Shown: positions 1 to 64,000 of the stretch, piece after piece
How positions within the stretch are numbered: the first letter of the stretch is position 1
Layout of the letters: each line of letters opens with the position of its first letter
Origin: Gammaproteobacteria bacterium
GTDB lineage: Bacteria > Pseudomonadota > Gammaproteobacteria > SZUA-140
Direction of reading: 5' to 3'
Assembly (NCBI GenBank): GCA_021648525.1
Contig: JAKISP010000001.1
Span: forward strand, 2,061-66,060
Length of the DNA: 64,000 nt
Position numbers and translations under genes: made by a program
Notes under the pieces: generated by a model
Told to the model about the DNA's origin: nothing
What the model saw: the letters and a program-made list of their open reading frames with translations, nothing else
Databases searched by the model: none

Positions 1-1870
1 GGTTAGCTACGACAACTTTAACATGGTTTTCCACGATGCAGACCACTGGAGTGTTGATATCGATGAGGATGGCAGCGACTGGTTTGATCTTCGCTTTGAT
101 ATCGAAATCAATGAGCAACCACTCGCACTATTGCCCCTTATTTCACAAGTACTCACTCATTACGACCCCCAAAACCTCCCAGAGATACTCACTTTAGATC
201 TCGGTAGTAGCCAATACCTGAATATCCCCAGCGAACAGTTAAAACCCGTGCTTAACACGCTATACGAACTCTACGATAGCGACAGCTTACAGGATAACGG
301 CGCACTACGCCTTTCTCGTTTTGATGCCGCTCGCCTGAGTGAGCTGGACTCTCAAAGCACAACCAACCTTCAGTGGCGTGGTGGTGAGTCACTGCGAAAA
401 CTCGGACAACAGCTCAAAGATTTCAACGGTATTACCACTGTCACGCCACCCAAAGGACTCAGGGTTACCCTTCGCGACTACCAGCAACAGGGGCTTAACT
501 GGCTACAATTTCTACGCGAATATGGCTTTGGCGGCATCCTTGCAGATGACATGGGGCTTGGCAAGACCGTTCAAACACTGGCCTATCTACTATTGGAAAA
601 GGAACAGGGCCGTTTAGACAAGCCCTGCCTGGTCGTCGCACCCACCAGCCTCATGAGTAACTGGCGACGTGAAACAGAACAGTTTGCACCCGCGCTAAAA
701 GTACTGGTATTACAGGGGCCAGAACGCCACCAACGGTTTAAACACATCACCGACTATGATCTCGTACTGAGCACTTATCCACTACTTGTCCGTGACCAGG
801 AAGTCCTGTTAACGCATCACTATCACGCATTGATTTTAGATGAAGCTCAGGTGATAAAAAACCCAAAGGCTAAAGCGGCACTGGTGATTCGAAAAATAAA
901 AACCGACCATCGTCTCTGCTTAACGGGCACCCCAATGGAAAATCACTTAGGCGAACTCTGGGCTCTATTTGATTTTCTAATGCCTGGATTTCTGGGTGAT
1001 GCGCGCCATTTTAATACGCTATTTCGTACCCCAATCGAAAAAAATGGTGATGATGAACGACGTCAACAACTGGTACAGAGGATCACTCCATTTATGCTTC
1101 GCCGTACCAAGTCCGAAGTCATCACAGAGCTACCGGATAAAACCGAAATCATTCGCACCGTGACGCTAGACAAAAAACAGGCCGCTTTATACGAAAGCAT
1201 TCGAATTTCCATGGAAAAAAAGGTACGCGAGGCGATCTCAAACAAGGGGCTGGCACGCAGTCACATCACCATTCTCGATGCCCTGCTCAAACTACGCCAG
1301 GTGTGTTGTGATCCACGATTATTATCCCTCACCCAGGCACGTGCAGTAAAAGAGTCAGCAAAACTAGAATTGCTGATGCAACTGGTGCCTGAAATGGTTG
1401 AAGAAGGCCGGCGTATTTTACTCTTTTCGCAATTCACTAAAATGTTAGGACACATCGAAACAGAATTAAACAACCATAACATCCGCTATAGCAAACTCAC
1501 CGGCCAAACCCGCAACCGAGATGCCGCCATCGAGAAATTCAAATCGGGCAAGGCAGAGGTCTTTCTGATCAGCCTCAAAGCCGGCGGCGTAGGGTTAAAC
1601 CTGACCGAGGCCGACACCGTGATTCACTATGACCCCTGGTGGAATCCCGCCGCTGAAAATCAGGCCACAGACCGCGCACACCGCATCGGCCAGAACAAAG
1701 CGGTATTTGTCTACAAACTCATCACGGAAAATAGCGTGGAAGAAAAGATCATCGCCATGCAGGCGAAAAAACAGGCCCTGGCGCAAGGCGTATACAGCAA
1801 AAAAGCACAGGCCAAAGAAGAAAAACTAACCGCGGATGACTTACAGCAACTGTTTGCACCACTATTATAA
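1..1870 (+). CDS. SNF2-family DEAD/DEAH-box helicase. Partial: the 5' end is cut by the window edge and the frame is open back to nt 2.
   Basis: SNF2_N motifs are present (LADDMGLGKTVQ Walker A, DEAQ box LILDEAQVIKN, LTGTPMENHLGELWALFDFL). A Helicase_C region follows (LLFSQFTKMLGHIETEL...ISLKAGGVGLNLTEADTVIHYDPWWNP...DRAHRIGQ). Confidence 0.85.
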   Translation, partial: VSYDNFNMVFHDADHWSVDIDEDGSDWFDLRFDIEINEQPLALLPLISQVLTHYDPQNLPEILTLDLGSSQYLNIPSEQLKPVLNTLYELYDSDSLQDNGALRLSRFDAARLSELDSQSTTNLQWRGGESLRKLGQQLKDFNGITTVTPPKGLRVTLRDYQQQGLNWLQFLREYGFGGILADDMGLGKTVQTLAYLLLEKEQGRLDKPCLVVAPTSLMSNWRRETEQFAPALKVLVLQGPERHQRFKHITDYDLVLSTYPLLVRDQEVLLTHHYHALILDEAQVIKNPKAKAALVIRKIKTDHRLCLTGTPMENHLGELWALFDFLMPGFLGDARHFNTLFRTPIEKNGDDERRQQLVQRITPFMLRRTKSEVITELPDKTEIIRTVTLDKKQAALYESIRISMEKKVREAISNKGLARSHITILDALLKLRQVCCDPRLLSLTQARAVKESAKLELLMQLVPEMVEEGRRILLFSQFTKMLGHIETELNNHNIRYSKLTGQTRNRDAAIEKFKSGKAEVFLISLKAGGVGLNLTEADTVIHYDPWWNPAAENQATDRAHRIGQNKAVFVYKLITENSVEEKIIAMQAKKQALAQGVYSKKAQAKEEKLTADDLQQLFAPLL

Positions 1871-2108
1871 TAGAGCACAAACCATATCAACAGATCAGAA
1901 CCCCTGAGTAAATGTAGCCTGGACTGAGCCTCCAACGAAATCCGGGAGGTCAATGCAACCACTCCCCGGCCAGTTAAAGAAACTCCTTGACAGCTTCTGG
2001 GCTCGATAAATTTTGTACATATCGCCCTGATCGGGCTATTTGTTCAATGCTCCCCAAATCACCCGTGTATACTTAATCTCACCCCTGGCGATTTGAGGTA
2101 GATAAAAA

Positions 2109-2468
2109 ATGCAACATCATGAAAAAATAAACTACGTCGAATTCCCCTCAAAAGACATCAACGCCACCCAGTCATTTTTTAGCAAAGCATTCGGCTGGCA
2201 GTTTGTTGATTACGGTGATGAATACACGGCCTTCAACAATGAAGGGCTCAACGGCGGGTTTTACAAAACAGACTCAACCATGACCGTCGAAAATGGCAGT
2301 GCGCTCATCGTCTTTTACAGCCGAGATTTAGAACAGACGCTGGAGAGGATTGAACCTGCTGGAGGCACCATCAAAAGAGCCATTTTCCCTTTTCCGGGGG
2401 GGCGCCGCTTTCACTTCTGCGATCCCAATGGTAATGAGTACGCGGTGTGGTCTGATAAATATCTGTGA
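2109..2468 (+). CDS. VOC/glyoxalase-bleomycin resistance family protein
   Basis: It is 119 aa with a glyoxalase-like fold signature (FHFCDPNGNEYAVW near the C-terminus). A GAGG Shine-Dalgarno sits about 8 nt upstream. Confidence 0.7.
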   Translation: MQHHEKINYVEFPSKDINATQSFFSKAFGWQFVDYGDEYTAFNNEGLNGGFYKTDSTMTVENGSALIVFYSRDLEQTLERIEPAGGTIKRAIFPFPGGRRFHFCDPNGNEYAVWSDKYL

Positions 2469-2505
2469 TGCAGCAGGGTCTGTTGACGTTTCATTAGACC
2501 CGGTT

Positions 2506-4299
2506 CTATCGACCTCGAATCAGTGCTTTATAAGCATCATTTTGACGAAGCTCAGCAAAGACCGGGCCTTTGATGTCATCCCAGTTGGCAATATCACCAC
2601 CCACGCCTCCCTGCTCAACAAATTGCTTAAGGTAGTCGGTTGCCATTATTATATCGCCCTGCTCACCTGTGCTCTCCAACCGTGTAGTGTATGCAATTGC
2701 AAGCTCATACAAAACGATTTTCAATAAGCCCATATTACGCCCTTTCATTTCATTGACTATCCGTAGGACATCACTCAACGCAGCAATCACAGCATCAGGC
2801 CTTTCTACGATTTTTAACGCACGAGCATAAATCAATATAAGCTGTGCATTCATTCTCCTAAGGCTATCAAAGTGCTCACTACGAATGGTCGTTACAACCT
2901 TTGTACGCTCGATAAAGCCAGGAAATAAAGCCACCAGATCGGCAGCCATCTCCGGTCTCTCTTTAACGATAGTCGTAAAATAATCAAACGCCTGACGATA
3001 ATTCATTGACCGCCTACCCAGCGGGAATTTAGCCAGTGTGTCACTGTGAAATCCCCAGAGGTCAGTTTTATCAACGGGATCATCCAGATAACCACGCGCC
3101 GTCGCGCGTGCTGGAAGCACGCCAGTGAGACGCTCAATACCGCTATTCACTAACTGATCAAGCTGTTCAGAAGTAAACGTTGACTTCATCAATGCGCGAT
3201 AGATATTAAGCGCATCATCATTTCGTTCTAACACTTCCATAAGACGCGCTCTGAGGTATTTTATTTGAGAACCTTTGCGCGAACGCTCAAGGCGATAATC
3301 CAGATCAAATAGCAGCCAGTCAATCACTTCCAGGTGATCCTTAGCGGGTAGCATCTCTATCGATGCTTCAACATTCTCTCCACCACTGTCATTACTACCA
3401 TAAGCACTTAAAGCACCTCGCCGACTATATTTACCAGGTTTCGGCTCACCGCTTTTCATCATGGAGGAAAAGGCATTCAACATAGCAGATAATATTGCCA
3501 GTCTGGGCTCGCCCTTATAATGACCAGATTCATATCCTGCCTGAGTCAGGTAATCAAGCTGCAGTTGGCGAACATACTTTCTCTCCATTCCACCCTGTAA
3601 CGCAAGTGAAAACATCAACCCCGCGGATTTAACATCCACAGCAGTAATCTCACGCGTATTCTTACGTAACAACCAGTGCGCACCCATGGCATTGGCATAA
3701 ATATTATTGGGATCGGCCCTTAGCGCTTGTTCAAACAGTGAATCAACATCGGCACTAGCGGCTAGCGAATACCTTGCCCGTATCACCTGAACCCAGGCGA
3801 TATGTGCCAGTATAGTAGAGAGTTCCTGTTTATCCGCTTCATTCACACTACGGTATAAAACAACCGTAATACGATTTAGAATCTTATCTGCGCGATCATT
3901 GCTAACCTTAAAGTCACGCAACCAGCGTTTGGCCAGTTGATATTGTCCTTTTCGGATTTCAGACAAACCAGGCGATAAAATTAGCGCCTCTTCGTAAACC
4001 TGCCATGCCTGTGAATATGCCTCAGACATCTTCAGCCACTCAGCAGCGTTGATTAGTTCTGAAATGGCGACACGCTTCTCTTCCCAGGCGATGTAATGAC
4101 GCGACAGTGTTATCGTACCGACACAAAGTGAGATCACAGTAACAATGCCACCGAGCCATTTCAGCATGCTCGATATTTTGCTCCAGCGAGTCTTTTTTTG
4201 TGCCGATCTACAGTAGCGACATACACTAGCACCAATGTGTATAGGCTCTTTGCAGCCTACGCACTCGCGCATATTATCTGGCAATGTTTCGCTTAACAT
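2506..4299 (-). CDS. hypothetical membrane-anchored protein with N-terminal zinc ribbon and large alpha-helical (TPR-like) domain
   Basis: The N-terminus carries a CxxC...CxxC pair (CVGCKEP...CRYCRS). A single predicted TM helix follows (LKWLGGIVTVISLCVGTITL), then a roughly 500 aa helical repeat region. I recognised no catalytic motif. Confidence 0.55.
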   Translation of the reverse strand: MLSETLPDNMRECVGCKEPIHIGASVCRYCRSAQKKTRWSKISSMLKWLGGIVTVISLCVGTITLSRHYIAWEEKRVAISELINAAEWLKMSEAYSQAWQVYEEALILSPGLSEIRKGQYQLAKRWLRDFKVSNDRADKILNRITVVLYRSVNEADKQELSTILAHIAWVQVIRARYSLAASADVDSLFEQALRADPNNIYANAMGAHWLLRKNTREITAVDVKSAGLMFSLALQGGMERKYVRQLQLDYLTQAGYESGHYKGEPRLAILSAMLNAFSSMMKSGEPKPGKYSRRGALSAYGSNDSGGENVEASIEMLPAKDHLEVIDWLLFDLDYRLERSRKGSQIKYLRARLMEVLERNDDALNIYRALMKSTFTSEQLDQLVNSGIERLTGVLPARATARGYLDDPVDKTDLWGFHSDTLAKFPLGRRSMNYRQAFDYFTTIVKERPEMAADLVALFPGFIERTKVVTTIRSEHFDSLRRMNAQLILIYARALKIVERPDAVIAALSDVLRIVNEMKGRNMGLLKIVLYELAIAYTTRLESTGEQGDIIMATDYLKQFVEQGGVGGDIANWDDIKGPVFAELRQNDAYKALIRGR

Positions 4300-4445
4300 G
4301 ACACTGACTAATTAACCCCGCTTATTTTCGACTTGCCATTAAAGATTGTTCAGCTGGCTGCTATGGCTTCATCATAAAGAGTAGAAATATATTTATCCAC
4401 TCACGGCTGTCCCATTAACTTATCGTCTCGTAATAGACCCCCTCT

Positions 4446-5519
4446 TTACAACTGCTCCACCCGGTATCCCTTCAATTGTAACAGCGTGATAATCCCCTGT
4501 TCTCCACCAGGGTGTCCTGCACCGACAACCACAAAACAGATACAACCACCCCGTAACATCTCATCAATGCCATCTGCCATGGCGCTATTTCTGTCGGTGA
4601 TCATAATACGGTTAAGTTCACTGATTTCAGCACTCTCCATTACGTCACCCACCACTAGTTGATCCAGAGCCAGAACATCGCCAGCCTGCCATGCATCCAG
4701 CATGGTATCAAAATACGCTGCGGCAGTTTTCACATCCTGGAGTGTCTGTTTTAACATCGCAATCTGGACTTTCTGAGACAAACCACTCAGCAATGCCAAT
4801 TGTTTCTGCACCGACTCTAGTTCGCGAATCGGCTTGTTTGTTTTCTTCGCCATCTCCATAAAGTGCCGATCAATCCCCAGTGATTCATCAAGACCAATTC
4901 CCTTTAGTGCTATCGTGGTTAATGTCATCGAGGCAAACCATGGTCTCATCCCCGCCAATATCGAAACGGGGATACCCAGAGCAGCAGAGGTGACACCCAA
5001 CTCGTCCCACATATCCGCATTCAGGATGGTCTTCAAGGTTGTGCCGTCACTATACATGCCACTATTCATCATCATGTGCGCCATCGTCGTCGTATCAGCA
5101 TCCAGCACGTTTGCCTCAACTACCAATGCATCCGAAGCTTTAAAGGCATTGAGTAGTACGACTGGTAGCGGATACATCGACGCCTTGCCGAAATGAATCG
5201 ACCCCATCAGATAACCCTGCTGCTTCCCTTTGGTTAATCGCCATGCAAAATTATGGCTACCCACTGTTTTTTTAGCGGGTGTTTCTTTCGCTAATGATTT
5301 CCTGCTTTTCTCAGGCAAGATTACAACAGAGGAAGGGGCTTCTATTCCAGCGCTGGCAGATGGGGAACTAAGCTTTTCTTCATGATCAGCCGTATGACAA
5401 GGGCTATCCTGAAAGGCAACACGCCCCATCGCATCTCGACATTTGAAAATTTCACCTGCAAAGAGAGGTGCCACTGAAAAATTGAGTGACAACAATAGCA
5501 AAGCCATCAGGCGACTCAT
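4446..5519 (-). CDS. TraB/GumN family protein with DUF4124-like N-terminal domain, secreted
   Basis: A signal peptide is present (MSRLMALLLLSLNFSVAPLFA). The IFKCRDAMGRVAFQDSPC segment is DUF4124-like. The TraB/GumN core is SIHFGKASMYPLP...ADALVVEANV and the C-terminal GAGHPGGEQGIITLLQLKGYRVEQL. A GAGGTG Shine-Dalgarno lies upstream. Confidence 0.7.
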   Translation of the reverse strand: MSRLMALLLLSLNFSVAPLFAGEIFKCRDAMGRVAFQDSPCHTADHEEKLSSPSASAGIEAPSSVVILPEKSRKSLAKETPAKKTVGSHNFAWRLTKGKQQGYLMGSIHFGKASMYPLPVVLLNAFKASDALVVEANVLDADTTTMAHMMMNSGMYSDGTTLKTILNADMWDELGVTSAALGIPVSILAGMRPWFASMTLTTIALKGIGLDESLGIDRHFMEMAKKTNKPIRELESVQKQLALLSGLSQKVQIAMLKQTLQDVKTAAAYFDTMLDAWQAGDVLALDQLVVGDVMESAEISELNRIMITDRNSAMADGIDEMLRGGCICFVVVGAGHPGGEQGIITLLQLKGYRVEQL

Positions 5520-5588
5520 CGAAACACCTCAACAAAAATCAGATTGAATGCCATGCCGATTATTTTTTTCAAGCAAAAAAGTAAAAAT

Positions 5589-5939
5589 CTATCTGGAAAA
5601 ACAATTCAAATCAAGCACCTCGACCTTACCCATCCACATCGCATAATCCCGATGGTCTCGCAGCTCATCACCACTCAGCGGATGAACCAATATTGTCAGT
5701 CCGTCACGGTGTAGTGCCAGCCATGGCACCAGCGCTGAGAAAATTTCAGGTGAAAAGACTAACTGACAACTCCAGCATGGATGAGGACCCACGGATTTCT
5801 GATGCACACGCCCCATCTCAATATCAAAAAGAGCGGCAGCGCTTTCGCACAAGGCCTGCGCCTGCGCTAGTGTCTCCGCAGAAAAATAGACATGCGCGTG
5901 ATAACCGCTAATATCGCCAACAGATGGTACGCTACTCAT
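5589..5939 (-). CDS. DOPA 4,5-dioxygenase-like (DODA/YgiD family) small dioxygenase
   Basis: It is 116 aa with the characteristic YHAHVYF motif near the N-terminus. It starts 6 nt downstream of the preceding response-regulator gene. Confidence 0.55.
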   Translation of the reverse strand: MSSVPSVGDISGYHAHVYFSAETLAQAQALCESAAALFDIEMGRVHQKSVGPHPCWSCQLVFSPEIFSALVPWLALHRDGLTILVHPLSGDELRDHRDYAMWMGKVEVLDLNCFSR

Positions 5940-5945
5940 AAATAG

Positions 5946-6752
5946 TTACTCACTCAGAATTTTTTTAATCAACGATCTCACTTCACCCGGCTCAAATGGC
6001 TTATCACATAATGCCGATATACCCGCCTGTTTAACCCCAGCAAGCTGACTGCTGTTGGCCTCACTGGTCACCATTAAAATCGGAATCGATTTCTGCACAC
6101 CCTTTTCTCGCACATGCTTAGTCAACTCCTGCCCATCCATCTCCGGCATATTGTAGTCAGTGACAATCAGATCAAACAGACGCCCATCCATGCATTTAAG
6201 CGCCTCTTTACCATTCACCGCCTGCACAATATTAATAATACCAAGGTTATTTAATACGCGGCAGATATGCTTACGCGCCGTAACGCTATCATCCACCACC
6301 AATACGAGTAGCTCATCAAGTTCAATCTCTTCCAGCTCCAGATTCTCCGGCTCGATAAATTCCAGCGTTGAGTAGAGCGCCTTTTTCAGATCTTCTGGAT
6401 CAAACGGCTTAGAAAGAATGGCCACCACCCCCGCCTGCCTTGCAGGTTCCAGGTAGTAGTCTGAATGTTCACTAGAGACAACCATGAACGGGATATGCTC
6501 AAGCGCATCATCCGCGCGCATTTTTTGTACCAGTTCGGTACCACTCATATCGGGTAGATGCATCGCACTGACTACCAGATCGGGTTGATACTGCTGCATA
6601 TCTTTTAATGCAGACTCACCATCGCTAAACCAGTCGACCTTGCTCAACCCTAGTTTATTGAGGTGACCCTCAATCACTTTTCGCTGAGTGGATGAAGGCT
6701 CGATAAAGGTCACGGCAAGATCCGCAATATTCATGGTTCTTTCGCTCATCAT
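5946..6752 (-). CDS. tandem receiver-domain response regulator (degenerate N-terminal REC + canonical C-terminal REC, no output domain)
   Basis: The second domain has the DD pair (VVDDSVT), a phospho-acceptor Asp context (LIVTDYNMPEMDG) and T/K positions (MVTSE). The first domain has the same fold but EPS replaces DD and VVSAMHLPDMSG replaces the Asp position. An AGGGAG Shine-Dalgarno is present. Confidence 0.8.
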   Translation of the reverse strand: MMSERTMNIADLAVTFIEPSSTQRKVIEGHLNKLGLSKVDWFSDGESALKDMQQYQPDLVVSAMHLPDMSGTELVQKMRADDALEHIPFMVVSSEHSDYYLEPARQAGVVAILSKPFDPEDLKKALYSTLEFIEPENLELEEIELDELLVLVVDDSVTARKHICRVLNNLGIINIVQAVNGKEALKCMDGRLFDLIVTDYNMPEMDGQELTKHVREKGVQKSIPILMVTSEANSSQLAGVKQAGISALCDKPFEPGEVRSLIKKILSE

Positions 6753-6852
6753 AACTCCCTGATTAAAACCAGATCTAAATCGGAGGGCATTCCTGTTAAC
6801 ACCCGCTGGATTTGTACCTATCGGCCTTTAAAACAATCCTTTTAGGTCCGTG

Positions 6853-8214
6853 TTAAGGCCAGATACCACGCGCCAATGTCACTTTCACCAGGTGTTCAAT
6901 CGATACCACCAGTGCCGCAGTGCGTAGATCAACGGGATCACAGTGGCAAGGTTCTCCATTGGCATCCACGGTCGGTTCATGTTGAGTCTCTGCCGACAAG
7001 CGACTCCAGCGATCCACTACCCGGTCAACCGCCTTGTGTATCTTGTGCTTTAGCTTGCGATTAACCACCCCCAGTTCCCACTGCTCATTCTCGAAATTTT
7101 GCACCCACTCGTAATAACTAACCACCACACCACCCGCATTCACCAGGATATCGGGTAGCAGACAGACACCATTGCTAAACAAGATGGCATCGGCACCTGG
7201 TGTGGTGGGGCCATTGGCCGCTTCAACCACCAGCTTTGCTTTAATACGTGCCGCATTACCTTTGTGGATCTGATTACTCTGTGCGGCAGGGATGAGTACA
7301 TCGCAATCCAGTTCTAGCAGGTCTTCGTTCGTTACCGACATGGTATCCGGCACACCCACCACGGTGCGGTGTATCTGTTTATATTCAATCACCGCCTCAA
7401 CATCCAGGCCGTGCTCATCGTAAATTCCACCCTGACTATCACTCACGCCGACGATAATCGCCCCCGCCTCGCTAAATAGCTGCGCCGCAATCGCCCCTAC
7501 ATTACCAAATCCCTGCACCACCACCCGCGCACCGGCAAGACTTTGAAAACTGCATAATGTGGTTTGATCAAGAAAACGCTGCGTTGCATAGAGTGCACCA
7601 CGTGCGGTCGCCTCGCGTCGTCCCAGTGAACCACCCAGCTCAACCGGTTTACCCGTCACCACCGGGCGATTATTACGCCTTGGGTGCATCACATCATAGG
7701 TATCATAAATCCACGCCATGGTCTGCGCATTGGTGTACATATCTGGCGCTGGAATATCGGAATGCGGGCCAATGTTATCCCCTAGTTCTGTGATATATCG
7801 ACGAGTAATGCGGCGCAACTCATCCTCGCTCAATGATTTTACATCACACACCACTCCACCCTTGGCACCCCCAAATGGAATATCCACCAGTGCACATTTC
7901 CAGGTCATTTCGGCGGCAAGAAATTTCACCTCCTCCACGGTCAGGTCAGCATGGTAACGAATACCGCCTTTACCCGGCCCTAACACGCGATTATGCACCA
8001 CTCGGAAACCTTCGAAGACCTGTACCGAGCCATCATCCATTTCGACTGGAAAACTGACACTAATGGTACGCTTAGGTGCATGCAGGAAACCAAACAGGCC
8101 ACGATGAAAGCCATCCAGCAGGCGGGTGGCGCACTGCAACCGCTGCATACTGGTTCTCGATAGATCCAGATCTTCCGGGTCTATTTGATTCATCGGAGTA
8201 TCAATACTTGTCAT
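6853..8214 (-). CDS. gdhA: NAD(P)-dependent glutamate dehydrogenase (Glu/Leu/Phe/Val dehydrogenase family)
   Basis: The active-site Lys region is present (GGAKGG in DIPFGGAKGGVVCD). A Rossmann GFGNVG motif is present. Length is 453 aa. Confidence 0.9.
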   Translation of the reverse strand: MTSIDTPMNQIDPEDLDLSRTSMQRLQCATRLLDGFHRGLFGFLHAPKRTISVSFPVEMDDGSVQVFEGFRVVHNRVLGPGKGGIRYHADLTVEEVKFLAAEMTWKCALVDIPFGGAKGGVVCDVKSLSEDELRRITRRYITELGDNIGPHSDIPAPDMYTNAQTMAWIYDTYDVMHPRRNNRPVVTGKPVELGGSLGRREATARGALYATQRFLDQTTLCSFQSLAGARVVVQGFGNVGAIAAQLFSEAGAIIVGVSDSQGGIYDEHGLDVEAVIEYKQIHRTVVGVPDTMSVTNEDLLELDCDVLIPAAQSNQIHKGNAARIKAKLVVEAANGPTTPGADAILFSNGVCLLPDILVNAGGVVVSYYEWVQNFENEQWELGVVNRKLKHKIHKAVDRVVDRWSRLSAETQHEPTVDANGEPCHCDPVDLRTAALVVSIEHLVKVTLARGIWP

Positions 8215-8311
8215 TCACCAACCTCTGTGCAAAATTTCAAACGTACGGGTAGTAGCGCCATTGTTAAGCCGATAGTATAGTCACAGATATTTGCAACTAT
8301 AAGGAAGAATC

Positions 8312-9148
8312 ATGCAGCCATCCCCACAGTACAACAAGGGTAGTATTTTCGCCACACTCAGCTTCACATTGCTGGCAGCATTTTCGGTATCAGCAATAGC
8401 AAATGATTCCACTGATGCCAAATTACAACAGGCAATTGCTGGTGACCACCGTAGCGCAAAGAACAGCGCACGAGACCAGTACCGAAAACCATTAGAAACA
8501 CTGAGCTGGTTAGGCATAAAAGATGATATGACCGTGGTCGAGATCACCCCCGGTGGCGGCTGGTACAGTGAAATACTCGCCCCCTACCTGAAAGAAAATG
8601 GCACCTTCTATGCGGCCGGTTTTGATGGCGAATCCAAAACCAGATATTTTCGTAAATCAGCCCGGGCCTTCAAAAAGAAACTAGCTGCCAACCCAACTGT
8701 TTATGGCAACGTAAAAGTCACCGAGATAGCACCACCCAGCAAGACTAACATTGCACCCGCCGGTTCTGCGGACATGGTACTAACCTTCCGCAATGTTCAT
8801 AACTGGATGAGCGCTGGCAATTCCGATGCCATACTAGCGACAATGTACACCGCACTGAAACCAGGCGGCATACTGGGCGTAGTAGAACACCGCGGCAACC
8901 CTGAGGTAAAACAGAACCTCAAGGCAAAGTCAGGCTATGTAAATGAGGCCTACACGATTGCGATGGTAGAAAAGGCAGGCTTCAAGCTGGTCGAAAAATC
9001 AGAACTGCTTGCCAATTCAAAAGATAGTCGTAACCATCCTAAAGGGGTCTGGACACTGCTGCCAAACCTTAAACTGGGTAATAAAGACAAAGAGAAATAC
9101 CTCGCGATTGGCGAAAGCGACCGCATGCTGCTTAAGTTTGTTAAATAA
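8312..9148 (+). CDS. class I SAM-dependent methyltransferase with signal peptide
   Basis: There is an N-terminal signal peptide (TLSFTLLAAFSVSAIA). Methyltransferase motif I is the VVEITPGGGWYSEILAP-like G-rich loop. An AAGGAAG Shine-Dalgarno is present. Confidence 0.6.
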   Translation: MQPSPQYNKGSIFATLSFTLLAAFSVSAIANDSTDAKLQQAIAGDHRSAKNSARDQYRKPLETLSWLGIKDDMTVVEITPGGGWYSEILAPYLKENGTFYAAGFDGESKTRYFRKSARAFKKKLAANPTVYGNVKVTEIAPPSKTNIAPAGSADMVLTFRNVHNWMSAGNSDAILATMYTALKPGGILGVVEHRGNPEVKQNLKAKSGYVNEAYTIAMVEKAGFKLVEKSELLANSKDSRNHPKGVWTLLPNLKLGNKDKEKYLAIGESDRMLLKFVK

Positions 9149-9168
9149 GACAGGGGCTGAAAAATATT

Positions 9169-9474
9169 ATGTATATAGCGATGAATCGATTCAGGATCGC
9201 ACTGGGCAGTGAACAGGCGTTCATCGATATCTGGAAAAATCGCGATACCTTTTTAAGTGAGGTACCCGGTTTTAAGGACTTTAATCTGCTGCAAGGGCCA
9301 ACCAACGAAGAGCACACGCTATTTGCATCTCACTCTGTCTGGGAATCAAAAGACGACTTCGAAAACTGGACCCAATCGGAGGCGTTCAGAAAGGCACACG
9401 CCAATGCAGGTGGAGCGAAAAAAAATATCTACTTAGGCCCGCCACAATTTGAAGGGTTTGAATCAGTCGTTTAA
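9169..9474 (+). CDS. antibiotic-biosynthesis-monooxygenase (ABM) family protein
   Basis: It is 101 aa with an ABM ferredoxin-like fold signature. The start NRFRI... is typical. Confidence 0.55.
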   Translation: MYIAMNRFRIALGSEQAFIDIWKNRDTFLSEVPGFKDFNLLQGPTNEEHTLFASHSVWESKDDFENWTQSEAFRKAHANAGGAKKNIYLGPPQFEGFESVV

Positions 9475-9512
9475 TTGAAAACAAAGGGAAATGGGCCTAA
9501 GCTGAATTTAGC

Positions 9513-10160
9513 TTAGGCCCATAGCTCCAGTACAAAGTGTCGCATCACAGAACCCAACAGGTCACTGCGAGTAATCATTCCCACCAGCTGGCCTCCATCG
9601 ACAATCGGCACCGCACCAATGTGGCGTTCGACAAAGAGTCGTGCAATATAGCGCACATCAGTCTCAATACCGGCCGTTAATACCGGCGACTGCATCAACG
9701 TCCTCACTTGAGTTGCCCCTCCCCGCGCCGGCGGCTGCAACCTGTCAATACCCGCGAGGTATCGCAACAGATCACGATCTGAGACCATACCGACCAGGTC
9801 GCCCGTCTCATCCACCACTAGCAAGTGACGAAAATTTCGCTCACTAAAAAGCTGCATCGCCTCATCCACCATGGTCGCTGGTGTCAGCGTCATCACCGGC
9901 GAAGTCATGATTTGTCTTGCCATTAATTTATCGACCGGCAGCTGTTCGGTCGCCTGATAAGCGGCACGCGCCACACCGCTCATCAAATGCTCGGCAACCA
10001 GCACATCGTCTTCGAATTTATGCTGCGGGTGATGTTCTTCATTGATCGCGCGCTTCGGGGCAATCGCTGCCGTCTCCTCCACTTCTCGGTAAGGAAAGAG
10101 TTTTGTTAATGGCACCGGATTGTTGATACCTGGGCCAATCAAAATAAATGCCATAGCCAC
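9513..10160 (-). CDS. CBS domain-containing protein (two CBS motifs)
   Basis: There are two CBS repeats (IMTSPVMTLTP...HLLVVDETGDLVGMVSDRDLL and LMQSPVLTA...AVPIVDGGQLVGMITRSDLL). A GAGGTGG Shine-Dalgarno is present. Confidence 0.75.
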   Translation of the reverse strand: MAMAFILIGPGINNPVPLTKLFPYREVEETAAIAPKRAINEEHHPQHKFEDDVLVAEHLMSGVARAAYQATEQLPVDKLMARQIMTSPVMTLTPATMVDEAMQLFSERNFRHLLVVDETGDLVGMVSDRDLLRYLAGIDRLQPPARGGATQVRTLMQSPVLTAGIETDVRYIARLFVERHIGAVPIVDGGQLVGMITRSDLLGSVMRHFVLELWA

Positions 10161-10310
10161 CTCTCAAGATGATAAACCACCCATCAATTAGTTGCCTGAA
10201 CGATACATGCCTTGATGTCGAGCCGTCCACTACTCAGTTCCCTCTCACAGGCGCGACAATTTGCCGCGCGACACTGTCGTCACATTCTCGCACATGGAAA
10301 CGGCAGTGAC

Positions 10311-10335
10311 ACAAAAAGTGGGCATTGCTGCCCAC
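10311..10335 (-). terminator. intrinsic terminator downstream of guaA
   Basis: On the minus strand there is a GTGGGCA-GCAA-TGCCCAC hairpin followed by TTTTTGTGT. It lies between the guaA stop (10356) and the CBS gene. Confidence 0.55.
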
Positions 10336-10355
10336 CTTTATCAAAGAGCTAACCG

Positions 10356-11939
10356 TTACTCCCACTCAATCGTGGCGGGTGGCTTACTTGAAATATCATA
10401 GGTGACACGCGAGATACCCGAAACTTCGTTGATGATGCGGCTGGATACTATTTCTAACAGCTCATACGGCAGGTGCGCCCAACGTGCAGTCATAAAATCG
10501 ACGGTCTCTACCGCGCGTACTGCGACCACATATTCATAGCGTCGCTGATCACCCACCACACCCACTGATTTCACTGGCAGGAAGACGGTGAACGCCTGGC
10601 TTACCTTTTGATAAAAATCATGGTTATGCAGCTCTTCGATGAAGATCGCATCGGCGCGACGCAGCAGATCCGCATACTCTTTTGTCACCTTGCCAAGAAT
10701 GCGCACACCAAGGCCTGGCCCTGGAAATGGATGACGGTAGACCATCTCATGCGCGAGTCCAAGTTCAACCCCTAAGCGACGTACTTCGTCTTTAAAGAGT
10801 TCACGCAGTGGCTCGACCAGTTTCAGCTTCATGTTTTCTGGCAGACCACCGACGTTGTGATGCGACTTGATCACATGCGCCTTGCCACTCTTCGCACCGG
10901 CTGATTCAATCACGTCCGGGTAGATAGTACCCTGCGCCAGCCACTTCACATTTTTTAGCTTCTCTGCCTCTTCTTCAAAGACCTCGATAAAGAGATTACC
11001 GATGATTTTGCGTTTCTTCTCCGGATCATCAATACCTTCGAGTGCGGTCAGAAAACGCGCTTCGGCATCGACACGGATCACCTTCACCCCCATGTGCTCG
11101 GCGAAGATCGCCATCACCTGGTCACCTTCATTAAGGCGTAACAGACCGTTATCGACAAAGACACAGGTGAGGTGGTCACCAATCGCTTTATGCAGTAACG
11201 CAGCCACTACCGAAGAATCAACACCACCCGACAGGCCCAGTAAAATTTCATCGGTACCCACCTGCTCACGTACCGTCTGAATACTATCTTCAATAATATT
11301 TTCAGCGGTCCACAACTGCTCACAACCACAGATAAAATGAACGAAGCGATCGATAATGCGCTTGCCCTGATGGGTGTGAGTCACTTCGGGGTGGAATTGC
11401 AGGCCATAAAAGCCACGCGACTCATCGGCAATTGCCGCAATGGGTGCGCTGTCGGTACTTGCAATCACTTTAAAACCTTCAGGCAATTTGCTCACACGGT
11501 CGCCATGGCTCATCCACACATCGAGAATGCCGTAACCTTCCACTGTGGTGTGATCTTCAATATCAAGCAGCAGTTGCGAATGGCCGCGAGCACGCACTTG
11601 GGCATGACCATATTCGTGATGGTCAGCACTCTCGACTTCGCCGCCCATCTGTGCTGCCATGGTCTGCATGCCGTAGCAGATACCGAGCACCGGTACTTCC
11701 ATTTGAAACACGGCATCTGGTGCACGCGGTGCATCATCGCCACCGGTAACTGACTCTGGACCACCAGAGAGGATAATCCCCTTCGGGTTGAAGTCACGCA
11801 CGGCCTGCTCTTCCATATCCCATGCATGCAGTTCACAATAGACACCGGCCTCACGTACACGACGCGCAATTAGCTGACTATATTGCGAACCAAAATCGAG
11901 GATCAGGATGCGGTCGGAATGAATGTTCTGGTCAGTCAC
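10356..11939 (-). CDS. guaA: GMP synthase (glutamine-hydrolysing)
   Basis: It is collinear with E. coli GuaA from the N-terminus ([20 protein letters not shown]..., GATase Cys in GICYGMQ, PP-loop SGGVDSSV, C-terminal ...PPATIEWE). Confidence 0.97.
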
Positions 11940-12007
11940 GGCGGTATGCCTTCTTTTTAGGTCGGTTGAAAACAGAGCAGTGCGATTAGCACTGCCGGGG
12001 TAACAGG

Positions 12008-13465
12008 TTAGTCAATACGGTAATTCGGTGCTTCTTTGGTAATGGTGACATCATGTACATGGCTCTCTTTCATGCCAGCGCCAGTGACCCGTACAAAGCG
12101 TGGTTTGCTACGCATCTCTTCGATGTCGGCACAGCCGGTATAACCCATACTGGCACGCACACCACCCAACAGCTGATGAACAATCGCGACCATGCTGCCT
12201 TTGTAGGCAACGCGGCCTTCGATCCCTTCTGGCACTAGCTTCTCAATCTGGTTGCTTTCCTGAAAGTAACGATCACTCGAACCATGCGCAGCAGCCATCG
12301 CACCGAGCGAGCCCATGCCTCGGTAAGATTTGTAAGAACGCCCCTGAAAGAGTTCTACGTCCCCCGGTGACTCTTCGGTACCGGCAAACATGCTGCCGAT
12401 CATGATCGCATGGGCACCCGCGACAATCGCCTTGGCCAGATCACCGGAGAAACGAATCCCACCATCGGCAATCAACGGTACACCGGTTCCTTCCAACGCT
12501 TTGGCCACATTGGCAATCGCGGTGACCTGCGGCACACCCACGCCGGTCACAATACGAGTGGTACAGATTGAACCCGGCCCGATACCGACTTTGACGCCAT
12601 CGGCACCGGCATCGACCAACGCCGTTGCCGCTTCGCCAGTACCAACGTTACCGCCGATGAGCTGCAGATCAGGAAAGTTTTTTTTCACCCAGCTAACACG
12701 ATCTAACACCTTTTGTGAATGGCCATGCGCGGTATCCACAATCAGTACATCAACACCCGCCTTCACCAACTCTTCAATACGACCATCTGCTTCGGTACCG
12801 ACCGCCGCACCCACACGAAGATGGCCGACATCATCTTTACAGGCGTTAGGAAAGTCTGTCGATTTTTGAATATCTTTAACGGTGATCAGCCCTTTCAGGT
12901 GAAAGCTGTCGTTGATCACCAGCACCTTTTCAATGCGATGTTTGTGCAGCAGTGACAACACTTCATCACGCTCAGCACCCTCTTTCACCGTGACCAGACG
13001 CTTTCTGGGGGTCATGATGCTCGAAACTGGGTTATCTAACTGAGTCTCGAAACGCAGGTCACGTCCGGTGACAATGCCGACTAGCTGATCACCATCGACC
13101 ACCGGCACACCAGAAATCCTGTTGGCACGAGTGATGCCCATCACTTCACGAATGGTGATGGTTGGCGGTACGGTGATCGGGTCTTTGATCACGCCACTCT
13201 CATATTTTTTAACGGCGCGCACTTCGTCGGCCTGCTGCTCTGCAGTCATATTTTTATGGATGATGCCAATACCACCTTCCTGTGCCAGTGCAATCGCCAG
13301 GCGTGCCTCGGTGACGGTATCCATCGCCGATGAGATCAACGGGATATTGAGCGTAATTTCACGCGTCAGACGAGTCTTGAGATCAACATCTCTGGGCAAC
13401 ACGGTGGAATGATCTGGCAATAACAGCACATCATCAAAGGTGAATGCTTCCTGAGCAATTCTCAT
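12008..13465 (-). CDS. guaB: IMP dehydrogenase
   Basis: It is near-identical in its motifs to E. coli GuaB ([17 protein letters not shown]..., [22 protein letters not shown], the CBS pair, catalytic [11 protein letters not shown]). Confidence 0.97.
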
Positions 13466-13601
13466 ACTATATAAACCCCTGTCAAAAACTAGCCGGGTAT
13501 TATAAAGAGTGCAGCCCCTGCGGTAAACCGATAATATCGACGAATGCCGTTCAATAAATCGGTGGATTCTCTATTTTGTTCAAGGTGTTATCATAAGATC
13601 C

Positions 13602-15002
13602 ATGAGCCAGACCCGTGATTTCTACACCCCACCTCCAGCCACAAAAGCAGCCCCCAAACGGCCTCAGCGCGAAATTTTCAGCGTCTCACGCCTTAATCGC
13701 GAAGTGCGCGGCCTGCTGGAGGGCAATTTCCCACTGGTATGGGTGGAGGCGGAGATTTCGAATCTCTCCCGTCCCGCCTCTGGCCACTGGTATTTCACCC
13801 TTAAAGACCCCTCAGCACAGATACGCTGCGCGATGTTCCGTGGCAAAAACAGCCGCCTGCGCTTCCAGCCTGATAATGGCGACCAGGTGCTGATTCGCGC
13901 CCAGCTGAGCCTTTACGAAGCGCGTGGCGACTATCAAATGATCGTTGAACATATGGAAGAGGCCGGTGATGGCGCACTGCGACGCGCCTTTGAACAGCTC
14001 AAACAGCGCCTTGAACTGGAAGGGCTATTCGACGAAACGACTAAAAGACCATTGCCGACAGTGCCAACACAGATCGGCGTGATCACCTCCCCTACAAGTG
14101 CAGCGGTGCGCGATATTCTGCAGATTTTAGAACGACGCTTCCCGAGCATCCCAGTGGTAATCTATCCCGTCGTAGTGCAAGGTACAACTGCCGCTGGCGA
14201 GATTGAGCGCGCGCTCAAAACCGCCGATAAACGCAACGAATGTGATGTATTGATCGTTGCGCGTGGCGGCGGTTCACTCGAAGATTTGATGGCCTTTAAT
14301 GATGAACGAGTGGCGCGGGCGATTCACAAATGCAGCATCCCTGTTGTCTCTGGCGTGGGACATGAGATCGACTTCACCATCGCCGATTTTGTCGCCGACC
14401 TGCGCGCCCCCACGCCATCCGGTGCGGCTGAACTGGTGAGCCCGGATCGCCTTGAGTGGCAGCAGCGTTTTACAAGACTACAATCACGCCTGCACGCCGC
14501 CACACAGCAGCAATTCAAACAGGGTGAGCAACAACTTGGCTGGCTCTCAAAAAGATTGCAACAGCAGCACCCCGGCCAACAACTCAGGCAACAGACACAA
14601 CGACTCGACGAGCTGGAACAGCGCCTGCAACGCAGCCTAAAACAGCGGCTACAGCAACGTCGTAGCGAGTTGGCCCACATTGCGAGCAAACTACAGCTGT
14701 ACAACCCACAGCAGCGCATCCAGCAGTTGCAAGCGACTCAACAACAACTCAACACGCGCCTGCAACGCGCGCTTCAGCAACAACTACAACAGCGCCAGCA
14801 GCAACTGCAAGGTGTAACACGGGCACTCGATGCGGTGAGTCCGCTGGCGACACTCGGGCGTGGTTTTTCGATTACGCGCAACCGACAGAGTGGACGCGTC
14901 CTACGTGACATAAAAGATGCCGCCATTGGTGACACCATCGAAACAACCCTGGCGCAGGGGCAACTACTGTGTGAAGTTACGGAAACGATTGATGATGAAT
15001 AA
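13602..15002 (+). CDS. xseA: exodeoxyribonuclease VII large subunit
   Basis: The OB-fold region [29 protein letters not shown], the catalytic core and the Q-rich coiled C-terminus match XseA. It is divergent from guaB as in E. coli. Confidence 0.95.
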
Positions 15003-15843
15003 AACACTATTTCCACAATTTTTTAGCTACACTCTGGCGTTGCTGTTTACGCTCTCTCACACTGCTGCGCATGCATTACCCAGAGTGTCTGCCGTGCCAG
15101 GTGGTGTGGTGGTGATCGAACTGGTAGCCGACAGCGCAGGAGAAACACCCACTGCTTACTTCAATAACAAACCACTGCTGGTGATCAAGAAAGATAACCG
15201 CTGGCTGGCGGTCGTCGGTATACCACTAACCGCAACGATTGGTGTACAACAAATTGAACAACAGAGCACATCAGGAAAGCGCATTAGCCACCGTTTCACC
15301 GTCAAAGACAAGGCCTATAAAACACAACGCCTCACGGTGACCAATAAACGCAAGGTCAACCCTTATGCGGAAGATATGGATCGCATCACCAGCGAAAAAA
15401 AACGCACAAAAAAGACCCTCGCTCACTGGGATCAGCGCGAGCTAAATAACCTGACCTTTATCACCCCGGTTGAGGGACGACGCAGTAGCTCGTTTGGGCT
15501 ACGACGTGTCTTCAACGGCCAACCACGTAAACCACACAGCGGGATGGATATCGCCGCCCCTGCTGGCACCCCGGTAATCACGCCGATTGCTGGCACGGTA
15601 ACCAATGTGGGCGACTATTTCTTCAATGGCAACTCAGTCTTCATCGACCACGGCCAGGGGTTGATTACGATGTACCTGCACCTTGACCATATTGATGTCA
15701 AAGAGGGGGATGTCCTTGAACAGGGCGACCTGCTCGGCACAGTGGGTGCGACAGGGCGCGTCACCGGCCCGCATCTACACTGGGGGATCAGCCTGAATGA
15801 CGCGCGCGTCGATCCGGCGCTGTTTCTTGGCGATGAAAAGTAA
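14992..15843 (+). CDS. M23 family metallopeptidase, secreted
   Basis: There is a signal peptide ([28 protein letters not shown]). M23 motifs are [14 protein letters not shown] and HLHWGI. I moved the start to the ATGATG that overlaps the xseA stop by about 10 nt. The listed ORF begins further upstream, inside xseA. Confidence 0.85.
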
Positions 15844-15990
15844 TTCGTAACTGTTCAGATTGCTTCTGAAATTTGTCAGTTCAAGGCGAAAAATATGAGT
15901 TTACAAGTGTAAATGATCATTTTTCAACACAGAAATGGCAGATTTCAGGAGTGGGCTGAATAGTTACAGTAATTCCTGTTTAATTAAGCG

Positions 15991-16278
15991 CTATTGATCA
16001 GGGTTAATCAACCACTCTGGGGCTTGTTGTTGCTCACGATGCCTTACATCGCGGCCCTGTGTATCACTGTTCTGCGCACCTCCGCCCTGTGCCTCACTGC
16101 GCTTCTGCTCATATTCACGATAACTCAATTCGTTTTGCCTGTTCTCGCCAGGTGAGGCAGGCTGATGCATGTTGTTGATGCCACGCACCGTTTCATACAC
16201 AGCCGCTTTAAGGTTTCCATCTCTCGCACATCCCGCCGCAAACAGGCATAACGACAAACTAATCAACACCTTTTTCAT
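15991..16278 (-). CDS. small hypothetical lipoprotein
   Basis: It has a lipobox (MKKVLISLSLCLFAAGC) and low-complexity charged and Q/G-rich content. I chose the internal Met start. Confidence 0.45.
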   Translation of the reverse strand: MKKVLISLSLCLFAAGCARDGNLKAAVYETVRGINNMHQPASPGENRQNELSYREYEQKRSEAQGGGAQNSDTQGRDVRHREQQQAPEWLINPDQ

Positions 16279-16367
16279 CGATTTCACCTTAGATTCCAAT
16301 ATTGATCAAAATTATAACCCACCATCAGGTTATAATAAAAAAATCACGATAAACTGGAGCAGCATGC

Positions 16368-16835
16368 ATGTATTGCCGTAGCGCTATCATAAACAAAGCA
16401 TTTAATGGTTTCAGCCAATTCTTTTGCGCATTCATCGCGCTGGTTTTTATAAGTGGTTGCGAGGTTGAAGTACCGGTTGAGGAGTCAATCGCGGGCGTCG
16501 ATAAAATCCTGGAGATACGCAAGCAGGCGATCGAGAATAAAGACATGGCACTTTATAAGTCCATTCTATTACCAGAATATTCTAGCAGTGGTGTACCACT
16601 CGATAATGTCATTGGTGACCTCGAACGGCTCTTTTCAACAGAGGAGCAGATTGAGTTCATCTACCAGAAAGCACCACCTTCAATCGCAATGAACACCGCT
16701 CGCGTGATTCATATGATCGAATACAAACTAACCCCATCTGGCAAGTCCAGAAAAATGCGTGAAACCATCCACCTGCGACGTGTCAATAATCAATGGTTCA
16801 TTTCGGGTGGCATCATACTTGGCCTGACCCTGTAA
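16368..16835 (+). CDS. hypothetical protein (possible lipoprotein)
   Basis: It is a 155-aa ORF with a hydrophobic N-terminus ending ...FISGC. I recognised no family. Confidence 0.4.
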   Translation: MYCRSAIINKAFNGFSQFFCAFIALVFISGCEVEVPVEESIAGVDKILEIRKQAIENKDMALYKSILLPEYSSSGVPLDNVIGDLERLFSTEEQIEFIYQKAPPSIAMNTARVIHMIEYKLTPSGKSRKMRETIHLRRVNNQWFISGGIILGLTL

Positions 16836-16935
16836 GCAGAGGCAGTAACCAGTTGCGCATCAACAATTTAGTTTTTACCTGCGCCAGCCAATCTACTAAT
16901 ATTACAGTTAGATCATATTATGTAGTGTCAATTTT

Positions 16936-18357
16936 ATGAAACCCAGTATCAAAACAATTACCGTGAGAACACTGGTCAGCTTCCTGCTTGTATTGGCAGT
17001 CATTATGTTGATCATCACCGGGCTTAATTTTCGGGCGCTATCAAAACAGGCACTGGAAGATCAGGCCCTGTCCTATGCCGAATTAGTCCGCGCCGGATTG
17101 ACTGCCCACATGAAGGCGGACATTATGGATAAGCGCGACTATTTCCTGGAGGAGATCCAGCAGCTACACCAGATCAACCGCCTCACCGTGATTCGCAGTA
17201 ACGAAGTGAGTGATCAATTCGGCCTCGGTCGCGCCATCGAACATGAAGTTGATAACGTAGATGCGATTGCACGCAGGGCCTTTGAAACGATGGAGCCGGT
17301 CTTCGTGCTGACCGAATTTTCATATAACCCGACGATTCGTGCAATCGTACCGTACATCGCCTCACCAGTCGGCTCACTCAACTGCCTTGCCTGCCATAAC
17401 GTTACTGAAGGCACCGTGCTCGGTGCAGTAGATATTGAGATGGATGCATCAAAATATCGCAACCATTCGCTGATGGTCATCGCCGGCATGCTGGTTGTCT
17501 CATTTGTATTCATGATATTGATTTTGATAAACACCAGACGCACTATTCAACGCCATGTACAGGGGCCACTCGACACCCTTATTGATAAAGCGATGGATGC
17601 CTACGTGAAAAAAGAACCGGTCAGCCCCGACCAGTTTGCAACGGCAGAGTTTAGTAACGTTGCCAATGAAATAAACCTGTTCAATTCGAAGATTATTGCG
17701 CACCAGGATCTATTGCAGCAGAAAAATAATGAATTGATTGCACTGAATGATGAAATAGAAAAGACCCTGCGTGAAACGGTTTTCACCATGGGGGTCATTG
17801 AAGAACAGCGTTCCAAAGAAACCAGCAATCATACCCAGCGCGTATCGCTCTATAGCCAGTTACTGGCGCGTAAATTAGGTCTGTCAGACCAGGATATCGA
17901 CCTGATCGCCGCTGCCGCACCACTGCATGATCTCGGCAAAATAGGTATCCCGGACAGCATTCTACTGAAGCCGGGACGACTCACCGATGAAGAACATGAA
18001 ATCATGAAAAATCACACCCGCATCGGCTACACCATGCTGAGCCATTCCGAACGTGACATTCTCAAAAGTGGGGCCATTATCGCCCTGCAACATCATGAAA
18101 AGTGGGATGGTAGCGGCTACCCTCAAGGGTTAAAAGGCGAAGCGATTCATATCTACGGGCGGATCATTGCATTGGCAGATGTTTTTGATGCATTGGCATT
18201 CAGAAGGGTTTATAAAGAGGCATGGGAGCCTGCCCGAGTCATCTCATGGATAAAGGAACAACGTGGCAAACATTTTGACCCAACACTGGTTGATATTTTT
18301 CTTGAAAATCAGGATGAAATCACAGACATTATGAAACACTACCCAGCCGATTTATAA
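16936..18357 (+). CDS. HD-GYP domain c-di-GMP phosphodiesterase with periplasmic sensor domain (2 TM)
   Basis: TM helices flank a roughly 150-aa periplasmic region. The HD motif is LHDLGKIGIP and the GYP motif is HHEKWDGSGYPQGL. Confidence 0.85.
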   Translation: MKPSIKTITVRTLVSFLLVLAVIMLIITGLNFRALSKQALEDQALSYAELVRAGLTAHMKADIMDKRDYFLEEIQQLHQINRLTVIRSNEVSDQFGLGRAIEHEVDNVDAIARRAFETMEPVFVLTEFSYNPTIRAIVPYIASPVGSLNCLACHNVTEGTVLGAVDIEMDASKYRNHSLMVIAGMLVVSFVFMILILINTRRTIQRHVQGPLDTLIDKAMDAYVKKEPVSPDQFATAEFSNVANEINLFNSKIIAHQDLLQQKNNELIALNDEIEKTLRETVFTMGVIEEQRSKETSNHTQRVSLYSQLLARKLGLSDQDIDLIAAAAPLHDLGKIGIPDSILLKPGRLTDEEHEIMKNHTRIGYTMLSHSERDILKSGAIIALQHHEKWDGSGYPQGLKGEAIHIYGRIIALADVFDALAFRRVYKEAWEPARVISWIKEQRGKHFDPTLVDIFLENQDEITDIMKHYPADL

Positions 18358-18387
18358 CAAACTGCTACAACTTTAAAGAGAAGCGTT

Positions 18388-18528
18388 ATGCAAAACGATT
18401 GGTTACGAGAAAATATGCTGATGATCCTGTCGATCATTGGCGTGGTTGCAACAGCCTGTGTCGGCGGAATTTTTGTGCTCTATTTTATGATCAAACGAAA
18501 AATCAGGCAAAAGAACGCTGCAAAATAG
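18388..18528 (+). CDS. small membrane protein (46 aa, single TM), unlisted sORF
   Basis: ATG is at 18388, preceded by an AAGAGAAG Shine-Dalgarno-like purine run. The peptide is MQNDWLRENMLMILSIIGVVATACVGGIFVLYFMIKRKIRQKNAAK, a hydrophobic core followed by a basic tail. Confidence 0.3.
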   Translation: MQNDWLRENMLMILSIIGVVATACVGGIFVLYFMIKRKIRQKNAAK

Positions 18529-18575
18529 TCTGATTGGCTGCCTTATCCATCTCGTGACATTGCCACTATTTAATT

Positions 18576-19655
18576 GTGAGTATTAAACAGCACTATCAAA
18601 CCGCTATTGCAGAACAGGGATATCAGCGAGACCCTGAGCAGGCGAATGCCATTGACCATTTTCAACGCCTTTATAATGAGCTACTCACCTTGCCAAAGGC
18701 AACGAGTTTTATTAGTCGTGTATTAAACAAAACACCTGAGCCCACACAAGGGCTTTACTTGTGGGGCGGTCCTGGTCGCGGCAAAACATACCTGATGGAT
18801 CTCTTCTATCACCACCTGCCAATACAGCAAAAGCAGCGCCTCCACTTTCATCAGTTCATGCGCAATGTGCACGCGGAACTTGCAACCATCAATCACCAGC
18901 AAGCACCGCTTACGGTAATTGGCAAGCGTCTTGCTGAAAAGACGCGCATTCTTTGTCTGGATGAGTTTTATGTTGCCGACATTGGTGATGCCATGTTGCT
19001 CGCGGGCCTGCTTGAGGCACTTTTTGCCAACAAGGTAATATTGGTGACGACCTCGAACATAATACCCGACAACCTTTACCGAGGCGGACTGCAACGAGAG
19101 CGTTTTTTACCGGCAATTGCACTGATCAAGGCACATACCCAATTGATAAAAATGGAGCAGGGGGATGATTATCGCTTACAGGCAACAAGTGAGACAGCCT
19201 TTAAGCGCTATCAAATATGCGACCAGGCAAGCGCTCAAGAGCTGATGAGCCAGCAATTCCAGCGTTTAACCGGCAGTGCATTTGAAAAGCAGACAATATC
19301 AATAAAGATCAACGGACGTGAACTTCCTGTCATTGCAGAACATGGCAATTTAATATGGTTCAATTTCAACACGCTGTGTGAAACCCCACGCGCAGCCGCT
19401 GACTACCTCGAAATCGCAAACCGCTACCAACGCCTGATGATTACCCACATACCAATCATGGATGAGGCACTAGATAGCGCCGCGATTCGTTTTATTCACC
19501 TCATTGATGCGATCTATGACAATAAAGTCGCGTTGATCACTACCGCAGCCACCATCCCTCAACAGCTTTACACAGGCACCCATCGCACCAACAGTTTTAA
19601 ACGCACCATGAGTCGCCTTTGCGAAATGGAACATTACGACTATTCCACTCGCTAA
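18576..19655 (+). CDS. zapE: AFG1-like ATPase (cell division protein ZapE family)
   Basis: The P-loop is GLYLWGGPGRGKTYLMDLF and Walker B is ILCLDEFYVAD. It starts at a GTG. Confidence 0.8.
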   Translation: MSIKQHYQTAIAEQGYQRDPEQANAIDHFQRLYNELLTLPKATSFISRVLNKTPEPTQGLYLWGGPGRGKTYLMDLFYHHLPIQQKQRLHFHQFMRNVHAELATINHQQAPLTVIGKRLAEKTRILCLDEFYVADIGDAMLLAGLLEALFANKVILVTTSNIIPDNLYRGGLQRERFLPAIALIKAHTQLIKMEQGDDYRLQATSETAFKRYQICDQASAQELMSQQFQRLTGSAFEKQTISIKINGRELPVIAEHGNLIWFNFNTLCETPRAAADYLEIANRYQRLMITHIPIMDEALDSAAIRFIHLIDAIYDNKVALITTAATIPQQLYTGTHRTNSFKRTMSRLCEMEHYDYSTR

Positions 19656-19698
19656 ACAGCGAACGCTTTACCATTTCATCCGCTCTGGGCTATGATGA

Positions 19699-21318
19699 TT
19701 GATGGCTGAATTTCACTACACCAATCCACTTCCGCTTGGCGATGATAAAACAGACTATCGCCTGCTTACCGACAAACACGTTTCAACCGGCGCATTTGAA
19801 GGGCACCCAATACTTAAGATAGATGAAGCAGCGCTCACGCTACTCACCTCCACTGCAATCAATGATATTTCACATCTTTACCGCAGCAGCCACCTGCAGC
19901 AACTGCGCAATATCCTGGATGACAGCAGCGCTTCTGAAAATGATCACTTCGTTGCAATGGAACTACTACGTAACGCAAACATCGCGGCAGGGATGGTACT
20001 GCCCGGCTGCCAGGACACCGGTACCGCTATTATCATGGGAAAGAAAGGTCAGCAGGTGTGGTCTGGCAGCAATGACCGAGAGGCGATCTCACGCGGCGTC
20101 TACCAGGCCTACAACAACCACAACCTGCGCTTTTCACAGATGGCACCACTCACCTTTTTTGATGAAAAGAACACCGATACTAATCTTCCTGCACAAATTG
20201 ACATTGATGCCGTAGAAGGCGGTAGTTATAAGTTTCTGTTGATGACCAAGGGCGGCGGTTCTGCCAATAAAACCTTTCTATTTCAGGAGACCCGAGCACT
20301 ACTCAACCCCAAAAACCTCTTCGCCTTTTTAACTGAAAAATTAAAGATGCTAGGTACTTCTGCCTGTCCACCCTACCACCTTGCAATTGTGGTCGGCGGC
20401 ACTTCAGCGGAAGCTAACTTAAAGATGGTTAAACTCGCCTCAGCCCATTACCTCGACACCCTGCCACACAATGGCAATGAGTTTGGGCAGGCATTTAGAG
20501 ATACCGAACTGGAAATTCAGGTACTGAGACTGACGCAACAATTCGGTATCGGCGCGCAGTTTGGTGGCAAATATTTTGCCCATGACATTCGTGTGATACG
20601 CCTGCCTCGTCATGGTGCCTCATGCCCGGTCGGTATCGGCGTCTCCTGCTCTGCCGATCGCAATATTCTTGGCCATATCGATCGTGATGGGGTCTGGCTT
20701 GAACAGCTGGAACGTGATCCGGCTCGTTTTCTTCCTGAAGTGAAAACAGATACCCTCTCAAATGACGTGGTGCATATCGATCTCAACCAGCCGATGAGCA
20801 AGATCCGCGAAACGCTCTCCCAGCACCCCATCAAAACGCGCCTGGTGCTCAGCGGTCCGATCATCGTGGCACGCGATATTGCCCATGCAAAGATCAAAGA
20901 GCGACTTGATAACGGTGAGGGCATCCCCGACTATTTCAAAGATCACATCATCTACTACGCAGGCCCCTCCAAAACACCCGATGGTTACGCCTCCGGCTCC
21001 TTTGGCCCCACCACCGCTGGGCGCATGGATAGCTATGTTGAGGCCTTCCAGCAAAAAGGTGCATCGCTGGTGATGCTGGCAAAAGGCAACCGCAGTCGTG
21101 CAGTCACTGAGTCATGCCAATCAAAAGGCGGCTTCTATCTCGGCTCAATCGGCGGGGCCGCTGCCCGCCTTGCCGAAGCGTGCATCCGCAAAGTAGAAGT
21201 CATTGACTACCCTGAGCTCGGCATGGAAGCAGTTCATCGCATTGAAGTTGAAAACTTCCCCGCCTTCATTATCGTTGACGACAAAGGCAAAGACTTCTTT
21301 GCTGAGCTAGGGATTTAA
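19699..21318 (+). CDS. fumA: class I fumarate hydratase (Fe-S dependent)
   Basis: It is collinear with E. coli FumA throughout ([79 protein letters not shown]). Confidence 0.95.
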
Positions 21319-22254
21319 GCAATTAAGATCAGGCAGTGACTGCAATGTCAGCTCACGCCCTTCATTCAACATATACTCTAAAAAAACCTGTGCGACGACA
21401 GACAGCTTCTTTCCTTTTGGATAACAGAGATACCATTGATCTTCGATCGGAAAGTCCTGTATATCAAGCACCACCAATTCTCCCGACTGCAGTTCATGTG
21501 TCAGCGCATAAATCGACAACATTGAAATACCCAGACCACCAATCACCGCCTGTTTAACCGCTTCATTACTACCAAGTTCCATACTGCCCTTAAAACAAAA
21601 ATCGCGATTTTTTATCAAACGGCCAATCGAGCCATACGTCCCACAACCCGGCTCACGCATAATAAAGTTCTCAGCCGCCAGCGCCTTTACCGGGATATTG
21701 CGTTCATTGGCCAACGGATGCGATGGCGGGGCTAACACTACCAGCGGATTTGCTAAAAATGGAATACGATGAATCGAAGAACCCGTTGGTGCCTGACCAA
21801 CGATATAAATATCATCCAGATTCTGCTCCAGGCGCTCAAGCACACGCTCACGATTGATCACCTCAAGCGCGACATTGATTCCCGGATATTGTTTGCAAAA
21901 CGAACCTAAAATCCTGGGCGCAAAGTACTCAGCCGTAGTCACTCCAGAAATGCGTAAATTGCCCTGCTTAACCCCCTGAATATCTGAAACTGTCATTTGA
22001 AACTCAGCGAGGTTATCAAACACCGATTTAGATGTTTTTAGCAGTTCCAGCCCTACCTCCGTCAGGTAGATTTTCTTGCCAACCTGACTATAAAGTGGCA
22101 TCCCCACAATACCAGTCAGCTTTTTAACCTGCATCGAGAGTGTCGGCTGGGTTAGATGAAGCTCTTCTGCCGCTGCAGTGAAAGAACCATTTCTCGCAAT
22201 CGCTTCAAAGACTTGCAGCTGACGAAAGGTTGCATTTCTGATTTTAATCATCAT
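21307..22254 (-). CDS. LysR-family transcriptional regulator
   Basis: The N-terminal wHTH is [38 protein letters not shown] LysR substrate-binding domain follows. Its 3' end overlaps the fumA stop by 12 nt (convergent). Confidence 0.85.
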
Positions 22255-22346
22255 TCACCATAGTAATATTGTATTTAATCGATGCATAGTATAATTATTT
22301 TTGATTATCGTTTATATGAAAAGTATACCATACTGTCTTGGTTGGC

Positions 22347-22431
22347 TTAGTCCCCTCCCCCCTTAAAGGGACTAAATCAACTCTCTAACGCGCATGGAAC
22401 TGCTCCCCCTCCCTTTTGCAGCCCATGCGCG
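22347..22431. repeat. two palindromic hairpin elements with C-rich loops
   Basis: Hairpin A (22347-22375) is TTAGTCCC-loop CTCCCCCCTTAAA-GGGACTAA. Hairpin B (22389-22431) is CGCGCATGG...inner CTGC/GCAG...loop TCCCCCTCCCTTTT...CCATGCGCG. Confidence 0.6.
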
Positions 22432-22620
22432 TATCTTTAATTATTCTTTAAATTTCATAATGATAGGCCATCAATAGCACTTTAGCATACGCCAATTGCC
22501 TGTCAATGCCCAGTGATCACCGAGCCATCGCTTAGCCAAAAAACACATTTACCTTAATCTATGGTAAACATAAAATACTTTTATTATCATTTATAAAACA
22601 GTCGATGCATAATAGCTTCA

Positions 22621-22718
22621 CTGCTCGGGAATTCTCTACCCTCCTCAAATGATCTCGAGCAGATTTGCATACGCATGGATCTGTCCCCCTCCTTTTTAAC
22701 GATCCATGCGTTTTTTTT
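22621..22718. repeat. two further hairpins of the same family; the second is terminator-like
   Basis: Hairpin D (22621-22660) has a CTGCTCG...CGAGCAG stem with CCCTCC in the loop. Hairpin C (22671-22711) has an 11-bp stem ACGCATGGATC/GATCCATGCGT with loop TGTCCCCCTCCTTTTTAAC, followed by T8 on the + strand. C is homologous to B. Confidence 0.6.
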
Positions 22719-22797
22719 CTAAAAAATACCCAGTAAAAAAGGCGTATGTTTAACCATACACCTTTCGTAGTTCGTACTAGCTTACGTTGATATCAAA

Positions 22798-25700
22798 CTA
22801 GCAAACCTTTATCCTCTTTTTTCGATGCGTGATGAACAGCCCGTACAGGCTTAGCACCACTAACGACCAGAGTGGATGCAAAATCCCACCGCCGCCACCC
22901 GATGCCGCAGTGGTGCTTTCAACCGCAACCGCAACTGCACCAATCTGCGCAGGATCTTTGATTACTCGATTAGCCTGCCCATCCATATCATTCGGACCAC
23001 CGTCCTCAATCGTCAGCTGGACACAATGGTCTCCCGCCGTCAATCCTGCAGTGAATTTTGCACTAGCGGGTAATGGGCAGATACCCGGAAGACCTGGTGC
23101 CGAGGCGATACTATTATCACCATTTTGAACAAAATCAGCCCAGCCACTGACAGGATGATACTTGCGATAGAGCGCACCAATGGGAATCGCTTCCGTCTGG
23201 GGAATCACAATCTTCACAGATTGACCGGCATTGGGCAGGTCAGCAATTTCAAAATCGAAGTAACCACCTGAATTTGGCACCGTATCCGGTGTCGTCACGG
23301 TGCCCGGATTACCCTCTCCACCACCATATGCAGAAATATCACCAGAGGTCACATACGCACCATCAGCACCAGCGGCAAAGGCAACATCGCCCAGACGTAG
23401 AATGAGTCCTGGCTCAGTACGCATAATGTATGTCTCAGTTTGAGCCGAAAAGAGCTGTAATTCATTGCCCGTTAACGTCGAGGCATCCAGATAATCAGCC
23501 AGACCATCGCCATCTGAATCCGTGAACAGCTCTATGTCATCATTAACACCATCGTTATCACTATCGACCGAAGTCAGTACAGGAGCCGCTGAGACCACCT
23601 TTAACAACAGCTCGCTGCTAATCGATATATTAGGCGTACCATTATCAGTTGCCGTCAAACGCACCTTATAGAAGCCGTCAGCCAATCCAGTCGGATCAAA
23701 AATGAAGGTAGTATCATCAGCATCATCAATTTCCACTGCTCGCAGCATCGCATTGCTCGCAATCCAACTATAAGAATGGGTATCCGCCGGGTTAGGATCC
23801 GAGACAACTGCTGTCACCACCACATTACCATCGGTCACAACCACCAGTCGCCTATCCTGCGTTGACTGAACCGCCGAGAGTGCCACATCTGCCGCTTCAT
23901 TCAGCTCAGTCGTTGTCATAGTGTGAGTATCACGCAACCCTTTACGTGCATTGGTCGGATCACCCATTGTAAAGATAATTGTTTCACCAGAATCACCAGC
24001 CCCATCATCAGAAACAGCCACCGTGAGGCTGCCGTTAACACCACTGGCAATCATAATATTACCATCCACCGCATCATGATCATCTGGGTTAGTGGCCGTG
24101 CCAGTCACCGTATAAGGAATAGTCACGGGATAGCTTAATGCTGTTCCACTCAATATGACATCCACCGTAATACTGCCACCTTCACCAATCGTTTGATCAA
24201 TCATAAAGTTGACAAAAGGAGCCACTGGTGCGGTGTCGTCATCGATCAAAATGATCGTTTCACGCGATGGCCTGTCAATGATGTAACCTGTTGAGGGCAT
24301 CAGCGTGATGATAATTGTCTCATCACCTTCCGCCGTTATATCCTGTATCGGCTTAATCGCGACCGTTTGACTATTGCTACCAACAGGAATATCAACTGAA
24401 CCCGATAGCATCTCATAATCACCGCCCGGCCATGCATTACCGCTCGTTGCATAGAAAACTCGCAAACTACTCGTAGTTAAACCAATACGGGTAAAGGTCA
24501 TCAGGCCGGAGGCAGACGCCTCGTTGATAGTCGGATTGGTCGCACTCACATTCACCCGAGGGATACCGCTGTTATCGTTATCACGATTCACCAGCAAAAC
24601 ATCATCCGCATTTATCGCGTTGTAATTAGCATCACCGCTGCTCACGGCTACAGCGGTAACTATGCTGTAATCAACATCACCATCAACACTGTTTCCGTCA
24701 TCGACACCAAATACCGTTACCGTTTTCGGCCCCCAGTCAGCAGAAGTAAAGAGTAGCTGGCTGGGTGTCACCACCCCTTCGTTCACGTTGGTACTCGACA
24801 GGTTAATCGTAACGTCATCATCTGGTTCACTTGTCAGGCGCATCGAAAATGTTACGGATCCGCCCGACTCTGTTGTTACATTCGTCTGTGGCTGTGAAAC
24901 AATAATTGATGCAATGTCATTATCAGCAATCGTCAACGTCGTATCTGCTGGTAATCCAGGCGAGTATCCACTGCCGAGCAGTAACGTAACAATGATGGTC
25001 TCTGCCGCATCAAGTACAGCATCTTCTATAAAAAACACGGGAACCGTAATATAGGTAGAACCGGCAGGTATCACCACTGAGGTACCCAGCCCTGCATAAT
25101 CAACACCCGCGCTCGCCGTGCCACTCACCAGATAATCAACCGTTAGCGGATTAGTGATCTCACCAGAACGTGAGAAGTGCAGCTCTCCAGTATCACCCTC
25201 GGCTGCACTGACTGAGGTGACAGCCACTTCTACGGCAACATCATTGTCTTCGTTGATGACAGAAACATTGTCCGGATCAATACCACTATATGCAGGGTCG
25301 GTTGTCACCACCGTCGCGAGGTCAATGATATAAGGTATACTGCCATCGGAAATAATATCATTTATCCCCGTAATGGTAACCATTTGCGGTGTGCTCCAGT
25401 TATTGATATCAAAACTCAACTGTACGAGATCAACCGTACCTTCTGTGGTTGTCAGGCTGTTAACATCAATCGTTAATGTATCGCTCGGTGCTGCAAAGGG
25501 GGCATCCAGCACCACAGTAAAGGCTGCCGAACCACCCGACTCATTTGTCACGAGACCAACGGTCGGTGTCACTGTCACACCTGGAACCTGAACATTACTC
25601 ATGTAAAGGAATACGGCACCCTCATTTCCGGTAGAGGCACTGCTCTCAATATTGATGCCGGAAGCATAAACATCAGACAGGCCATCGCCATTAATATCGC

Positions 25701-28700
25701 CAACGGTACCGACCGCAGTCCCAAGATAGTCATAACTGCCCCAGACCTCTCGATCCTTATCCGAAAAGACCGGCGTAGTTTGCAGGCTGCCAAGGCCATC
25801 ATTCAGGTAGACATACACACCGCCAGCAGCAGTAAACAAGGTCCTTCCTGGCCCACCGATAATCACATCCAGCCAGCCATCTCCATTAAAGTCACCTGCC
25901 GATGAAATCGAATCAGAACCGTAATTAGCGCTGTTATAAGGGCCGATCACAGACCAGTCGCTCTCTGTGTCTGTACGCACAATCCCATCACCGTTGGCTG
26001 CGGTGACTAGCCCTCCAGAAGCACCCGCTTTAAACAGGAATACAGCGCCTTCATAACTGGTGCTCGTAGCAATACTGTATCGTCCGGCACCAATCAACAG
26101 GTCATTAAAACCATTACCATCAATATCGCCCGCATCCGCAACAGAAGAGCCTAAATAGCCTCGAAATTTATCGCTCTCGACCATCCAGTCCGCATCTGTC
26201 ATATGGGCAATTTTATCGGCATCGGCATCATTAAAACCACTTGCTGAGCCGTAGAAAAGGTAGACACGTCCTTCATCGACACTGCCGTTATCAAAAAGCT
26301 GTGCGCCCATCACCAGGTCTGGATAGGCATCACCATTGACATTTACCGAGGCCATACTGCCCGCTCCCCGACCAGGCTGAGAGAGCGATTGATCACTCTC
26401 AAACGCCCAGTCCCAGGTCGCTTCTTCTATCACATAGATGGTTTTATTGTTGTCTGGATCCAGCCACCCATCGGCCCGATAACCGACAGGCCATAGAGTT
26501 CGATCTGCACCATAAGTCGTCGTCCACTCTACCGCATAATTTTTATACAGAAACACACGTCCTTCGTTTGCGAGATCACCATCAAAATTTGATGCGGCTA
26601 TCACCAGGTCGGTATCACCATCATTATCAAAATCATCAGCAACAACTGAAGAACCAAACAGGCCATTACTATTAGTGCTGTAAAAAAATAGCGCAGCATC
26701 CGCGATTTCCGTAATTCCATCGCCATCCAGGTCTGAAAGACCAGTGGCCGAACCATAATAGATATGCACTCGACCTCGGCCGGCGTTATAACCGACTTCT
26801 CCTACCGCCATATCCTCACAGGCATCACCATTAACATCCCCCAGATTAACCACCGTATTCCCAAAATCACCACCTACCGTGTAAATCCGTTGATCGCTTT
26901 CAGCAGAGAAACCATCTCCTGTGCCGTAATAAACACTAACATCACCTCTAAAAATATAATCACCACCGACCACCATATCCTGGGTGCCATCACAATTGAC
27001 ATCTATCATCTCTACCGCTCGGCCATGCAGTCCATTTGTGACATCAGGATCAAAGGTAATAATATTACGGTTGTTATCCTGATTGGTAACAGTGACATCC
27101 GCTGGATCAACACTGCTGTAGTTACCATCACTCGTAATCAATGTGGTTTGAATGGTGTAATCCTGATTACCATCCGTTGATTTATCATCCAGCCCGGTTA
27201 CCGTCACTGTGGTGCCACCTGCCGAAGGCGCAACATTCGCAGGGAATGTAATTGAGGCGGGAAATACCTTGCCCTCACCAGGATCACTACTGGAGAGATT
27301 GATCACTACATCCGCCGTTGGTTTTGCGCCAAGCTTGATAGTGAACGTGGCGACCCCACCACTTTCAGTGGTGGTCAAACCAGTGGTCGGCGAGACCGTA
27401 ATCGTATAACTTTCATTATCGATATTGGTCATTGCAATATCAGCAGGATCAATGCCGTTATAATCACTATCGTTTGAGACAAAGGCACTACTAATAATGT
27501 TATATGGCACATCGCCATCAACATCAAAATCATTCCTGCCCACAATAGTAACCGATGCACCGGTGTTCCAGTCAGCAGGCTGAATAGTAAAAGTAGTTGG
27601 GCCAAACAGATTACCCGACACAAAGCCTTCACTAAAATCATCTGTCTCCAGCGTAAAGGTCACGGTCGCTGTTGGCATGCTGGTGAGCCGCACAGAAAGC
27701 GGGATAAAACCACCACTTTCATTAGTATCATAACCAAAGAGTGCTACTGTGGTCATACCTGCAACTTCGTTGTCAGTATTGGTCAATGAGACATCGGTAG
27801 GATCATGAGCCGCATAAAGTGAATCAGCACTTGCCGTCACGGTGATATCAATACTGTAAGCGGTCGCCGTGTCGATAATTACATCATCAACCCCGGTCAC
27901 CACCAGTGCTTGCGGCGTTGCCCAGTCAAGCGGCGTAAAAACAAGAGAAGGGATATCGATGATACCTTCCGTGGTATCCGTTGAAACTAGCCCAATAGTG
28001 ACATCAGCGGTCGGTTCAGAATCAAGGCGTACTGTAAAACTGAGGGTGCCTAAAAGCTCTGTTGTACTGACACTATTATTGGGAGTGACGGTCACCCCCG
28101 TCGTATCGTCATCGAGATTAGCCATCGCAATCGATGGGGACAATTTGTCATCGTAATTGCTGTCGCTGCTAATAGCAGCGGCTACTAATATTTGATAGAC
28201 AATATCACCATCATCAACATCATCATTCACACCTGTAATCGTCACTGTTTGTGTGACATTCCAGTTGCCCGTGGTAAACAGAAGCCCTGGAGAGGACAAC
28301 ACACCCTCAGTGAGATCGGTGCTCTGTAGCAGGATGGTGACATTGCTGGCTGGTGCATTGCCTAACACGACATCGAAGGTCGCGGTACCGCCAGCCTCAC
28401 TTGTCGAACTACTCACTGTCGTGACATTCACCACACCGCTTCCTGCAACATTGACGACATTATAGGTCACTGCCACGGTGGCGATGACAGGTGTCGTTTC
28501 CAGGTTCGATACTAGTATGACTTTATACTGCACCCATTGATCGGCAACGGCATCTCTCAGCGCTGGCGGCATGCTTGTGCAACTAATTGCGCCTATACCA
28601 CTACAGCCTCCACTGTGAGTATCTGTCGAGTTCCAGAAGGTTGTCGATGAACCGTCTGGCCCCATCCAGCCTGACCATGCCCCGGGGACACCACCGCTAT

Positions 28701-31635
28701 CTACCGCGGTTTGAATCTGTACCTGAACATCGGTACCCGCCACAGGCAGTGTTTCATTCCAGGACAGAGCACCCAGCAGATTGGTACTATCGATTGTATT
28801 GTAGGGTGAAGAGGTCAACTGCGCCGAATCGACGTAGGTCGTGTAATTAAAGGTAATGTCATTCAAACCAGGTGTTGCATTGACATCTGTCGAAGTCATG
28901 CGAATACGATACTGAGCGTAACGATATGTTGAAAGCAGAGAAATATCACCCGTGTTTAATATGTCCGTCTGCCATGCCGTCCAGGAGCCATCCACCGTCA
29001 GCGCATCACCCGCGCGCACATCAACGGCAAGTGACGTACCGACCGGCAAGTCAGTCGTATAGTTAAGCGTTGAAAAACCAAGGTGCTGACCAAAATCGAT
29101 CACTGAAGATAAATATTCACCCGAAGTAGCATAGGGGCCAAGGTTGAATATCTCCAACCCCCGCGAACCAAGCGTCGCATAGAGCAGGTTTTTATTGGGC
29201 AACGTGCGCAGGATATTATAAGTTGTCCCGGGCTGACTCAACAATAGTTCTGGCGAAGTCGGATTGCTGATATCGAGGACCCTGGCCTGATTGCCACTTG
29301 CTGTATACAGCAGATCACCATTAACCGTAATAGGTGCATAAGAACTCGCTACCAACGAAGAAACAGTGAGCAAGATGGGCGTAGTCGGATCGCTCACATC
29401 ATAAATGTGCAATCCCCCTAGTGTATTCATATAGGCAATATCACCCTTCGCAACGACGAATCCAGGTATCCCGTCAGGGCTGAGAGTATTCACTAACTGA
29501 GGGTCTGTGGGATCTGAAACATCAAAGATCAACATACCATTCGCAGCAGTATTATCGGAAAGATAAACATACCCTTTTATGTAAGAGACATAGAAGGCAG
29601 TTCCAGGGGTATCGTAACTGCCAACCAAAACGGGCGCGGCAGGGTTAGAGACATCAATAATTTCAAGTCCGCCACTCGCAAGAGCACCGAGATAAGCATA
29701 ATTCCCCACCTTCACCACCGAAATAGTCCAGCCTGGTGTTGTCACACCACCCACCGTCACTGGCGAGGTGGGGTTGGTAATATCCACAATACTCAAGCCG
29801 TTCACGGAGGCAACGTAGGCATAGTTACCATCGATATCGACATCGTAAATACGTGAGTTGTTATGAGCGGTGCTCGCGACTAAAAGTGGAGCAGAAGGGT
29901 CTGAAACATCAATAACCCTGAACCGGGAATTAGCATTTCCTGAATCATCCGCGTTATAAAGATACCCATCACGATAAAAAGGCTTTCCGTTCAACCCGTA
30001 AAACACATCATATCGTCCCAGTGAAACTGGAGAAAGCGCAAAACTTAAGCCAATGGAAGCATCTGTGCCATCACCATCAATCTTAATGTTAGTGCCACCC
30101 GCATACTTCAAGTAGCCAATCATCGCATCAAGAAATCCTGGTGTAACAGTGCTATCGGTCGTTGCCAAAGTGATGACATACTGGAAATAACGGCGGTCAC
30201 CCAGGATTGAAACATCAGCGCCACTCGCTACCGATGAGATCGTTATCCAACTGCCATCAAAAATCGGCGTATCACCGGCTCTGACATCGACTGTTATGGC
30301 AGTTCCAGCGGGTGTCGTGTCAACAGTATACTGGAAGGTATTAAAACCATAATGCACCCCTGTATCCATCACCGAGGACTCATACGTCCCCGATGATGGA
30401 TACGTAACCCCACTGCCCAGACTCAGATGGCTAGTACCACTGCTTTGTCCGCCAAGCAGGTCCAGAATCCCATCACTATTGACATCACCCAGTGAAAAGA
30501 CACCTAGAAAACCGACATCGACACCCCCTTCCCATGAAGTATCACGCGCACCCCAGTCAGGTGCGCTCGCGGTACCAATATTGGGATACGCCCAAAAGGT
30601 TCCTGTATTCGTCCCAACAATCAAATCATCTAGACCATCGCCATTCAAATCACCCAGCGCCGGCGCTGAAAAAGAACCAACATCATCCCCGGTCTCCCAT
30701 GTAACCGGCGCACTGGTCGACCAGTCAGGGGACGTAGCACTGCTATTCACAAACGCAAAAATGAAGCCATTCCCAACCCCCGTCACCAGATCAAGGTCAC
30801 CATCATTATCAAGATCTGCTAGTGCGGGCGCTGCAACCGTGTTATTCCCATAATTAATCATGTTCGGGCCATTGAACGCGCTGTTATATTGCCATGCTGG
30901 CGACGATACGGTTCCTATATTTTCAAACCCCATATGTCGCCCATCGTTCACACCCACCAGTAGATCATAATCACCATCGCCATCAAGATCACCCGCCTCA
31001 GGCCGAACATACCCACCAGGAATCGCTGCATAATAGAGGCGCCAGCTTGTTTGAAGCGTCCAGACAGGCGATACCGCCGTGCCTGTGTTTCGATAAGCAT
31101 TAATATAATCATTGCTATATTCGCCGACCATTAAATCCAGCAAACCATCGCCATCCAGATCCACCAACGTGGGCGCAGTATTGGAACCAAGATCGGTGTG
31201 AACATTAAACTGAAGAGCATTCCACGTGGGCGTGGTTCGGGCAAGTGGCGCAATGATAACTCTACCACCCGCTATTTGAGCATCAGCCATATTAGCACCG
31301 GCCATCGAAAAATCAGCCCCCGATGAATGAGACTGAGATTTATCTGCATTTAGTGAAAAATCGCTGTCAGTAGTATGGGTCAGTGAGCGGCTTTCAGTTC
31401 CGAGCTGCAGGTCTGCGCCCGCGTTAACCACTGCCAGCGAGGTATCCTTGTTCGAATAAGTTGTCCAGCTATTTTGATTCCCCGGGTGGATAGCGTTAGT
31501 CGCTGTCGCACCGCCACCCCATGCCCCTTGATTAAAGGTACCGGATGTCGCCGCTGAGACTAAAGGGGGAACAGATAACAACAGGAGTGCAATCGTGACA
31601 ACAACCCTAAGACGAGTTTGGGCGAGGTGCGACAT
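22798..31635 (-). CDS. giant secreted adhesin-like surface protein (~2,945 aa): FG-GAP beta-propellers, LVIVD repeats, tandem Calx-beta-like domains, TSP3-like Ca-binding repeats, GlyGly-CTERM sorting signal
   Basis: A signal peptide (MSHLAQTRLRVVVTIALLLLSVPPLVSAAT) starts from the internal Met at 31635. There are at least two sets of FG-GAP repeats (DLDGDGLLDLMVGE, DLDGDGDYDLLVG, DLNGDGLDDLIVG... and GDVNGDACEDMAVGE, DFDNDGDTDLVIAAS, DIDGNGFNDLLIGA, DFNGDGWLDVIIGG, DINGDGLSDVYASG). LVIVD-type repeats are present (SIVDITNPTSPV, LEIIDVSNPAAP, MLIFDVSDPTDP). At least 10 tandem Calx-beta/cadherin-like modules of about 100 aa have the form ...TFDVVLGNAPASNVTILLQSTD...VTITGVNDD.... D-rich DxDxDG repeats are present (DSDNDGVNDDIELFTDSDGDGLADYLD). 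The C-terminus SGGGGGILHPLWSLVVLSLYGLFITHRKKRIKVC has the GlyGly-CTERM architecture: Gly run, TM helix, basic tail. Confidence 0.9.
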   Translation of the reverse strand: MSHLAQTRLRVVVTIALLLLSVPPLVSAATSGTFNQGAWGGGATATNAIHPGNQNSWTTYSNKDTSLAVVNAGADLQLGTESRSLTHTTDSDFSLNADKSQSHSSGADFSMAGANMADAQIAGGRVIIAPLARTTPTWNALQFNVHTDLGSNTAPTLVDLDGDGLLDLMVGEYSNDYINAYRNTGTAVSPVWTLQTSWRLYYAAIPGGYVRPEAGDLDGDGDYDLLVGVNDGRHMGFENIGTVSSPAWQYNSAFNGPNMINYGNNTVAAPALADLDNDGDLDLVTGVGNGFIFAFVNSSATSPDWSTSAPVTWETGDDVGSFSAPALGDLNGDGLDDLIVGTNTGTFWAYPNIGTASAPDWGARDTSWEGGVDVGFLGVFSLGDVNSDGILDLLGGQSSGTSHLSLGSGVTYPSSGTYESSVMDTGVHYGFNTFQYTVDTTPAGTAITVDVRAGDTPIFDGSWITISSVASGADVSILGDRRYFQYVITLATTDSTVTPGFLDAMIGYLKYAGGTNIKIDGDGTDASIGLSFALSPVSLGRYDVFYGLNGKPFYRDGYLYNADDSGNANSRFRVIDVSDPSAPLLVASTAHNNSRIYDVDIDGNYAYVASVNGLSIVDITNPTSPVTVGGVTTPGWTISVVKVGNYAYLGALASGGLEIIDVSNPAAPVLVGSYDTPGTAFYVSYIKGYVYLSDNTAANGMLIFDVSDPTDPQLVNTLSPDGIPGFVVAKGDIAYMNTLGGLHIYDVSDPTTPILLTVSSLVASSYAPITVNGDLLYTASGNQARVLDISNPTSPELLLSQPGTTYNILRTLPNKNLLYATLGSRGLEIFNLGPYATSGEYLSSVIDFGQHLGFSTLNYTTDLPVGTSLAVDVRAGDALTVDGSWTAWQTDILNTGDISLLSTYRYAQYRIRMTSTDVNATPGLNDITFNYTTYVDSAQLTSSPYNTIDSTNLLGALSWNETLPVAGTDVQVQIQTAVDSGGVPGAWSGWMGPDGSSTTFWNSTDTHSGGCSGIGAISCTSMPPALRDAVADQWVQYKVILVSNLETTPVIATVAVTYNVVNVAGSGVVNVTTVSSSTSEAGGTATFDVVLGNAPASNVTILLQSTDLTEGVLSSPGLLFTTGNWNVTQTVTITGVNDDVDDGDIVYQILVAAAISSDSNYDDKLSPSIAMANLDDDTTGVTVTPNNSVSTTELLGTLSFTVRLDSEPTADVTIGLVSTDTTEGIIDIPSLVFTPLDWATPQALVVTGVDDVIIDTATAYSIDITVTASADSLYAAHDPTDVSLTNTDNEVAGMTTVALFGYDTNESGGFIPLSVRLTSMPTATVTFTLETDDFSEGFVSGNLFGPTTFTIQPADWNTGASVTIVGRNDFDVDGDVPYNIISSAFVSNDSDYNGIDPADIAMTNIDNESYTITVSPTTGLTTTESGGVATFTIKLGAKPTADVVINLSSSDPGEGKVFPASITFPANVAPSAGGTTVTVTGLDDKSTDGNQDYTIQTTLITSDGNYSSVDPADVTVTNQDNNRNIITFDPDVTNGLHGRAVEMIDVNCDGTQDMVVGGDYIFRGDVSVYYGTGDGFSAESDQRIYTVGGDFGNTVVNLGDVNGDACEDMAVGEVGYNAGRGRVHIYYGSATGLSDLDGDGITEIADAALFFYSTNSNGLFGSSVVADDFDNDGDTDLVIAASNFDGDLANEGRVFLYKNYAVEWTTTYGADRTLWPVGYRADGWLDPDNNKTIYVIEEATWDWAFESDQSLSQPGRGAGSMASVNVNGDAYPDLVMGAQLFDNGSVDEGRVYLFYGSASGFNDADADKIAHMTDADWMVESDKFRGYLGSSVADAGDIDGNGFNDLLIGAGRYSIATSTSYEGAVFLFKAGASGGLVTAANGDGIVRTDTESDWSVIGPYNSANYGSDSISSAGDFNGDGWLDVIIGGPGRTLFTAAGGVYVYLNDGLGSLQTTPVFSDKDREVWGSYDYLGTAVGTVGDINGDGLSDVYASGINIESSASTGNEGAVFLYMSNVQVPGVTVTPTVGLVTNESGGSAAFTVVLDAPFAAPSDTLTIDVNSLTTTEGTVDLVQLSFDINNWSTPQMVTITGINDIISDGSIPYIIDLATVVTTDPAYSGIDPDNVSVINEDNDVAVEVAVTSVSAAEGDTGELHFSRSGEITNPLTVDYLVSGTASAGVDYAGLGTSVVIPAGSTYITVPVFFIEDAVLDAAETIIVTLLLGSGYSPGLPADTTLTIADNDIASIIVSQPQTNVTTESGGSVTFSMRLTSEPDDDVTINLSSTNVNEGVVTPSQLLFTSADWGPKTVTVFGVDDGNSVDGDVDYSIVTAVAVSSGDANYNAINADDVLLVNRDNDNSGIPRVNVSATNPTINEASASGLMTFTRIGLTTSSLRVFYATSGNAWPGGDYEMLSGSVDIPVGSNSQTVAIKPIQDITAEGDETIIITLMPSTGYIIDRPSRETIILIDDDTAPVAPFVNFMIDQTIGEGGSITVDVILSGTALSYPVTIPYTVTGTATNPDDHDAVDGNIMIASGVNGSLTVAVSDDGAGDSGETIIFTMGDPTNARKGLRDTHTMTTTELNEAADVALSAVQSTQDRRLVVVTDGNVVVTAVVSDPNPADTHSYSWIASNAMLRAVEIDDADDTTFIFDPTGLADGFYKVRLTATDNGTPNISISSELLLKVVSAAPVLTSVDSDNDGVNDDIELFTDSDGDGLADYLDASTLTGNELQLFSAQTETYIMRTEPGLILRLGDVAFAAGADGAYVTSGDISAYGGGEGNPGTVTTPDTVPNSGGYFDFEIADLPNAGQSVKIVIPQTEAIPIGALYRKYHPVSGWADFVQNGDNSIASAPGLPGICPLPASAKFTAGLTAGDHCVQLTIEDGGPNDMDGQANRVIKDPAQIGAVAVAVESTTAASGGGGGILHPLWSLVVLSLYGLFITHRKKRIKVC

Positions 31636-32222
31636 CAAATAACATACATCATTATAGCCAGCTCTGACTTGATACATCGACCGCCTACCCCTTTTCAAAA
31701 TATCGAATGAAGTTTCTATCTACCATTCCAGGCACTCTATCGTGCTTTTTTCTAGCCATCCATATAACAACAGAAGGCGATATGGCATGAAGACCCATTA
31801 AAATATATCCATATATTTTGATTTTCTGCTCAGATTTTTGTGCGTAGCAAAACCTGAGCTTTAGCGCTATTACCCATGGTTATCGGCCAATCAAAACTAC
31901 TTTGCAAGCATTATCCTACGCTAGAAGCTCAATAATAGCCGCGCCAGGCCTTAAACCTCCTTCTAAAATCAACATTTAACCAATGAATACAATCAGGTAA
32001 CAATATTCCGCATCCTAAAAGCAAAAAAGTAGGTAAAACGGCTAAAAATCACCAATTGTGATAAAGCATACCGGTTGAAAAGGGGAATATTCTACATTGT
32101 GAACCGCAAGGTTAATCATGAGCCTTCGCCAAAAGACTTTTCTGAAATATTAAGGTCAGAATAATACATAAAAAATGTAAAATTATTATAAATCAAAGCA
32201 TTGTATTGTATTGTATTTCAAA

Positions 32223-32300
32223 TCAACAGCATCATCGCACTCTGCCTTGTGTGCAGTATTACATCTTTGCTCTTGATTTCATGCCTATGATGGAGGAAGC
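32223..32300 (+). pseudogene. degenerate duplicated fragment of the 5' (signal-peptide) region of the downstream gene
   Basis: The segment ...caacagcatcatcgcactctgccttgtgtgcagtattacatctttgctc---ttgatttcatgcct parallels 32520-32600 (gaacagcatctcgactttttgccttgtctgtagcatctctgctc...ctagatttcatgcct). It encodes ..NSIIALCLVCSITSLL..LDFMP compared with ..NSISTFCLVCSISAHA..LDFMP. There is no start codon, and an in-frame stop lies upstream. Confidence 0.35.
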
Positions 32301-32483
32301 CCGACACTAACTCATTACAACTCATATTTTCACTATCACTGCCGACATGTAGCATATGAGCTAGCACTATACCTCTAGCACATTTAGGCTTATAGTCAGC
32401 TTATTCTCATCTCGTATCACGATGCAGTGATCCCTGAGAATATCCCCATCAGGACGATGCCACAAAATAAATATAGATTCGTT

Positions 32484-33299
32484 ATGCAACCGATTTTGAG
32501 CATTATCTTTAAGAAGAACAGCATCTCGACTTTTTGCCTTGTCTGTAGCATCTCTGCTCATGCTGAAAACACATTTGTTCTAGATTTCATGCCTGACGAT
32601 GGCGGCACAATGGGTTCATCCGCTAGCACCCCCTGGCTAATGCGCGGAAGCCTTCAGCTTCCAGAAATTGTGGTCGATCCAGACACTGGATTAGATTATT
32701 TCCATATCATTATGGGGGATCCTGACAGCGGTTTTATGCAAGATGTCTATATTGAACGCGGCTTCAGCTCTTTCCAGGGCGGGCCCGGTTCAGCAGTAGG
32801 CGGAGGTGGCAATGGTGGCAACAACATCACACCGCTCAATGCAAACTCAGGCACAGGCGAAGCAAATCCTCGTAAGGTCCTAGTCAGACAGGTTGTTTCT
32901 GATGGTGAAATATACATGGATTTTACCAAAGACAAGTTAGATCGAAAACCCAAAATCACACAGATGCTAACACTGCCTGACATGAGTTCTATTTTTCAGA
33001 TAGACATGAGTAACAGCACCTACGGTGACGACCTCACCCCTGGCGTGGTCTTTTACACCCTGCAGCTAGCAGACGACTATCAAGATCAGGCTGACTTTAA
33101 CTTCGCAACCGACATTCAGAAATCCATAATCGATGGTGGGCGCTACACATACACCAACGGCTCTGGGCCCGGCGGCTCGGCAGGCACCTATAACTACGAC
33201 CAGGGCAACTTTGATATTGATGCCGTTTCATGGGAAGTTTACTTTGACCACAGCATCGAAAACCCGTGGTCAAATCCCGCCAACAAACCACAGCCATAG
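32484..33299 (+). CDS. secreted hypothetical protein with Gly/Asn-rich segment
   Basis: A signal peptide (MQPILSIIFKKNSISTFCLVCSISAHA) starts from the internal Met at 32484. It has a GGGGNGGNN low-complexity stretch. I recognised no family. Confidence 0.55.
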   Translation: MQPILSIIFKKNSISTFCLVCSISAHAENTFVLDFMPDDGGTMGSSASTPWLMRGSLQLPEIVVDPDTGLDYFHIIMGDPDSGFMQDVYIERGFSSFQGGPGSAVGGGGNGGNNITPLNANSGTGEANPRKVLVRQVVSDGEIYMDFTKDKLDRKPKITQMLTLPDMSSIFQIDMSNSTYGDDLTPGVVFYTLQLADDYQDQADFNFATDIQKSIIDGGRYTYTNGSGPGGSAGTYNYDQGNFDIDAVSWEVYFDHSIENPWSNPANKPQP

Positions 33300-33331
33300 A
33301 AAGCCCAGCACAGCCAAAAATCGCGCGTTGC

Positions 33332-33361
33332 TTGCAGATACAATACAAAACCAGCTATAAT
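33332..33361 (+). promoter_or_regulatory. candidate sigma70 promoter for rhlE (long 5' UTR)
   Basis: TTGCAG-18 nt-TATAAT lies about 190 nt upstream of the rhlE start. Long leaders are typical of DEAD-box helicase genes. Confidence 0.3.
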
Positions 33362-33551
33362 GCTTTAACTTGTCTGGACGCCTGTGGTCATACGTCCTCT
33401 GCTAAACAGTAGCAGTAAACAGATAACAGCACTGCTACCGCTCCCAGAGCCGGATCGCAGCGCACCCTGAACTGAATAATCAGATCACCCCGCCTCAGAC
33501 CGCACCAGGTGAAACACTTTGGTAGGCGCGCTTTAGGAGCTTATATTTTAG

Positions 33552-35093
33552 ATGTCATTTAACACCCTCGGCCTGAAGGCTGAACTACTTCGTGCGATTG
33601 AAACACAAGGCTATACCATCCCAACCCCGGTACAGTCTCAGGCAATTCCAGCCATTTTAAAAGGCGGTGATATCCTTGCTGGTGCGCAGACAGGTACCGG
33701 CAAAACAGCAGCCTTTACCCTGCCAATGCTGCAACGGCTTTCAGACGCGACAACCGAAACAACCACCAAACGTAAACGTGCCGTACGCGCGCTGGTGTTA
33801 ACGCCAACCCGTGAACTTGCTGCACAGGTCGCGGAAAGCACACAAAATTACGGCAAACATCTCGCGCTCAAATCTACCGTTGTATTTGGCGGGGTAAATA
33901 TTAAACCCCAGATCGATAAATTGCGCCAGGGCGTCGATATCATCGTCGCCACACCAGGCCGCCTGTTAGATCACGCCACACAAAAAACGGTTGATCTATC
34001 CAAGGTTGAAATTCTGATACTGGATGAAGCAGACCGCATGCTTGATATGGGGTTTATCAATGACATCAAAAAAATTCTCGCGCTCATCCCTGATAAACGT
34101 CAGAACCTTCTATTCTCTGCCACCTATTCGAGCGAGATTAAACAGTTAGCACAGCAACTTTTGCATGAGCCAACAATGATTGAGGTTGCGCGTCAAAATA
34201 CAGCCACTGAAACAGTATCACAGCTGGTACATCCAGTAGATCGCGCACGCAAACGCGAACTGCTCACTCACATCATTGACACTGGTGAATGGAAGCAGGT
34301 ACTTGTTTTTACTCGCACCAAACACAGTGCCAATCGCCTCAGCAAACAACTAGAACAGAGCGGCATTACCTCCGCTGCTATCCATGGTAACAAGAGTCAG
34401 GCGCAACGTACCAAAGCGCTAAAATCCTTTAAAACAAACGGTATTCGCGTATTAGTTGCTACCGATATCGCCGCGCGTGGACTCGATATTGACCAACTGC
34501 CACACGTGGTTAACTTTGAATTACCTAATGTTGCAGAAGATTATGTTCATCGCATTGGTCGTACCGGGCGCGCTGGTAACGAAGGTGAAGCGGTATCACT
34601 AGTCTGCATTGATGAGCTAAAGCTACTTAATGGCATTGAAAAACTGATTGAACGTGACATCAAAAAAGAGACGGTCGAGGGATTTGCACCCGACCCCGCC
34701 ATTAAGGCAGAAGTGATCCCTAATGGCCGCAATAACAATGGCGGAAGGCAACAGCAAAACCGACGCCCGAGTTCACAGGCAAAGCCCGCACGCAATGGCA
34801 CATCACAGCGTAAGCAACCCGCTCAACGCAGTCGAAACAACAATCAGCCAAATAAAAATCGACAGCATCACAGTGGCCCCTCTACACAGGAACTACACCA
34901 GCACCAGGCGAGCGATGGGATGGGGCTTCAGGTCGATCCACCACAGGGTACTGGCGAGGTTAATGGCAACAGCATTCACTATAAGCCAAGCCAGCCAAAG
35001 CAGGTCAAACGCCAGGGGCAGAACCGAAACAAAAACAGCAATAAAGGCAGCAATAAAAAGCCGCGCGAAGTGGCATCGCTATTTGGTGGTTAG
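33552..35093 (+). CDS. rhlE: DEAD-box ATP-dependent RNA helicase with basic N/Q/R-rich C-terminal tail
   Basis: The Q-motif is FNTLGL...GYTIPTPVQ. Motif I is [15 protein letters not shown] is [11 protein letters not shown] is present, and the helicase C region is [10 protein letters not shown]. The C-terminal roughly 130 aa are a low-complexity basic tail. Confidence 0.9.
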
Positions 35094-35151
35094 TTCACAC
35101 CACGACCAAACAGATACTCAACAACTGACATAAAACTAACTTTCAGGAAAA

Positions 35152-36774
35152 ATGCCCGTGCTGTCTACCGCCAACATTACCATGCAATTCGGTGCCAAAC
35201 CGTTATTTGAAGACATCTCCGTTAAATTTAGTGGCAATAATCGCTACGGTTTGATTGGCGCTAACGGCTGTGGAAAATCAACGCTGATGAAAATCCTTGG
35301 CGGCGATCTTGAACCAAGCGCGGGTAACGTCATCATTGGTGAAAATGAGCGTGTCGGTAAACTACGACAGGATCAATTTGCCTTCGAAGAACACTCCGTC
35401 ATCGACACTGTCATTATGGGGCATGCTGAGCTGTGGAAAGTCAAAAAAGAACGCGACCGCATCTATAGTCTGCCAGAGATGTCAGAAGAAGAAGGAATGA
35501 AAGTGGCTGAGCTCGAAGTTGAATTTGGTGAGCTTGACGGCTACACCGCCGAATCTCGCGCAGGCGAACTACTGCTCGGTCTGGAAATCTCAATAGAACA
35601 GCACTTTGGACTGATGAGCGAAGTAGCACCCGGCTGGAAACTGCGTGTACTACTGGCCCAGGCACTATTCTCTAATCCAGACATCATGCTGCTTGATGAG
35701 CCAACCAATAACCTCGACATCAACACCATTCGCTGGCTCGAAGATATCCTCAACCAGCGTAGTTGCACCATGATTATCATCTCGCATGATCGTCACTTTC
35801 TCAATAGCATCTGTACCCATATGGCTGACCTTGATTACGGCGAGCTACGCATCTATCCAGGCAACTATGATGAGTACATGACGGCAGCAACACTCGTGCG
35901 TGAAAGACAGTACGCCGACAACGCTAAAAAGAAGGCGCAAATCGCAGAGCTGCAAACTTTTGTTAGCCGTTTCTCAGCTAACGCATCAAAAGCAAAACAG
36001 GCAACCTCACGCGCAAAACAGATCGATAAAATCAAGCTCGACGAGATTAAGCCTTCTAGTCGTATCAGCCCTTTTATCCGTTTTGACCAGGAAAAGAAGC
36101 TGCACCGTCTGGCACTGGAAGTGACAGACCTTGCTAGGGGATTTGATGGTGACATTCTGTTTGAAAACCTGAATTTGATGGTGGAAGTTAGCGAACGTAT
36201 CGCGATCATTGGCCCCAATGGTATCGGTAAAACAACCCTGCTACGCAGCCTGGTTGGCGACCTTGTGCCTGACAACGGCCTCGTCAAGTGGTCAGAGAAT
36301 GCAAATCTTGGCTATTTCTCACAGGATCATTCACATGACTTTTCAGACGATATGAGCCTGTTCGACTGGATGAGCCGCTGGGGAAGGCAGGGGGATGATG
36401 AACAGACCATTCGCGGCACCCTGGGCCGCCTGTTATTCTCTCGTGATGAGTGCGAAAAATCAGTTAAGGTTATTTCTGGTGGTGAACAAGGGCGCATGCT
36501 ATTTGGCAAAATCATGCAGCAGCTACCCAACATCATGCTAATGGATGAACCTACCAATCACCTAGATATGGAATCGATCGAAGCACTTAACCTTGCACTG
36601 GCTAACTATCCCGGCACACTGTTTTTCGTAAGTCACGACCGAGAGTTCGTCTCATCATTAGCGACACGCATCATCGAACTAACACCCAATGGACTCGTCG
36701 ATTATCACGGTAGCTATGATGAATACCTACGTAGTCAGGGCATAGAGGAAACAAAGCAGAAAGCTGCTAGCTAA
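35152..36774 (+). CDS. ybiT: ABC-F family ATPase (two ABC ATPase domains, no TMD), YbiT-like
   Basis: It is 540 aa with two Walker A motifs (GANGCGKST and GPNGIGKTT) and two LSGGE signatures. The N-terminus [39 protein letters not shown] closely resembles E. coli YbiT. Confidence 0.8.
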
Positions 36775-36791
36775 AACATCCCGACAACACA

Positions 36792-36844
36792 CTGAGTCAG
36801 GGAAAACCTCTCTGACTCAGCCTCTTCATCCCTCTTTTATTATC
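36792..36844 (+). terminator. intrinsic terminator after ybiT-like gene
   Basis: There is a hairpin CTGAGTCAG-GGAAAACCTCT-CTGACTCAG followed by the T-rich CCTCTTCATCCCTCTTTTATTAT. Confidence 0.4.
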
Positions 36845-37043
36845 TGACACTACCAGATATGAACACGGCTATTATGGCCATGCTTACTGTGGACTATCCT
36901 GTCCACTAAATGCAGAAAGCTGCTGATTCGCAGCTTTAATAATGTTGCTAGCGACTCCCCTCAAAAACACTATCAAAATACCAGCTACCACTCATGCAAA
37001 CATGGCGTTACAATACAGATTGAAAATACAATAACAAATAACG

Positions 37044-37739
37044 ATGCCGTCCTCACAAACGCCCAGGTACAAAATCCGCATCAGCCAGCGAGCCAAACGG
37101 ATGCAGCTCAAAGTGTCCCCGCTCGGCACAATAGAAGTTGTGCTGCCCAAAAACATTAATGCAAAACATGTACCTCTATTTGTGGCAGAACATCAGCACT
37201 GGATCGAGCAGACACAAAAACAGATGGCAGCACTCTATCCGCCCGAAGAGTTACTACCAGGTTCACTCAATTTCGCTGCAACCAATCAACAGTGGCAGTT
37301 AAAATACTGTGAAGGAAAGCGCGCTCGCGTTGCAGAAATCAACAATTCCCTGACAGTCTATAGCCAGGATGACAACGGCGCCCAAAAAGCACTGCAACAG
37401 TGGCTAAATCGACGTGCTGATGAAACACTTATTCCGTGGCTACACAATGTCAGTAATGAACTGAAACTAACATTCAAGCGCGCTATCGTTCGTGCCCAGA
37501 AAACACGCTGGGGCAGCTGCTCATCAAACGGCACCATCAGCATCAACCGCGCGCTGCTATTTATGCCACCCGAGACAGTGCGTTATCTCTTCATTCATGA
37601 ACTATGCCATACAAAAGAGATGAATCACTCACCTCGCTACTGGGCATTCGTCGAAAGCCACATGCCCGGCTACCAACAGCATGAACAGATATTAAGCAAA
37701 GGCATAAGACTGATTCCACGCTGGGCACTCATCACATAA
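37044..37739 (+). CDS. YgjP/DUF45-family zinc metallopeptidase-fold hydrolase (M48-like)
   Basis: The core is RWGSCSSNGTISINRALLFMPPETVRYLFIHELCHTKEMNHSPRYWAFV with the HExxH motif. Confidence 0.8.
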   Translation: MPSSQTPRYKIRISQRAKRMQLKVSPLGTIEVVLPKNINAKHVPLFVAEHQHWIEQTQKQMAALYPPEELLPGSLNFAATNQQWQLKYCEGKRARVAEINNSLTVYSQDDNGAQKALQQWLNRRADETLIPWLHNVSNELKLTFKRAIVRAQKTRWGSCSSNGTISINRALLFMPPETVRYLFIHELCHTKEMNHSPRYWAFVESHMPGYQQHEQILSKGIRLIPRWALIT

Positions 37740-37764
37740 AACTGCGTTTACTCAATAACGCACA

Positions 37765-38040
37765 TTGCCATACAGGGAGATACAAATGAACAAGTTATGC
37801 CAAAGCTGTGGAATGCCTCTGAAACGCGACCCTAACCGTGGTGGCAGCAATGCAGATGGCAGTAAAAGCAACGACTATTGCAGCCACTGTTACGTCAATG
37901 GTGCCTTTGCTCAACCAGAAATAAACGCCGCAGAGATGCGCCAACTCTGCATTAATAATATGACTGCCGGCGGCGTTCCAAAAATTTTAGCGCGGTTACT
38001 CACAAAGAGAATTCCAGAACTCAAACGCTGGTCGGCTTAA
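37765..38040 (+). CDS. putative zinc-ribbon domain protein
   Basis: It is 91 aa with CQSCGMP...CSHCYVNG (Zn_ribbon_2-like). An AGGGAGA Shine-Dalgarno is present. Confidence 0.6.
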   Translation: MPYREIQMNKLCQSCGMPLKRDPNRGGSNADGSKSNDYCSHCYVNGAFAQPEINAAEMRQLCINNMTAGGVPKILARLLTKRIPELKRWSA

Positions 38041-38194
38041 TAAAGATGCAATCAGTCAGCAATTCGCCTATACAATGAGGCAGGTTTAATCATCCACCAA
38101 ACATCACCCGCTGATGACCATCAGCGCTTTCAACCTGTGGGCTCCTCTATAACGACAGCACTTAGCAATACACAAAGCAAAAAGTCACGCTATA

Positions 38195-38383
38195 ATGATC
38201 GTTCACACAATTGGATTACACAATATGAATCGTGGTTATGCCGCTTTATACCTGATTACAGCTGTATTCTTTTATCTCGGGTGGAAGACGCGAAAAACAA
38301 ACCCGCTGCTGTCAACCGCACTGTATACCGTTGCAACCATTATCACCGTGCTATTAATTGGCGGCCACTTTGGGTTGCTCTGA
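38195..38383 (+). CDS. possible small two-TM membrane protein
   Basis: It is a 62-aa ORF in the convergent gap between the Zn-ribbon and VanZ-like genes. It has two hydrophobic segments (ALYLITAVFFYLGW and ALYTVATIITVLLIGG). There is no clear Shine-Dalgarno. Confidence 0.3.
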   Translation: MIVHTIGLHNMNRGYAALYLITAVFFYLGWKTRKTNPLLSTALYTVATIITVLLIGGHFGLL

Positions 38384-38392
38384 CAAAGCAAG

Positions 38393-39328
38393 TTACGGAA
38401 TCAAGCGAATATCATCCAGATAAAATTCCCGTCGCATCTCTGTTCTGCTCAGAAATAAAATCATCTTTCTAACTTTACCCAGGTCTAACAGACGTGATTT
38501 AGGCCCATTAACAACATCAGCCAATGGAATCAAAAGCGTATTGGCTCCAGTATTAATCTGATACTGTCCATTATATCGATCACCATAATCCGGCGAGTTA
38601 CTGCTCCCATCATCAATACGAATATTCAGTTTAAATGGTTTACCAACATTATAAAGCTCAATATTTAAGAATTGGTAACCGCGCCAGTCCTGATCTCCCG
38701 CCGAGTAGCGCGCACCACTCCAGGTATTATCGGTCGTTTTCGTTTTTAGTGACTTCGAGCCAACGACAACATGCTTATCTGAAAGCGATGTAGAGGTACC
38801 GATACCATGCGCCTTCCACAGCCTTTTTTCTAAATCACGCTCAAAACCACCCAATACTGGAAATTGTTGATCTCGCAACCACACGGCACGCCACTCGTTC
38901 AACGCAGGTTGCACTACCCAGACTAGCGTCAACACTAACAATAACAGGTAAACTCCTTTGAACAGCTGACGCGACTGTCTACGCCAGACAATTATCCCAC
39001 TGAGCGCGAGAAATACCCCTAGCAACCCCATCTGCACATCTGCAAATGATGCCGTTCTTCCAACATAAGGCTGTACCAGCTCAACGGCAACCATTAACAA
39101 CACAGAGATTACCATTGAGAAGACTATCGCACGCCATTCTCCATATGGTTCAACAGCAAAATAAAATAAGCCACTCAACAAAATAAAGGCAAATGCATGC
39201 CCAGCATCCATTGTTTTCATCACTGCAACTGGATTAGCACTACTACCAAATGGCACAAACGCAAGCAGCGCAAAGAGCGCCAGCATGACAAAAACCGCCA
39301 TCAGATAAGTTTGTTTAAATACGGCCAT
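38393..39328 (-). CDS. VanZ-like family membrane protein with C-terminal extracytoplasmic domain
   Basis: The N-terminal roughly 120 aa carry 4 TM helices in VanZ-like arrangement (FAFILLSGLFYF...VISVLLMVAVELVQPYVGRTASFADV). The C-terminal roughly 180 aa form a beta-rich domain of unknown function. Confidence 0.6.
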   Translation of the reverse strand: MAVFKQTYLMAVFVMLALFALLAFVPFGSSANPVAVMKTMDAGHAFAFILLSGLFYFAVEPYGEWRAIVFSMVISVLLMVAVELVQPYVGRTASFADVQMGLLGVFLALSGIIVWRRQSRQLFKGVYLLLLVLTLVWVVQPALNEWRAVWLRDQQFPVLGGFERDLEKRLWKAHGIGTSTSLSDKHVVVGSKSLKTKTTDNTWSGARYSAGDQDWRGYQFLNIELYNVGKPFKLNIRIDDGSSNSPDYGDRYNGQYQINTGANTLLIPLADVVNGPKSRLLDLGKVRKMILFLSRTEMRREFYLDDIRLIP

Positions 39329-39353
39329 TTAGATTTAAGTACTCATTCAACTT

Positions 39354-40061
39354 TTATCGAGAAAGAAATGAAATCATCCACTGCGCAATCAACTGTTCAT
39401 CTGTTCGCTGCTGCAATGAATCGATGCCGGCAGTATAAACTGATGCGCCCAATCGTTTACGACGAAAGCCCATTAAGGCCTCTGCATAAGGTTTTGAGAA
39501 CTCAGGGTGTCCCTGAATCGTAAGAATACTCTCATCTAGCTGAAACATCGCATACGGACAAAAATCACTGCCTGCAATTAATTTAGCCCCTGGTGGCAAT
39601 TCATCTACCTGATCCTGGTGACTCACCAGCACATGGCACACACCATCCATTGGCGTTGCCTCCATCCAGGGCACAGCAGTTGCCACCCGCATCGCGTGCA
39701 CACCCACCCCCCACCCTTTATCAGATTGACTTATTTTACCACCAAAAGCCTGAGCCACTAATTGATGACCAAAGCAGATCGCAATTAGCTTTATTTTCAC
39801 CTTTCGTAACCGAATAATAAAGGCCTGCAATACCCTGATCCACGCATTATCATCATATACACTGGCCTTACTACCCGTAGTGATATAGGCATCACACGCA
39901 TCAAGCGATGCAGGATAATGGCCAGCGACTACATCATAGACCTCATAGCTGAAAGCGCGCGCTAGCGGATGAAATAGAGAGGTGATCATCTCAGGATAGT
40001 CTCCGTACTGGCCCTTAAACTGCGATCTCACCGAGTCACACCGCAAGATCCCAACTTTCAT
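39354..40061 (-). CDS. class I glutamine amidotransferase-like hydrolase (gamma-glutamyl-amide hydrolase candidate, PuuD-like)
   Basis: The GATase1 catalytic Cys context is LIAICFGHQLVAQAFGG, with a His/Glu dyad region (TIQGHPEF). It is divergent from the GS-like ligase gene. Confidence 0.75.
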   Translation of the reverse strand: MKVGILRCDSVRSQFKGQYGDYPEMITSLFHPLARAFSYEVYDVVAGHYPASLDACDAYITTGSKASVYDDNAWIRVLQAFIIRLRKVKIKLIAICFGHQLVAQAFGGKISQSDKGWGVGVHAMRVATAVPWMEATPMDGVCHVLVSHQDQVDELPPGAKLIAGSDFCPYAMFQLDESILTIQGHPEFSKPYAEALMGFRRKRLGASVYTAGIDSLQQRTDEQLIAQWMISFLSR

Positions 40062-40200
40062 TTATTCATGCCCTTTAAAAAATCCATTAAAAAAAACCTG
40101 TTAAGAACATTTGAATTACGCGATAGTATTAGATACTTTATATCTATCGCTCCTATAATAGATAAGCAGTTTCGCACGATAACAAGGAAAAAGCGCCATA

Positions 40201-41568
40201 ATGCACGCCAGAGAAGTTAAGAGTATTGCCGATGCAAAAAACATCGTCAATGAGCGTAATATCCGTCATATAAAAATTGGTATTTTCGATATTGACGGTG
40301 TGTTACGCGGTAAATATATCTCACGAGACAAGTTCTTTTCTGCCCTCGACAAAGGCGCTGGTTTTTGCGATGTCGTTCTGGGCTGGGATAGCAAAGACCA
40401 GCTCTACGACAATGTTGATTTCACTGGCTGGCACACTGGCTATCCCGATGCACCTGTCCGTATCATCCCAGATTCGTGCCGCGACATCCCATTTGAAGAA
40501 GAGACACTCTTTTTCCTCGGCGAGTTTACCGCTGATGCAGCAGCACTCTGTCCTCGTGGACTGCTACAGCGCACGATCGAAAAAGCCAGTCAAATGGGCC
40601 TCTTTCCTAACGCTGGCTTTGAGTATGAGTTTTTCATCTTCGAAGAAACACGCGAATCCATTCGCAAAAAACAGTATCGAGATTTAACCCCGCTAGCACC
40701 TGGCAACTTTGGCTATTCGGTACTGCGCAATAGTGTAGATGCTGAAATCTACCAGCAAATCCTTGATCTTGGTGAAACAATGGATTTTCCAATCGAAGCA
40801 CTGCATGAAGAGACCGGCCCCGGCGTACTTGAAGCCGCCATCACTTACGACAGCGCCCTCAACGCCGCAGATAAGGCCGCCCTGTTCAAAACCTTCACCA
40901 AAATAGCAGTGCAACGCGCCGGACTGATGGCAACCTTCATGGCAAAATGGTCAGCAAACCACCCAGGGCAGAGTGGCCACATACATATCTCCCTCAATGA
41001 TGCTGAAGGCACCTCAATTTTTTATGATGCTAACAAACCAGATAACATGAGTGATACCATGCGCCATTTTGTTGCAGGCCAGCAACAATTCATGCCTGAA
41101 TTACTTGCCATGATCGCACCAACCATCAACTCGTACACTCGTCTGGTGCCGGGTTTTTGGGCACCCACCGTTGCCACCTGGGGTGTTGAAAATCGCACAT
41201 GTGCGCTACGCGTTATCACTGGTAACGCCAGCGCTCAACGTGTCGAATACCGGGTTGCGGCTGCTGATGCTAACCCTTACATCATCCTCGCTGCTGCACT
41301 GGCCTCAGGGCTAGCCGGTATTGAGCAGAAACTAGCGCCTGACGATAAGGTGAGTGGCAACGCCTATGAACAACAATTCCCCGCTGAGCGCCAACTACCC
41401 ACCACCCTGTGGGAGGCCGCGCAACGACTTAAAGGATCAAGCATGGCAAGGGGATATTTTGGAGATCACTTTGTCGATCACTACACCGCGAGTCGAGAGT
41501 GGGAGGAACGCGAATTCCGCAAACATATCACCGATTGGGAAATGGACCGCTACTTTGAGATCATATGA
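40201..41568 (+). CDS. glutamine synthetase-family gamma-glutamyl:amine ligase (PuuA/GlnA3/IpuC-like)
   Basis: It is 455 aa with a GS catalytic domain (GFEYEFFIF, MAKWSANHPGQSGHIHISL, NPYIILAAALASGLAGIE). It lacks the GlnA adenylylation-loop context. Confidence 0.85.
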   Translation: MHAREVKSIADAKNIVNERNIRHIKIGIFDIDGVLRGKYISRDKFFSALDKGAGFCDVVLGWDSKDQLYDNVDFTGWHTGYPDAPVRIIPDSCRDIPFEEETLFFLGEFTADAAALCPRGLLQRTIEKASQMGLFPNAGFEYEFFIFEETRESIRKKQYRDLTPLAPGNFGYSVLRNSVDAEIYQQILDLGETMDFPIEALHEETGPGVLEAAITYDSALNAADKAALFKTFTKIAVQRAGLMATFMAKWSANHPGQSGHIHISLNDAEGTSIFYDANKPDNMSDTMRHFVAGQQQFMPELLAMIAPTINSYTRLVPGFWAPTVATWGVENRTCALRVITGNASAQRVEYRVAAADANPYIILAAALASGLAGIEQKLAPDDKVSGNAYEQQFPAERQLPTTLWEAAQRLKGSSMARGYFGDHFVDHYTASREWEEREFRKHITDWEMDRYFEII

Positions 41569-42950
41569 TGCCGACCTTTAAAGTTATCTCACCCAACAAT
41601 AATCGCAGCTATGTAGAACGCACTTATGCGACCAATGCAAAGATCGAACACACACTGGAAAAGTCATTATTTGCACAGCGTGAATGGCGCAACACCCCTG
41701 TTGAGGTGCGAAAGAAAATCTGTCTCAAAGCCGTCAGCGCACTATTAGCAAGGCAATCAAGCATCGCCGAAGAGTTAAGTTGGCAGATGGGACGCCCCCT
41801 ACGCTACACCCCAGGTGAAATAAAAGGCTTTGCCGAGCGCGCTCGCCATATGGCCAGAATTGCCGCAAACAAACTTACCGATATTGAGATAGAGAGATCA
41901 ACAGAAAGCACAAAATTGATTCGCCGCACGCCACACGGCATTGTCTTCTCCATCGTGCCGTGGAACTACCCCTATCTCACCGCTGTGAATGTGATCATTC
42001 CTGCATTAATGGCCGGTAATAGCGTTATCATGAAGCCCTCATCGCAAACACCACTCACTGCTGAGCGCCTCTTTGATGCCTTTGACACGGCAGGCTTACC
42101 CGCCGGCCTGTTTCAGTACCTCTTTCTTGACCACCCCAGCACTGCAAAATTGATTCAGCACGATGCGATCAACTATGTCTCTTTTACCGGTTCAACTCAG
42201 GGCGGGCGCGACATTGAAGCCGCTGCCGTAGGACGTTTTATCGGTATCGGCCTGGAACTTGGCGGCAAAGACCCCGCCTATGTACGTCATGATGCCGAAC
42301 TAGAACATGCCGTTGAACATTTGATCGACGGGGCATTTTTTAATTCTGGACAATCCTGTTGCGGCATTGAACGAATTTATGTTCACAAAACGCTCTACCA
42401 GCAGTTTTGTGACAATTTTATTGAATTGACTCGTGAATACCGCCTCGGTGATCCGCTCCACCCCGATACCACACTCGGCCCGATGGTTAACGCCATTGCT
42501 GCCACACGCGTACGCGATCAAATCAGCGATGCAATTAAACAAGGGGCCACACCAACCATTGATGAAAAACGTTTTACAGCAAGCAAGGCTGGCACCGCTT
42601 ACCTTGCCCCACAAGTGCTGCTGAATGTTGACCATTCCATGTCAGTCATGCGCGATGAAAGCTTTGGGCCTGTCGTCGGCATTATGTCTGTCGATTCAGA
42701 TGAACAGGCGATCAAGCTAATGAACGACTCACCTTACGGCCTGACGGCCTCAATCTGGACCACCGATCAGGAATCGGCACTGAACATCGGCAACCAATTG
42801 GAGACAGGAACCTGTTTCATGAATCGCTGTGACTACCTCGATCCAGCACTGGCATGGAGCGGTGTGAAAAACTCAGGAAAAGGCTGCTCGCTTTCAGAGC
42901 TTGCCTATGAACGCCTCACCCAGCCAAAGTCATTTTATTTTAGTCACTGA
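41565..42950 (+). CDS. NAD(P)+-dependent aldehyde dehydrogenase
   Basis: ALDH motifs are present: the ELGGKDP Glu site, catalytic Cys in GQSCCGIERIYV, and FTGSTQGG. Its start overlaps the ligase stop (ATGA). Confidence 0.9.
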   Translation: MMPTFKVISPNNNRSYVERTYATNAKIEHTLEKSLFAQREWRNTPVEVRKKICLKAVSALLARQSSIAEELSWQMGRPLRYTPGEIKGFAERARHMARIAANKLTDIEIERSTESTKLIRRTPHGIVFSIVPWNYPYLTAVNVIIPALMAGNSVIMKPSSQTPLTAERLFDAFDTAGLPAGLFQYLFLDHPSTAKLIQHDAINYVSFTGSTQGGRDIEAAAVGRFIGIGLELGGKDPAYVRHDAELEHAVEHLIDGAFFNSGQSCCGIERIYVHKTLYQQFCDNFIELTREYRLGDPLHPDTTLGPMVNAIAATRVRDQISDAIKQGATPTIDEKRFTASKAGTAYLAPQVLLNVDHSMSVMRDESFGPVVGIMSVDSDEQAIKLMNDSPYGLTASIWTTDQESALNIGNQLETGTCFMNRCDYLDPALAWSGVKNSGKGCSLSELAYERLTQPKSFYFSH

Positions 42951-42958
42951 CAAAAGCC

Positions 42959-44140
42959 ATGAAAAAGAGCAGCAATAAATTACACGGTAACTGGAATTAC
43001 CCCACCACCCTGTGGTTCGGCGCTGAGCGTATCACAGAGCTTGCCACCGCCTGCAAAACACTCAACATGCGCCACCCATTACTCGTCACTGACCCCGGCC
43101 TCAGTCGGCTGCCAATGGTGAGTGAGGCGCTCTCCTATAACAAAGCACAGGGCATTCCCACCGGGCTATTCAGTGATATTAAGCCCAATCCAAACGGCTT
43201 AAATATCGAGAATGGCATTAAGTATTACCGTCAAAATAAACATGACGGTGTCATCGCTTTTGGCGGCGGCAGTGCACTTGATGCAGGCAAGGCGATTGCG
43301 CTAATGAGTGGGCAGACACAGCCACTGTGGGCATTCGAAGATACCGGTGATAACTGGCAGCGTGTCGACAGTAACGGAATTGCCCCCATCATTGCAGTGC
43401 CCACCACCTCCGGCACAGGCTCAGAGGTAGGCCGAGCATCACTTATTGTCGATGAAGAAAAACATTGTAAAAAAATCATTTTTCATCCCAGAATGCTACC
43501 CAGCATTGTTATTGCCGACCCACAACTCACTACCGGACTACCCGCCAATATCACCGCCGCAACCGGCATGGATGCGCTTTCCCACAACCTTGAGGCATAC
43601 TGCGCCCCAGCCTACCACCCGATGGCAGATGGCATCGCACTGGAAGGAATGCGCCTGATCAAAGAGTGGCTCATCATTGCCTGCGAAGAGCCACAAAACA
43701 TTGAAGCGCGTAGCCAGATGATGATCGCATCCACCATGGGGGCAACCGCTTTTCAGAAAGGACTCGGTGCAATGCACGCCCTCGCCCACCCAATCGGGGC
43801 AATTTATGATGCACATCACGGCCTGCTCAATGCCATCCTGATGCCCTATGTCTTACTCAGGAACCGCCCTGCAATTGACACTCGCATGCGACACCTGGCA
43901 CGTTATCTCGAACTCGATGGTAACGACTTTGACGCGGTATTCGACTACATCATCACCTTACGCGCTCACATCGGTATTCCTGATGATTTGCGCAGCATTG
44001 GCATCGACGAGCACCGTATTGATGAGATCGCCACCCTGGCACTGCAGGACCCCTCCGCTGCTGGTAATCCTGTTCCACTGACTCAGGCGCAATATTCAAC
44101 ACTACTCAGCGACGCGATCAACGGCAACTTAAAGAATTAA
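42959..44140 (+). CDS. iron-containing (group III) alcohol dehydrogenase
   Basis: Fe-ADH motifs are present: GGGSALDAGKAIA, and His ligands in MHALAHPIGAIYDAHHG. Confidence 0.9.
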   Translation: MKKSSNKLHGNWNYPTTLWFGAERITELATACKTLNMRHPLLVTDPGLSRLPMVSEALSYNKAQGIPTGLFSDIKPNPNGLNIENGIKYYRQNKHDGVIAFGGGSALDAGKAIALMSGQTQPLWAFEDTGDNWQRVDSNGIAPIIAVPTTSGTGSEVGRASLIVDEEKHCKKIIFHPRMLPSIVIADPQLTTGLPANITAATGMDALSHNLEAYCAPAYHPMADGIALEGMRLIKEWLIIACEEPQNIEARSQMMIASTMGATAFQKGLGAMHALAHPIGAIYDAHHGLLNAILMPYVLLRNRPAIDTRMRHLARYLELDGNDFDAVFDYIITLRAHIGIPDDLRSIGIDEHRIDEIATLALQDPSAAGNPVPLTQAQYSTLLSDAINGNLKN

Positions 44141-44304
44141 GAAACCGCTGAATAAAGCCTGCTTTTCAGCATAAAACAAGGGTAATAGCGTTAAAAGAGC
44201 ACGCGCCATTACCTGCTGGTCGAATCTAAAGTGACTGCGTTATAGTTTTAAGAAAAATTGCCGATCAATTCTATAGTCCATTCTATTTCTTAACACCTGA
44301 TAAC

Positions 44305-45210
44305 ATGCTGAAGATATTAAAATTTTTTTCCAAAAAGAGAGCAACAACCAGCCAATCAGCAAGCGTGCGCGTGGTACTGGACAGTGCCCGACTATGCCAA
44401 CTGCTGCCCTATTTTCCCATCGGAGCTAATCTCAGGTATTTTCCAGAATACAGGCAAGAAATAACTCTGGACTCCATCATTATTGCCTACTTAATAAATG
44501 ATGAGGTTATTTACTCAAACAATGATCTCTCCACTACAGATGATAACCATCATTTGATATTGAATGGCGCTATGGTTGATGAAATCAACAACTTTGCTTT
44601 TCTCATTCCTGCCGTCAGCCGCAACGAAACTGAGCTGGACTACGAACAAAAAGAAATACTGGAACAGAGCGGTGGCCTGGCAAAAGGCAATAGCATAACC
44701 TTAATCGGACAGCAAACCGACGGCAAGATCCCATTCATTGACACGCTGGTAACAAAACATACGCGCTTCAAAGAAGGGCATTTCAACAACACTCAAGTGG
44801 TTGCGCTCAATGTCGATCCAACGCTATTAGAACTGAAGGACCAACGAAGTCAAACAAGGTTAGCCGCAAAAATCCCTGCTCTGATACAGACAAAGCTCTA
44901 TAACGAGAAACATCAATGCACCCTTATCGATTTCTCAGAACACACGGTCAAAATCTGCTGTGATGATAATGAAATAATTTCGATAAGCTGCACGAAAGGT
45001 GAAATAATCACCCTCACATTCAACCTTCCCTCCAGTACCACACCTAAAGTCATGAAAGGCAGAGTACTTAAAATTGATGGCCCAGCACTGATTGCCGAAC
45101 TTGAAGAAATACTGGTTGACCAACGATTCAAGAAGCTCACCACCCTCGATATTTTAGAGATTAAAACCAAATTACTTCAGCAACCACTAACATCAACTAA
45201 CACGACATAA
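44305..45210 (+). CDS. hypothetical protein, possible degenerate PilZ-like C-terminal domain
   Basis: This is the first gene of the AT-rich island. RSQTR (RxxxR) is followed about 25 aa later by DFSEHT, resembling the PilZ RxxxR...DxSxxG pattern but lacking the Gly. Confidence 0.45.
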   Translation: MLKILKFFSKKRATTSQSASVRVVLDSARLCQLLPYFPIGANLRYFPEYRQEITLDSIIIAYLINDEVIYSNNDLSTTDDNHHLILNGAMVDEINNFAFLIPAVSRNETELDYEQKEILEQSGGLAKGNSITLIGQQTDGKIPFIDTLVTKHTRFKEGHFNNTQVVALNVDPTLLELKDQRSQTRLAAKIPALIQTKLYNEKHQCTLIDFSEHTVKICCDDNEIISISCTKGEIITLTFNLPSSTTPKVMKGRVLKIDGPALIAELEEILVDQRFKKLTTLDILEIKTKLLQQPLTSTNTT

Positions 45211-45275
45211 ACAACTCATTTAGCCCCGTAAATGCCATCACAACGAGTGATCACACGCGCATCAAAGTCGCCTGT

Positions 45276-45824
45276 TTATCTACCAATAAAATTGCACTGC
45301 TCATCATCGGTTAAGGTGACATTGCTCTGCTCCAGTTTCAATAAGCGTTTTTTTGTTGTCAACCCGCCAGCATAACCAACCAATCGCCCGTCACTTCCAA
45401 TTATGCGATGGCAAGGTATAATTAATCCGATAGAATTTGCACCATTAGCAGCAGCTACTGCTCGAACAGACTTCTGATTATTGATGTTTTTTGCCAATTG
45501 CAGATAGGTTGATGTAACGCCATAAGGAACTTTCATCAATGCGCACCAGACTTTTTTCTGGAAATCAGTTCCTACTGTTAAAAGTGGAATATCAAATTTT
45601 TGTCTATCACCACTAAGATACTCGCCGAGTTGATTCCTTGTTTTTTCCAACACCTCATGATCCTGCTCAACATACTCGGCATTCAGTCCTTTTTTTATCC
45701 TGTTATCTACGGTTATTCTCATTCTTCTATGTTTAAAATCAAGAAGACACAATTGATGCTGAAATGAACCCAGTATCATTTCACCAACCCTGGATTTGTA
45801 ATGTTGTATGTTAATTTGATTCAT
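45276..45824 (-). CDS. ogt: methylated-DNA--protein-cysteine methyltransferase (Ogt/MGMT)
   Basis: The active site is IPCHRIIGSDG and the DNA-binding helix is TYLQLAKNINNQKSVRAVAAANGANSIGLIIPCHR. I chose Met 45824 because its ATG overlaps the upstream gene's TGA (ATGA). Confidence 0.8.
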   Translation of the reverse strand: MNQINIQHYKSRVGEMILGSFQHQLCLLDFKHRRMRITVDNRIKKGLNAEYVEQDHEVLEKTRNQLGEYLSGDRQKFDIPLLTVGTDFQKKVWCALMKVPYGVTSTYLQLAKNINNQKSVRAVAAANGANSIGLIIPCHRIIGSDGRLVGYAGGLTTKKRLLKLEQSNVTLTDDEQCNFIGR

Positions 45825-46600
45825 CTTTCTGTGAATAGACAGCAAAATGATTGCGTGTCTTTAATCTCCGTCAAAATGGCTTTTAGGTTATCATTCGTTT
45901 TGCTGTATACAAATGGCCCCATGCTTATTCTCTTTACCCCAATTCGCTCAAGAATCGAAAAATCTGGCAAATTGGACACTGCCATGACATTCACCGGCAG
46001 AGACACGCTATCGACAAGACACTTGATTTCATTTTCATCTGAAATACAAGGGATGAATATTCCATCGGCTCCCGCTTCTTCGTAAAGCTTTGCTCGTGAC
46101 ATTGACTGGTTTAAAGCATTATCAAGGCCGATGACATAAGGATCCGTTCGAATATTTAAAAAAATATTTATATTTTTTTCGAGAAAATATTGTTTTATCG
46201 ATTTAATTGTTTCAACGAAAATTGTTGAATCGACCAGATTTCTATTACCATCTTCGACGATAGAATCTTCTAGATTAACACCAACCACACCCAACTGACT
46301 TAACAGGACAATATTCTCTATTATTTTGCTATTTTTCCTGCTGTATCCTGCTTCAATATCAACTGTTAGTGGGATAGTGATTTTCGATACAATAGATTGA
46401 ACGACAGAATAAAGTTCATCAAAAGATATCTGTTCACCATCTTCATACCCTAGTGAACTAGCAATTGCAGCACTTGAGGTACCCAATGCTTTAAAGCCCA
46501 TTTTTTCAAACATTAACGCACTTTGTACATCCCACACGTTACCAATCAATAATGACTGTTTTTTCTGGTGTGATAAATTAAACGCCTGGAAGTGACTCAT
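45821..46600 (-). CDS. isocitrate lyase/PEP mutase superfamily enzyme (not bona fide PEP mutase)
   Basis: It has the ICL/PEPM TIM-barrel pattern (LLIGNVWDVQSALMFEKMGFKALGTSSAAIA...VDIEAGY...GVNLEDS...GADGIFIPC). It lacks the EDKxxxxxNS motif of true PEP phosphomutases. Confidence 0.75.
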   Translation of the reverse strand: MSHFQAFNLSHQKKQSLLIGNVWDVQSALMFEKMGFKALGTSSAAIASSLGYEDGEQISFDELYSVVQSIVSKITIPLTVDIEAGYSRKNSKIIENIVLLSQLGVVGVNLEDSIVEDGNRNLVDSTIFVETIKSIKQYFLEKNINIFLNIRTDPYVIGLDNALNQSMSRAKLYEEAGADGIFIPCISDENEIKCLVDSVSLPVNVMAVSNLPDFSILERIGVKRISMGPFVYSKTNDNLKAILTEIKDTQSFCCLFTER

Positions 46601-46705
46601 TATTAATCTCCTTTACTATTGTGAAAGGAGATTATAAATAATTCACTAACGCTATTCATTCACTTAGATTCATTTTTTAATTTTCTCAATGTTTGCGGTG
46701 CTACC

Positions 46706-47218
46706 TCAGGGCGTGTTGTTATGCGCATTTTCACTTCTGGCCCACGAACTGATAATTTCACTGGTTAATTGAAACTTACCGAAATCATATTGAAAAAGCG
46801 CCTCCCTTGAAACAACCTTTATCTCAGCTATTTCTGTACTGAGAGATAACGCCCCTTTAGCCTCAAGATGATAGGCAATTATAAGCTGATTGTTTTTCGG
46901 GAATTTAAAATGACCAATAAATTTGAGCGACATACAGGCATAACCAAGCTCTTCCTTTAATTCTCTTGAAATTGACTCTTCTGGCGTTTCATTTTTTTCC
47001 ATAAAGCCCGTTATGACAGAAAACACCTCTTTCGGCCATTCTGAGTTTCTCGCTAGCACATAATTATTACCCAACTGGACTAGACCAGCCACTACCGGAA
47101 CTGGATTGTTCCAATTGACGAAATCACACCCGTCAGATACACACACATTTTTATAGGCACCATCTATTTCTTGTTTTATAAGTTGACTAGCGCAGTTCGG
47201 GCAAAATTTCATGGCCAA
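46706..47218 (-). CDS. NUDIX hydrolase with N-terminal zinc ribbon
   Basis: The zinc ribbon is CPNCASQ...CVSDGC. The Nudix box is ESISRELKEELGY. Its start is 1 nt from the upstream tautomerase-like stop. Confidence 0.8.
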   Translation of the reverse strand: MAMKFCPNCASQLIKQEIDGAYKNVCVSDGCDFVNWNNPVPVVAGLVQLGNNYVLARNSEWPKEVFSVITGFMEKNETPEESISRELKEELGYACMSLKFIGHFKFPKNNQLIIAYHLEAKGALSLSTEIAEIKVVSREALFQYDFGKFQLTSEIISSWARSENAHNNTP

Positions 47219-47219
47219 A

Positions 47220-47603
47220 TTACACGTTTAATTTGTAGTTCAATTTGGCTTCATCCCCAGTAATACCCCTGAACCCCCAACAGTGTGCAGGCTGTTCTTT
47301 GATTGTTATTTCAACATCGACTGGCGATATACCTATTTCACTCTCAACCCTCTGGAATATCTCTTTAATCAATGCCTTCTGAGTTTCATGCTCCCGACCG
47401 GTCATCATGTTTATTTCAATCACGGTATATGCATCGCTACGCCCACCAGGGTAGTAGAAATCTTCCTTGTCCAGAGGAATAAATCGATGAGCCCTTTTAT
47501 CTTCTGGCATTCCGAGAACAGACTGCATACAACCATGTATCACATCTGATAGCTTAGCTTTAACCGGATTCAATCTTTCTTTAATGCCATATACTACGAT
47601 CAT
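47220..47603 (-). CDS. tautomerase-superfamily-like small protein (tentative)
   Basis: It is 127 aa. The C-terminal half has a beta-alpha-beta tautomerase-like pattern (VIEINMMTGREHETQKALIKEIFQRVESEIGISPVDVEITIKEQPAHCWGFRG), but there is no Pro1. Confidence 0.4.
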   Translation of the reverse strand: MIVVYGIKERLNPVKAKLSDVIHGCMQSVLGMPEDKRAHRFIPLDKEDFYYPGGRSDAYTVIEINMMTGREHETQKALIKEIFQRVESEIGISPVDVEITIKEQPAHCWGFRGITGDEAKLNYKLNV

Positions 47604-47777
47604 AACTATTCCTTAAACGCATATCGCCAGCATCACCAGCGGCAAAAAGTAGAGCGGTGAGGAACGAGGAGGTTCCCTACGTAAAATGTGCCAACAAGGA
47701 CTTAGTTGTTATGCTTGAATAAGTAATCATACTTGCAGTTTGCATACGTGTCTGGCACCAGGTATCAACAATGAAAA

Positions 47778-48461
47778 TCAATCTATACTATTGAGTCTCC
47801 AGCCTATTTCTACCGGCCTGCCCTTATCTGGCCTGCTCAGTATTAGCAAATCTACATGCTTGCCATGAGCATTTCGAGCGTACCATTCAGATTGAATAAG
47901 TAAGTCTTCAAATCCATCGCTAGTGAAATCACCACGTGCCAGCAGCGTTAAATAGACCTCATCCGCCTTTGTAAGTAATTTGAAGATATTTTCTTTCTCA
48001 AGCGTAATTTGAATGCTGGCGTCATAAAATTTAATTGACAGATCTTGCCTTTTGATAGTATCAGCTTTGCTCAATAGCGGCGTTATAGCGGCTGGTAACT
48101 GGTAGATGAAATTTGTGTTCAGTTTGGACGGGAAGTTATTTGTGTGTGCAGTACTAGCTGTAGAATATTTATCTATAGCTTTACACGATACCAGAAGAAG
48201 CTTAAAACGGAAGTAGTCGTAGTCGACTATTTTTGAAATATCGATACCATTAGCCTGTTTGCAGCTAGTAATGACAAGCTTTCCACCTTCTATTGACTGG
48301 TATTCGTAGTTGGATAGAGCAGGCTGACTAATATCCAACTGGCTTACAAAGCTAAATCCAGGAAATTGTTCCTGGTATAGTTTTGCATCAATCATAGTAC
48401 TGCTAGTTGAGCATGCCTGAAGAAAAGCAAAGGACAGAAAAATAATGAATAATTTTCTCAT
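47778..48461 (-). CDS. lipoprotein (candidate immunity/partner protein of the adjacent lysozyme)
   Basis: The lipobox is MRKLFIIFLSFAFLQAC. It starts 5 nt after the lysozyme stop. I recognised no family. Confidence 0.55.
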   Translation of the reverse strand: MRKLFIIFLSFAFLQACSTSSTMIDAKLYQEQFPGFSFVSQLDISQPALSNYEYQSIEGGKLVITSCKQANGIDISKIVDYDYFRFKLLLVSCKAIDKYSTASTAHTNNFPSKLNTNFIYQLPAAITPLLSKADTIKRQDLSIKFYDASIQITLEKENIFKLLTKADEVYLTLLARGDFTSDGFEDLLIQSEWYARNAHGKHVDLLILSRPDKGRPVEIGWRLNSID

Positions 48462-48466
48462 CGTGT

Positions 48467-49096
48467 TTAGGGCGTAGAAGGAGTTGGTTTGGCTGCAACA
48501 GGTATGGTATTGAGCAATTGTTTAACATACTGGTTTCGTGCAGTATTAACATCGGGGCGGTTGGACTCAGTAGCCGCTTTTTTCCAATCACCCGCTTTTA
48601 AAGCTTTATTGAAGCTGGGAAAGCTACCAGTAATCTTCGTAGCACCAAGGTTGAATATCATATCGAACAGCGCTAACTGTACGTTTTTGTGCAGTTTGTC
48701 GAAGTCATCAGGGTAGCCATTAGATTTTTTATAAATGTTAGTTAGCTCAGTGTAAAAGCTATTAATGTGTTTATCCCTTTGTGTATTAATGTCACTGTCT
48801 TTCATAACTAGCGTGGTATGAGACTTGAAACTACTTGCACCATATCGCTGGCCATAGGGTAGTTTGGAGATTTTATCGTATTCAGCCTGCTTCTCAGTAA
48901 GATTTGCCAGTAGAAAGGGAAACTTGTTTTTTAATTTATATAGCGCAACAGTCGCTATAGCATTCCGGTTGGGTATGAGATGACCTATACCAATGGTAAC
49001 TTTGCCTTTGGTATCCAGATAAAGATGACTAAAACGCCCTTCATATTGCTCAATTTTCTTCACAAGCTCCGATTTAATATTGACAGCTAGTGACAT
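48467..49096 (-). CDS. T4-type (GH24) lysozyme / muramidase
   Basis: The catalytic-triad spacing is identical to T4 lysozyme E11-D20-T26: IEQYEGRFSHLYLDTKGKVTIGIGH has E, then D at +9, then T at +6. The C-terminal lobe FNLGATKITGSFPSFNKALKAGDWKKAA matches [27 protein letters not shown]. An AGAGGGGG Shine-Dalgarno lies 5 nt before the chosen Met at 49096. Confidence 0.75.
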   Translation of the reverse strand: MSLAVNIKSELVKKIEQYEGRFSHLYLDTKGKVTIGIGHLIPNRNAIATVALYKLKNKFPFLLANLTEKQAEYDKISKLPYGQRYGASSFKSHTTLVMKDSDINTQRDKHINSFYTELTNIYKKSNGYPDDFDKLHKNVQLALFDMIFNLGATKITGSFPSFNKALKAGDWKKAATESNRPDVNTARNQYVKQLLNTIPVAAKPTPSTP

Positions 49097-49586
49097 AAAT
49101 ACCCCCTCTAAAAAAATTATCATGTGTATATTAACTGATCTTAACTTCTAAGGACACCATGGATGTGACTGTAAGTTTGTAGATGATTGGTGGGGACGCA
49201 CGGTGCTCTGTACTATGCCTTTGCTCCTGGTCATCCTGGCCGACTCATTACCCAGGGGCGCACCGTGGAAAACAATTCACATCCTAATAAACCTTGCTGA
49301 TCACATACCAACAATACCTGTTCGAAAACAGATTTGATATCCTCTAGCTTACTGCTAATGAATTGGAGTACGCAAAAAGAATGACTTTTAATATCCTAAG
49401 GTCATAAGCAGGACGACCATTAAAATCGTTTTTATAACGTGGATAAAAAACACTCAGATCAAGGTTATTTTCACATGAATATCAAAATAAGAATATTTAA
49501 CGTGCCTGAGCGTAATTGATCTTCCAGGCTCAAGGCCAACAATAGGTCTTGACAGTAGTTCGTGCGCATTTATTGCTTTTGTCAGG

Positions 49587-49621
49587 AAAATTAAAAAATC
49601 CCGCAACAAGAGTTTACGGGG
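49587..49621 (-). terminator. intrinsic terminator after island hypothetical gene
   Basis: On the minus strand there is a CCCCGTAA-ACTCTTG-TTGCGGG hairpin followed by ATTTTTTAATTTT. Confidence 0.45.
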
Positions 49622-49656
49622 TCTAAGTTAATAAACTGTAAAAAAGCTATCAAGGA

Positions 49657-50232
49657 TTAGAAAATACTTCGAGCAATATCTATAAACTGCTTAATTGATT
49701 TTTGCGTTTTTAAAGCACGATTTGTACTCAGAGTGAATATTTTCTGATCAGTTGCCCAGGTTAGCTCACTAAGACCTTTTTCACTTCGGCTCTGTTTTAC
49801 ACTTAAAATTGCAGGGAAACCATTAACATCCTGATTTATAGCCTCTTCAATGAAAGCCACACCGCCTTCCGACACTAGAAAATCAAGTTCCTCAAGCCCA
49901 ATAAGCCCGAATTTTTTGACCACAAAAACCCGATTTAACCCCGTCCAGCCCTCTTCTGTATGCCCACCACTTGCAGATGCTCCTAATAAAGTTGCTTGCC
50001 CAAGTACTGATGCGTCCAGGCTTGCCGGTATTATCGTCAGCACGGAAGATATATCTGCCATGGATTTTAATTGTCTCTCTTTATTTTCGTTTGCCTTATC
50101 TAAATAAGACACAGCATCTTCTGTTACATCTATAAAACCTTTTTCCTTTATTTGTGTGAATTCCAGTTTCGCTTGTGTTTTAAGCACATCAGGAACAGAA
50201 TGTTGTTCCAATGGCAATATCGTTATACCCAT
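49657..50232 (-). CDS. hypothetical protein; N-terminus probably disrupted by a frameshift at an A7/T6 homopolymer (see findings)
   Basis: It is a 191-aa ORF. Upstream, an ATG at 50357 opens MKRVNKFTKKFF*. The +1 frame continues LTTACGIVAISFPFYASHAAPGGAVEPAVS into the annotated Met. Confidence 0.5.
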   Translation of the reverse strand: MGITILPLEQHSVPDVLKTQAKLEFTQIKEKGFIDVTEDAVSYLDKANENKERQLKSMADISSVLTIIPASLDASVLGQATLLGASASGGHTEEGWTGLNRVFVVKKFGLIGLEELDFLVSEGGVAFIEEAINQDVNGFPAILSVKQSRSEKGLSELTWATDQKIFTLSTNRALKTQKSIKQFIDIARSIF

Positions 50233-50721
50233 TGAAACGGCAGGTTCTACTGCACCTCCCGGTGCGGCATGTGAAGCATAGAAAGGAAAGCTAATAGCAA
50301 CTATTCCACAGGCCGTTGTTAAAAAAACTTTTTTGTAAATTTATTAACACGCTTCATGATCGTTGTCCTCTTAATTGGTTTTTGAATGTATTTATATTGC
50401 CAGTGCATTGGATTGCAACCTGTGGCACTCGTGCTCCCTAACAGGTACCGACCTGCGCTAGAGGACCAACACTAATGTTTTCCAGACATATAAAAGCCAC
50501 CAATTAGACCTTCATTCCAATGTATGGCGGCGGCACTCCATTTATGATATTAGAGAAGAAATACAGAATAAACCGTTCAATTTAACAACAATATTTCCTT
50601 AACTATTCAACCCCTCCCTATGCGAAAATTCTAGCGTATTCTATGGATGTTACCACCGCTTTCAGCTTGATTTCAGTTTCATTCGCTATGCTATTTTTCA
50701 ATTTGAATGAGCAGGAGATTA

Positions 50722-51291
50722 ATGATGCACAATACCAATGAGATCAACGTGTGGGATCGCTTTGTCAGAAGCTTTCACTGGAGCCTGGTGGTCACTTTTA
50801 CGGTCTGCTATCTCACTGAAGACGATTTCATGGACATACATGTCTGGAGTGGCTATGCCATTATGGTACTGCTGGCACTACGCTTTGTGTGGGGCTTTAT
50901 CGGTACTGAGCATGCGCGCTTCTCTGATTTCGTATATCGACCTTCAATGGTGTGGGCCTACACCCGGGATGTGTTATTGCTGCGTGCCAAACGTTATATT
51001 GGCCATAACCCTGCCGGTGGCGCGATGATCATACTGTTTTTTATTAGTCTGATCCTGGCAACCGTGTCAGGCATTGTGTTGTACGGAGCAGATGAACATG
51101 CTGGCCCACTCGCCTCGATGATGAGTGGTGTAAGCGAATCAACCGAAGAAATTCTAGAAGAGGTACATGAATTTTTTGCCAACTTCACTGTCCTGCTTGT
51201 TGTGGTTCATCTTGGCGGGGTATTGTTTGAAAGCTTGCTACATCGTGAAAATTTGATAAGAGCGATGATCAATGGCCGTAAAAAGGCGTAA
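50722..51291 (+). CDS. cytochrome b561 / Ni-hydrogenase-type b cytochrome family membrane protein
   Basis: It has four TM helices with conserved His (FHWSLVV, HVWSGY, GHNPAGG, VVVHLGG). I chose the start at the ATGATG after a CAGGAG Shine-Dalgarno. Confidence 0.8.
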   Translation: MMHNTNEINVWDRFVRSFHWSLVVTFTVCYLTEDDFMDIHVWSGYAIMVLLALRFVWGFIGTEHARFSDFVYRPSMVWAYTRDVLLLRAKRYIGHNPAGGAMIILFFISLILATVSGIVLYGADEHAGPLASMMSGVSESTEEILEEVHEFFANFTVLLVVVHLGGVLFESLLHRENLIRAMINGRKKA

Positions 51292-51316
51292 GATAGCGAT
51301 AACAGGAGTAGTAACC

Positions 51317-51637
51317 ATGAAGGCCAATATTACAAAAGTGATTCAACGATCGATTCTATTACTCATCACTACTCTGCTCGTTAACGTTGGTGCATTCGCC
51401 GATAGCGACCATAATGAAGCACGCAAATTAAAAGAGGCTGGTAAAATATTGCCCCTGGAGCAGATCATTGCCAGCGCACGCCAACAACACAGCGGGCATA
51501 TTCTGGAGATAGAACTTGAGCATGAGGACGGACGCTATATCTATGAACTAGAGATACTGGATGATAACGGCACCGTCTGGGAACTTGAATATGATGCCAA
51601 AAGCGGCAAGCTCATTAAGCAAGAAATAGATGACTAG
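51317..51637 (+). CDS. PepSY-domain periplasmic protein
   Basis: A signal peptide (MKANITKVIQRSILLLITTLLVNVGAFA) starts from the internal Met after an AGGAG Shine-Dalgarno. The PepSY-like C-terminus is HILEIELEHEDGRYIYELEILDDNGTVWELEYDAKSGKL. Confidence 0.7.
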   Translation: MKANITKVIQRSILLLITTLLVNVGAFADSDHNEARKLKEAGKILPLEQIIASARQQHSGHILEIELEHEDGRYIYELEILDDNGTVWELEYDAKSGKLIKQEIDD

Positions 51638-51649
51638 GGGCGCCCACTC

Positions 51650-52315
51650 ATGAGAATACTGCTTGTCGAAGATGATTTACCACTCAGTCGACAGATCAAA
51701 ACAGCCCTGCAAAAAGAAGGTTTTGCGGTAGACCAGGTAGATAACGGTATTGATGCTGAATTCATGGGTACTGAAGAACCTTATGATGCAATCATCCTTG
51801 ACCTTGGTCTACCACAACGACCCGGCATTGAGGTACTCAGAAACTGGCGCACTCAGGGCAACAAGGCACCCGTAATTATTCTGACCGCGCGTGATGCCTG
51901 GCATGAAAAGGTCGATGGTTTTAAAGCGGGAGCGGACGACTATTTAGCCAAGCCTTTTCATATAGAAGAGCTCGTCGCACGCCTCAATGCGCTAATCAAA
52001 CGCAGCCAGACTCAAGACATGGGTACCCTGCAGGTTGCCGGATTGAAACTTGATGAAGCACATCAATGCGTTGAAAATAAAGATGGCGTTCGCTTTGAGC
52101 TCACCGGAACCGAGTTTCGCTTGCTACGCTATATGATGATGCACCCCGGCGTTATCCTTTCCAAAGCCCACCTGACCGAACATGTGTATGAATATGATAC
52201 TGACCGTGACAGCAATGTAATTGAGGTCTATATCAAACGCCTGCGCAATAAAGTTGGCAACGACTTGATTAAAACAAAACGCGGTCAGGGCTATATCCTG
52301 AATAAAACTGGATAA
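51650..52315 (+). CDS. OmpR/PhoB-family response regulator
   Basis: REC motifs are present (MRILLVEDD, phospho-Asp in IILDLGLP, T in ILTARD, K in AKPF). The winged helix is ...LTGTEFRLLRYMMMHPGVILSKAHL...GYIL. Confidence 0.9.
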   Translation: MRILLVEDDLPLSRQIKTALQKEGFAVDQVDNGIDAEFMGTEEPYDAIILDLGLPQRPGIEVLRNWRTQGNKAPVIILTARDAWHEKVDGFKAGADDYLAKPFHIEELVARLNALIKRSQTQDMGTLQVAGLKLDEAHQCVENKDGVRFELTGTEFRLLRYMMMHPGVILSKAHLTEHVYEYDTDRDSNVIEVYIKRLRNKVGNDLIKTKRGQGYILNKTG

Positions 52316-52323
52316 CCGATGCC

Positions 52324-53661
52324 ATGAGGTCACTGCAATCCCGACTTAGCATCGGACTCACCGTCAGCATCGTGGCGCTACTGTTCATCCAGTGGCTTGC
52401 CGTGTCATTCACCATTCGCCATGTTGCAGAAGACTTCGTTGCTTCTCGCCTGCAACACGATGCTGAAGACCTGCTGCCGACTTTAGCATTTACAGAACAA
52501 GGGATGACGGTTAACGAACACCGTATTAGCAGCGTCTATAATGTGCCATTTTCTGGTCACTACTACCGCATTCAGAACAGCACTCACACACTGCGTTCAC
52601 GATCGTTATGGGATGATGATGTCGAGACGCCATCTATTGCGACTGGAGAAACAAAAGAACTTCATCTCACTGGCCCTTTAGCGCAGTCATTGCTGGTATG
52701 GCAGGGCGGCTATCAAAAGCGCGGTCAACATGTCACGATTTCCGTTGCGGAAGACATTTCCCACATTGAAGAAGACATTACTCAATTTATGCTCAGGTAC
52801 AGTACCGCCACCCTCGTTGCTGTTGTCGCGTTTGTGTTAACACAATTGTTTATTTTACGCCGTAGTTTGCAACCCCTTGAGCTGGTTCGTCGCGAAATCA
52901 CTTTATTAGAAAAGGGAGAGACACATTCACTCAGCGAGGCTGTGCCAACAGAGATTCGCCCACTAGTCAGTGAGTTTAACAAACTATTAACAGTGATGGC
53001 ACAGCGCCTAAGGCGGTCACGAAATGCCACTGGCAACCTGGCACACGCACTTAAAACACCGCTAGCACTGATGGTACAGCTGATTGAACAAGAGTCACTT
53101 GCCGCAACCCCTGAACTTCAGCAGGAATTACGTCAAAGCATCTCACGTATTCAACAGTTAATGGAACGTGAACTCAAACGAGCTCAACTCGCAGGCAAGG
53201 CAACCTCAGGCCAGCAGTTTAAATTTAATGAAGAGCTACCACCACTGGTTGAAACATTACAGCGGATCTATCAGGAAAAAGGCATCATCATCAACAGCAC
53301 AATTACAAATAATATTCAATATGCCGCCGACCGAGAAGACCTGCTCGAACTACTGGGAAACCTGCTAGATAACGCCTGTAAATGGGCAAAACATCAAGTC
53401 ATGCTATCCATTTCAAACGAGTTCAGTGCCAATCATAAGCTTAAAATAACCATTGAAGACGACGGCCCCGGCTGCAGTGACGAAGCGATGTTACAACTCA
53501 CCCAACGCGGCATACGCATTGATGAAAATATAGAAAAAAGCGTGGATGGTCATGGGCTTGGACTTGCCATCGCACATGACATCATTACCACCTATAATGG
53601 CGCGCTAAGGTTCAGGCGATCAACGCTGGGGGGGCTGGCAGTGGAAGTGACGCTGGCCTGA
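52324..53661 (+). CDS. sensor histidine kinase (2 TM, periplasmic domain, HAMP, HisKA, HATPase_c)
   Basis: The H-box is LAHALKTPLALM. The N-box is LLGNLLDNACKWA. The G-boxes are DDGPGC and GHGLGLAI. Confidence 0.9.
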   Translation: MRSLQSRLSIGLTVSIVALLFIQWLAVSFTIRHVAEDFVASRLQHDAEDLLPTLAFTEQGMTVNEHRISSVYNVPFSGHYYRIQNSTHTLRSRSLWDDDVETPSIATGETKELHLTGPLAQSLLVWQGGYQKRGQHVTISVAEDISHIEEDITQFMLRYSTATLVAVVAFVLTQLFILRRSLQPLELVRREITLLEKGETHSLSEAVPTEIRPLVSEFNKLLTVMAQRLRRSRNATGNLAHALKTPLALMVQLIEQESLAATPELQQELRQSISRIQQLMERELKRAQLAGKATSGQQFKFNEELPPLVETLQRIYQEKGIIINSTITNNIQYAADREDLLELLGNLLDNACKWAKHQVMLSISNEFSANHKLKITIEDDGPGCSDEAMLQLTQRGIRIDENIEKSVDGHGLGLAIAHDIITTYNGALRFRRSTLGGLAVEVTLA

Positions 53662-53677
53662 TGCGGTCTAAGGATGC

Positions 53678-53718
53678 AAACCAGCCTGAGCAAACGCTCA
53701 GGCTGGTTTGTTATAAAC
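53678..53718. terminator. bidirectional intrinsic terminator between convergent HK and slyD genes
   Basis: There is a perfect 14-bp stem AAACCAGCCTGAGC/GCTCAGGCTGGTTT with an AAAC loop, then GTTATAAA. Confidence 0.6.
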
Positions 53719-53726
53719 ATCAAGAA

Positions 53727-54218
53727 TTAATGGTCGTGATGTTCACCATCTGGCCCATGCGCATGGCCATGCTCAAGCTCTTCTGCACTCGCATCACGAA
53801 TATCGATCACCTTCACATCAAAGTTAAGCGATACACCTGCTAGCGGGTGATTACCATCAACGATGACATCATCACCATCAAGTTCAATCACAGTCACAAT
53901 CATCATCTCACCTTCAGGGCTTTGCGCATGAAACTGCATGCCAACGTTGATCTCTGCATCTTCTTCAAACATATCTTTTGGCACTGTCTGCAGCAGATCA
54001 TTTTCACGCGCGCCGTAACCTTCTTCCGGCGATACGGCAACACTCACCTCATCGCCCGCTACTTTGCCAGCCAGCGCATTTTCAAGCCCTGGCACGATGT
54101 TACGTGCACCATGTAGATAGACAAAGTCACCCTGCCCTTCTGAACTATCAATGAGTGTGCCTTCCTCATTTTTGAGGGTGTAGTCCAATGTTATGACTTT
54201 TTGATCTGCAATTTGCAC
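53727..54218 (-). CDS. slyD: FKBP-type peptidyl-prolyl cis-trans isomerase / metallochaperone SlyD
   Basis: It is collinear with E. coli SlyD (LHGARNIVPGLENALAGK..., IF domain, VDGNHPLAG) and has a His-rich tail HGHAHGPDGEHHDH. I chose the GTG start at 54218 after an AAGGAG Shine-Dalgarno. Confidence 0.85.
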   Translation of the reverse strand: MQIADQKVITLDYTLKNEEGTLIDSSEGQGDFVYLHGARNIVPGLENALAGKVAGDEVSVAVSPEEGYGARENDLLQTVPKDMFEEDAEINVGMQFHAQSPEGEMMIVTVIELDGDDVIVDGNHPLAGVSLNFDVKVIDIRDASAEELEHGHAHGPDGEHHDH

Positions 54219-54573
54219 GTAAAACTCCTTAAAGATATGAAATACAAAATTTTGCGGTGAAAACATCGCTGCACCACTTTATCGCCCAGCATTATAAACG
54301 CAAATACTGATTTTCCATTAAATTTCTATTACTCACGTCGAATAAAGACACAAAAGCACACTGACAACGCTTCAATTAACATAAAAAACTAAATAACAAC
54401 CTGTTTTAATTGATTTTTCTAAAATAACCCTCCTTTTTTACTGGTGGCAACCCTGACTGAACTAAACGTTCCCGACGATCTAATCAGTGAAGCGGCTGCA
54501 ATAGCTGAAAGCACTCGCAACGATGTTTTAGGAAAATAATATAAGACGCATGTAGTCGGTTTTTTCCTCGTTA

Positions 54574-54608
54574 GCCTGACAAGATCCCCCATCTTGCCAG
54601 GCTTTTTT
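54574..54608 (+). terminator. orphan intrinsic terminator upstream of nadB
   Basis: There is a 12-bp stem GCCTGACAAGAT/ATCTTGCCAGGC with one A.C mismatch and a CCCCC loop, followed by TTTTTT. No annotated + strand gene ends here. Confidence 0.5.
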
Positions 54609-54719
54609 GTGCTCAATTTCCAGGCACATGGCCGCCATGATAGATTGACGCGACAAAAGTGTATTTAGCCACTTATAATGGATCGTTCATGATAACTGGC
54701 CAACGGGTAATCAACCTCA

Positions 54720-56378
54720 GTGAGCGATGCAGTGAACACAAGCAGAACCCAACAACATGATGTTCTGATCATTGGCAGTGGTGCCGCCGGCATTAGCATG
54801 GCACTGACCCTCGCCGACAGCACCAAAGTGGCATTGATCGCTAAAGAAGCCCTGACCGAAAGTGCCACATTTTATGCGCAGGGCGGTATTTCAGCGGTAC
54901 TTGATAAAACCGATTCACTGGAATCACATACCGCTGACACCCTTAACGCAGGTGCAGGGCTATGCGATGAAGCAGTGGTGCGCCATGTGGTTAAACATGG
55001 CCCACAAAGCATCCAGTGGCTGATTGATCGTGGCGTGAGCTTTACCAAAGATCTGGACAGCAAAGAGAGTGCCGACTATCACCTCACAAAAGAGGGCGGC
55101 CACAGCCACCGGCGCGTGATACATGCCGCTGACGCCACCGGGCGAGAGATGGAAACAACGCTGGCAGAACAGGCGCGAGCACACCCCAACATCGAGATCT
55201 TCGAGCGCCATATCGCAATCGACCTGATTACCGGCAGTAAGCTTGGCTGGCGCGACAACCGCTGCCATGGGGCCTATATTCTTGACCGCGATAACGACGA
55301 GGTGATCGCCTTTTCAGCACGCACCGTGGTACTTGCCACCGGTGGGGCTGGTAAAGCCTACCTCTACACCAGTAATCCCGACGTCGCCTCTGGTGACGGT
55401 ATTGCGATGGCGTGGCGTGCAGGCTGCCGTATCGCCAATATGGAATTTATTCAGTTCCATCCCACCTGCCTGTTTCACCCGGAAGCAAAATCATTTCTGG
55501 TGACCGAAGCCTTACGCGGTGAAGGTGCCAAACTAAGCCTGCCCGATGGCAGCAGCTTTATGGAGCAGTTTGATCAACGTGCCGAACTCGCACCTCGTGA
55601 TATCGTCGCACGCGCGATCGATCACACCATGAAGCGCTCTGGTGTTGAGTATGTACACCTCGACATCAGCCATAAGCCAGAAACATTTATCAAAGAACAC
55701 TTCCCCACCATCTATCAACGCTGCCTTGAATATGGCTACGATATTACTCAGCAGCCGATTCCAGTTGTACCGGCAGCACACTACATCTGTGGCGGCATTA
55801 TGAGCGATATTAATGGCTGCACTGACATCGATGGCCTCTATGCTGTCGGTGAAGCCGCCTATACCGGCATGCATGGGGCTAATCGGATGGCGAGCAACTC
55901 TCTGCTTGAGTGCCTGGTATTTGCAGAATCAGCCAGCCGCCATATCCTCGAACGACTGCAACAGCCCACATCAATACAAGTGGTACCTGTATGGGATGAA
56001 AGTCGCGTAACCGATTCTGACGAAGAGGTTGTGGTCACCCATAACTGGCATGAACTACGCCGTTTTATGTGGGACTACGTGGGCATCGTACGCACCGACA
56101 AACGACTTCAACGCGCCAAAAACAGGGTTGATCTGCTACAACATGAGATCTCTGATTACTACAGTAATTTCCGCGTCAATAGTGACCTGATCGAACTGCG
56201 CAACCTCACCCTCGTTTCAGATTTAATCATCCGCTCAGCCATTCTGCGCAAAGAGAGTCGCGGTCTGCATTACACATTAGACTACCCCAACTGCAGCGAT
56301 GAACAGACGCCACAAAAAACAATCCTCATTCCTGACAATTACCTCAAGGCACGAACTAGTGTCATCGATAAGACCTGA
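54720..56378 (+). CDS. nadB: L-aspartate oxidase
   Basis: It is collinear with E. coli NadB ([54 protein letters not shown], HYx[46 protein letters not shown]). It starts at a GTG. Confidence 0.95.
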
Positions 56379-56414
56379 TATACTACTATTTTTGCACCAT
56401 AGCCCGACCGCCTG

Positions 56415-57053
56415 ATGACAAATACAGCCACGCCTAATAGCAGCACCGAGATCACCGTCAACGGCACCCGGCTTTCTGTTTCAGCCAACCATTCGCTGAT
56501 TCAGGCACTGTGGAAAACAGGTCACCCTAATTTTAAAAGTGCCAGTTGCCTTGAAGGTGTCTGCGGCTCATGCCGTATCATGGTGAAGTATGACAACCAG
56601 TCTGCAGTGAATATGGCACTCGCCTGCCAGAGCAAGGTCGAACCTGGAATGCAAGTCATCTTCCCTCAATATCTTGAGAAAGAGTCAACCGCACTATTAA
56701 ACCATCGATACAGGCTACAACTATCCAGCGAGAGTAGCGAGCAACTAAAAACAATTTTTCCAGAGGCTGCCGACTGTCGCCATTGCCATGGCTGCACCGT
56801 TGCGTGCCCAAAAGGGATCGATGTTGAACAAGGGATCACCCTCGCCAACGAAGGGAAACTCGCCGCGGCCGGAGATCTTTTTATCAACTGCGTAATGTGT
56901 GACCTCTGCACCACCAGCTGTCCTGAAAACATCGCACCCAATTATGTTGCGCTGTTTGCACGCCGCACGACTGCCGTTAACCAACCAACGCCAACCAACC
57001 TTGCCAGGCGCTTACAGGCGTTACAACGTGGCGAGCTAAAAATTAAATATTAA
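56415..57053 (+). CDS. FrdB/SdhB-like iron-sulfur protein (2Fe-2S ferredoxin-like N-domain + two CxxCxxCxxxCP cluster motifs)
   Basis: The 2Fe-2S motif is SCLEGVCGSCRIMV...LAC. The cluster motifs are CRHCHGCTVACP and CVMCDLCTTSCP. It is 212 aa and starts 36 nt after nadB. Confidence 0.8.
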   Translation: MTNTATPNSSTEITVNGTRLSVSANHSLIQALWKTGHPNFKSASCLEGVCGSCRIMVKYDNQSAVNMALACQSKVEPGMQVIFPQYLEKESTALLNHRYRLQLSSESSEQLKTIFPEAADCRHCHGCTVACPKGIDVEQGITLANEGKLAAAGDLFINCVMCDLCTTSCPENIAPNYVALFARRTTAVNQPTPTNLARRLQALQRGELKIKY

Positions 57054-57058
57054 CCGGC

Positions 57059-58648
57059 ATGAATAACGGCACCCCTCTAGAACAGGCACGGCAAGCATAT
57101 CGCATTAACCTCAACCGCCCACTACGACCATCAGCAATAGACAACCAAAAATTGCTGCAGTACTTTCACCCCGACTACGCCGACAATAGCCGCGTGGCGC
57201 TTAAAGTTGGCGTTAACCGTCATGACCCATGCCACCCACAACTGGCAGCACTATTACAGTCAGACTCGCCGACTATTGAAGCGATGCTCGCAACGGCTAC
57301 ACAGATAGAGACCGAGGTGCTGGTGATTGGATCAGGCGGAGCGGGCTGTAGTGCTGCACTGGTTGCGGGGGAGAATGGTGCGAATGTACTAATCGCCACC
57401 AAACTGCGCGTGGGGGATAGCAATACCGTGATGGCGGAAGGTGGCATTCAGGCTTCCATTGAAGCCAACGACACACCGCAGGCCCACTTTGATGAAACCC
57501 TCAAGGCAGGCCATTACTGTAGCGATAAACGTCTGGTGGAACAGATGGTACTTGATGGCCCAGAGGTAATTCAGTGGCTGATTCAACAAGGCATGCAGTT
57601 TGATCGAGACGAACAAGGTAACCTCTGCACACGTCGCGCAGGCGGCACCTCGGCAAACCGAGTGCTCTACTGCCGTGACTACACTGGCCTGGAGATGATG
57701 CGTGTACTACGTGAGAGCGTACGCCAGCACCACAGGATTACAACCTGTGATTACACTCCTGCCGTCGAACTATTATCGAATAAAGAGGGCCACTGTAGTG
57801 GCGCGCTGCTCTATTCAATTGAAACGCAACGATACACGGCCGTCAAAGCAAAGTCTGTCATCCTCGCCAGTGGCGGGCTTGGCCGCATGCACCTCAATGG
57901 ATTTCCGACTTCCAACCATGTTGGCGCAACGGGTGACGGCCTGGTACTCGCCTATCGGCTCGGCGCACAACTACAGGCACTGGACTCATTCCAGTATCAC
58001 CCAACAGGATTGGCCTGGCCACAAACACTGGCCGGTACCTTAATCACCGAAGGAATACGTTCTACCGGGGCACAACTAGTGAACAACAGTGGAGAACGCT
58101 TTATCGATGAACTCGCACCACGTGACGTGGTCTGCGCTGCGATCATGCGTGAATGTGAAGAAGGACGAGGGATACGCCTGGAAAGCGGTCGACAGGGCGT
58201 ATGGCTCGACATACCCACGCTGGAAAAACAGCAGCCAGGCATCCTGGCACAACAGTTCCCAAAATTCATGGCACTGTGCAATAAAGCAGACATCAATCCT
58301 TACCAGTCACCCTTGCTGATCTGCCCAACATTACATTACCAGAATGGCGGTGTGGTGATTAATCAAGCATGCGAAACAACGATCCCCGGGCTCTATTGTG
58401 CCGGTGAAGTAAGCGGCGGCATTCACGGTAAAAATCGCATCATGGGCAACGCCCTGCTAGAGATTATCAGTTTCGGCAGACGCGCGGGTGCGGCAGCCGT
58501 CGCGCGCCATTCACCAGACAAGAGCCAACTGTTACTCAATCACTTACAGGCATTTCGTCGCGAAATAAAAAACAGCCACGGCGTTAGCGGCATACAGGGA
58601 CCTCTACTATTCCCCCACTACGCCAGCTTCAGCAGGAAAGGGGCATGA
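57059..58648 (+). CDS. FAD-dependent flavoprotein of the fumarate reductase/succinate dehydrogenase/L-aspartate oxidase family (NadB paralogue-like, truncated C-terminus, ~80-aa N-extension)
   Basis: The dinucleotide fold is VLVIGSGGAGCSAALVA. Further motifs are EGGIQAS and the HYQNGGV capping-domain signature. The C-terminal FAD site is GLYCAGEVSGGIHGKNRIMGNALLEIISFGRRAG. It starts 5 nt after the Fe-S gene. Confidence 0.85.
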   Translation: MNNGTPLEQARQAYRINLNRPLRPSAIDNQKLLQYFHPDYADNSRVALKVGVNRHDPCHPQLAALLQSDSPTIEAMLATATQIETEVLVIGSGGAGCSAALVAGENGANVLIATKLRVGDSNTVMAEGGIQASIEANDTPQAHFDETLKAGHYCSDKRLVEQMVLDGPEVIQWLIQQGMQFDRDEQGNLCTRRAGGTSANRVLYCRDYTGLEMMRVLRESVRQHHRITTCDYTPAVELLSNKEGHCSGALLYSIETQRYTAVKAKSVILASGGLGRMHLNGFPTSNHVGATGDGLVLAYRLGAQLQALDSFQYHPTGLAWPQTLAGTLITEGIRSTGAQLVNNSGERFIDELAPRDVVCAAIMRECEEGRGIRLESGRQGVWLDIPTLEKQQPGILAQQFPKFMALCNKADINPYQSPLLICPTLHYQNGGVVINQACETTIPGLYCAGEVSGGIHGKNRIMGNALLEIISFGRRAGAAAVARHSPDKSQLLLNHLQAFRREIKNSHGVSGIQGPLLFPHYASFSRKGA

Positions 58649-59904
58649 CAAAGGCACCGTTAAATCAGCTCTTACGCCACCCAGATAACTGCTGTGCGAA
58701 TTTAGATGAATGGCTCAACGGTGTTGGTGGCAAGGCGCTAGCCATCGCACTAAAGGATCCATCAACACTCATCCCAACCATCAAGGCCGCGGGACTGCGT
58801 GGCCTGGGTGGCAGTGGTTTTCCTGCCTATCGAAAATGGCAAATGATAGCAGCGCAACATCAGCACAGTGAACGTTACCTGATATGCAATGGCAATGAAG
58901 ATGAACCCGGCACCTTTAAAGACAGGTTATTGCTGGAGGAGTCACCACATCAGGTCATTGAAGGTGCATTAATCACAGCACTTGCCACCAACATTAATCA
59001 CATCGCTTTCTACATCAATCCTCATTTGAAACGCGCAACCGAAATACTCTCCAATGCCATCGCGCAATGGCAACAGAGTGATTACCTGCAACAAATATCC
59101 GAGACGCTAGTGAAGGAGCTAGTATTAAAGATCATCCCATCACCCGGCCACTACATCGCCGGTGAAGAAACAGCGGCGATTGAAGCCGTCGAAGGCAACT
59201 TTCCCTTTCCACGTGGCAAACCCCCGTATCCGGCTGTGGCAGGAGTGCATGGCAAACCCACACTGATCAATAACATTGAGACCCTTGCCAATGTATCGCA
59301 CATCGTACGTAACGGTGCCGCGTGGTTCCAGGCACTAGGTGAAGGCAGATGTAACGGCACCAAAATCTACTGTATCAGTGGTGATGTCTCTGATAGCGGA
59401 GCGTATGAATTACCCATGGGCATATCGTTGGAGTCGCTTATTTTCCAGCATGCGGGTGGCATCAGCAACAATCGAAAACTTAAGGCCGTCTTTACCGGTG
59501 GGCCATCTAATTCAATCTTAACGGCAGACGCATTATCGCTTACGCTAGATTTTGATTCACTAAAACAACACAATGCATCCCTGGGAACGGGCGCGATGAT
59601 TGTGATTGCAGAAGGTAACCCAATCATTCCACACATTGCCAAATATCTCGATTTTTTTGCGGCAGCATCATGTGGCCAGTGCCCACCCTGCACCAGTGGC
59701 ACTAGAGAAATGGCGCAGCTCACTCGGAAAATTACCATCGGCAACGCTAACAAACATGATCTTGACTCTCTCATCAGCCTCAGTGAACTCTTACCTGGCA
59801 GTGGTCGCTGCCACCTGATTGATGGAGCTGTCACGCTACTCAAAAGTTCTCTCGGACATTTTCCTAAGGAATATCAAGTATTAATAAACAAGCCTTTTTC
59901 ATAA
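58645..59904 (+). CDS. NuoF-like NAD(H)-binding FMN/[4Fe-4S] subunit (respiratory complex I 51-kDa family)
   Basis: All NuoF hallmark motifs are present: GLGGSGFPAYRKW (FMN/NADH), YLICNGNEDEPGTFKDR, YIAGEETAAIEAVEG, GKPTLINNIETLANV, and the 4Fe-4S Cys motif SCGQCPPCTSGT plus a distal C in GRCHL. Its start overlaps the flavoprotein stop (ATGA). Confidence 0.85.
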   Translation: MTKAPLNQLLRHPDNCCANLDEWLNGVGGKALAIALKDPSTLIPTIKAAGLRGLGGSGFPAYRKWQMIAAQHQHSERYLICNGNEDEPGTFKDRLLLEESPHQVIEGALITALATNINHIAFYINPHLKRATEILSNAIAQWQQSDYLQQISETLVKELVLKIIPSPGHYIAGEETAAIEAVEGNFPFPRGKPPYPAVAGVHGKPTLINNIETLANVSHIVRNGAAWFQALGEGRCNGTKIYCISGDVSDSGAYELPMGISLESLIFQHAGGISNNRKLKAVFTGGPSNSILTADALSLTLDFDSLKQHNASLGTGAMIVIAEGNPIIPHIAKYLDFFAAASCGQCPPCTSGTREMAQLTRKITIGNANKHDLDSLISLSELLPGSGRCHLIDGAVTLLKSSLGHFPKEYQVLINKPFS

Positions 59905-59995
59905 AGCGCTATTTTTGATCACAGGTACCATGCTGATCAACAGCAAAAGAACAAGCCTGCTCCCGCCTTCCCTATTGTGACTCCCCTCGTTAGAG

Positions 59996-60024
59996 TTGAC
60001 CAATAAAACCACAATACTTATACT
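59996..60024 (+). promoter_or_regulatory. candidate sigma70 promoter
   Basis: TTGACC-17 nt-TATACT lies about 75 nt upstream of the 60100 ORF. Confidence 0.3.
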
Positions 60025-60099
60025 GGTTTGACCTGGTACATTCAATATTCGGCCGATCGAGATTGTTAGTAAACAAGTTTTTGAGGAAAAGCAGTACAG

Positions 60100-60921
60100 A
60101 TGAAAACACTGGAACCAAAAAAAGTGGATACCAAAGACATCCCGCTTTGGTTTAAAGAATCATTTAGCCTGCTCATACGCCGCGCACCTCTCTTCATTAC
60201 CTCGATAGCCGCATTTTTTGTCATCCTCTTTTTTATCATTCAAGCCTTTGCAACCCTCGCTGAACAGACACCACCCCTGATATTACTGCCACTATTTCTG
60301 CTATTTGTCGCATTTTCGATGCATTTCTTTTTCAGCGACCTGCTACTACTAGCCTTCTCATCGGATAACTCTCGTAAGATCAATATCAGCCAGCGCGCGC
60401 ACACGCTGATCTCAGAGCAAAAATCTTTGGTGAAGATGACCCTCATGGCCTTCCTCGTTGGCTCAGCCTTCTGGTTAATCAGCCTGTCAATGAATGTGGA
60501 TAAAGACCTGCTAAGTGCCTGCATCAGCGTTGTTGATCGTTTATTGTTTGAAAAAGAGATGCCACTGTTTTTCATGCTAAAACTACTCGCTACCATGCTC
60601 TATTTCATGTTGTTAGCAATGTTCTTATTACGCACCATTTTCTGCATTCCACTGATGCTATTCCATAAGCTTCCCTATGCAGAGGCGCGAGCGCTCAGTC
60701 ACCGAGCGGTCATCATCAACTTTCATACCATGTGCACTGCACTTATTTTATGGGCAATATTACTATTGGGAACAATGGCAGCTGCCAACATACTTGCGTT
60801 GATACTATTCCCATTACTACCCGTCTTTGTGTTTGTCTGCTATCGCAATATTTTTCTTGGACAAGCAGAAAACACACCAGCAACCATGATCAACGCTGAA
60901 CTAGCGACATCGGGTGGATAA
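60100..60921 (+). CDS. hypothetical polytopic membrane protein
   Basis: It is 273 aa with about 6 predicted TM helices. I recognised no family. Confidence 0.55.
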   Translation: MKTLEPKKVDTKDIPLWFKESFSLLIRRAPLFITSIAAFFVILFFIIQAFATLAEQTPPLILLPLFLLFVAFSMHFFFSDLLLLAFSSDNSRKINISQRAHTLISEQKSLVKMTLMAFLVGSAFWLISLSMNVDKDLLSACISVVDRLLFEKEMPLFFMLKLLATMLYFMLLAMFLLRTIFCIPLMLFHKLPYAEARALSHRAVIINFHTMCTALILWAILLLGTMAAANILALILFPLLPVFVFVCYRNIFLGQAENTPATMINAELATSGG

Positions 60922-61108
60922 CACTCAGGTTATCACGGTGTAAATAGTCACTACCTGAAGCAAACAGACTAATACATCAACCACTTTATATTGACTGATC
61001 AGCGACCCTGTGGCATTTCACATCAAGATACAGTTCCCAGGCAAGAGCTGTAACACCAACGTGGAAAAGAGCCAGAATTTCGTCACGAACGATGATTATT
61101 AATGCCCT

Positions 61109-61504
61109 CTAAACCATGTACGAATAAAGAAAGCCAAAAGGCGCTTTGGTCAGCGCGACAGAGACAATAAATAGAAAGACAATCAACGCAGAGAGCCATG
61201 CCACCGAGCGACCGATATGAGTCTTAGCAAGATGCAGCGCCTCTATTCCCAGGCAAATATAAGCGACTAACGCGAATAATTTAACCGTCAGCCAGGCATC
61301 TACAAATGGGTATTGACCAATCGAAATCGTTAAGGCAATAGCCGTGCCCAGTAAAATCGTGTCATTGATATGCGGAACAATCCTGACCCACTTCTGCTGC
61401 ATCATTGCAGAACCGCGCATCACCCACAGGCCGCGAATAAAAAAGAGTGTGAAGCTAATCAGTGCAGAGAAAATATGAATATTTTTTAACATCAGAAACG
61501 CCAC
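61109..61504 (-). CDS. SirB2-family small membrane protein (tentative)
   Basis: It is 131 aa with 4 TM helices. The pattern (YPFVDAWLTVKLFALVAYICLG) resembles the SirB2/invasion-gene-expression-upregulator family. Confidence 0.5.
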   Translation of the reverse strand: MAFLMLKNIHIFSALISFTLFFIRGLWVMRGSAMMQQKWVRIVPHINDTILLGTAIALTISIGQYPFVDAWLTVKLFALVAYICLGIEALHLAKTHIGRSVAWLSALIVFLFIVSVALTKAPFGFLYSYMV

Positions 61505-61510
61505 TAGCCC

Positions 61511-62329
61511 CTATTTAGCTGCTTTTTCATCGAGCATTTTTTTAAGCTGAACGGCGGGTACATAACCCGGTAGCAAACTACCATCTTCGAATACCAGCGC
61601 CGGTGTGCCACTCACACCGATCTTCCGAGCCAGTGCCATATGCTCCTTCACAGGATTTTCACAGTCACGCTTTTTCGGTTGCTGCTTATTTTTCGCCAAT
61701 GTCATTTCATCTAGCTGATCATCAGCACACCAGACTGAAACAATCTTTTCATATGAGCGACTACCAACCCCCGCACGAGGAAAAGCTAGATAGCGAATTT
61801 CAATCCCCTCACGAAGGTAGTCCGCCATTTCATGATGGAGTTTCTGGCAGTAAAAACAGTCAACATCGGTAAACACATCGACCACATACTTGCGCTTGTC
61901 CTTTTCGGGAATAAAACGAATTTTGGTATCAAGCGCTACCGTTTCCATCAGCTTATGACGGCCCTGTGTGCGTCGCGCTTCAGTAAGATTATCCTGCGTC
62001 GTTAGATCAACCATATCGCCCTGGAACAGGTAACGACCATCCGCTGAGAGATAAAAAATATCCGAGCCGTAGACCACTTCAAATAGCCCTTTGTAACGAC
62101 TCTCTTCAACCAGATCCGGTGTCTGACCGGGAATGATTCTGGATAGTGTTTTTCTCACAGCACTGTCGTCAAGCTGGCCAGCGGGTACAACGAAACGATC
62201 CTCAGGCGAATCAGCTATCGCAATAACACGCTGTTCCACCCCGCCAGACGCAGTGCCTTTGTCTGCAAAAACAGCACTTGAAATAGTGAGCAGTGAGGCC
62301 ACTGCAGCTACCATCATTGTTTTCATCAT
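61511..62329 (-). CDS. dsbC: thiol:disulfide interchange protein DsbC/DsbG family
   Basis: A signal peptide (MMKTMMVAAVASLLTISSAVFA) starts from the internal ATGATG. There is an N-terminal dimerisation domain. The thioredoxin fold carries CFYCQKLH (CxxC) and a cis-Pro region GTPALVF. Confidence 0.8.
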   Translation of the reverse strand: MMKTMMVAAVASLLTISSAVFADKGTASGGVEQRVIAIADSPEDRFVVPAGQLDDSAVRKTLSRIIPGQTPDLVEESRYKGLFEVVYGSDIFYLSADGRYLFQGDMVDLTTQDNLTEARRTQGRHKLMETVALDTKIRFIPEKDKRKYVVDVFTDVDCFYCQKLHHEMADYLREGIEIRYLAFPRAGVGSRSYEKIVSVWCADDQLDEMTLAKNKQQPKKRDCENPVKEHMALARKIGVSGTPALVFEDGSLLPGYVPAVQLKKMLDEKAAK

Positions 62330-62399
62330 ATTTCCCACGGTTACCCAGCATTGCACAAGAGATTGTCATCATAGCAAAATTTGCCCCGTAACCGCGCCC

Positions 62400-63332
62400 T
62401 TATCCTCTTGGGTGATGAGCCGCATGCATCTCCTTAAGTCGTTCTCGCGCAATATGAGTATAAATCTGCGTGGTAGAGAGATCACTGTGACCGAGCAGCA
62501 TCTGCAATACCCTCAAATCTGCACCATGATTAAGCAGGTGCGATGCAAAGGCGTGGCGCATGACATGAGGGGAGAGTGGCTTATTAATGCCAACATCCAG
62601 CGCATGACGTTTAATCAAATACCAGAATGCCTGGCGCGTCATCGAACCACCTCGTCGCGTCACAAAAAGCGCACTGCTTATTTTTCCTTTCAATAAATCA
62701 GGGCGTACCTCTGCCTGGTACTGTTCAATCCACTCCAACGCCTCTTCGCCCAGCGGCACCAAACGCTCCTTGCTGCCTTTACCGATGACCCGCACTACTC
62801 CCTGAGAGAGACTAACACGCGCAGTATCCAGTTCGACCAATTCTGAAACACGCAGTCCTGTGGCATAAAGTACTTCTAGCATCGCACGATCACGCAGGCC
62901 CAAATAGGTCGTCACATCAGGTGCATTTAATAAACGTTCTACCTCATCTTCAGTTAACGTTTTAGGCAATGGCCTGCCTAATTTAGGGGACTCGATCTGC
63001 GCACTTGGGTCTTCATTTAACTCGCCTTCTCGTACCAGGTATTGATACAGACGTCGCATCGTCGAAAGGATGCGCGCACTCGAACGCGCATGCATTCCTT
63101 TTGAAACACAATAAGCCAGATAGGCTAGCAGATCATTTCGCCCAACAGTCATCAAGCTATTTTTACTACTCGCCAGCCATAAGGCCAATTTTTTTAGATC
63201 AGAACGATAAGCCGCCAGGGTGTTTTTGCTCAGGCCACGCTCCATCCAGAGCGCATCGAGGAATCGATCAATCAGACTGCTATCCTGTTCTGATAGCACA
63301 TTCATCGTAGCGGCATCGTTACTGCTTTTCAT
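62400..63332 (-). CDS. xerD: site-specific tyrosine recombinase XerD (chromosome dimer resolution)
   Basis: It is collinear with E. coli XerD (FLDALWMERGLSKNTLAAYRSDL, ATGLRVSELV, VIGKGSKERLVPLGEEA, HVMRHAFASHLLNHGADLRVLQMLLGHSDLSTTQIYTHI). It is adjacent to dsbC as in enterics. Confidence 0.95.
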   Translation of the reverse strand: MKSSNDAATMNVLSEQDSSLIDRFLDALWMERGLSKNTLAAYRSDLKKLALWLASSKNSLMTVGRNDLLAYLAYCVSKGMHARSSARILSTMRRLYQYLVREGELNEDPSAQIESPKLGRPLPKTLTEDEVERLLNAPDVTTYLGLRDRAMLEVLYATGLRVSELVELDTARVSLSQGVVRVIGKGSKERLVPLGEEALEWIEQYQAEVRPDLLKGKISSALFVTRRGGSMTRQAFWYLIKRHALDVGINKPLSPHVMRHAFASHLLNHGADLRVLQMLLGHSDLSTTQIYTHIARERLKEMHAAHHPRG

Positions 63333-63801
63333 GATTCAGCAACCACTGCTTAAAATCTAATTCGGCACCATCGCGTTGCCCATTAAAACCACCCAGGCCA
63401 TTCGCTGCAACGATTCGATGACACGGCACTACAATCGGTACTGGGTTACGGCGGCAGGCGCCACCGACTGCCCGTGCAGCACTCTTTAGTGCGGTTGCAG
63501 CATCACCATAAAGGCGTGTCTCACCAACTGGAATTGCACACATAAACTGCCAGACACGCTGTTGAAAGTCACTACCCTGTAATACCAGCGGTAGTGAAAA
63601 CGGCCGTTGTGAGTCTTCAAAATAACACTGTAATTGATGCACAACCTCTTGTGACACCGCGTCAATCGGCACTTTAGTTTGCATATTCATTGAAAGCAGG
63701 TCAATGCTCGCCAGCTCATCTCCCACCACCAGAATACCAAGGCGTATCGAGTCAATAGGAGTAGCAATTACGGCATCATAACTTAGCGGGTCGGCAAGCA
63801 T
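63319..63801 (-). CDS. methylated-DNA--protein-cysteine methyltransferase (second Ogt/MGMT paralogue)
   Basis: The active site is VPCHRIVAANG. The helix-turn-helix region is YGDAATALKSAARAVGGACRRNPVPIVVPCHR. Its 3' end overlaps the xerD start by 14 nt. Confidence 0.8.
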   Translation of the reverse strand: MLADPLSYDAVIATPIDSIRLGILVVGDELASIDLLSMNMQTKVPIDAVSQEVVHQLQCYFEDSQRPFSLPLVLQGSDFQQRVWQFMCAIPVGETRLYGDAATALKSAARAVGGACRRNPVPIVVPCHRIVAANGLGGFNGQRDGAELDFKQWLLNHEKQ

Positions 63802-63892
63802 CTCTCATTCTCATATCAATAATTTTATTCATACCCAATTGTGCGCCAAAATTAGACTGGATAGAATCACCGTCAGATAAAATTTCACGAAC

Positions 63893-63925
63893 AAAAAAGC
63901 CAGTGACCAACGTCACCGGCTTTTT
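63893..63925. terminator. bidirectional terminator-like hairpin
   Basis: The sequence is AAAAAA-GCCAGTGAC-CAACG-TCACCGGC-TTTTT. The stem has one A.C mismatch. Confidence 0.45.
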
Positions 63926-64000
63926 CAATGCGCCAATCTCGCCAAAGACGAGATAAATAGCGAATTATCTTATTTCAATTTCTCTTTAATACGAGCAGCC

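Follow-up and report, generated by a model that had tools for sequence, protein, structure and literature searches.

Gene organization of the locus

Four open reading frames, all on the plus strand, follow one another closely in the stretch of gammaproteobacterial DNA analyzed here (the window, 64,000 nt), and rechecking of their coordinates gave spacings of 36, 5 and -4 nt. The first is nadB (54720..56378), encoding a canonical L-aspartate oxidase of 552 aa. It is followed by the gene of an iron-sulfur (FeS) subunit (56415..57053, 212 aa), which combines an N-terminal [2Fe-2S] ferredoxin domain with a helical domain carrying two [4Fe-4S] clusters, by that of a catalytic flavoprotein of the FrdA/SdhA/TfrA/NadB superfamily (57059..58648, 529 aa, FAD_binding_2), and by that of a NuoF-like NAD(H)/FMN/[4Fe-4S] subunit (58645..59904, 419 aa, Complex1_51K, SLBB and NADH_4Fe-4S). 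An earlier note on this DNA had given the same gene order and gaps, and its assignment of the three downstream gene types agrees with our domain calls and located motifs. Its statement that membrane anchor and NuoE are both missing also holds, as a NuoE-type or Sdh/Frd anchor domain was found neither in the window flanks nor at any related locus that is annotated. The 64 kb of the window contain no kor or suc genes.

Sequence features of nadB and the three subunits

The nadB product qualifies as a genuine L-aspartate oxidase by NF006567 (941 bits, cutoff 629). It contains FAD_binding_2 and Succ_DH_flav_C domains, is collinear with the standalone E. coli-type NadB over 7-540 in the NF006567 alignment, and retains the NadB-specific Glu within the segment of aa 123-132. 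Its identity to the downstream flavoprotein is 34%.

The FeS subunit follows the FrdB/TfrB plan, with a 2Fe-2S domain and then an HdrC/SdhB-type dicluster domain, and lacks a 3Fe-4S site. The [2Fe-2S] cysteines are C45-x4-C50-x2-C53...C71, and the two 4Fe-4S motifs are CRHCHGCTVACP (121-132) and CVMCDLCTTSCP (159-170). Domain search identified Fer2_4/Fer2 and a 4Fe-4S dicluster. Of the domains that the earlier note expected, FAD_binding_2 and Complex1_51K/SLBB/NADH_4Fe-4S were recovered in the other two subunits, but the 2Fe-2S domain here fits the NuoG-type Fer2_4 (29.5 bits) better than the SdhB-type Fer2_3 (18.6 bits), which leaves the cluster order from FMN to FAD uncertain.

In the flavoprotein, domain search detected FAD_binding_2 only (residues 87-466), without Succ_DH_flav_C. 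The motifs HYQNGG (426-431) and GLYCAGE (444-450) are present, and a conserved extension of 85 residues forms the N-terminus. The AF2 model (pLDDT 84, pTM 0.88) has E. coli FrdA as its closest fold (TM 0.70). The best NCBIfam model is TfrA (351 bits, cutoff 718); the NadB model TIGR00551 gives 332 bits (cutoff 453) and TIGR01813 gives 221 bits (cutoff 285). Because every FrdA, SdhA, TfrA, NadB and Fcc3 model scores below its curated cutoff, the substrate assignment rests on residues and context. Residues were mapped onto SdhA, FrdA and NadB structures, and N122, A194, H314, T330/E331/R334, R355, H426 and R460 proved invariant in 52 homologs (alignment A2). All catalytic and binding positions of FrdA are kept among them (H314, T330/E331/R334, R355, H426 and R460). 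The position of the NadB-specific Glu121 is an invariant Ala, while it is Phe in FrdA/SdhA. The His that binds FAD covalently in FrdA/SdhA gives way to an invariant Asn, a residue shared with NadB and the soluble enzymes that reduce fumarate, and the FAD is predicted to be non-covalent.

The NuoF-like subunit contains the motifs GLGGSGFP (53-60), RKW, NGNEDEPGTFKDR and YIAGEETA (170-177), together with the cysteines of the N3 cluster (CGQCPPC at 343-349, and C389). Complex1_51K (1.4e-40), SLBB and NADH_4Fe-4S (6.7e-21) were all detected, and TIGR01959 scored 371 bits, under its cutoff of 559. The protein aligns only to the core of HoxF, HydB and NuoF (e.g., residues 116-513 of 584), and lengths within its family are uniform (411-426 aa). 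It thus consists of the core only, without NuoE-like or extra ferredoxin domains. With the NAD(H)/FMN site intact and no anchor or NuoE, the soluble NAD(H)-linked flavo-Fe-S module proposed in the earlier note is supported.

Distribution and genomic context

The three genes behind nadB (FeS, flavoprotein and NuoF-like, hereafter the trio) make up a module that is conserved among sulfur-oxidising Gammaproteobacteria and in some Betaproteobacteria, present in about 50 of 67 loci; one protein (P0415) is a fusion of FeS subunit and flavoprotein. The korAB genes follow the trio in 24 gammaproteobacterial loci, and 8 further loci have a kor paralog upstream of it. In two distant loci (L068 and L070) the order is korA-korB-FeS-Flavo-NuoF, in tight operons whose genes overlap or lie 5 nt apart. 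The kor genes beside the trio belong to TIGR03710 (OAFO, above cutoff), a two-subunit 2-oxoacid:ferredoxin oxidoreductase. Succinyl-CoA synthetase genes lie inside the module in L073 (FeS-Flavo-sucC-sucD-NuoF), and in L076 the FeS gene and sucD overlap. Other loci have aconitase, pntB and alpha-carbonic anhydrase genes near the trio. The trio genes are transcribed in the Escarpia symbiont, where they form part of 'rTCA cycle cluster 2' (PMC6315080, Table S1); Rubin-Blum 2019 lists them as 'ferredoxin, frdx*, nuoF*' with no function assigned. In some lineages (L014, L016-L018, L021 and L074) the FeS-flavoprotein pair has no adjacent NuoF-like gene, and the donor may thus not be NADH in every case.

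Adjacency to nadB is confined to one clade (the window, L001, L002, L004-L006, L077 and L078), in which the entire neighbourhood is syntenic; elsewhere its recurrent neighbours are kor and suc genes. The functional coupling of NadB to the trio suggested in the earlier note is thus not supported. Since the trio keeps company with reverse-TCA-cycle genes in other bacteria and adjoins nadB in one lineage only, we doubt that it represents a new partner of aspartate oxidase, and nadB is probably a neighbour of the module and not a member. The linkage looks incidental, a coincidence that the earlier note had named as telling against its proposal, but the trio is not one of the well-characterised enzymes that this objection had in view.

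Promoter-like elements

A consensus scan detected a promoter-like site before nadB (GCGACA-18-TATAAT, 54650..54679, plus strand, 10/12 matches), but such sites across the region are no more numerous than chance gives, and it is a weak candidate for the nadB promoter. Between nadB and the FeS gene, conservation in alignment A3 revealed an extended -10 promoter-like box (TGaTATACT, 56376..56384, plus strand), which lies 30 nt 5' of the FeS start codon and in this genome shares bases with the nadB stop codon. The block AAGACCTGATATACT is near-invariant in that alignment while the flanking spacer varies. The same -10 box is found at -38 to -43 in L001, L002, L004, L005 and L006, and the L077 spacer has a perfect TGaTATAAT; in these six loci the box is within non-coding spacer. 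Its conservation suggests a promoter of the trio's own, so co-transcription with nadB is not assured. No terminator was predicted between nadB and the FeS gene, and across gaps of 36-90 nt read-through from nadB may still be allowed. The clade-specific gene of a 273-aa membrane protein, with its own promoter-like site, lies 195 nt downstream of the trio.

Proposed function and alternatives

We consider it reasonably probable that the trio is a soluble three-subunit NADH:fumarate oxidoreductase working in the fumarate-reducing direction, and that its place directly behind nadB reflects a rearrangement inherited within one clade, where it probably retains its own promoter. From the observed gene content, motifs, residue conservation and neighbourhoods we infer substrates, cluster order, catalytic direction and promoter. 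The FMN of the NuoF-like subunit would take a hydride from NADH, and its N3-type [4Fe-4S] cluster would pass the electrons on singly. The FeS subunit, with one [2Fe-2S] and two [4Fe-4S] clusters, would then relay them to the non-covalent FAD of the FrdA-like subunit, where fumarate would be reduced to succinate at the conserved His/Arg/His/Arg dicarboxylate site. Such an enzyme could turn fumarate into succinate for the reductive TCA branch or cycle of sulfur-oxidising bacteria, with succinate feeding succinyl-CoA synthetase and 2-oxoglutarate:ferredoxin oxidoreductase, and a role as NADH sink is also possible.

The persistent linkage to kor could mean more than pathway clustering. The trio might be electron-bifurcating, or directly coupled to the two-subunit 2-oxoglutarate:ferredoxin oxidoreductase: the exergonic flow from NADH to fumarate would drive an endergonic electron transfer from NADH to ferredoxin or KorAB, so that succinyl-CoA could be reductively carboxylated, and the FeS dicluster domain might replace the ferredoxin (delta) domain absent from two-subunit OFORs. 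The kor linkage outlasts changes of gene order across classes (kor precedes the trio in L068 and L070 and follows it in the 24 loci above), and co-conservation extends to an RnfB-like protein and an 820-aa Fe-S 'por-like' protein. The scheme is thermodynamically allowed by our own estimate from standard potentials (NADH about -320, fumarate about +30 and ferredoxin about -450 mV), and a comparable proposal exists in the literature for these organisms' Hdr-Flx/TfrAB/KorABCD cluster (PMC6315080; PMC13147460). However, the bare NuoF-like core has neither a NuoE-like partner nor the extra N- and C-terminal cluster domains of its bifurcating HydB/NfnB-type homologs, and a second electron exit is not obvious from either flavin. 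Moreover, the window clade and several others have the trio without kor nearby, and the sucCD linkage is equally compatible with simple pathway clustering, so we regard bifurcation or direct kor coupling as unlikely. An enzyme of the same architecture acting on a different C4/C5 dicarboxylate or enoate (e.g., mesaconate, or in side chemistry of the malate/oxaloacetate type), or taking electrons from NADPH, also appears improbable. The flavoprotein does miss all curated subfamily models, and the conserved extensions at its N- and C-termini are unique to its family and include the invariant H37-P38-D39, C58-H59 and a PxLFP tail. Its FAD_binding_2 superfamily is chemically diverse, acting on urocanate, aspartate and other substrates, and PDB matches include urocanate reductase and PAPS reductase. 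Yet the complete fumarate-binding residue set is invariant, and the neighbours specifically consume succinate (SucCD, and the OFOR via succinyl-CoA).

The earlier note had proposed either fumarate/succinate interconversion or aspartate oxidation, and the evidence favours the former. In its aspartate model the electrons that reach NAD+ come from NadB through the trio, or from L-aspartate that the trio itself oxidises, and NAD biosynthesis would become independent of O2 or fumarate. The short terminator-free gap to the FeS gene, the stable inheritance of the arrangement in relatives with as little as about 59% FeS identity, and the fold common to flavoprotein and NadB would suit this model. We nevertheless judge it very improbable: besides the one-clade adjacency and the kor and suc partners elsewhere, the flavoprotein has Ala at the Glu121 position and falls short of the NadB model, NadB shows no docking element beyond the standalone enzyme, and a conserved promoter-like box separates nadB from the trio.

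Comparison with known systems

The earlier note knew of no characterised system with this architecture; likewise, searches of the PDB and the literature retrieved no characterised enzyme of the trio's composition, and no biochemical study of it was found in the literature. E. coli FrdAB and SdhAB (1kf6, 1nek) share the flavoprotein fold, the His/Arg/His/Arg set and the TEG loop, and in their partner subunit, too, a 2Fe-2S ferredoxin domain precedes a helical cluster domain. Unlike them, the trio has no membrane anchors or quinone site, its third cluster is 4Fe-4S (CxxCxxCxxxCP) instead of 3Fe-4S, electrons enter through the NuoF-like subunit, and the flavoprotein has Asn for His, no C-terminal domain and the added 85-aa N-terminal extension. 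The thiol:fumarate reductase TfrAB of Methanothermobacter (NF004900/NF004898) is soluble like the trio, and TfrB also carries 2Fe-2S and two 4Fe-4S clusters. TfrB's CCG/HdrB-like half, which oxidises thiols, is missing from the FeS subunit (212 aa versus a model of about 490 aa), and the predicted donor is NADH via NuoF instead of CoM-SH/CoB-SH. The compared systems include the 'tfrAB' of tubeworm-symbiont rTCA cluster 1, and in L073 a paralogous pair behind Hdr/Flx-like genes adjoins the NuoF-linked pair.

The NuoF-like subunit shares domains, FMN/NADH motifs and the four N3 cysteines with NuoEF, HoxF, FdsB and HydB (6hl2, 8oh5, 7q4v). It differs in scoring under the NuoF equivalog cutoffs, in lacking a NuoE-like partner or fused domain and extra ferredoxin domains, and in pairing with FrdAB-like proteins, whereas the known homologs pair with NuoG, hydrogenase or formate dehydrogenase. 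NadB (1chu, 1knp) resembles the flavoprotein in superfamily, non-covalent FAD and solubility, but has Glu121 in place of Ala, the C-terminal domain, and no Fe-S and NuoF partners. Shewanella flavocytochrome c3, yeast Frd1/Osm1 and the Klebsiella NADH:fumarate reductase also have non-covalent FAD and no complex-II C-terminal domain, and they reduce fumarate unidirectionally, which we count as a further likeness. The flavoprotein has no haem or fused flavin-donor domain as in these single-polypeptide enzymes, and its electrons would come via separate Fe-S and NuoF-like subunits.

A fumarate reductase that is soluble and depends on NADH, FrdABCDE, is known from Hydrogenobacter thermophilus (Miura et al. 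2008, cited in PMC13147460). This enzyme shares with the trio the predicted reaction, the reductive TCA role, solubility and the FrdA/FrdB-type core, but has five subunits from dispersed loci, in contrast to three clustered genes with a complex-I-type NADH module. To our knowledge its NADH-input subunits are not NuoF-type, which would set it apart from the trio. If our reading is true, the trio would be an NADH:fumarate reductase of new subunit composition.

Gene Order and Domain Composition

The four plus-strand ORFs described in the earlier note, separated by gaps of 36, 5 and −4 nt, were all recovered: nadB (ORF1, L-aspartate oxidase, 54720-56378), a 212-aa FeS protein (ORF2, 56415-57053), a 529-aa flavoprotein (ORF3, 57059-58648) and a 419-aa NuoF-like protein (ORF4, 58645-59904). 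The last three genes are referred to here as the trio. ORF1 is a bona fide nadB, being collinear with the model NF006567 (941 bits, cutoff 629), containing both FAD_binding_2 and Succ_DH_flav_C and also exceeding the TIGR00551 cutoff (656 bits). Domain search and location of the cysteine motifs gave ORF2 a 2Fe-2S domain, a dicluster domain and two CxxCxxCxxxCP motifs. ORF3 is an FAD protein matched only by FAD_binding_2 (residues 87-466), without the C-terminal Sdh/Frd domain, and ORF4 has Complex1_51K, SLBB and NADH_4Fe-4S domains with the FMN loop, the acidic NADH motif, YIAGEETA and four N3-type cysteines. The domains of ORF3 and ORF4 are those that had been expected, and ORF2 matched Fer2_4 better than Fer2_3. 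Because ORFs, gaps, domains and motifs are all as described, the observation itself is confirmed. A conserved 85-residue extension at the flavoprotein N-terminus was absent from that description. As the note had also stated, NuoE and membrane anchors are missing: no gene for NuoE (2Fe-2S thioredoxin-like) adjoins the trio in any locus, and no membrane anchor domain occurs in any annotated trio context. None of ORF2, ORF3 and ORF4 passed a curated equivalog model, and a PDB search found no solved structure combining subunits of this type.

Residue Signature of the Flavoprotein

The flavoprotein was aligned residue by residue to solved SdhA, FrdA and NadB, and conservation was taken from an alignment of 52 homologs. 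It scored below both NadB cutoffs (TIGR00551, 332.5 vs. 452.75; NF006567, 266.7 vs. 629). It is only 34% identical to the NadB of ORF1, so it is not a recent duplicate of the neighbouring nadB. In NadB, a glutamate (Glu121 in E. coli) is the proposed ligand of the substrate amino group, and the position is apolar in Sdh/Frd. Its equivalent in the flavoprotein is Ala194 (TRRAGGT, compared with TREGGHS in NadB), invariant in the 52 homologs, and the same position is Phe in the solved structures of FrdA and SdhA. The catalytic and dicarboxylate-binding set of FrdA (H232, T244/E245, R287, H355 and R390) is complete in the flavoprotein as H314, T330/E331, R355, H426 and R460, again invariant in the homologs; these residues lie in the motifs H314-P-T-G, T330/E331/R334, ELAPRD (R355), HYQNGG (H426) and HGKNR (R460). 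The histidine carrying covalent 8-alpha-N3-histidyl FAD (FrdA H44, SdhA H45) is replaced by an invariant Asn122 (DSNTVMAEGG vs. RSHTVSAQGG). Non-covalent FAD is associated in this superfamily with reducing fumarate or oxidising aspartate, while efficient succinate oxidation needs covalent FAD. The complex II domain PF02910 (Succ_DH_flav_C) gave no match in the flavoprotein, and scores were far below cutoff for TIGR01812 (302.7 vs. 567.3) and for the TfrA model NF004900 (351 vs. 718). The best fold match of the AF2 model (pLDDT 84, pTM 0.88) was E. coli FrdA (TM 0.70), ahead of SdhA, NadB and flavocytochrome c3.

The FeS and NuoF-like Subunits

The 2Fe-2S domain of ORF2 scored 29.5 bits with Fer2_4, 24.4 with Fer2 and only 18.6 with the SdhB-type Fer2_3, and it is slightly closer to the NuoG N1b domain than to SdhB. 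All twelve cysteines (C45-x4-C50-x2-C53...C71 plus the two CxxCxxCxxxCP motifs) are invariant in the FeS-protein alignment. The structural model contains a 2Fe-2S ferredoxin domain and a helical dicluster domain of the HdrC/SdhB/RnfC type, which were matched separately in the fold search, with a large overall rmsd, so that the search favoured neither an SdhB-like nor a NuoG-like orientation. The subunit shares its plan with FrdB and TfrB. However, it differs from FrdB in having the third cluster as 4Fe-4S instead of 3Fe-4S, so that the FrdB/SdhB set (2Fe-2S, 4Fe-4S and 3Fe-4S) is not present, and its TIGR00384 score was insufficient; unlike TfrB, the 212-aa protein has no C-terminal CCG (HdrB-like) domains (NF004898, 24.6 vs. 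385). A natural FeS-flavoprotein fusion of 727 aa (P0415, locus L072:5250-7433), with Fer2_4 and Fer4 at 6-162 and FAD_binding_2 at 293-674, supports a predicted direct contact between the two subunits; no NuoF-like gene was found in the short remainder of that contig. Another candidate subunit fusion (P0032, 689 aa) was rejected, as it contains an internal duplication and was taken as an assembly artefact.

ORF4 scored 260-274 bits with structures of NuoF, HoxF and HydB and fell below the NuoF equivalog cutoffs (TIGR01959, 371.5 vs. 558.65; NF010120, 311.7 vs. 389). Since it aligns only to the core of these proteins (residues 116-513 of HoxF and 130-528 of the 599 in HydB) and its family is uniformly 411-426 aa long, it has neither the NuoE-like nor the additional ferredoxin domains seen in bifurcating and diaphorase homologs. 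In the genome with locus L070, the NuoF-like gene (12340-13593) is in two ORFs of 208 aa (Complex1_51K) and 193 aa (SLBB, NADH_4Fe-4S), which could reflect a frameshift, an error in sequencing or a real split of the gene.

Distribution and Gene Neighbourhoods of the Trio

A scan with one genome per species yielded 67 loci encoding flavoprotein relatives, all of them in Gammaproteobacteria that are sulfur oxidisers or related to these, among them Sedimenticola, Thiohalomonadaceae, Thiomargarita and the endosymbionts of Escarpia, Lamellibrachia, Ridgeia and Riftia. FeS, flavoprotein and NuoF-like genes occur together in about 50 of the 67, with identities of 42-87%, 51-91% and 50-91%, respectively, and the divergence of the three proteins runs in parallel across loci. 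Altogether the trio is widespread, being present in Riftia, Escarpia and Lamellibrachia symbionts, Sedimenticola, Thiomargarita relatives and some Betaproteobacteria. The family of the FeS subunit is small, with 90 cluster representatives among 1.84 billion proteins at E ≤ 1e-10.

Genes for a two-subunit 2-oxoacid:ferredoxin oxidoreductase (korAB; OGOR) follow the trio on the same strand in 24 gammaproteobacterial loci (TIGR03710 above cutoff), usually with genes for an 820-aa Fe-S protein and an RnfB-like protein after them, and a kor paralog lies upstream of the trio in eight further loci. Two loci, L068 from a Rhodocyclaceae MAG and L070 from a genome with dsr genes, have the order korA-korB-FeS-flavoprotein-NuoF-like, with 5-nt gaps or overlaps, in otherwise unrelated neighbourhoods. 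The linkage of trio and kor outlasts gene-order change across classes. A distant lineage (L073) has sucC-sucD after the flavoprotein gene and before the NuoF-like gene, the sucD and FeS genes overlap in L076, and other loci have aconitase and pntB genes upstream of trio genes. The conserved partners elsewhere are therefore enzymes taking succinate onward (SucCD, then OGOR) and other reverse-TCA or carbon-fixation functions. Within the 64-kb window there are no kor, suc or acn homologs, and tblastn found no matches there to KorA, KorB, the por-like and RnfB-like proteins, aconitase or PntB.

Several neighbourhoods showed further peculiarities. For the 820-aa "por-like" protein directly after korAB (L007:13937-16402, followed by the RnfB-like protein), which has homologs in at least 19 loci, searches of Pfam, NCBIfam and PDB matched nothing but a single-cluster ferredoxin domain at the C-terminus. 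In five loci (L014, L016, L017, L018 and L021; e.g., L017:8007-9128) the FeS and flavoprotein genes have no NuoF-like gene behind them and are followed by an alpha-carbonic anhydrase gene (PDB 6im0, E = 4e-63), with aconitase and pntB upstream. L073 (1-12948) carries two paralogous FeS/flavoprotein pairs side by side on one contig, the first after HdrA-, FlpD- and Flx-like genes and the second interleaved with sucC-sucD and the NuoF-like gene, which suggests two alternative electron-input modules for one predicted catalytic core.

Position Behind nadB and Putative Promoter

In the gene-neighbourhood comparison the trio is conserved, and nadB lies next to it in one clade only. A true nadB adjoins the trio in the closest relatives of the window (L001, L002, L004, L005 and L006) and in the intermediate members L077 and L078. 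The synteny of L077 with the window covers the whole neighbourhood, which runs cytochrome b561, PepSY, response regulator, kinase, SlyD, nadB, trio, membrane protein, SirB, DsbC, XerD, Ogt. As the adjacency is confined to this syntenic clade, it reflects one rearrangement, vertically inherited and embedded in housekeeping genes, and the best-supported explanation is that the trio came to lie behind nadB by a clade-specific accident of genome arrangement.

The nadB-FeS gaps in the clade are 36-90 nt. Across 54200-60200, a simple terminator scan found no plus-strand terminator-like sites, and a promoter scan found no more promoter-like sites than chance. The latter required a −35 match and for this reason missed an extended −10 box. 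In the spacer alignment, a near-invariant block, AAGACCTGATATACT, lies about 30-40 nt before the FeS start codon and has the form of an extended −10 promoter (TG-n-TATACT). The box was present in six of six nadB-linked genomes at −38 to −43; L077 has a perfect TGaTATAAT and L078 a weaker box. In lineages without nadB, −10-like boxes lie about as far upstream of the FeS gene. This pattern suggests that the trio keeps a promoter of its own. The relatives' box is in non-coding DNA; in the window (56350-56384, +) nadB is without the relatives' stop (a 14-nt gap in the spacer alignment) and runs for about nine extra codons to a TGA overlapping the box.

No Rfam family reached the gathering threshold on either strand of the whole 64-kb window, so the 453-nt region upstream of nadB contains no known riboswitch or leader. 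L001, L002 and L077 have an intact tandem truncated-globin gene between slyD and nadB. In this region of the window, a remnant of 32 codons at 54441-54536 (+) matches its C-terminus at 91% identity; the window genome apparently deleted most of the gene, leaving the 453-nt "intergenic" region. A 273-aa polytopic membrane protein (60100-60921, +) is encoded 195 nt after the NuoF-like gene, with a weak BPSS1780-family match (35.7 bits, cutoff 90) and a promoter-like site at 59996-60024. Outside the nadB-linked clade it is not conserved downstream of the trio, which makes a role as membrane anchor of the enzyme unlikely.

Predicted Function and Alternative Explanations

Many chemolithoautotrophs with a reductive TCA cycle or branch have no quinol of low enough potential, or only an incomplete FrdABCD, for fumarate reduction. 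The trio, with complex-I-type NADH input and an FrdAB-like core, is a concrete and testable candidate, and judging from its residues and gene context it is probably a soluble three-subunit NADH:fumarate reductase (predicted activity EC 1.3.1.6) for the reductive TCA branch. On the simplest path, electrons would pass from NADH to FMN, the N3-type cluster, the three clusters of the FeS subunit, FAD and finally fumarate. A different substrate, or NADPH as donor, is unlikely; fumarate is the best-supported substrate prediction, from the FrdA-type residue set and the gene context. The earlier note had proposed that the trio might link NadB to NAD(H), making it independent of O2 and fumarate. The adjacency invites this reading, but it is limited to one clade, the partners elsewhere are kor and suc, and Ala occupies the NadB Glu121 position, which makes NadB coupling highly improbable and corrects a tempting, unsupported inference of an NAD+-coupled aspartate oxidase.

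The recurrent kor linkage would also fit a kor-coupled or bifurcating enzyme, which we think improbable. Bifurcating NuoF homologs of the HydB, NfnB and HoxF-like kind carry further cluster domains, 2Fe-2S at the N-terminus and ferredoxin-like at the C-terminus, and are accompanied by a NuoE-like subunit, whereas ORF4 has none of these. A minimal flavin-based electron-bifurcating system with the trio as its core is given little probability. The NuoF-like FMN would then oxidise NADH and send part of the electrons via the FeS subunit and FAD to fumarate, the others to a ferredoxin or to the low-potential cluster of the two-subunit KorAB. If so, fumarate reduction would pay for succinyl-CoA's reductive carboxylation, and two consecutive reverse-TCA redox steps would be coupled in one complex without Hdr or Etf components.

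For the NADH:fumarate reductase reading, a correct assignment would improve metabolic models of the carrier organisms, in which the genes are now annotated as "aspartate oxidase", "NADH-quinone oxidoreductase subunit F" and "ferredoxin", and would add a new subunit architecture among soluble fumarate reductases. A class I (Fe-S, FumA/B-type) fumarate hydratase is encoded at 19699-21318 (+), 35 kb upstream and unlinked to the trio, and would supply fumarate to the predicted reductase.

Relation to Previous Reports

The architecture of the trio is uncharacterised, yet it has been noticed before. An "rTCA cycle cluster 2" (gltA, ferredoxin, frdx*, nuoF*, korA, korB, por-like, rnfB, por, sucC, sucD) was reported, with transcript levels, for the symbiont of Escarpia laminata (Rubin-Blum et al., 2019, PMC6315080). 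We take its "ferredoxin, frdx*, nuoF*" as the trio because the gene order is the same as in L032, a locus from this symbiont. That study discussed korAB and gave no function to the trio; its bifurcation proposal concerns another cluster (flxABCD-hdrABC, tfrAB, korABCD). Winkel et al. (2016, PMC4914600) named "korAB and frdA" as indicators of the rTCA in large sulfur bacteria. A 2026 survey (PMC13147460) took incomplete A/AB fumarate reductases encoded alongside rTCA genes to imply novel soluble forms and called for "novel forms of fumarate reductase". According to it, the only well-characterised bacterial NADH-dependent rTCA enzyme is the five-subunit FrdABCDE of H. thermophilus, which by its described composition stands apart from the trio (five dispersed genes vs. 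three clustered ones). The papers retrieved by a literature search on fumarate reductases of the NuoF type were all unrelated.

Other Features of the Window

A giant 2966-aa ORF (22798-31698, −) with FG-GAP, LVIVD and Calx-beta repeats is presumably a surface or adhesin-type protein. The stretch at 44000-50300 has a low GC content (0.39-0.41, vs. about 0.48 elsewhere), contains mostly unannotatable minus-strand ORFs and a phage-lysozyme-like ORF (48467-49123), and may be a horizontally acquired island or prophage remnant. At 39354-44140, a GATase-type amidohydrolase (−) and a glutamine-synthetase-like protein, an aldehyde dehydrogenase and an iron alcohol dehydrogenase (+) form a cluster resembling a gamma-glutamyl (puu-like) amine utilisation pathway.
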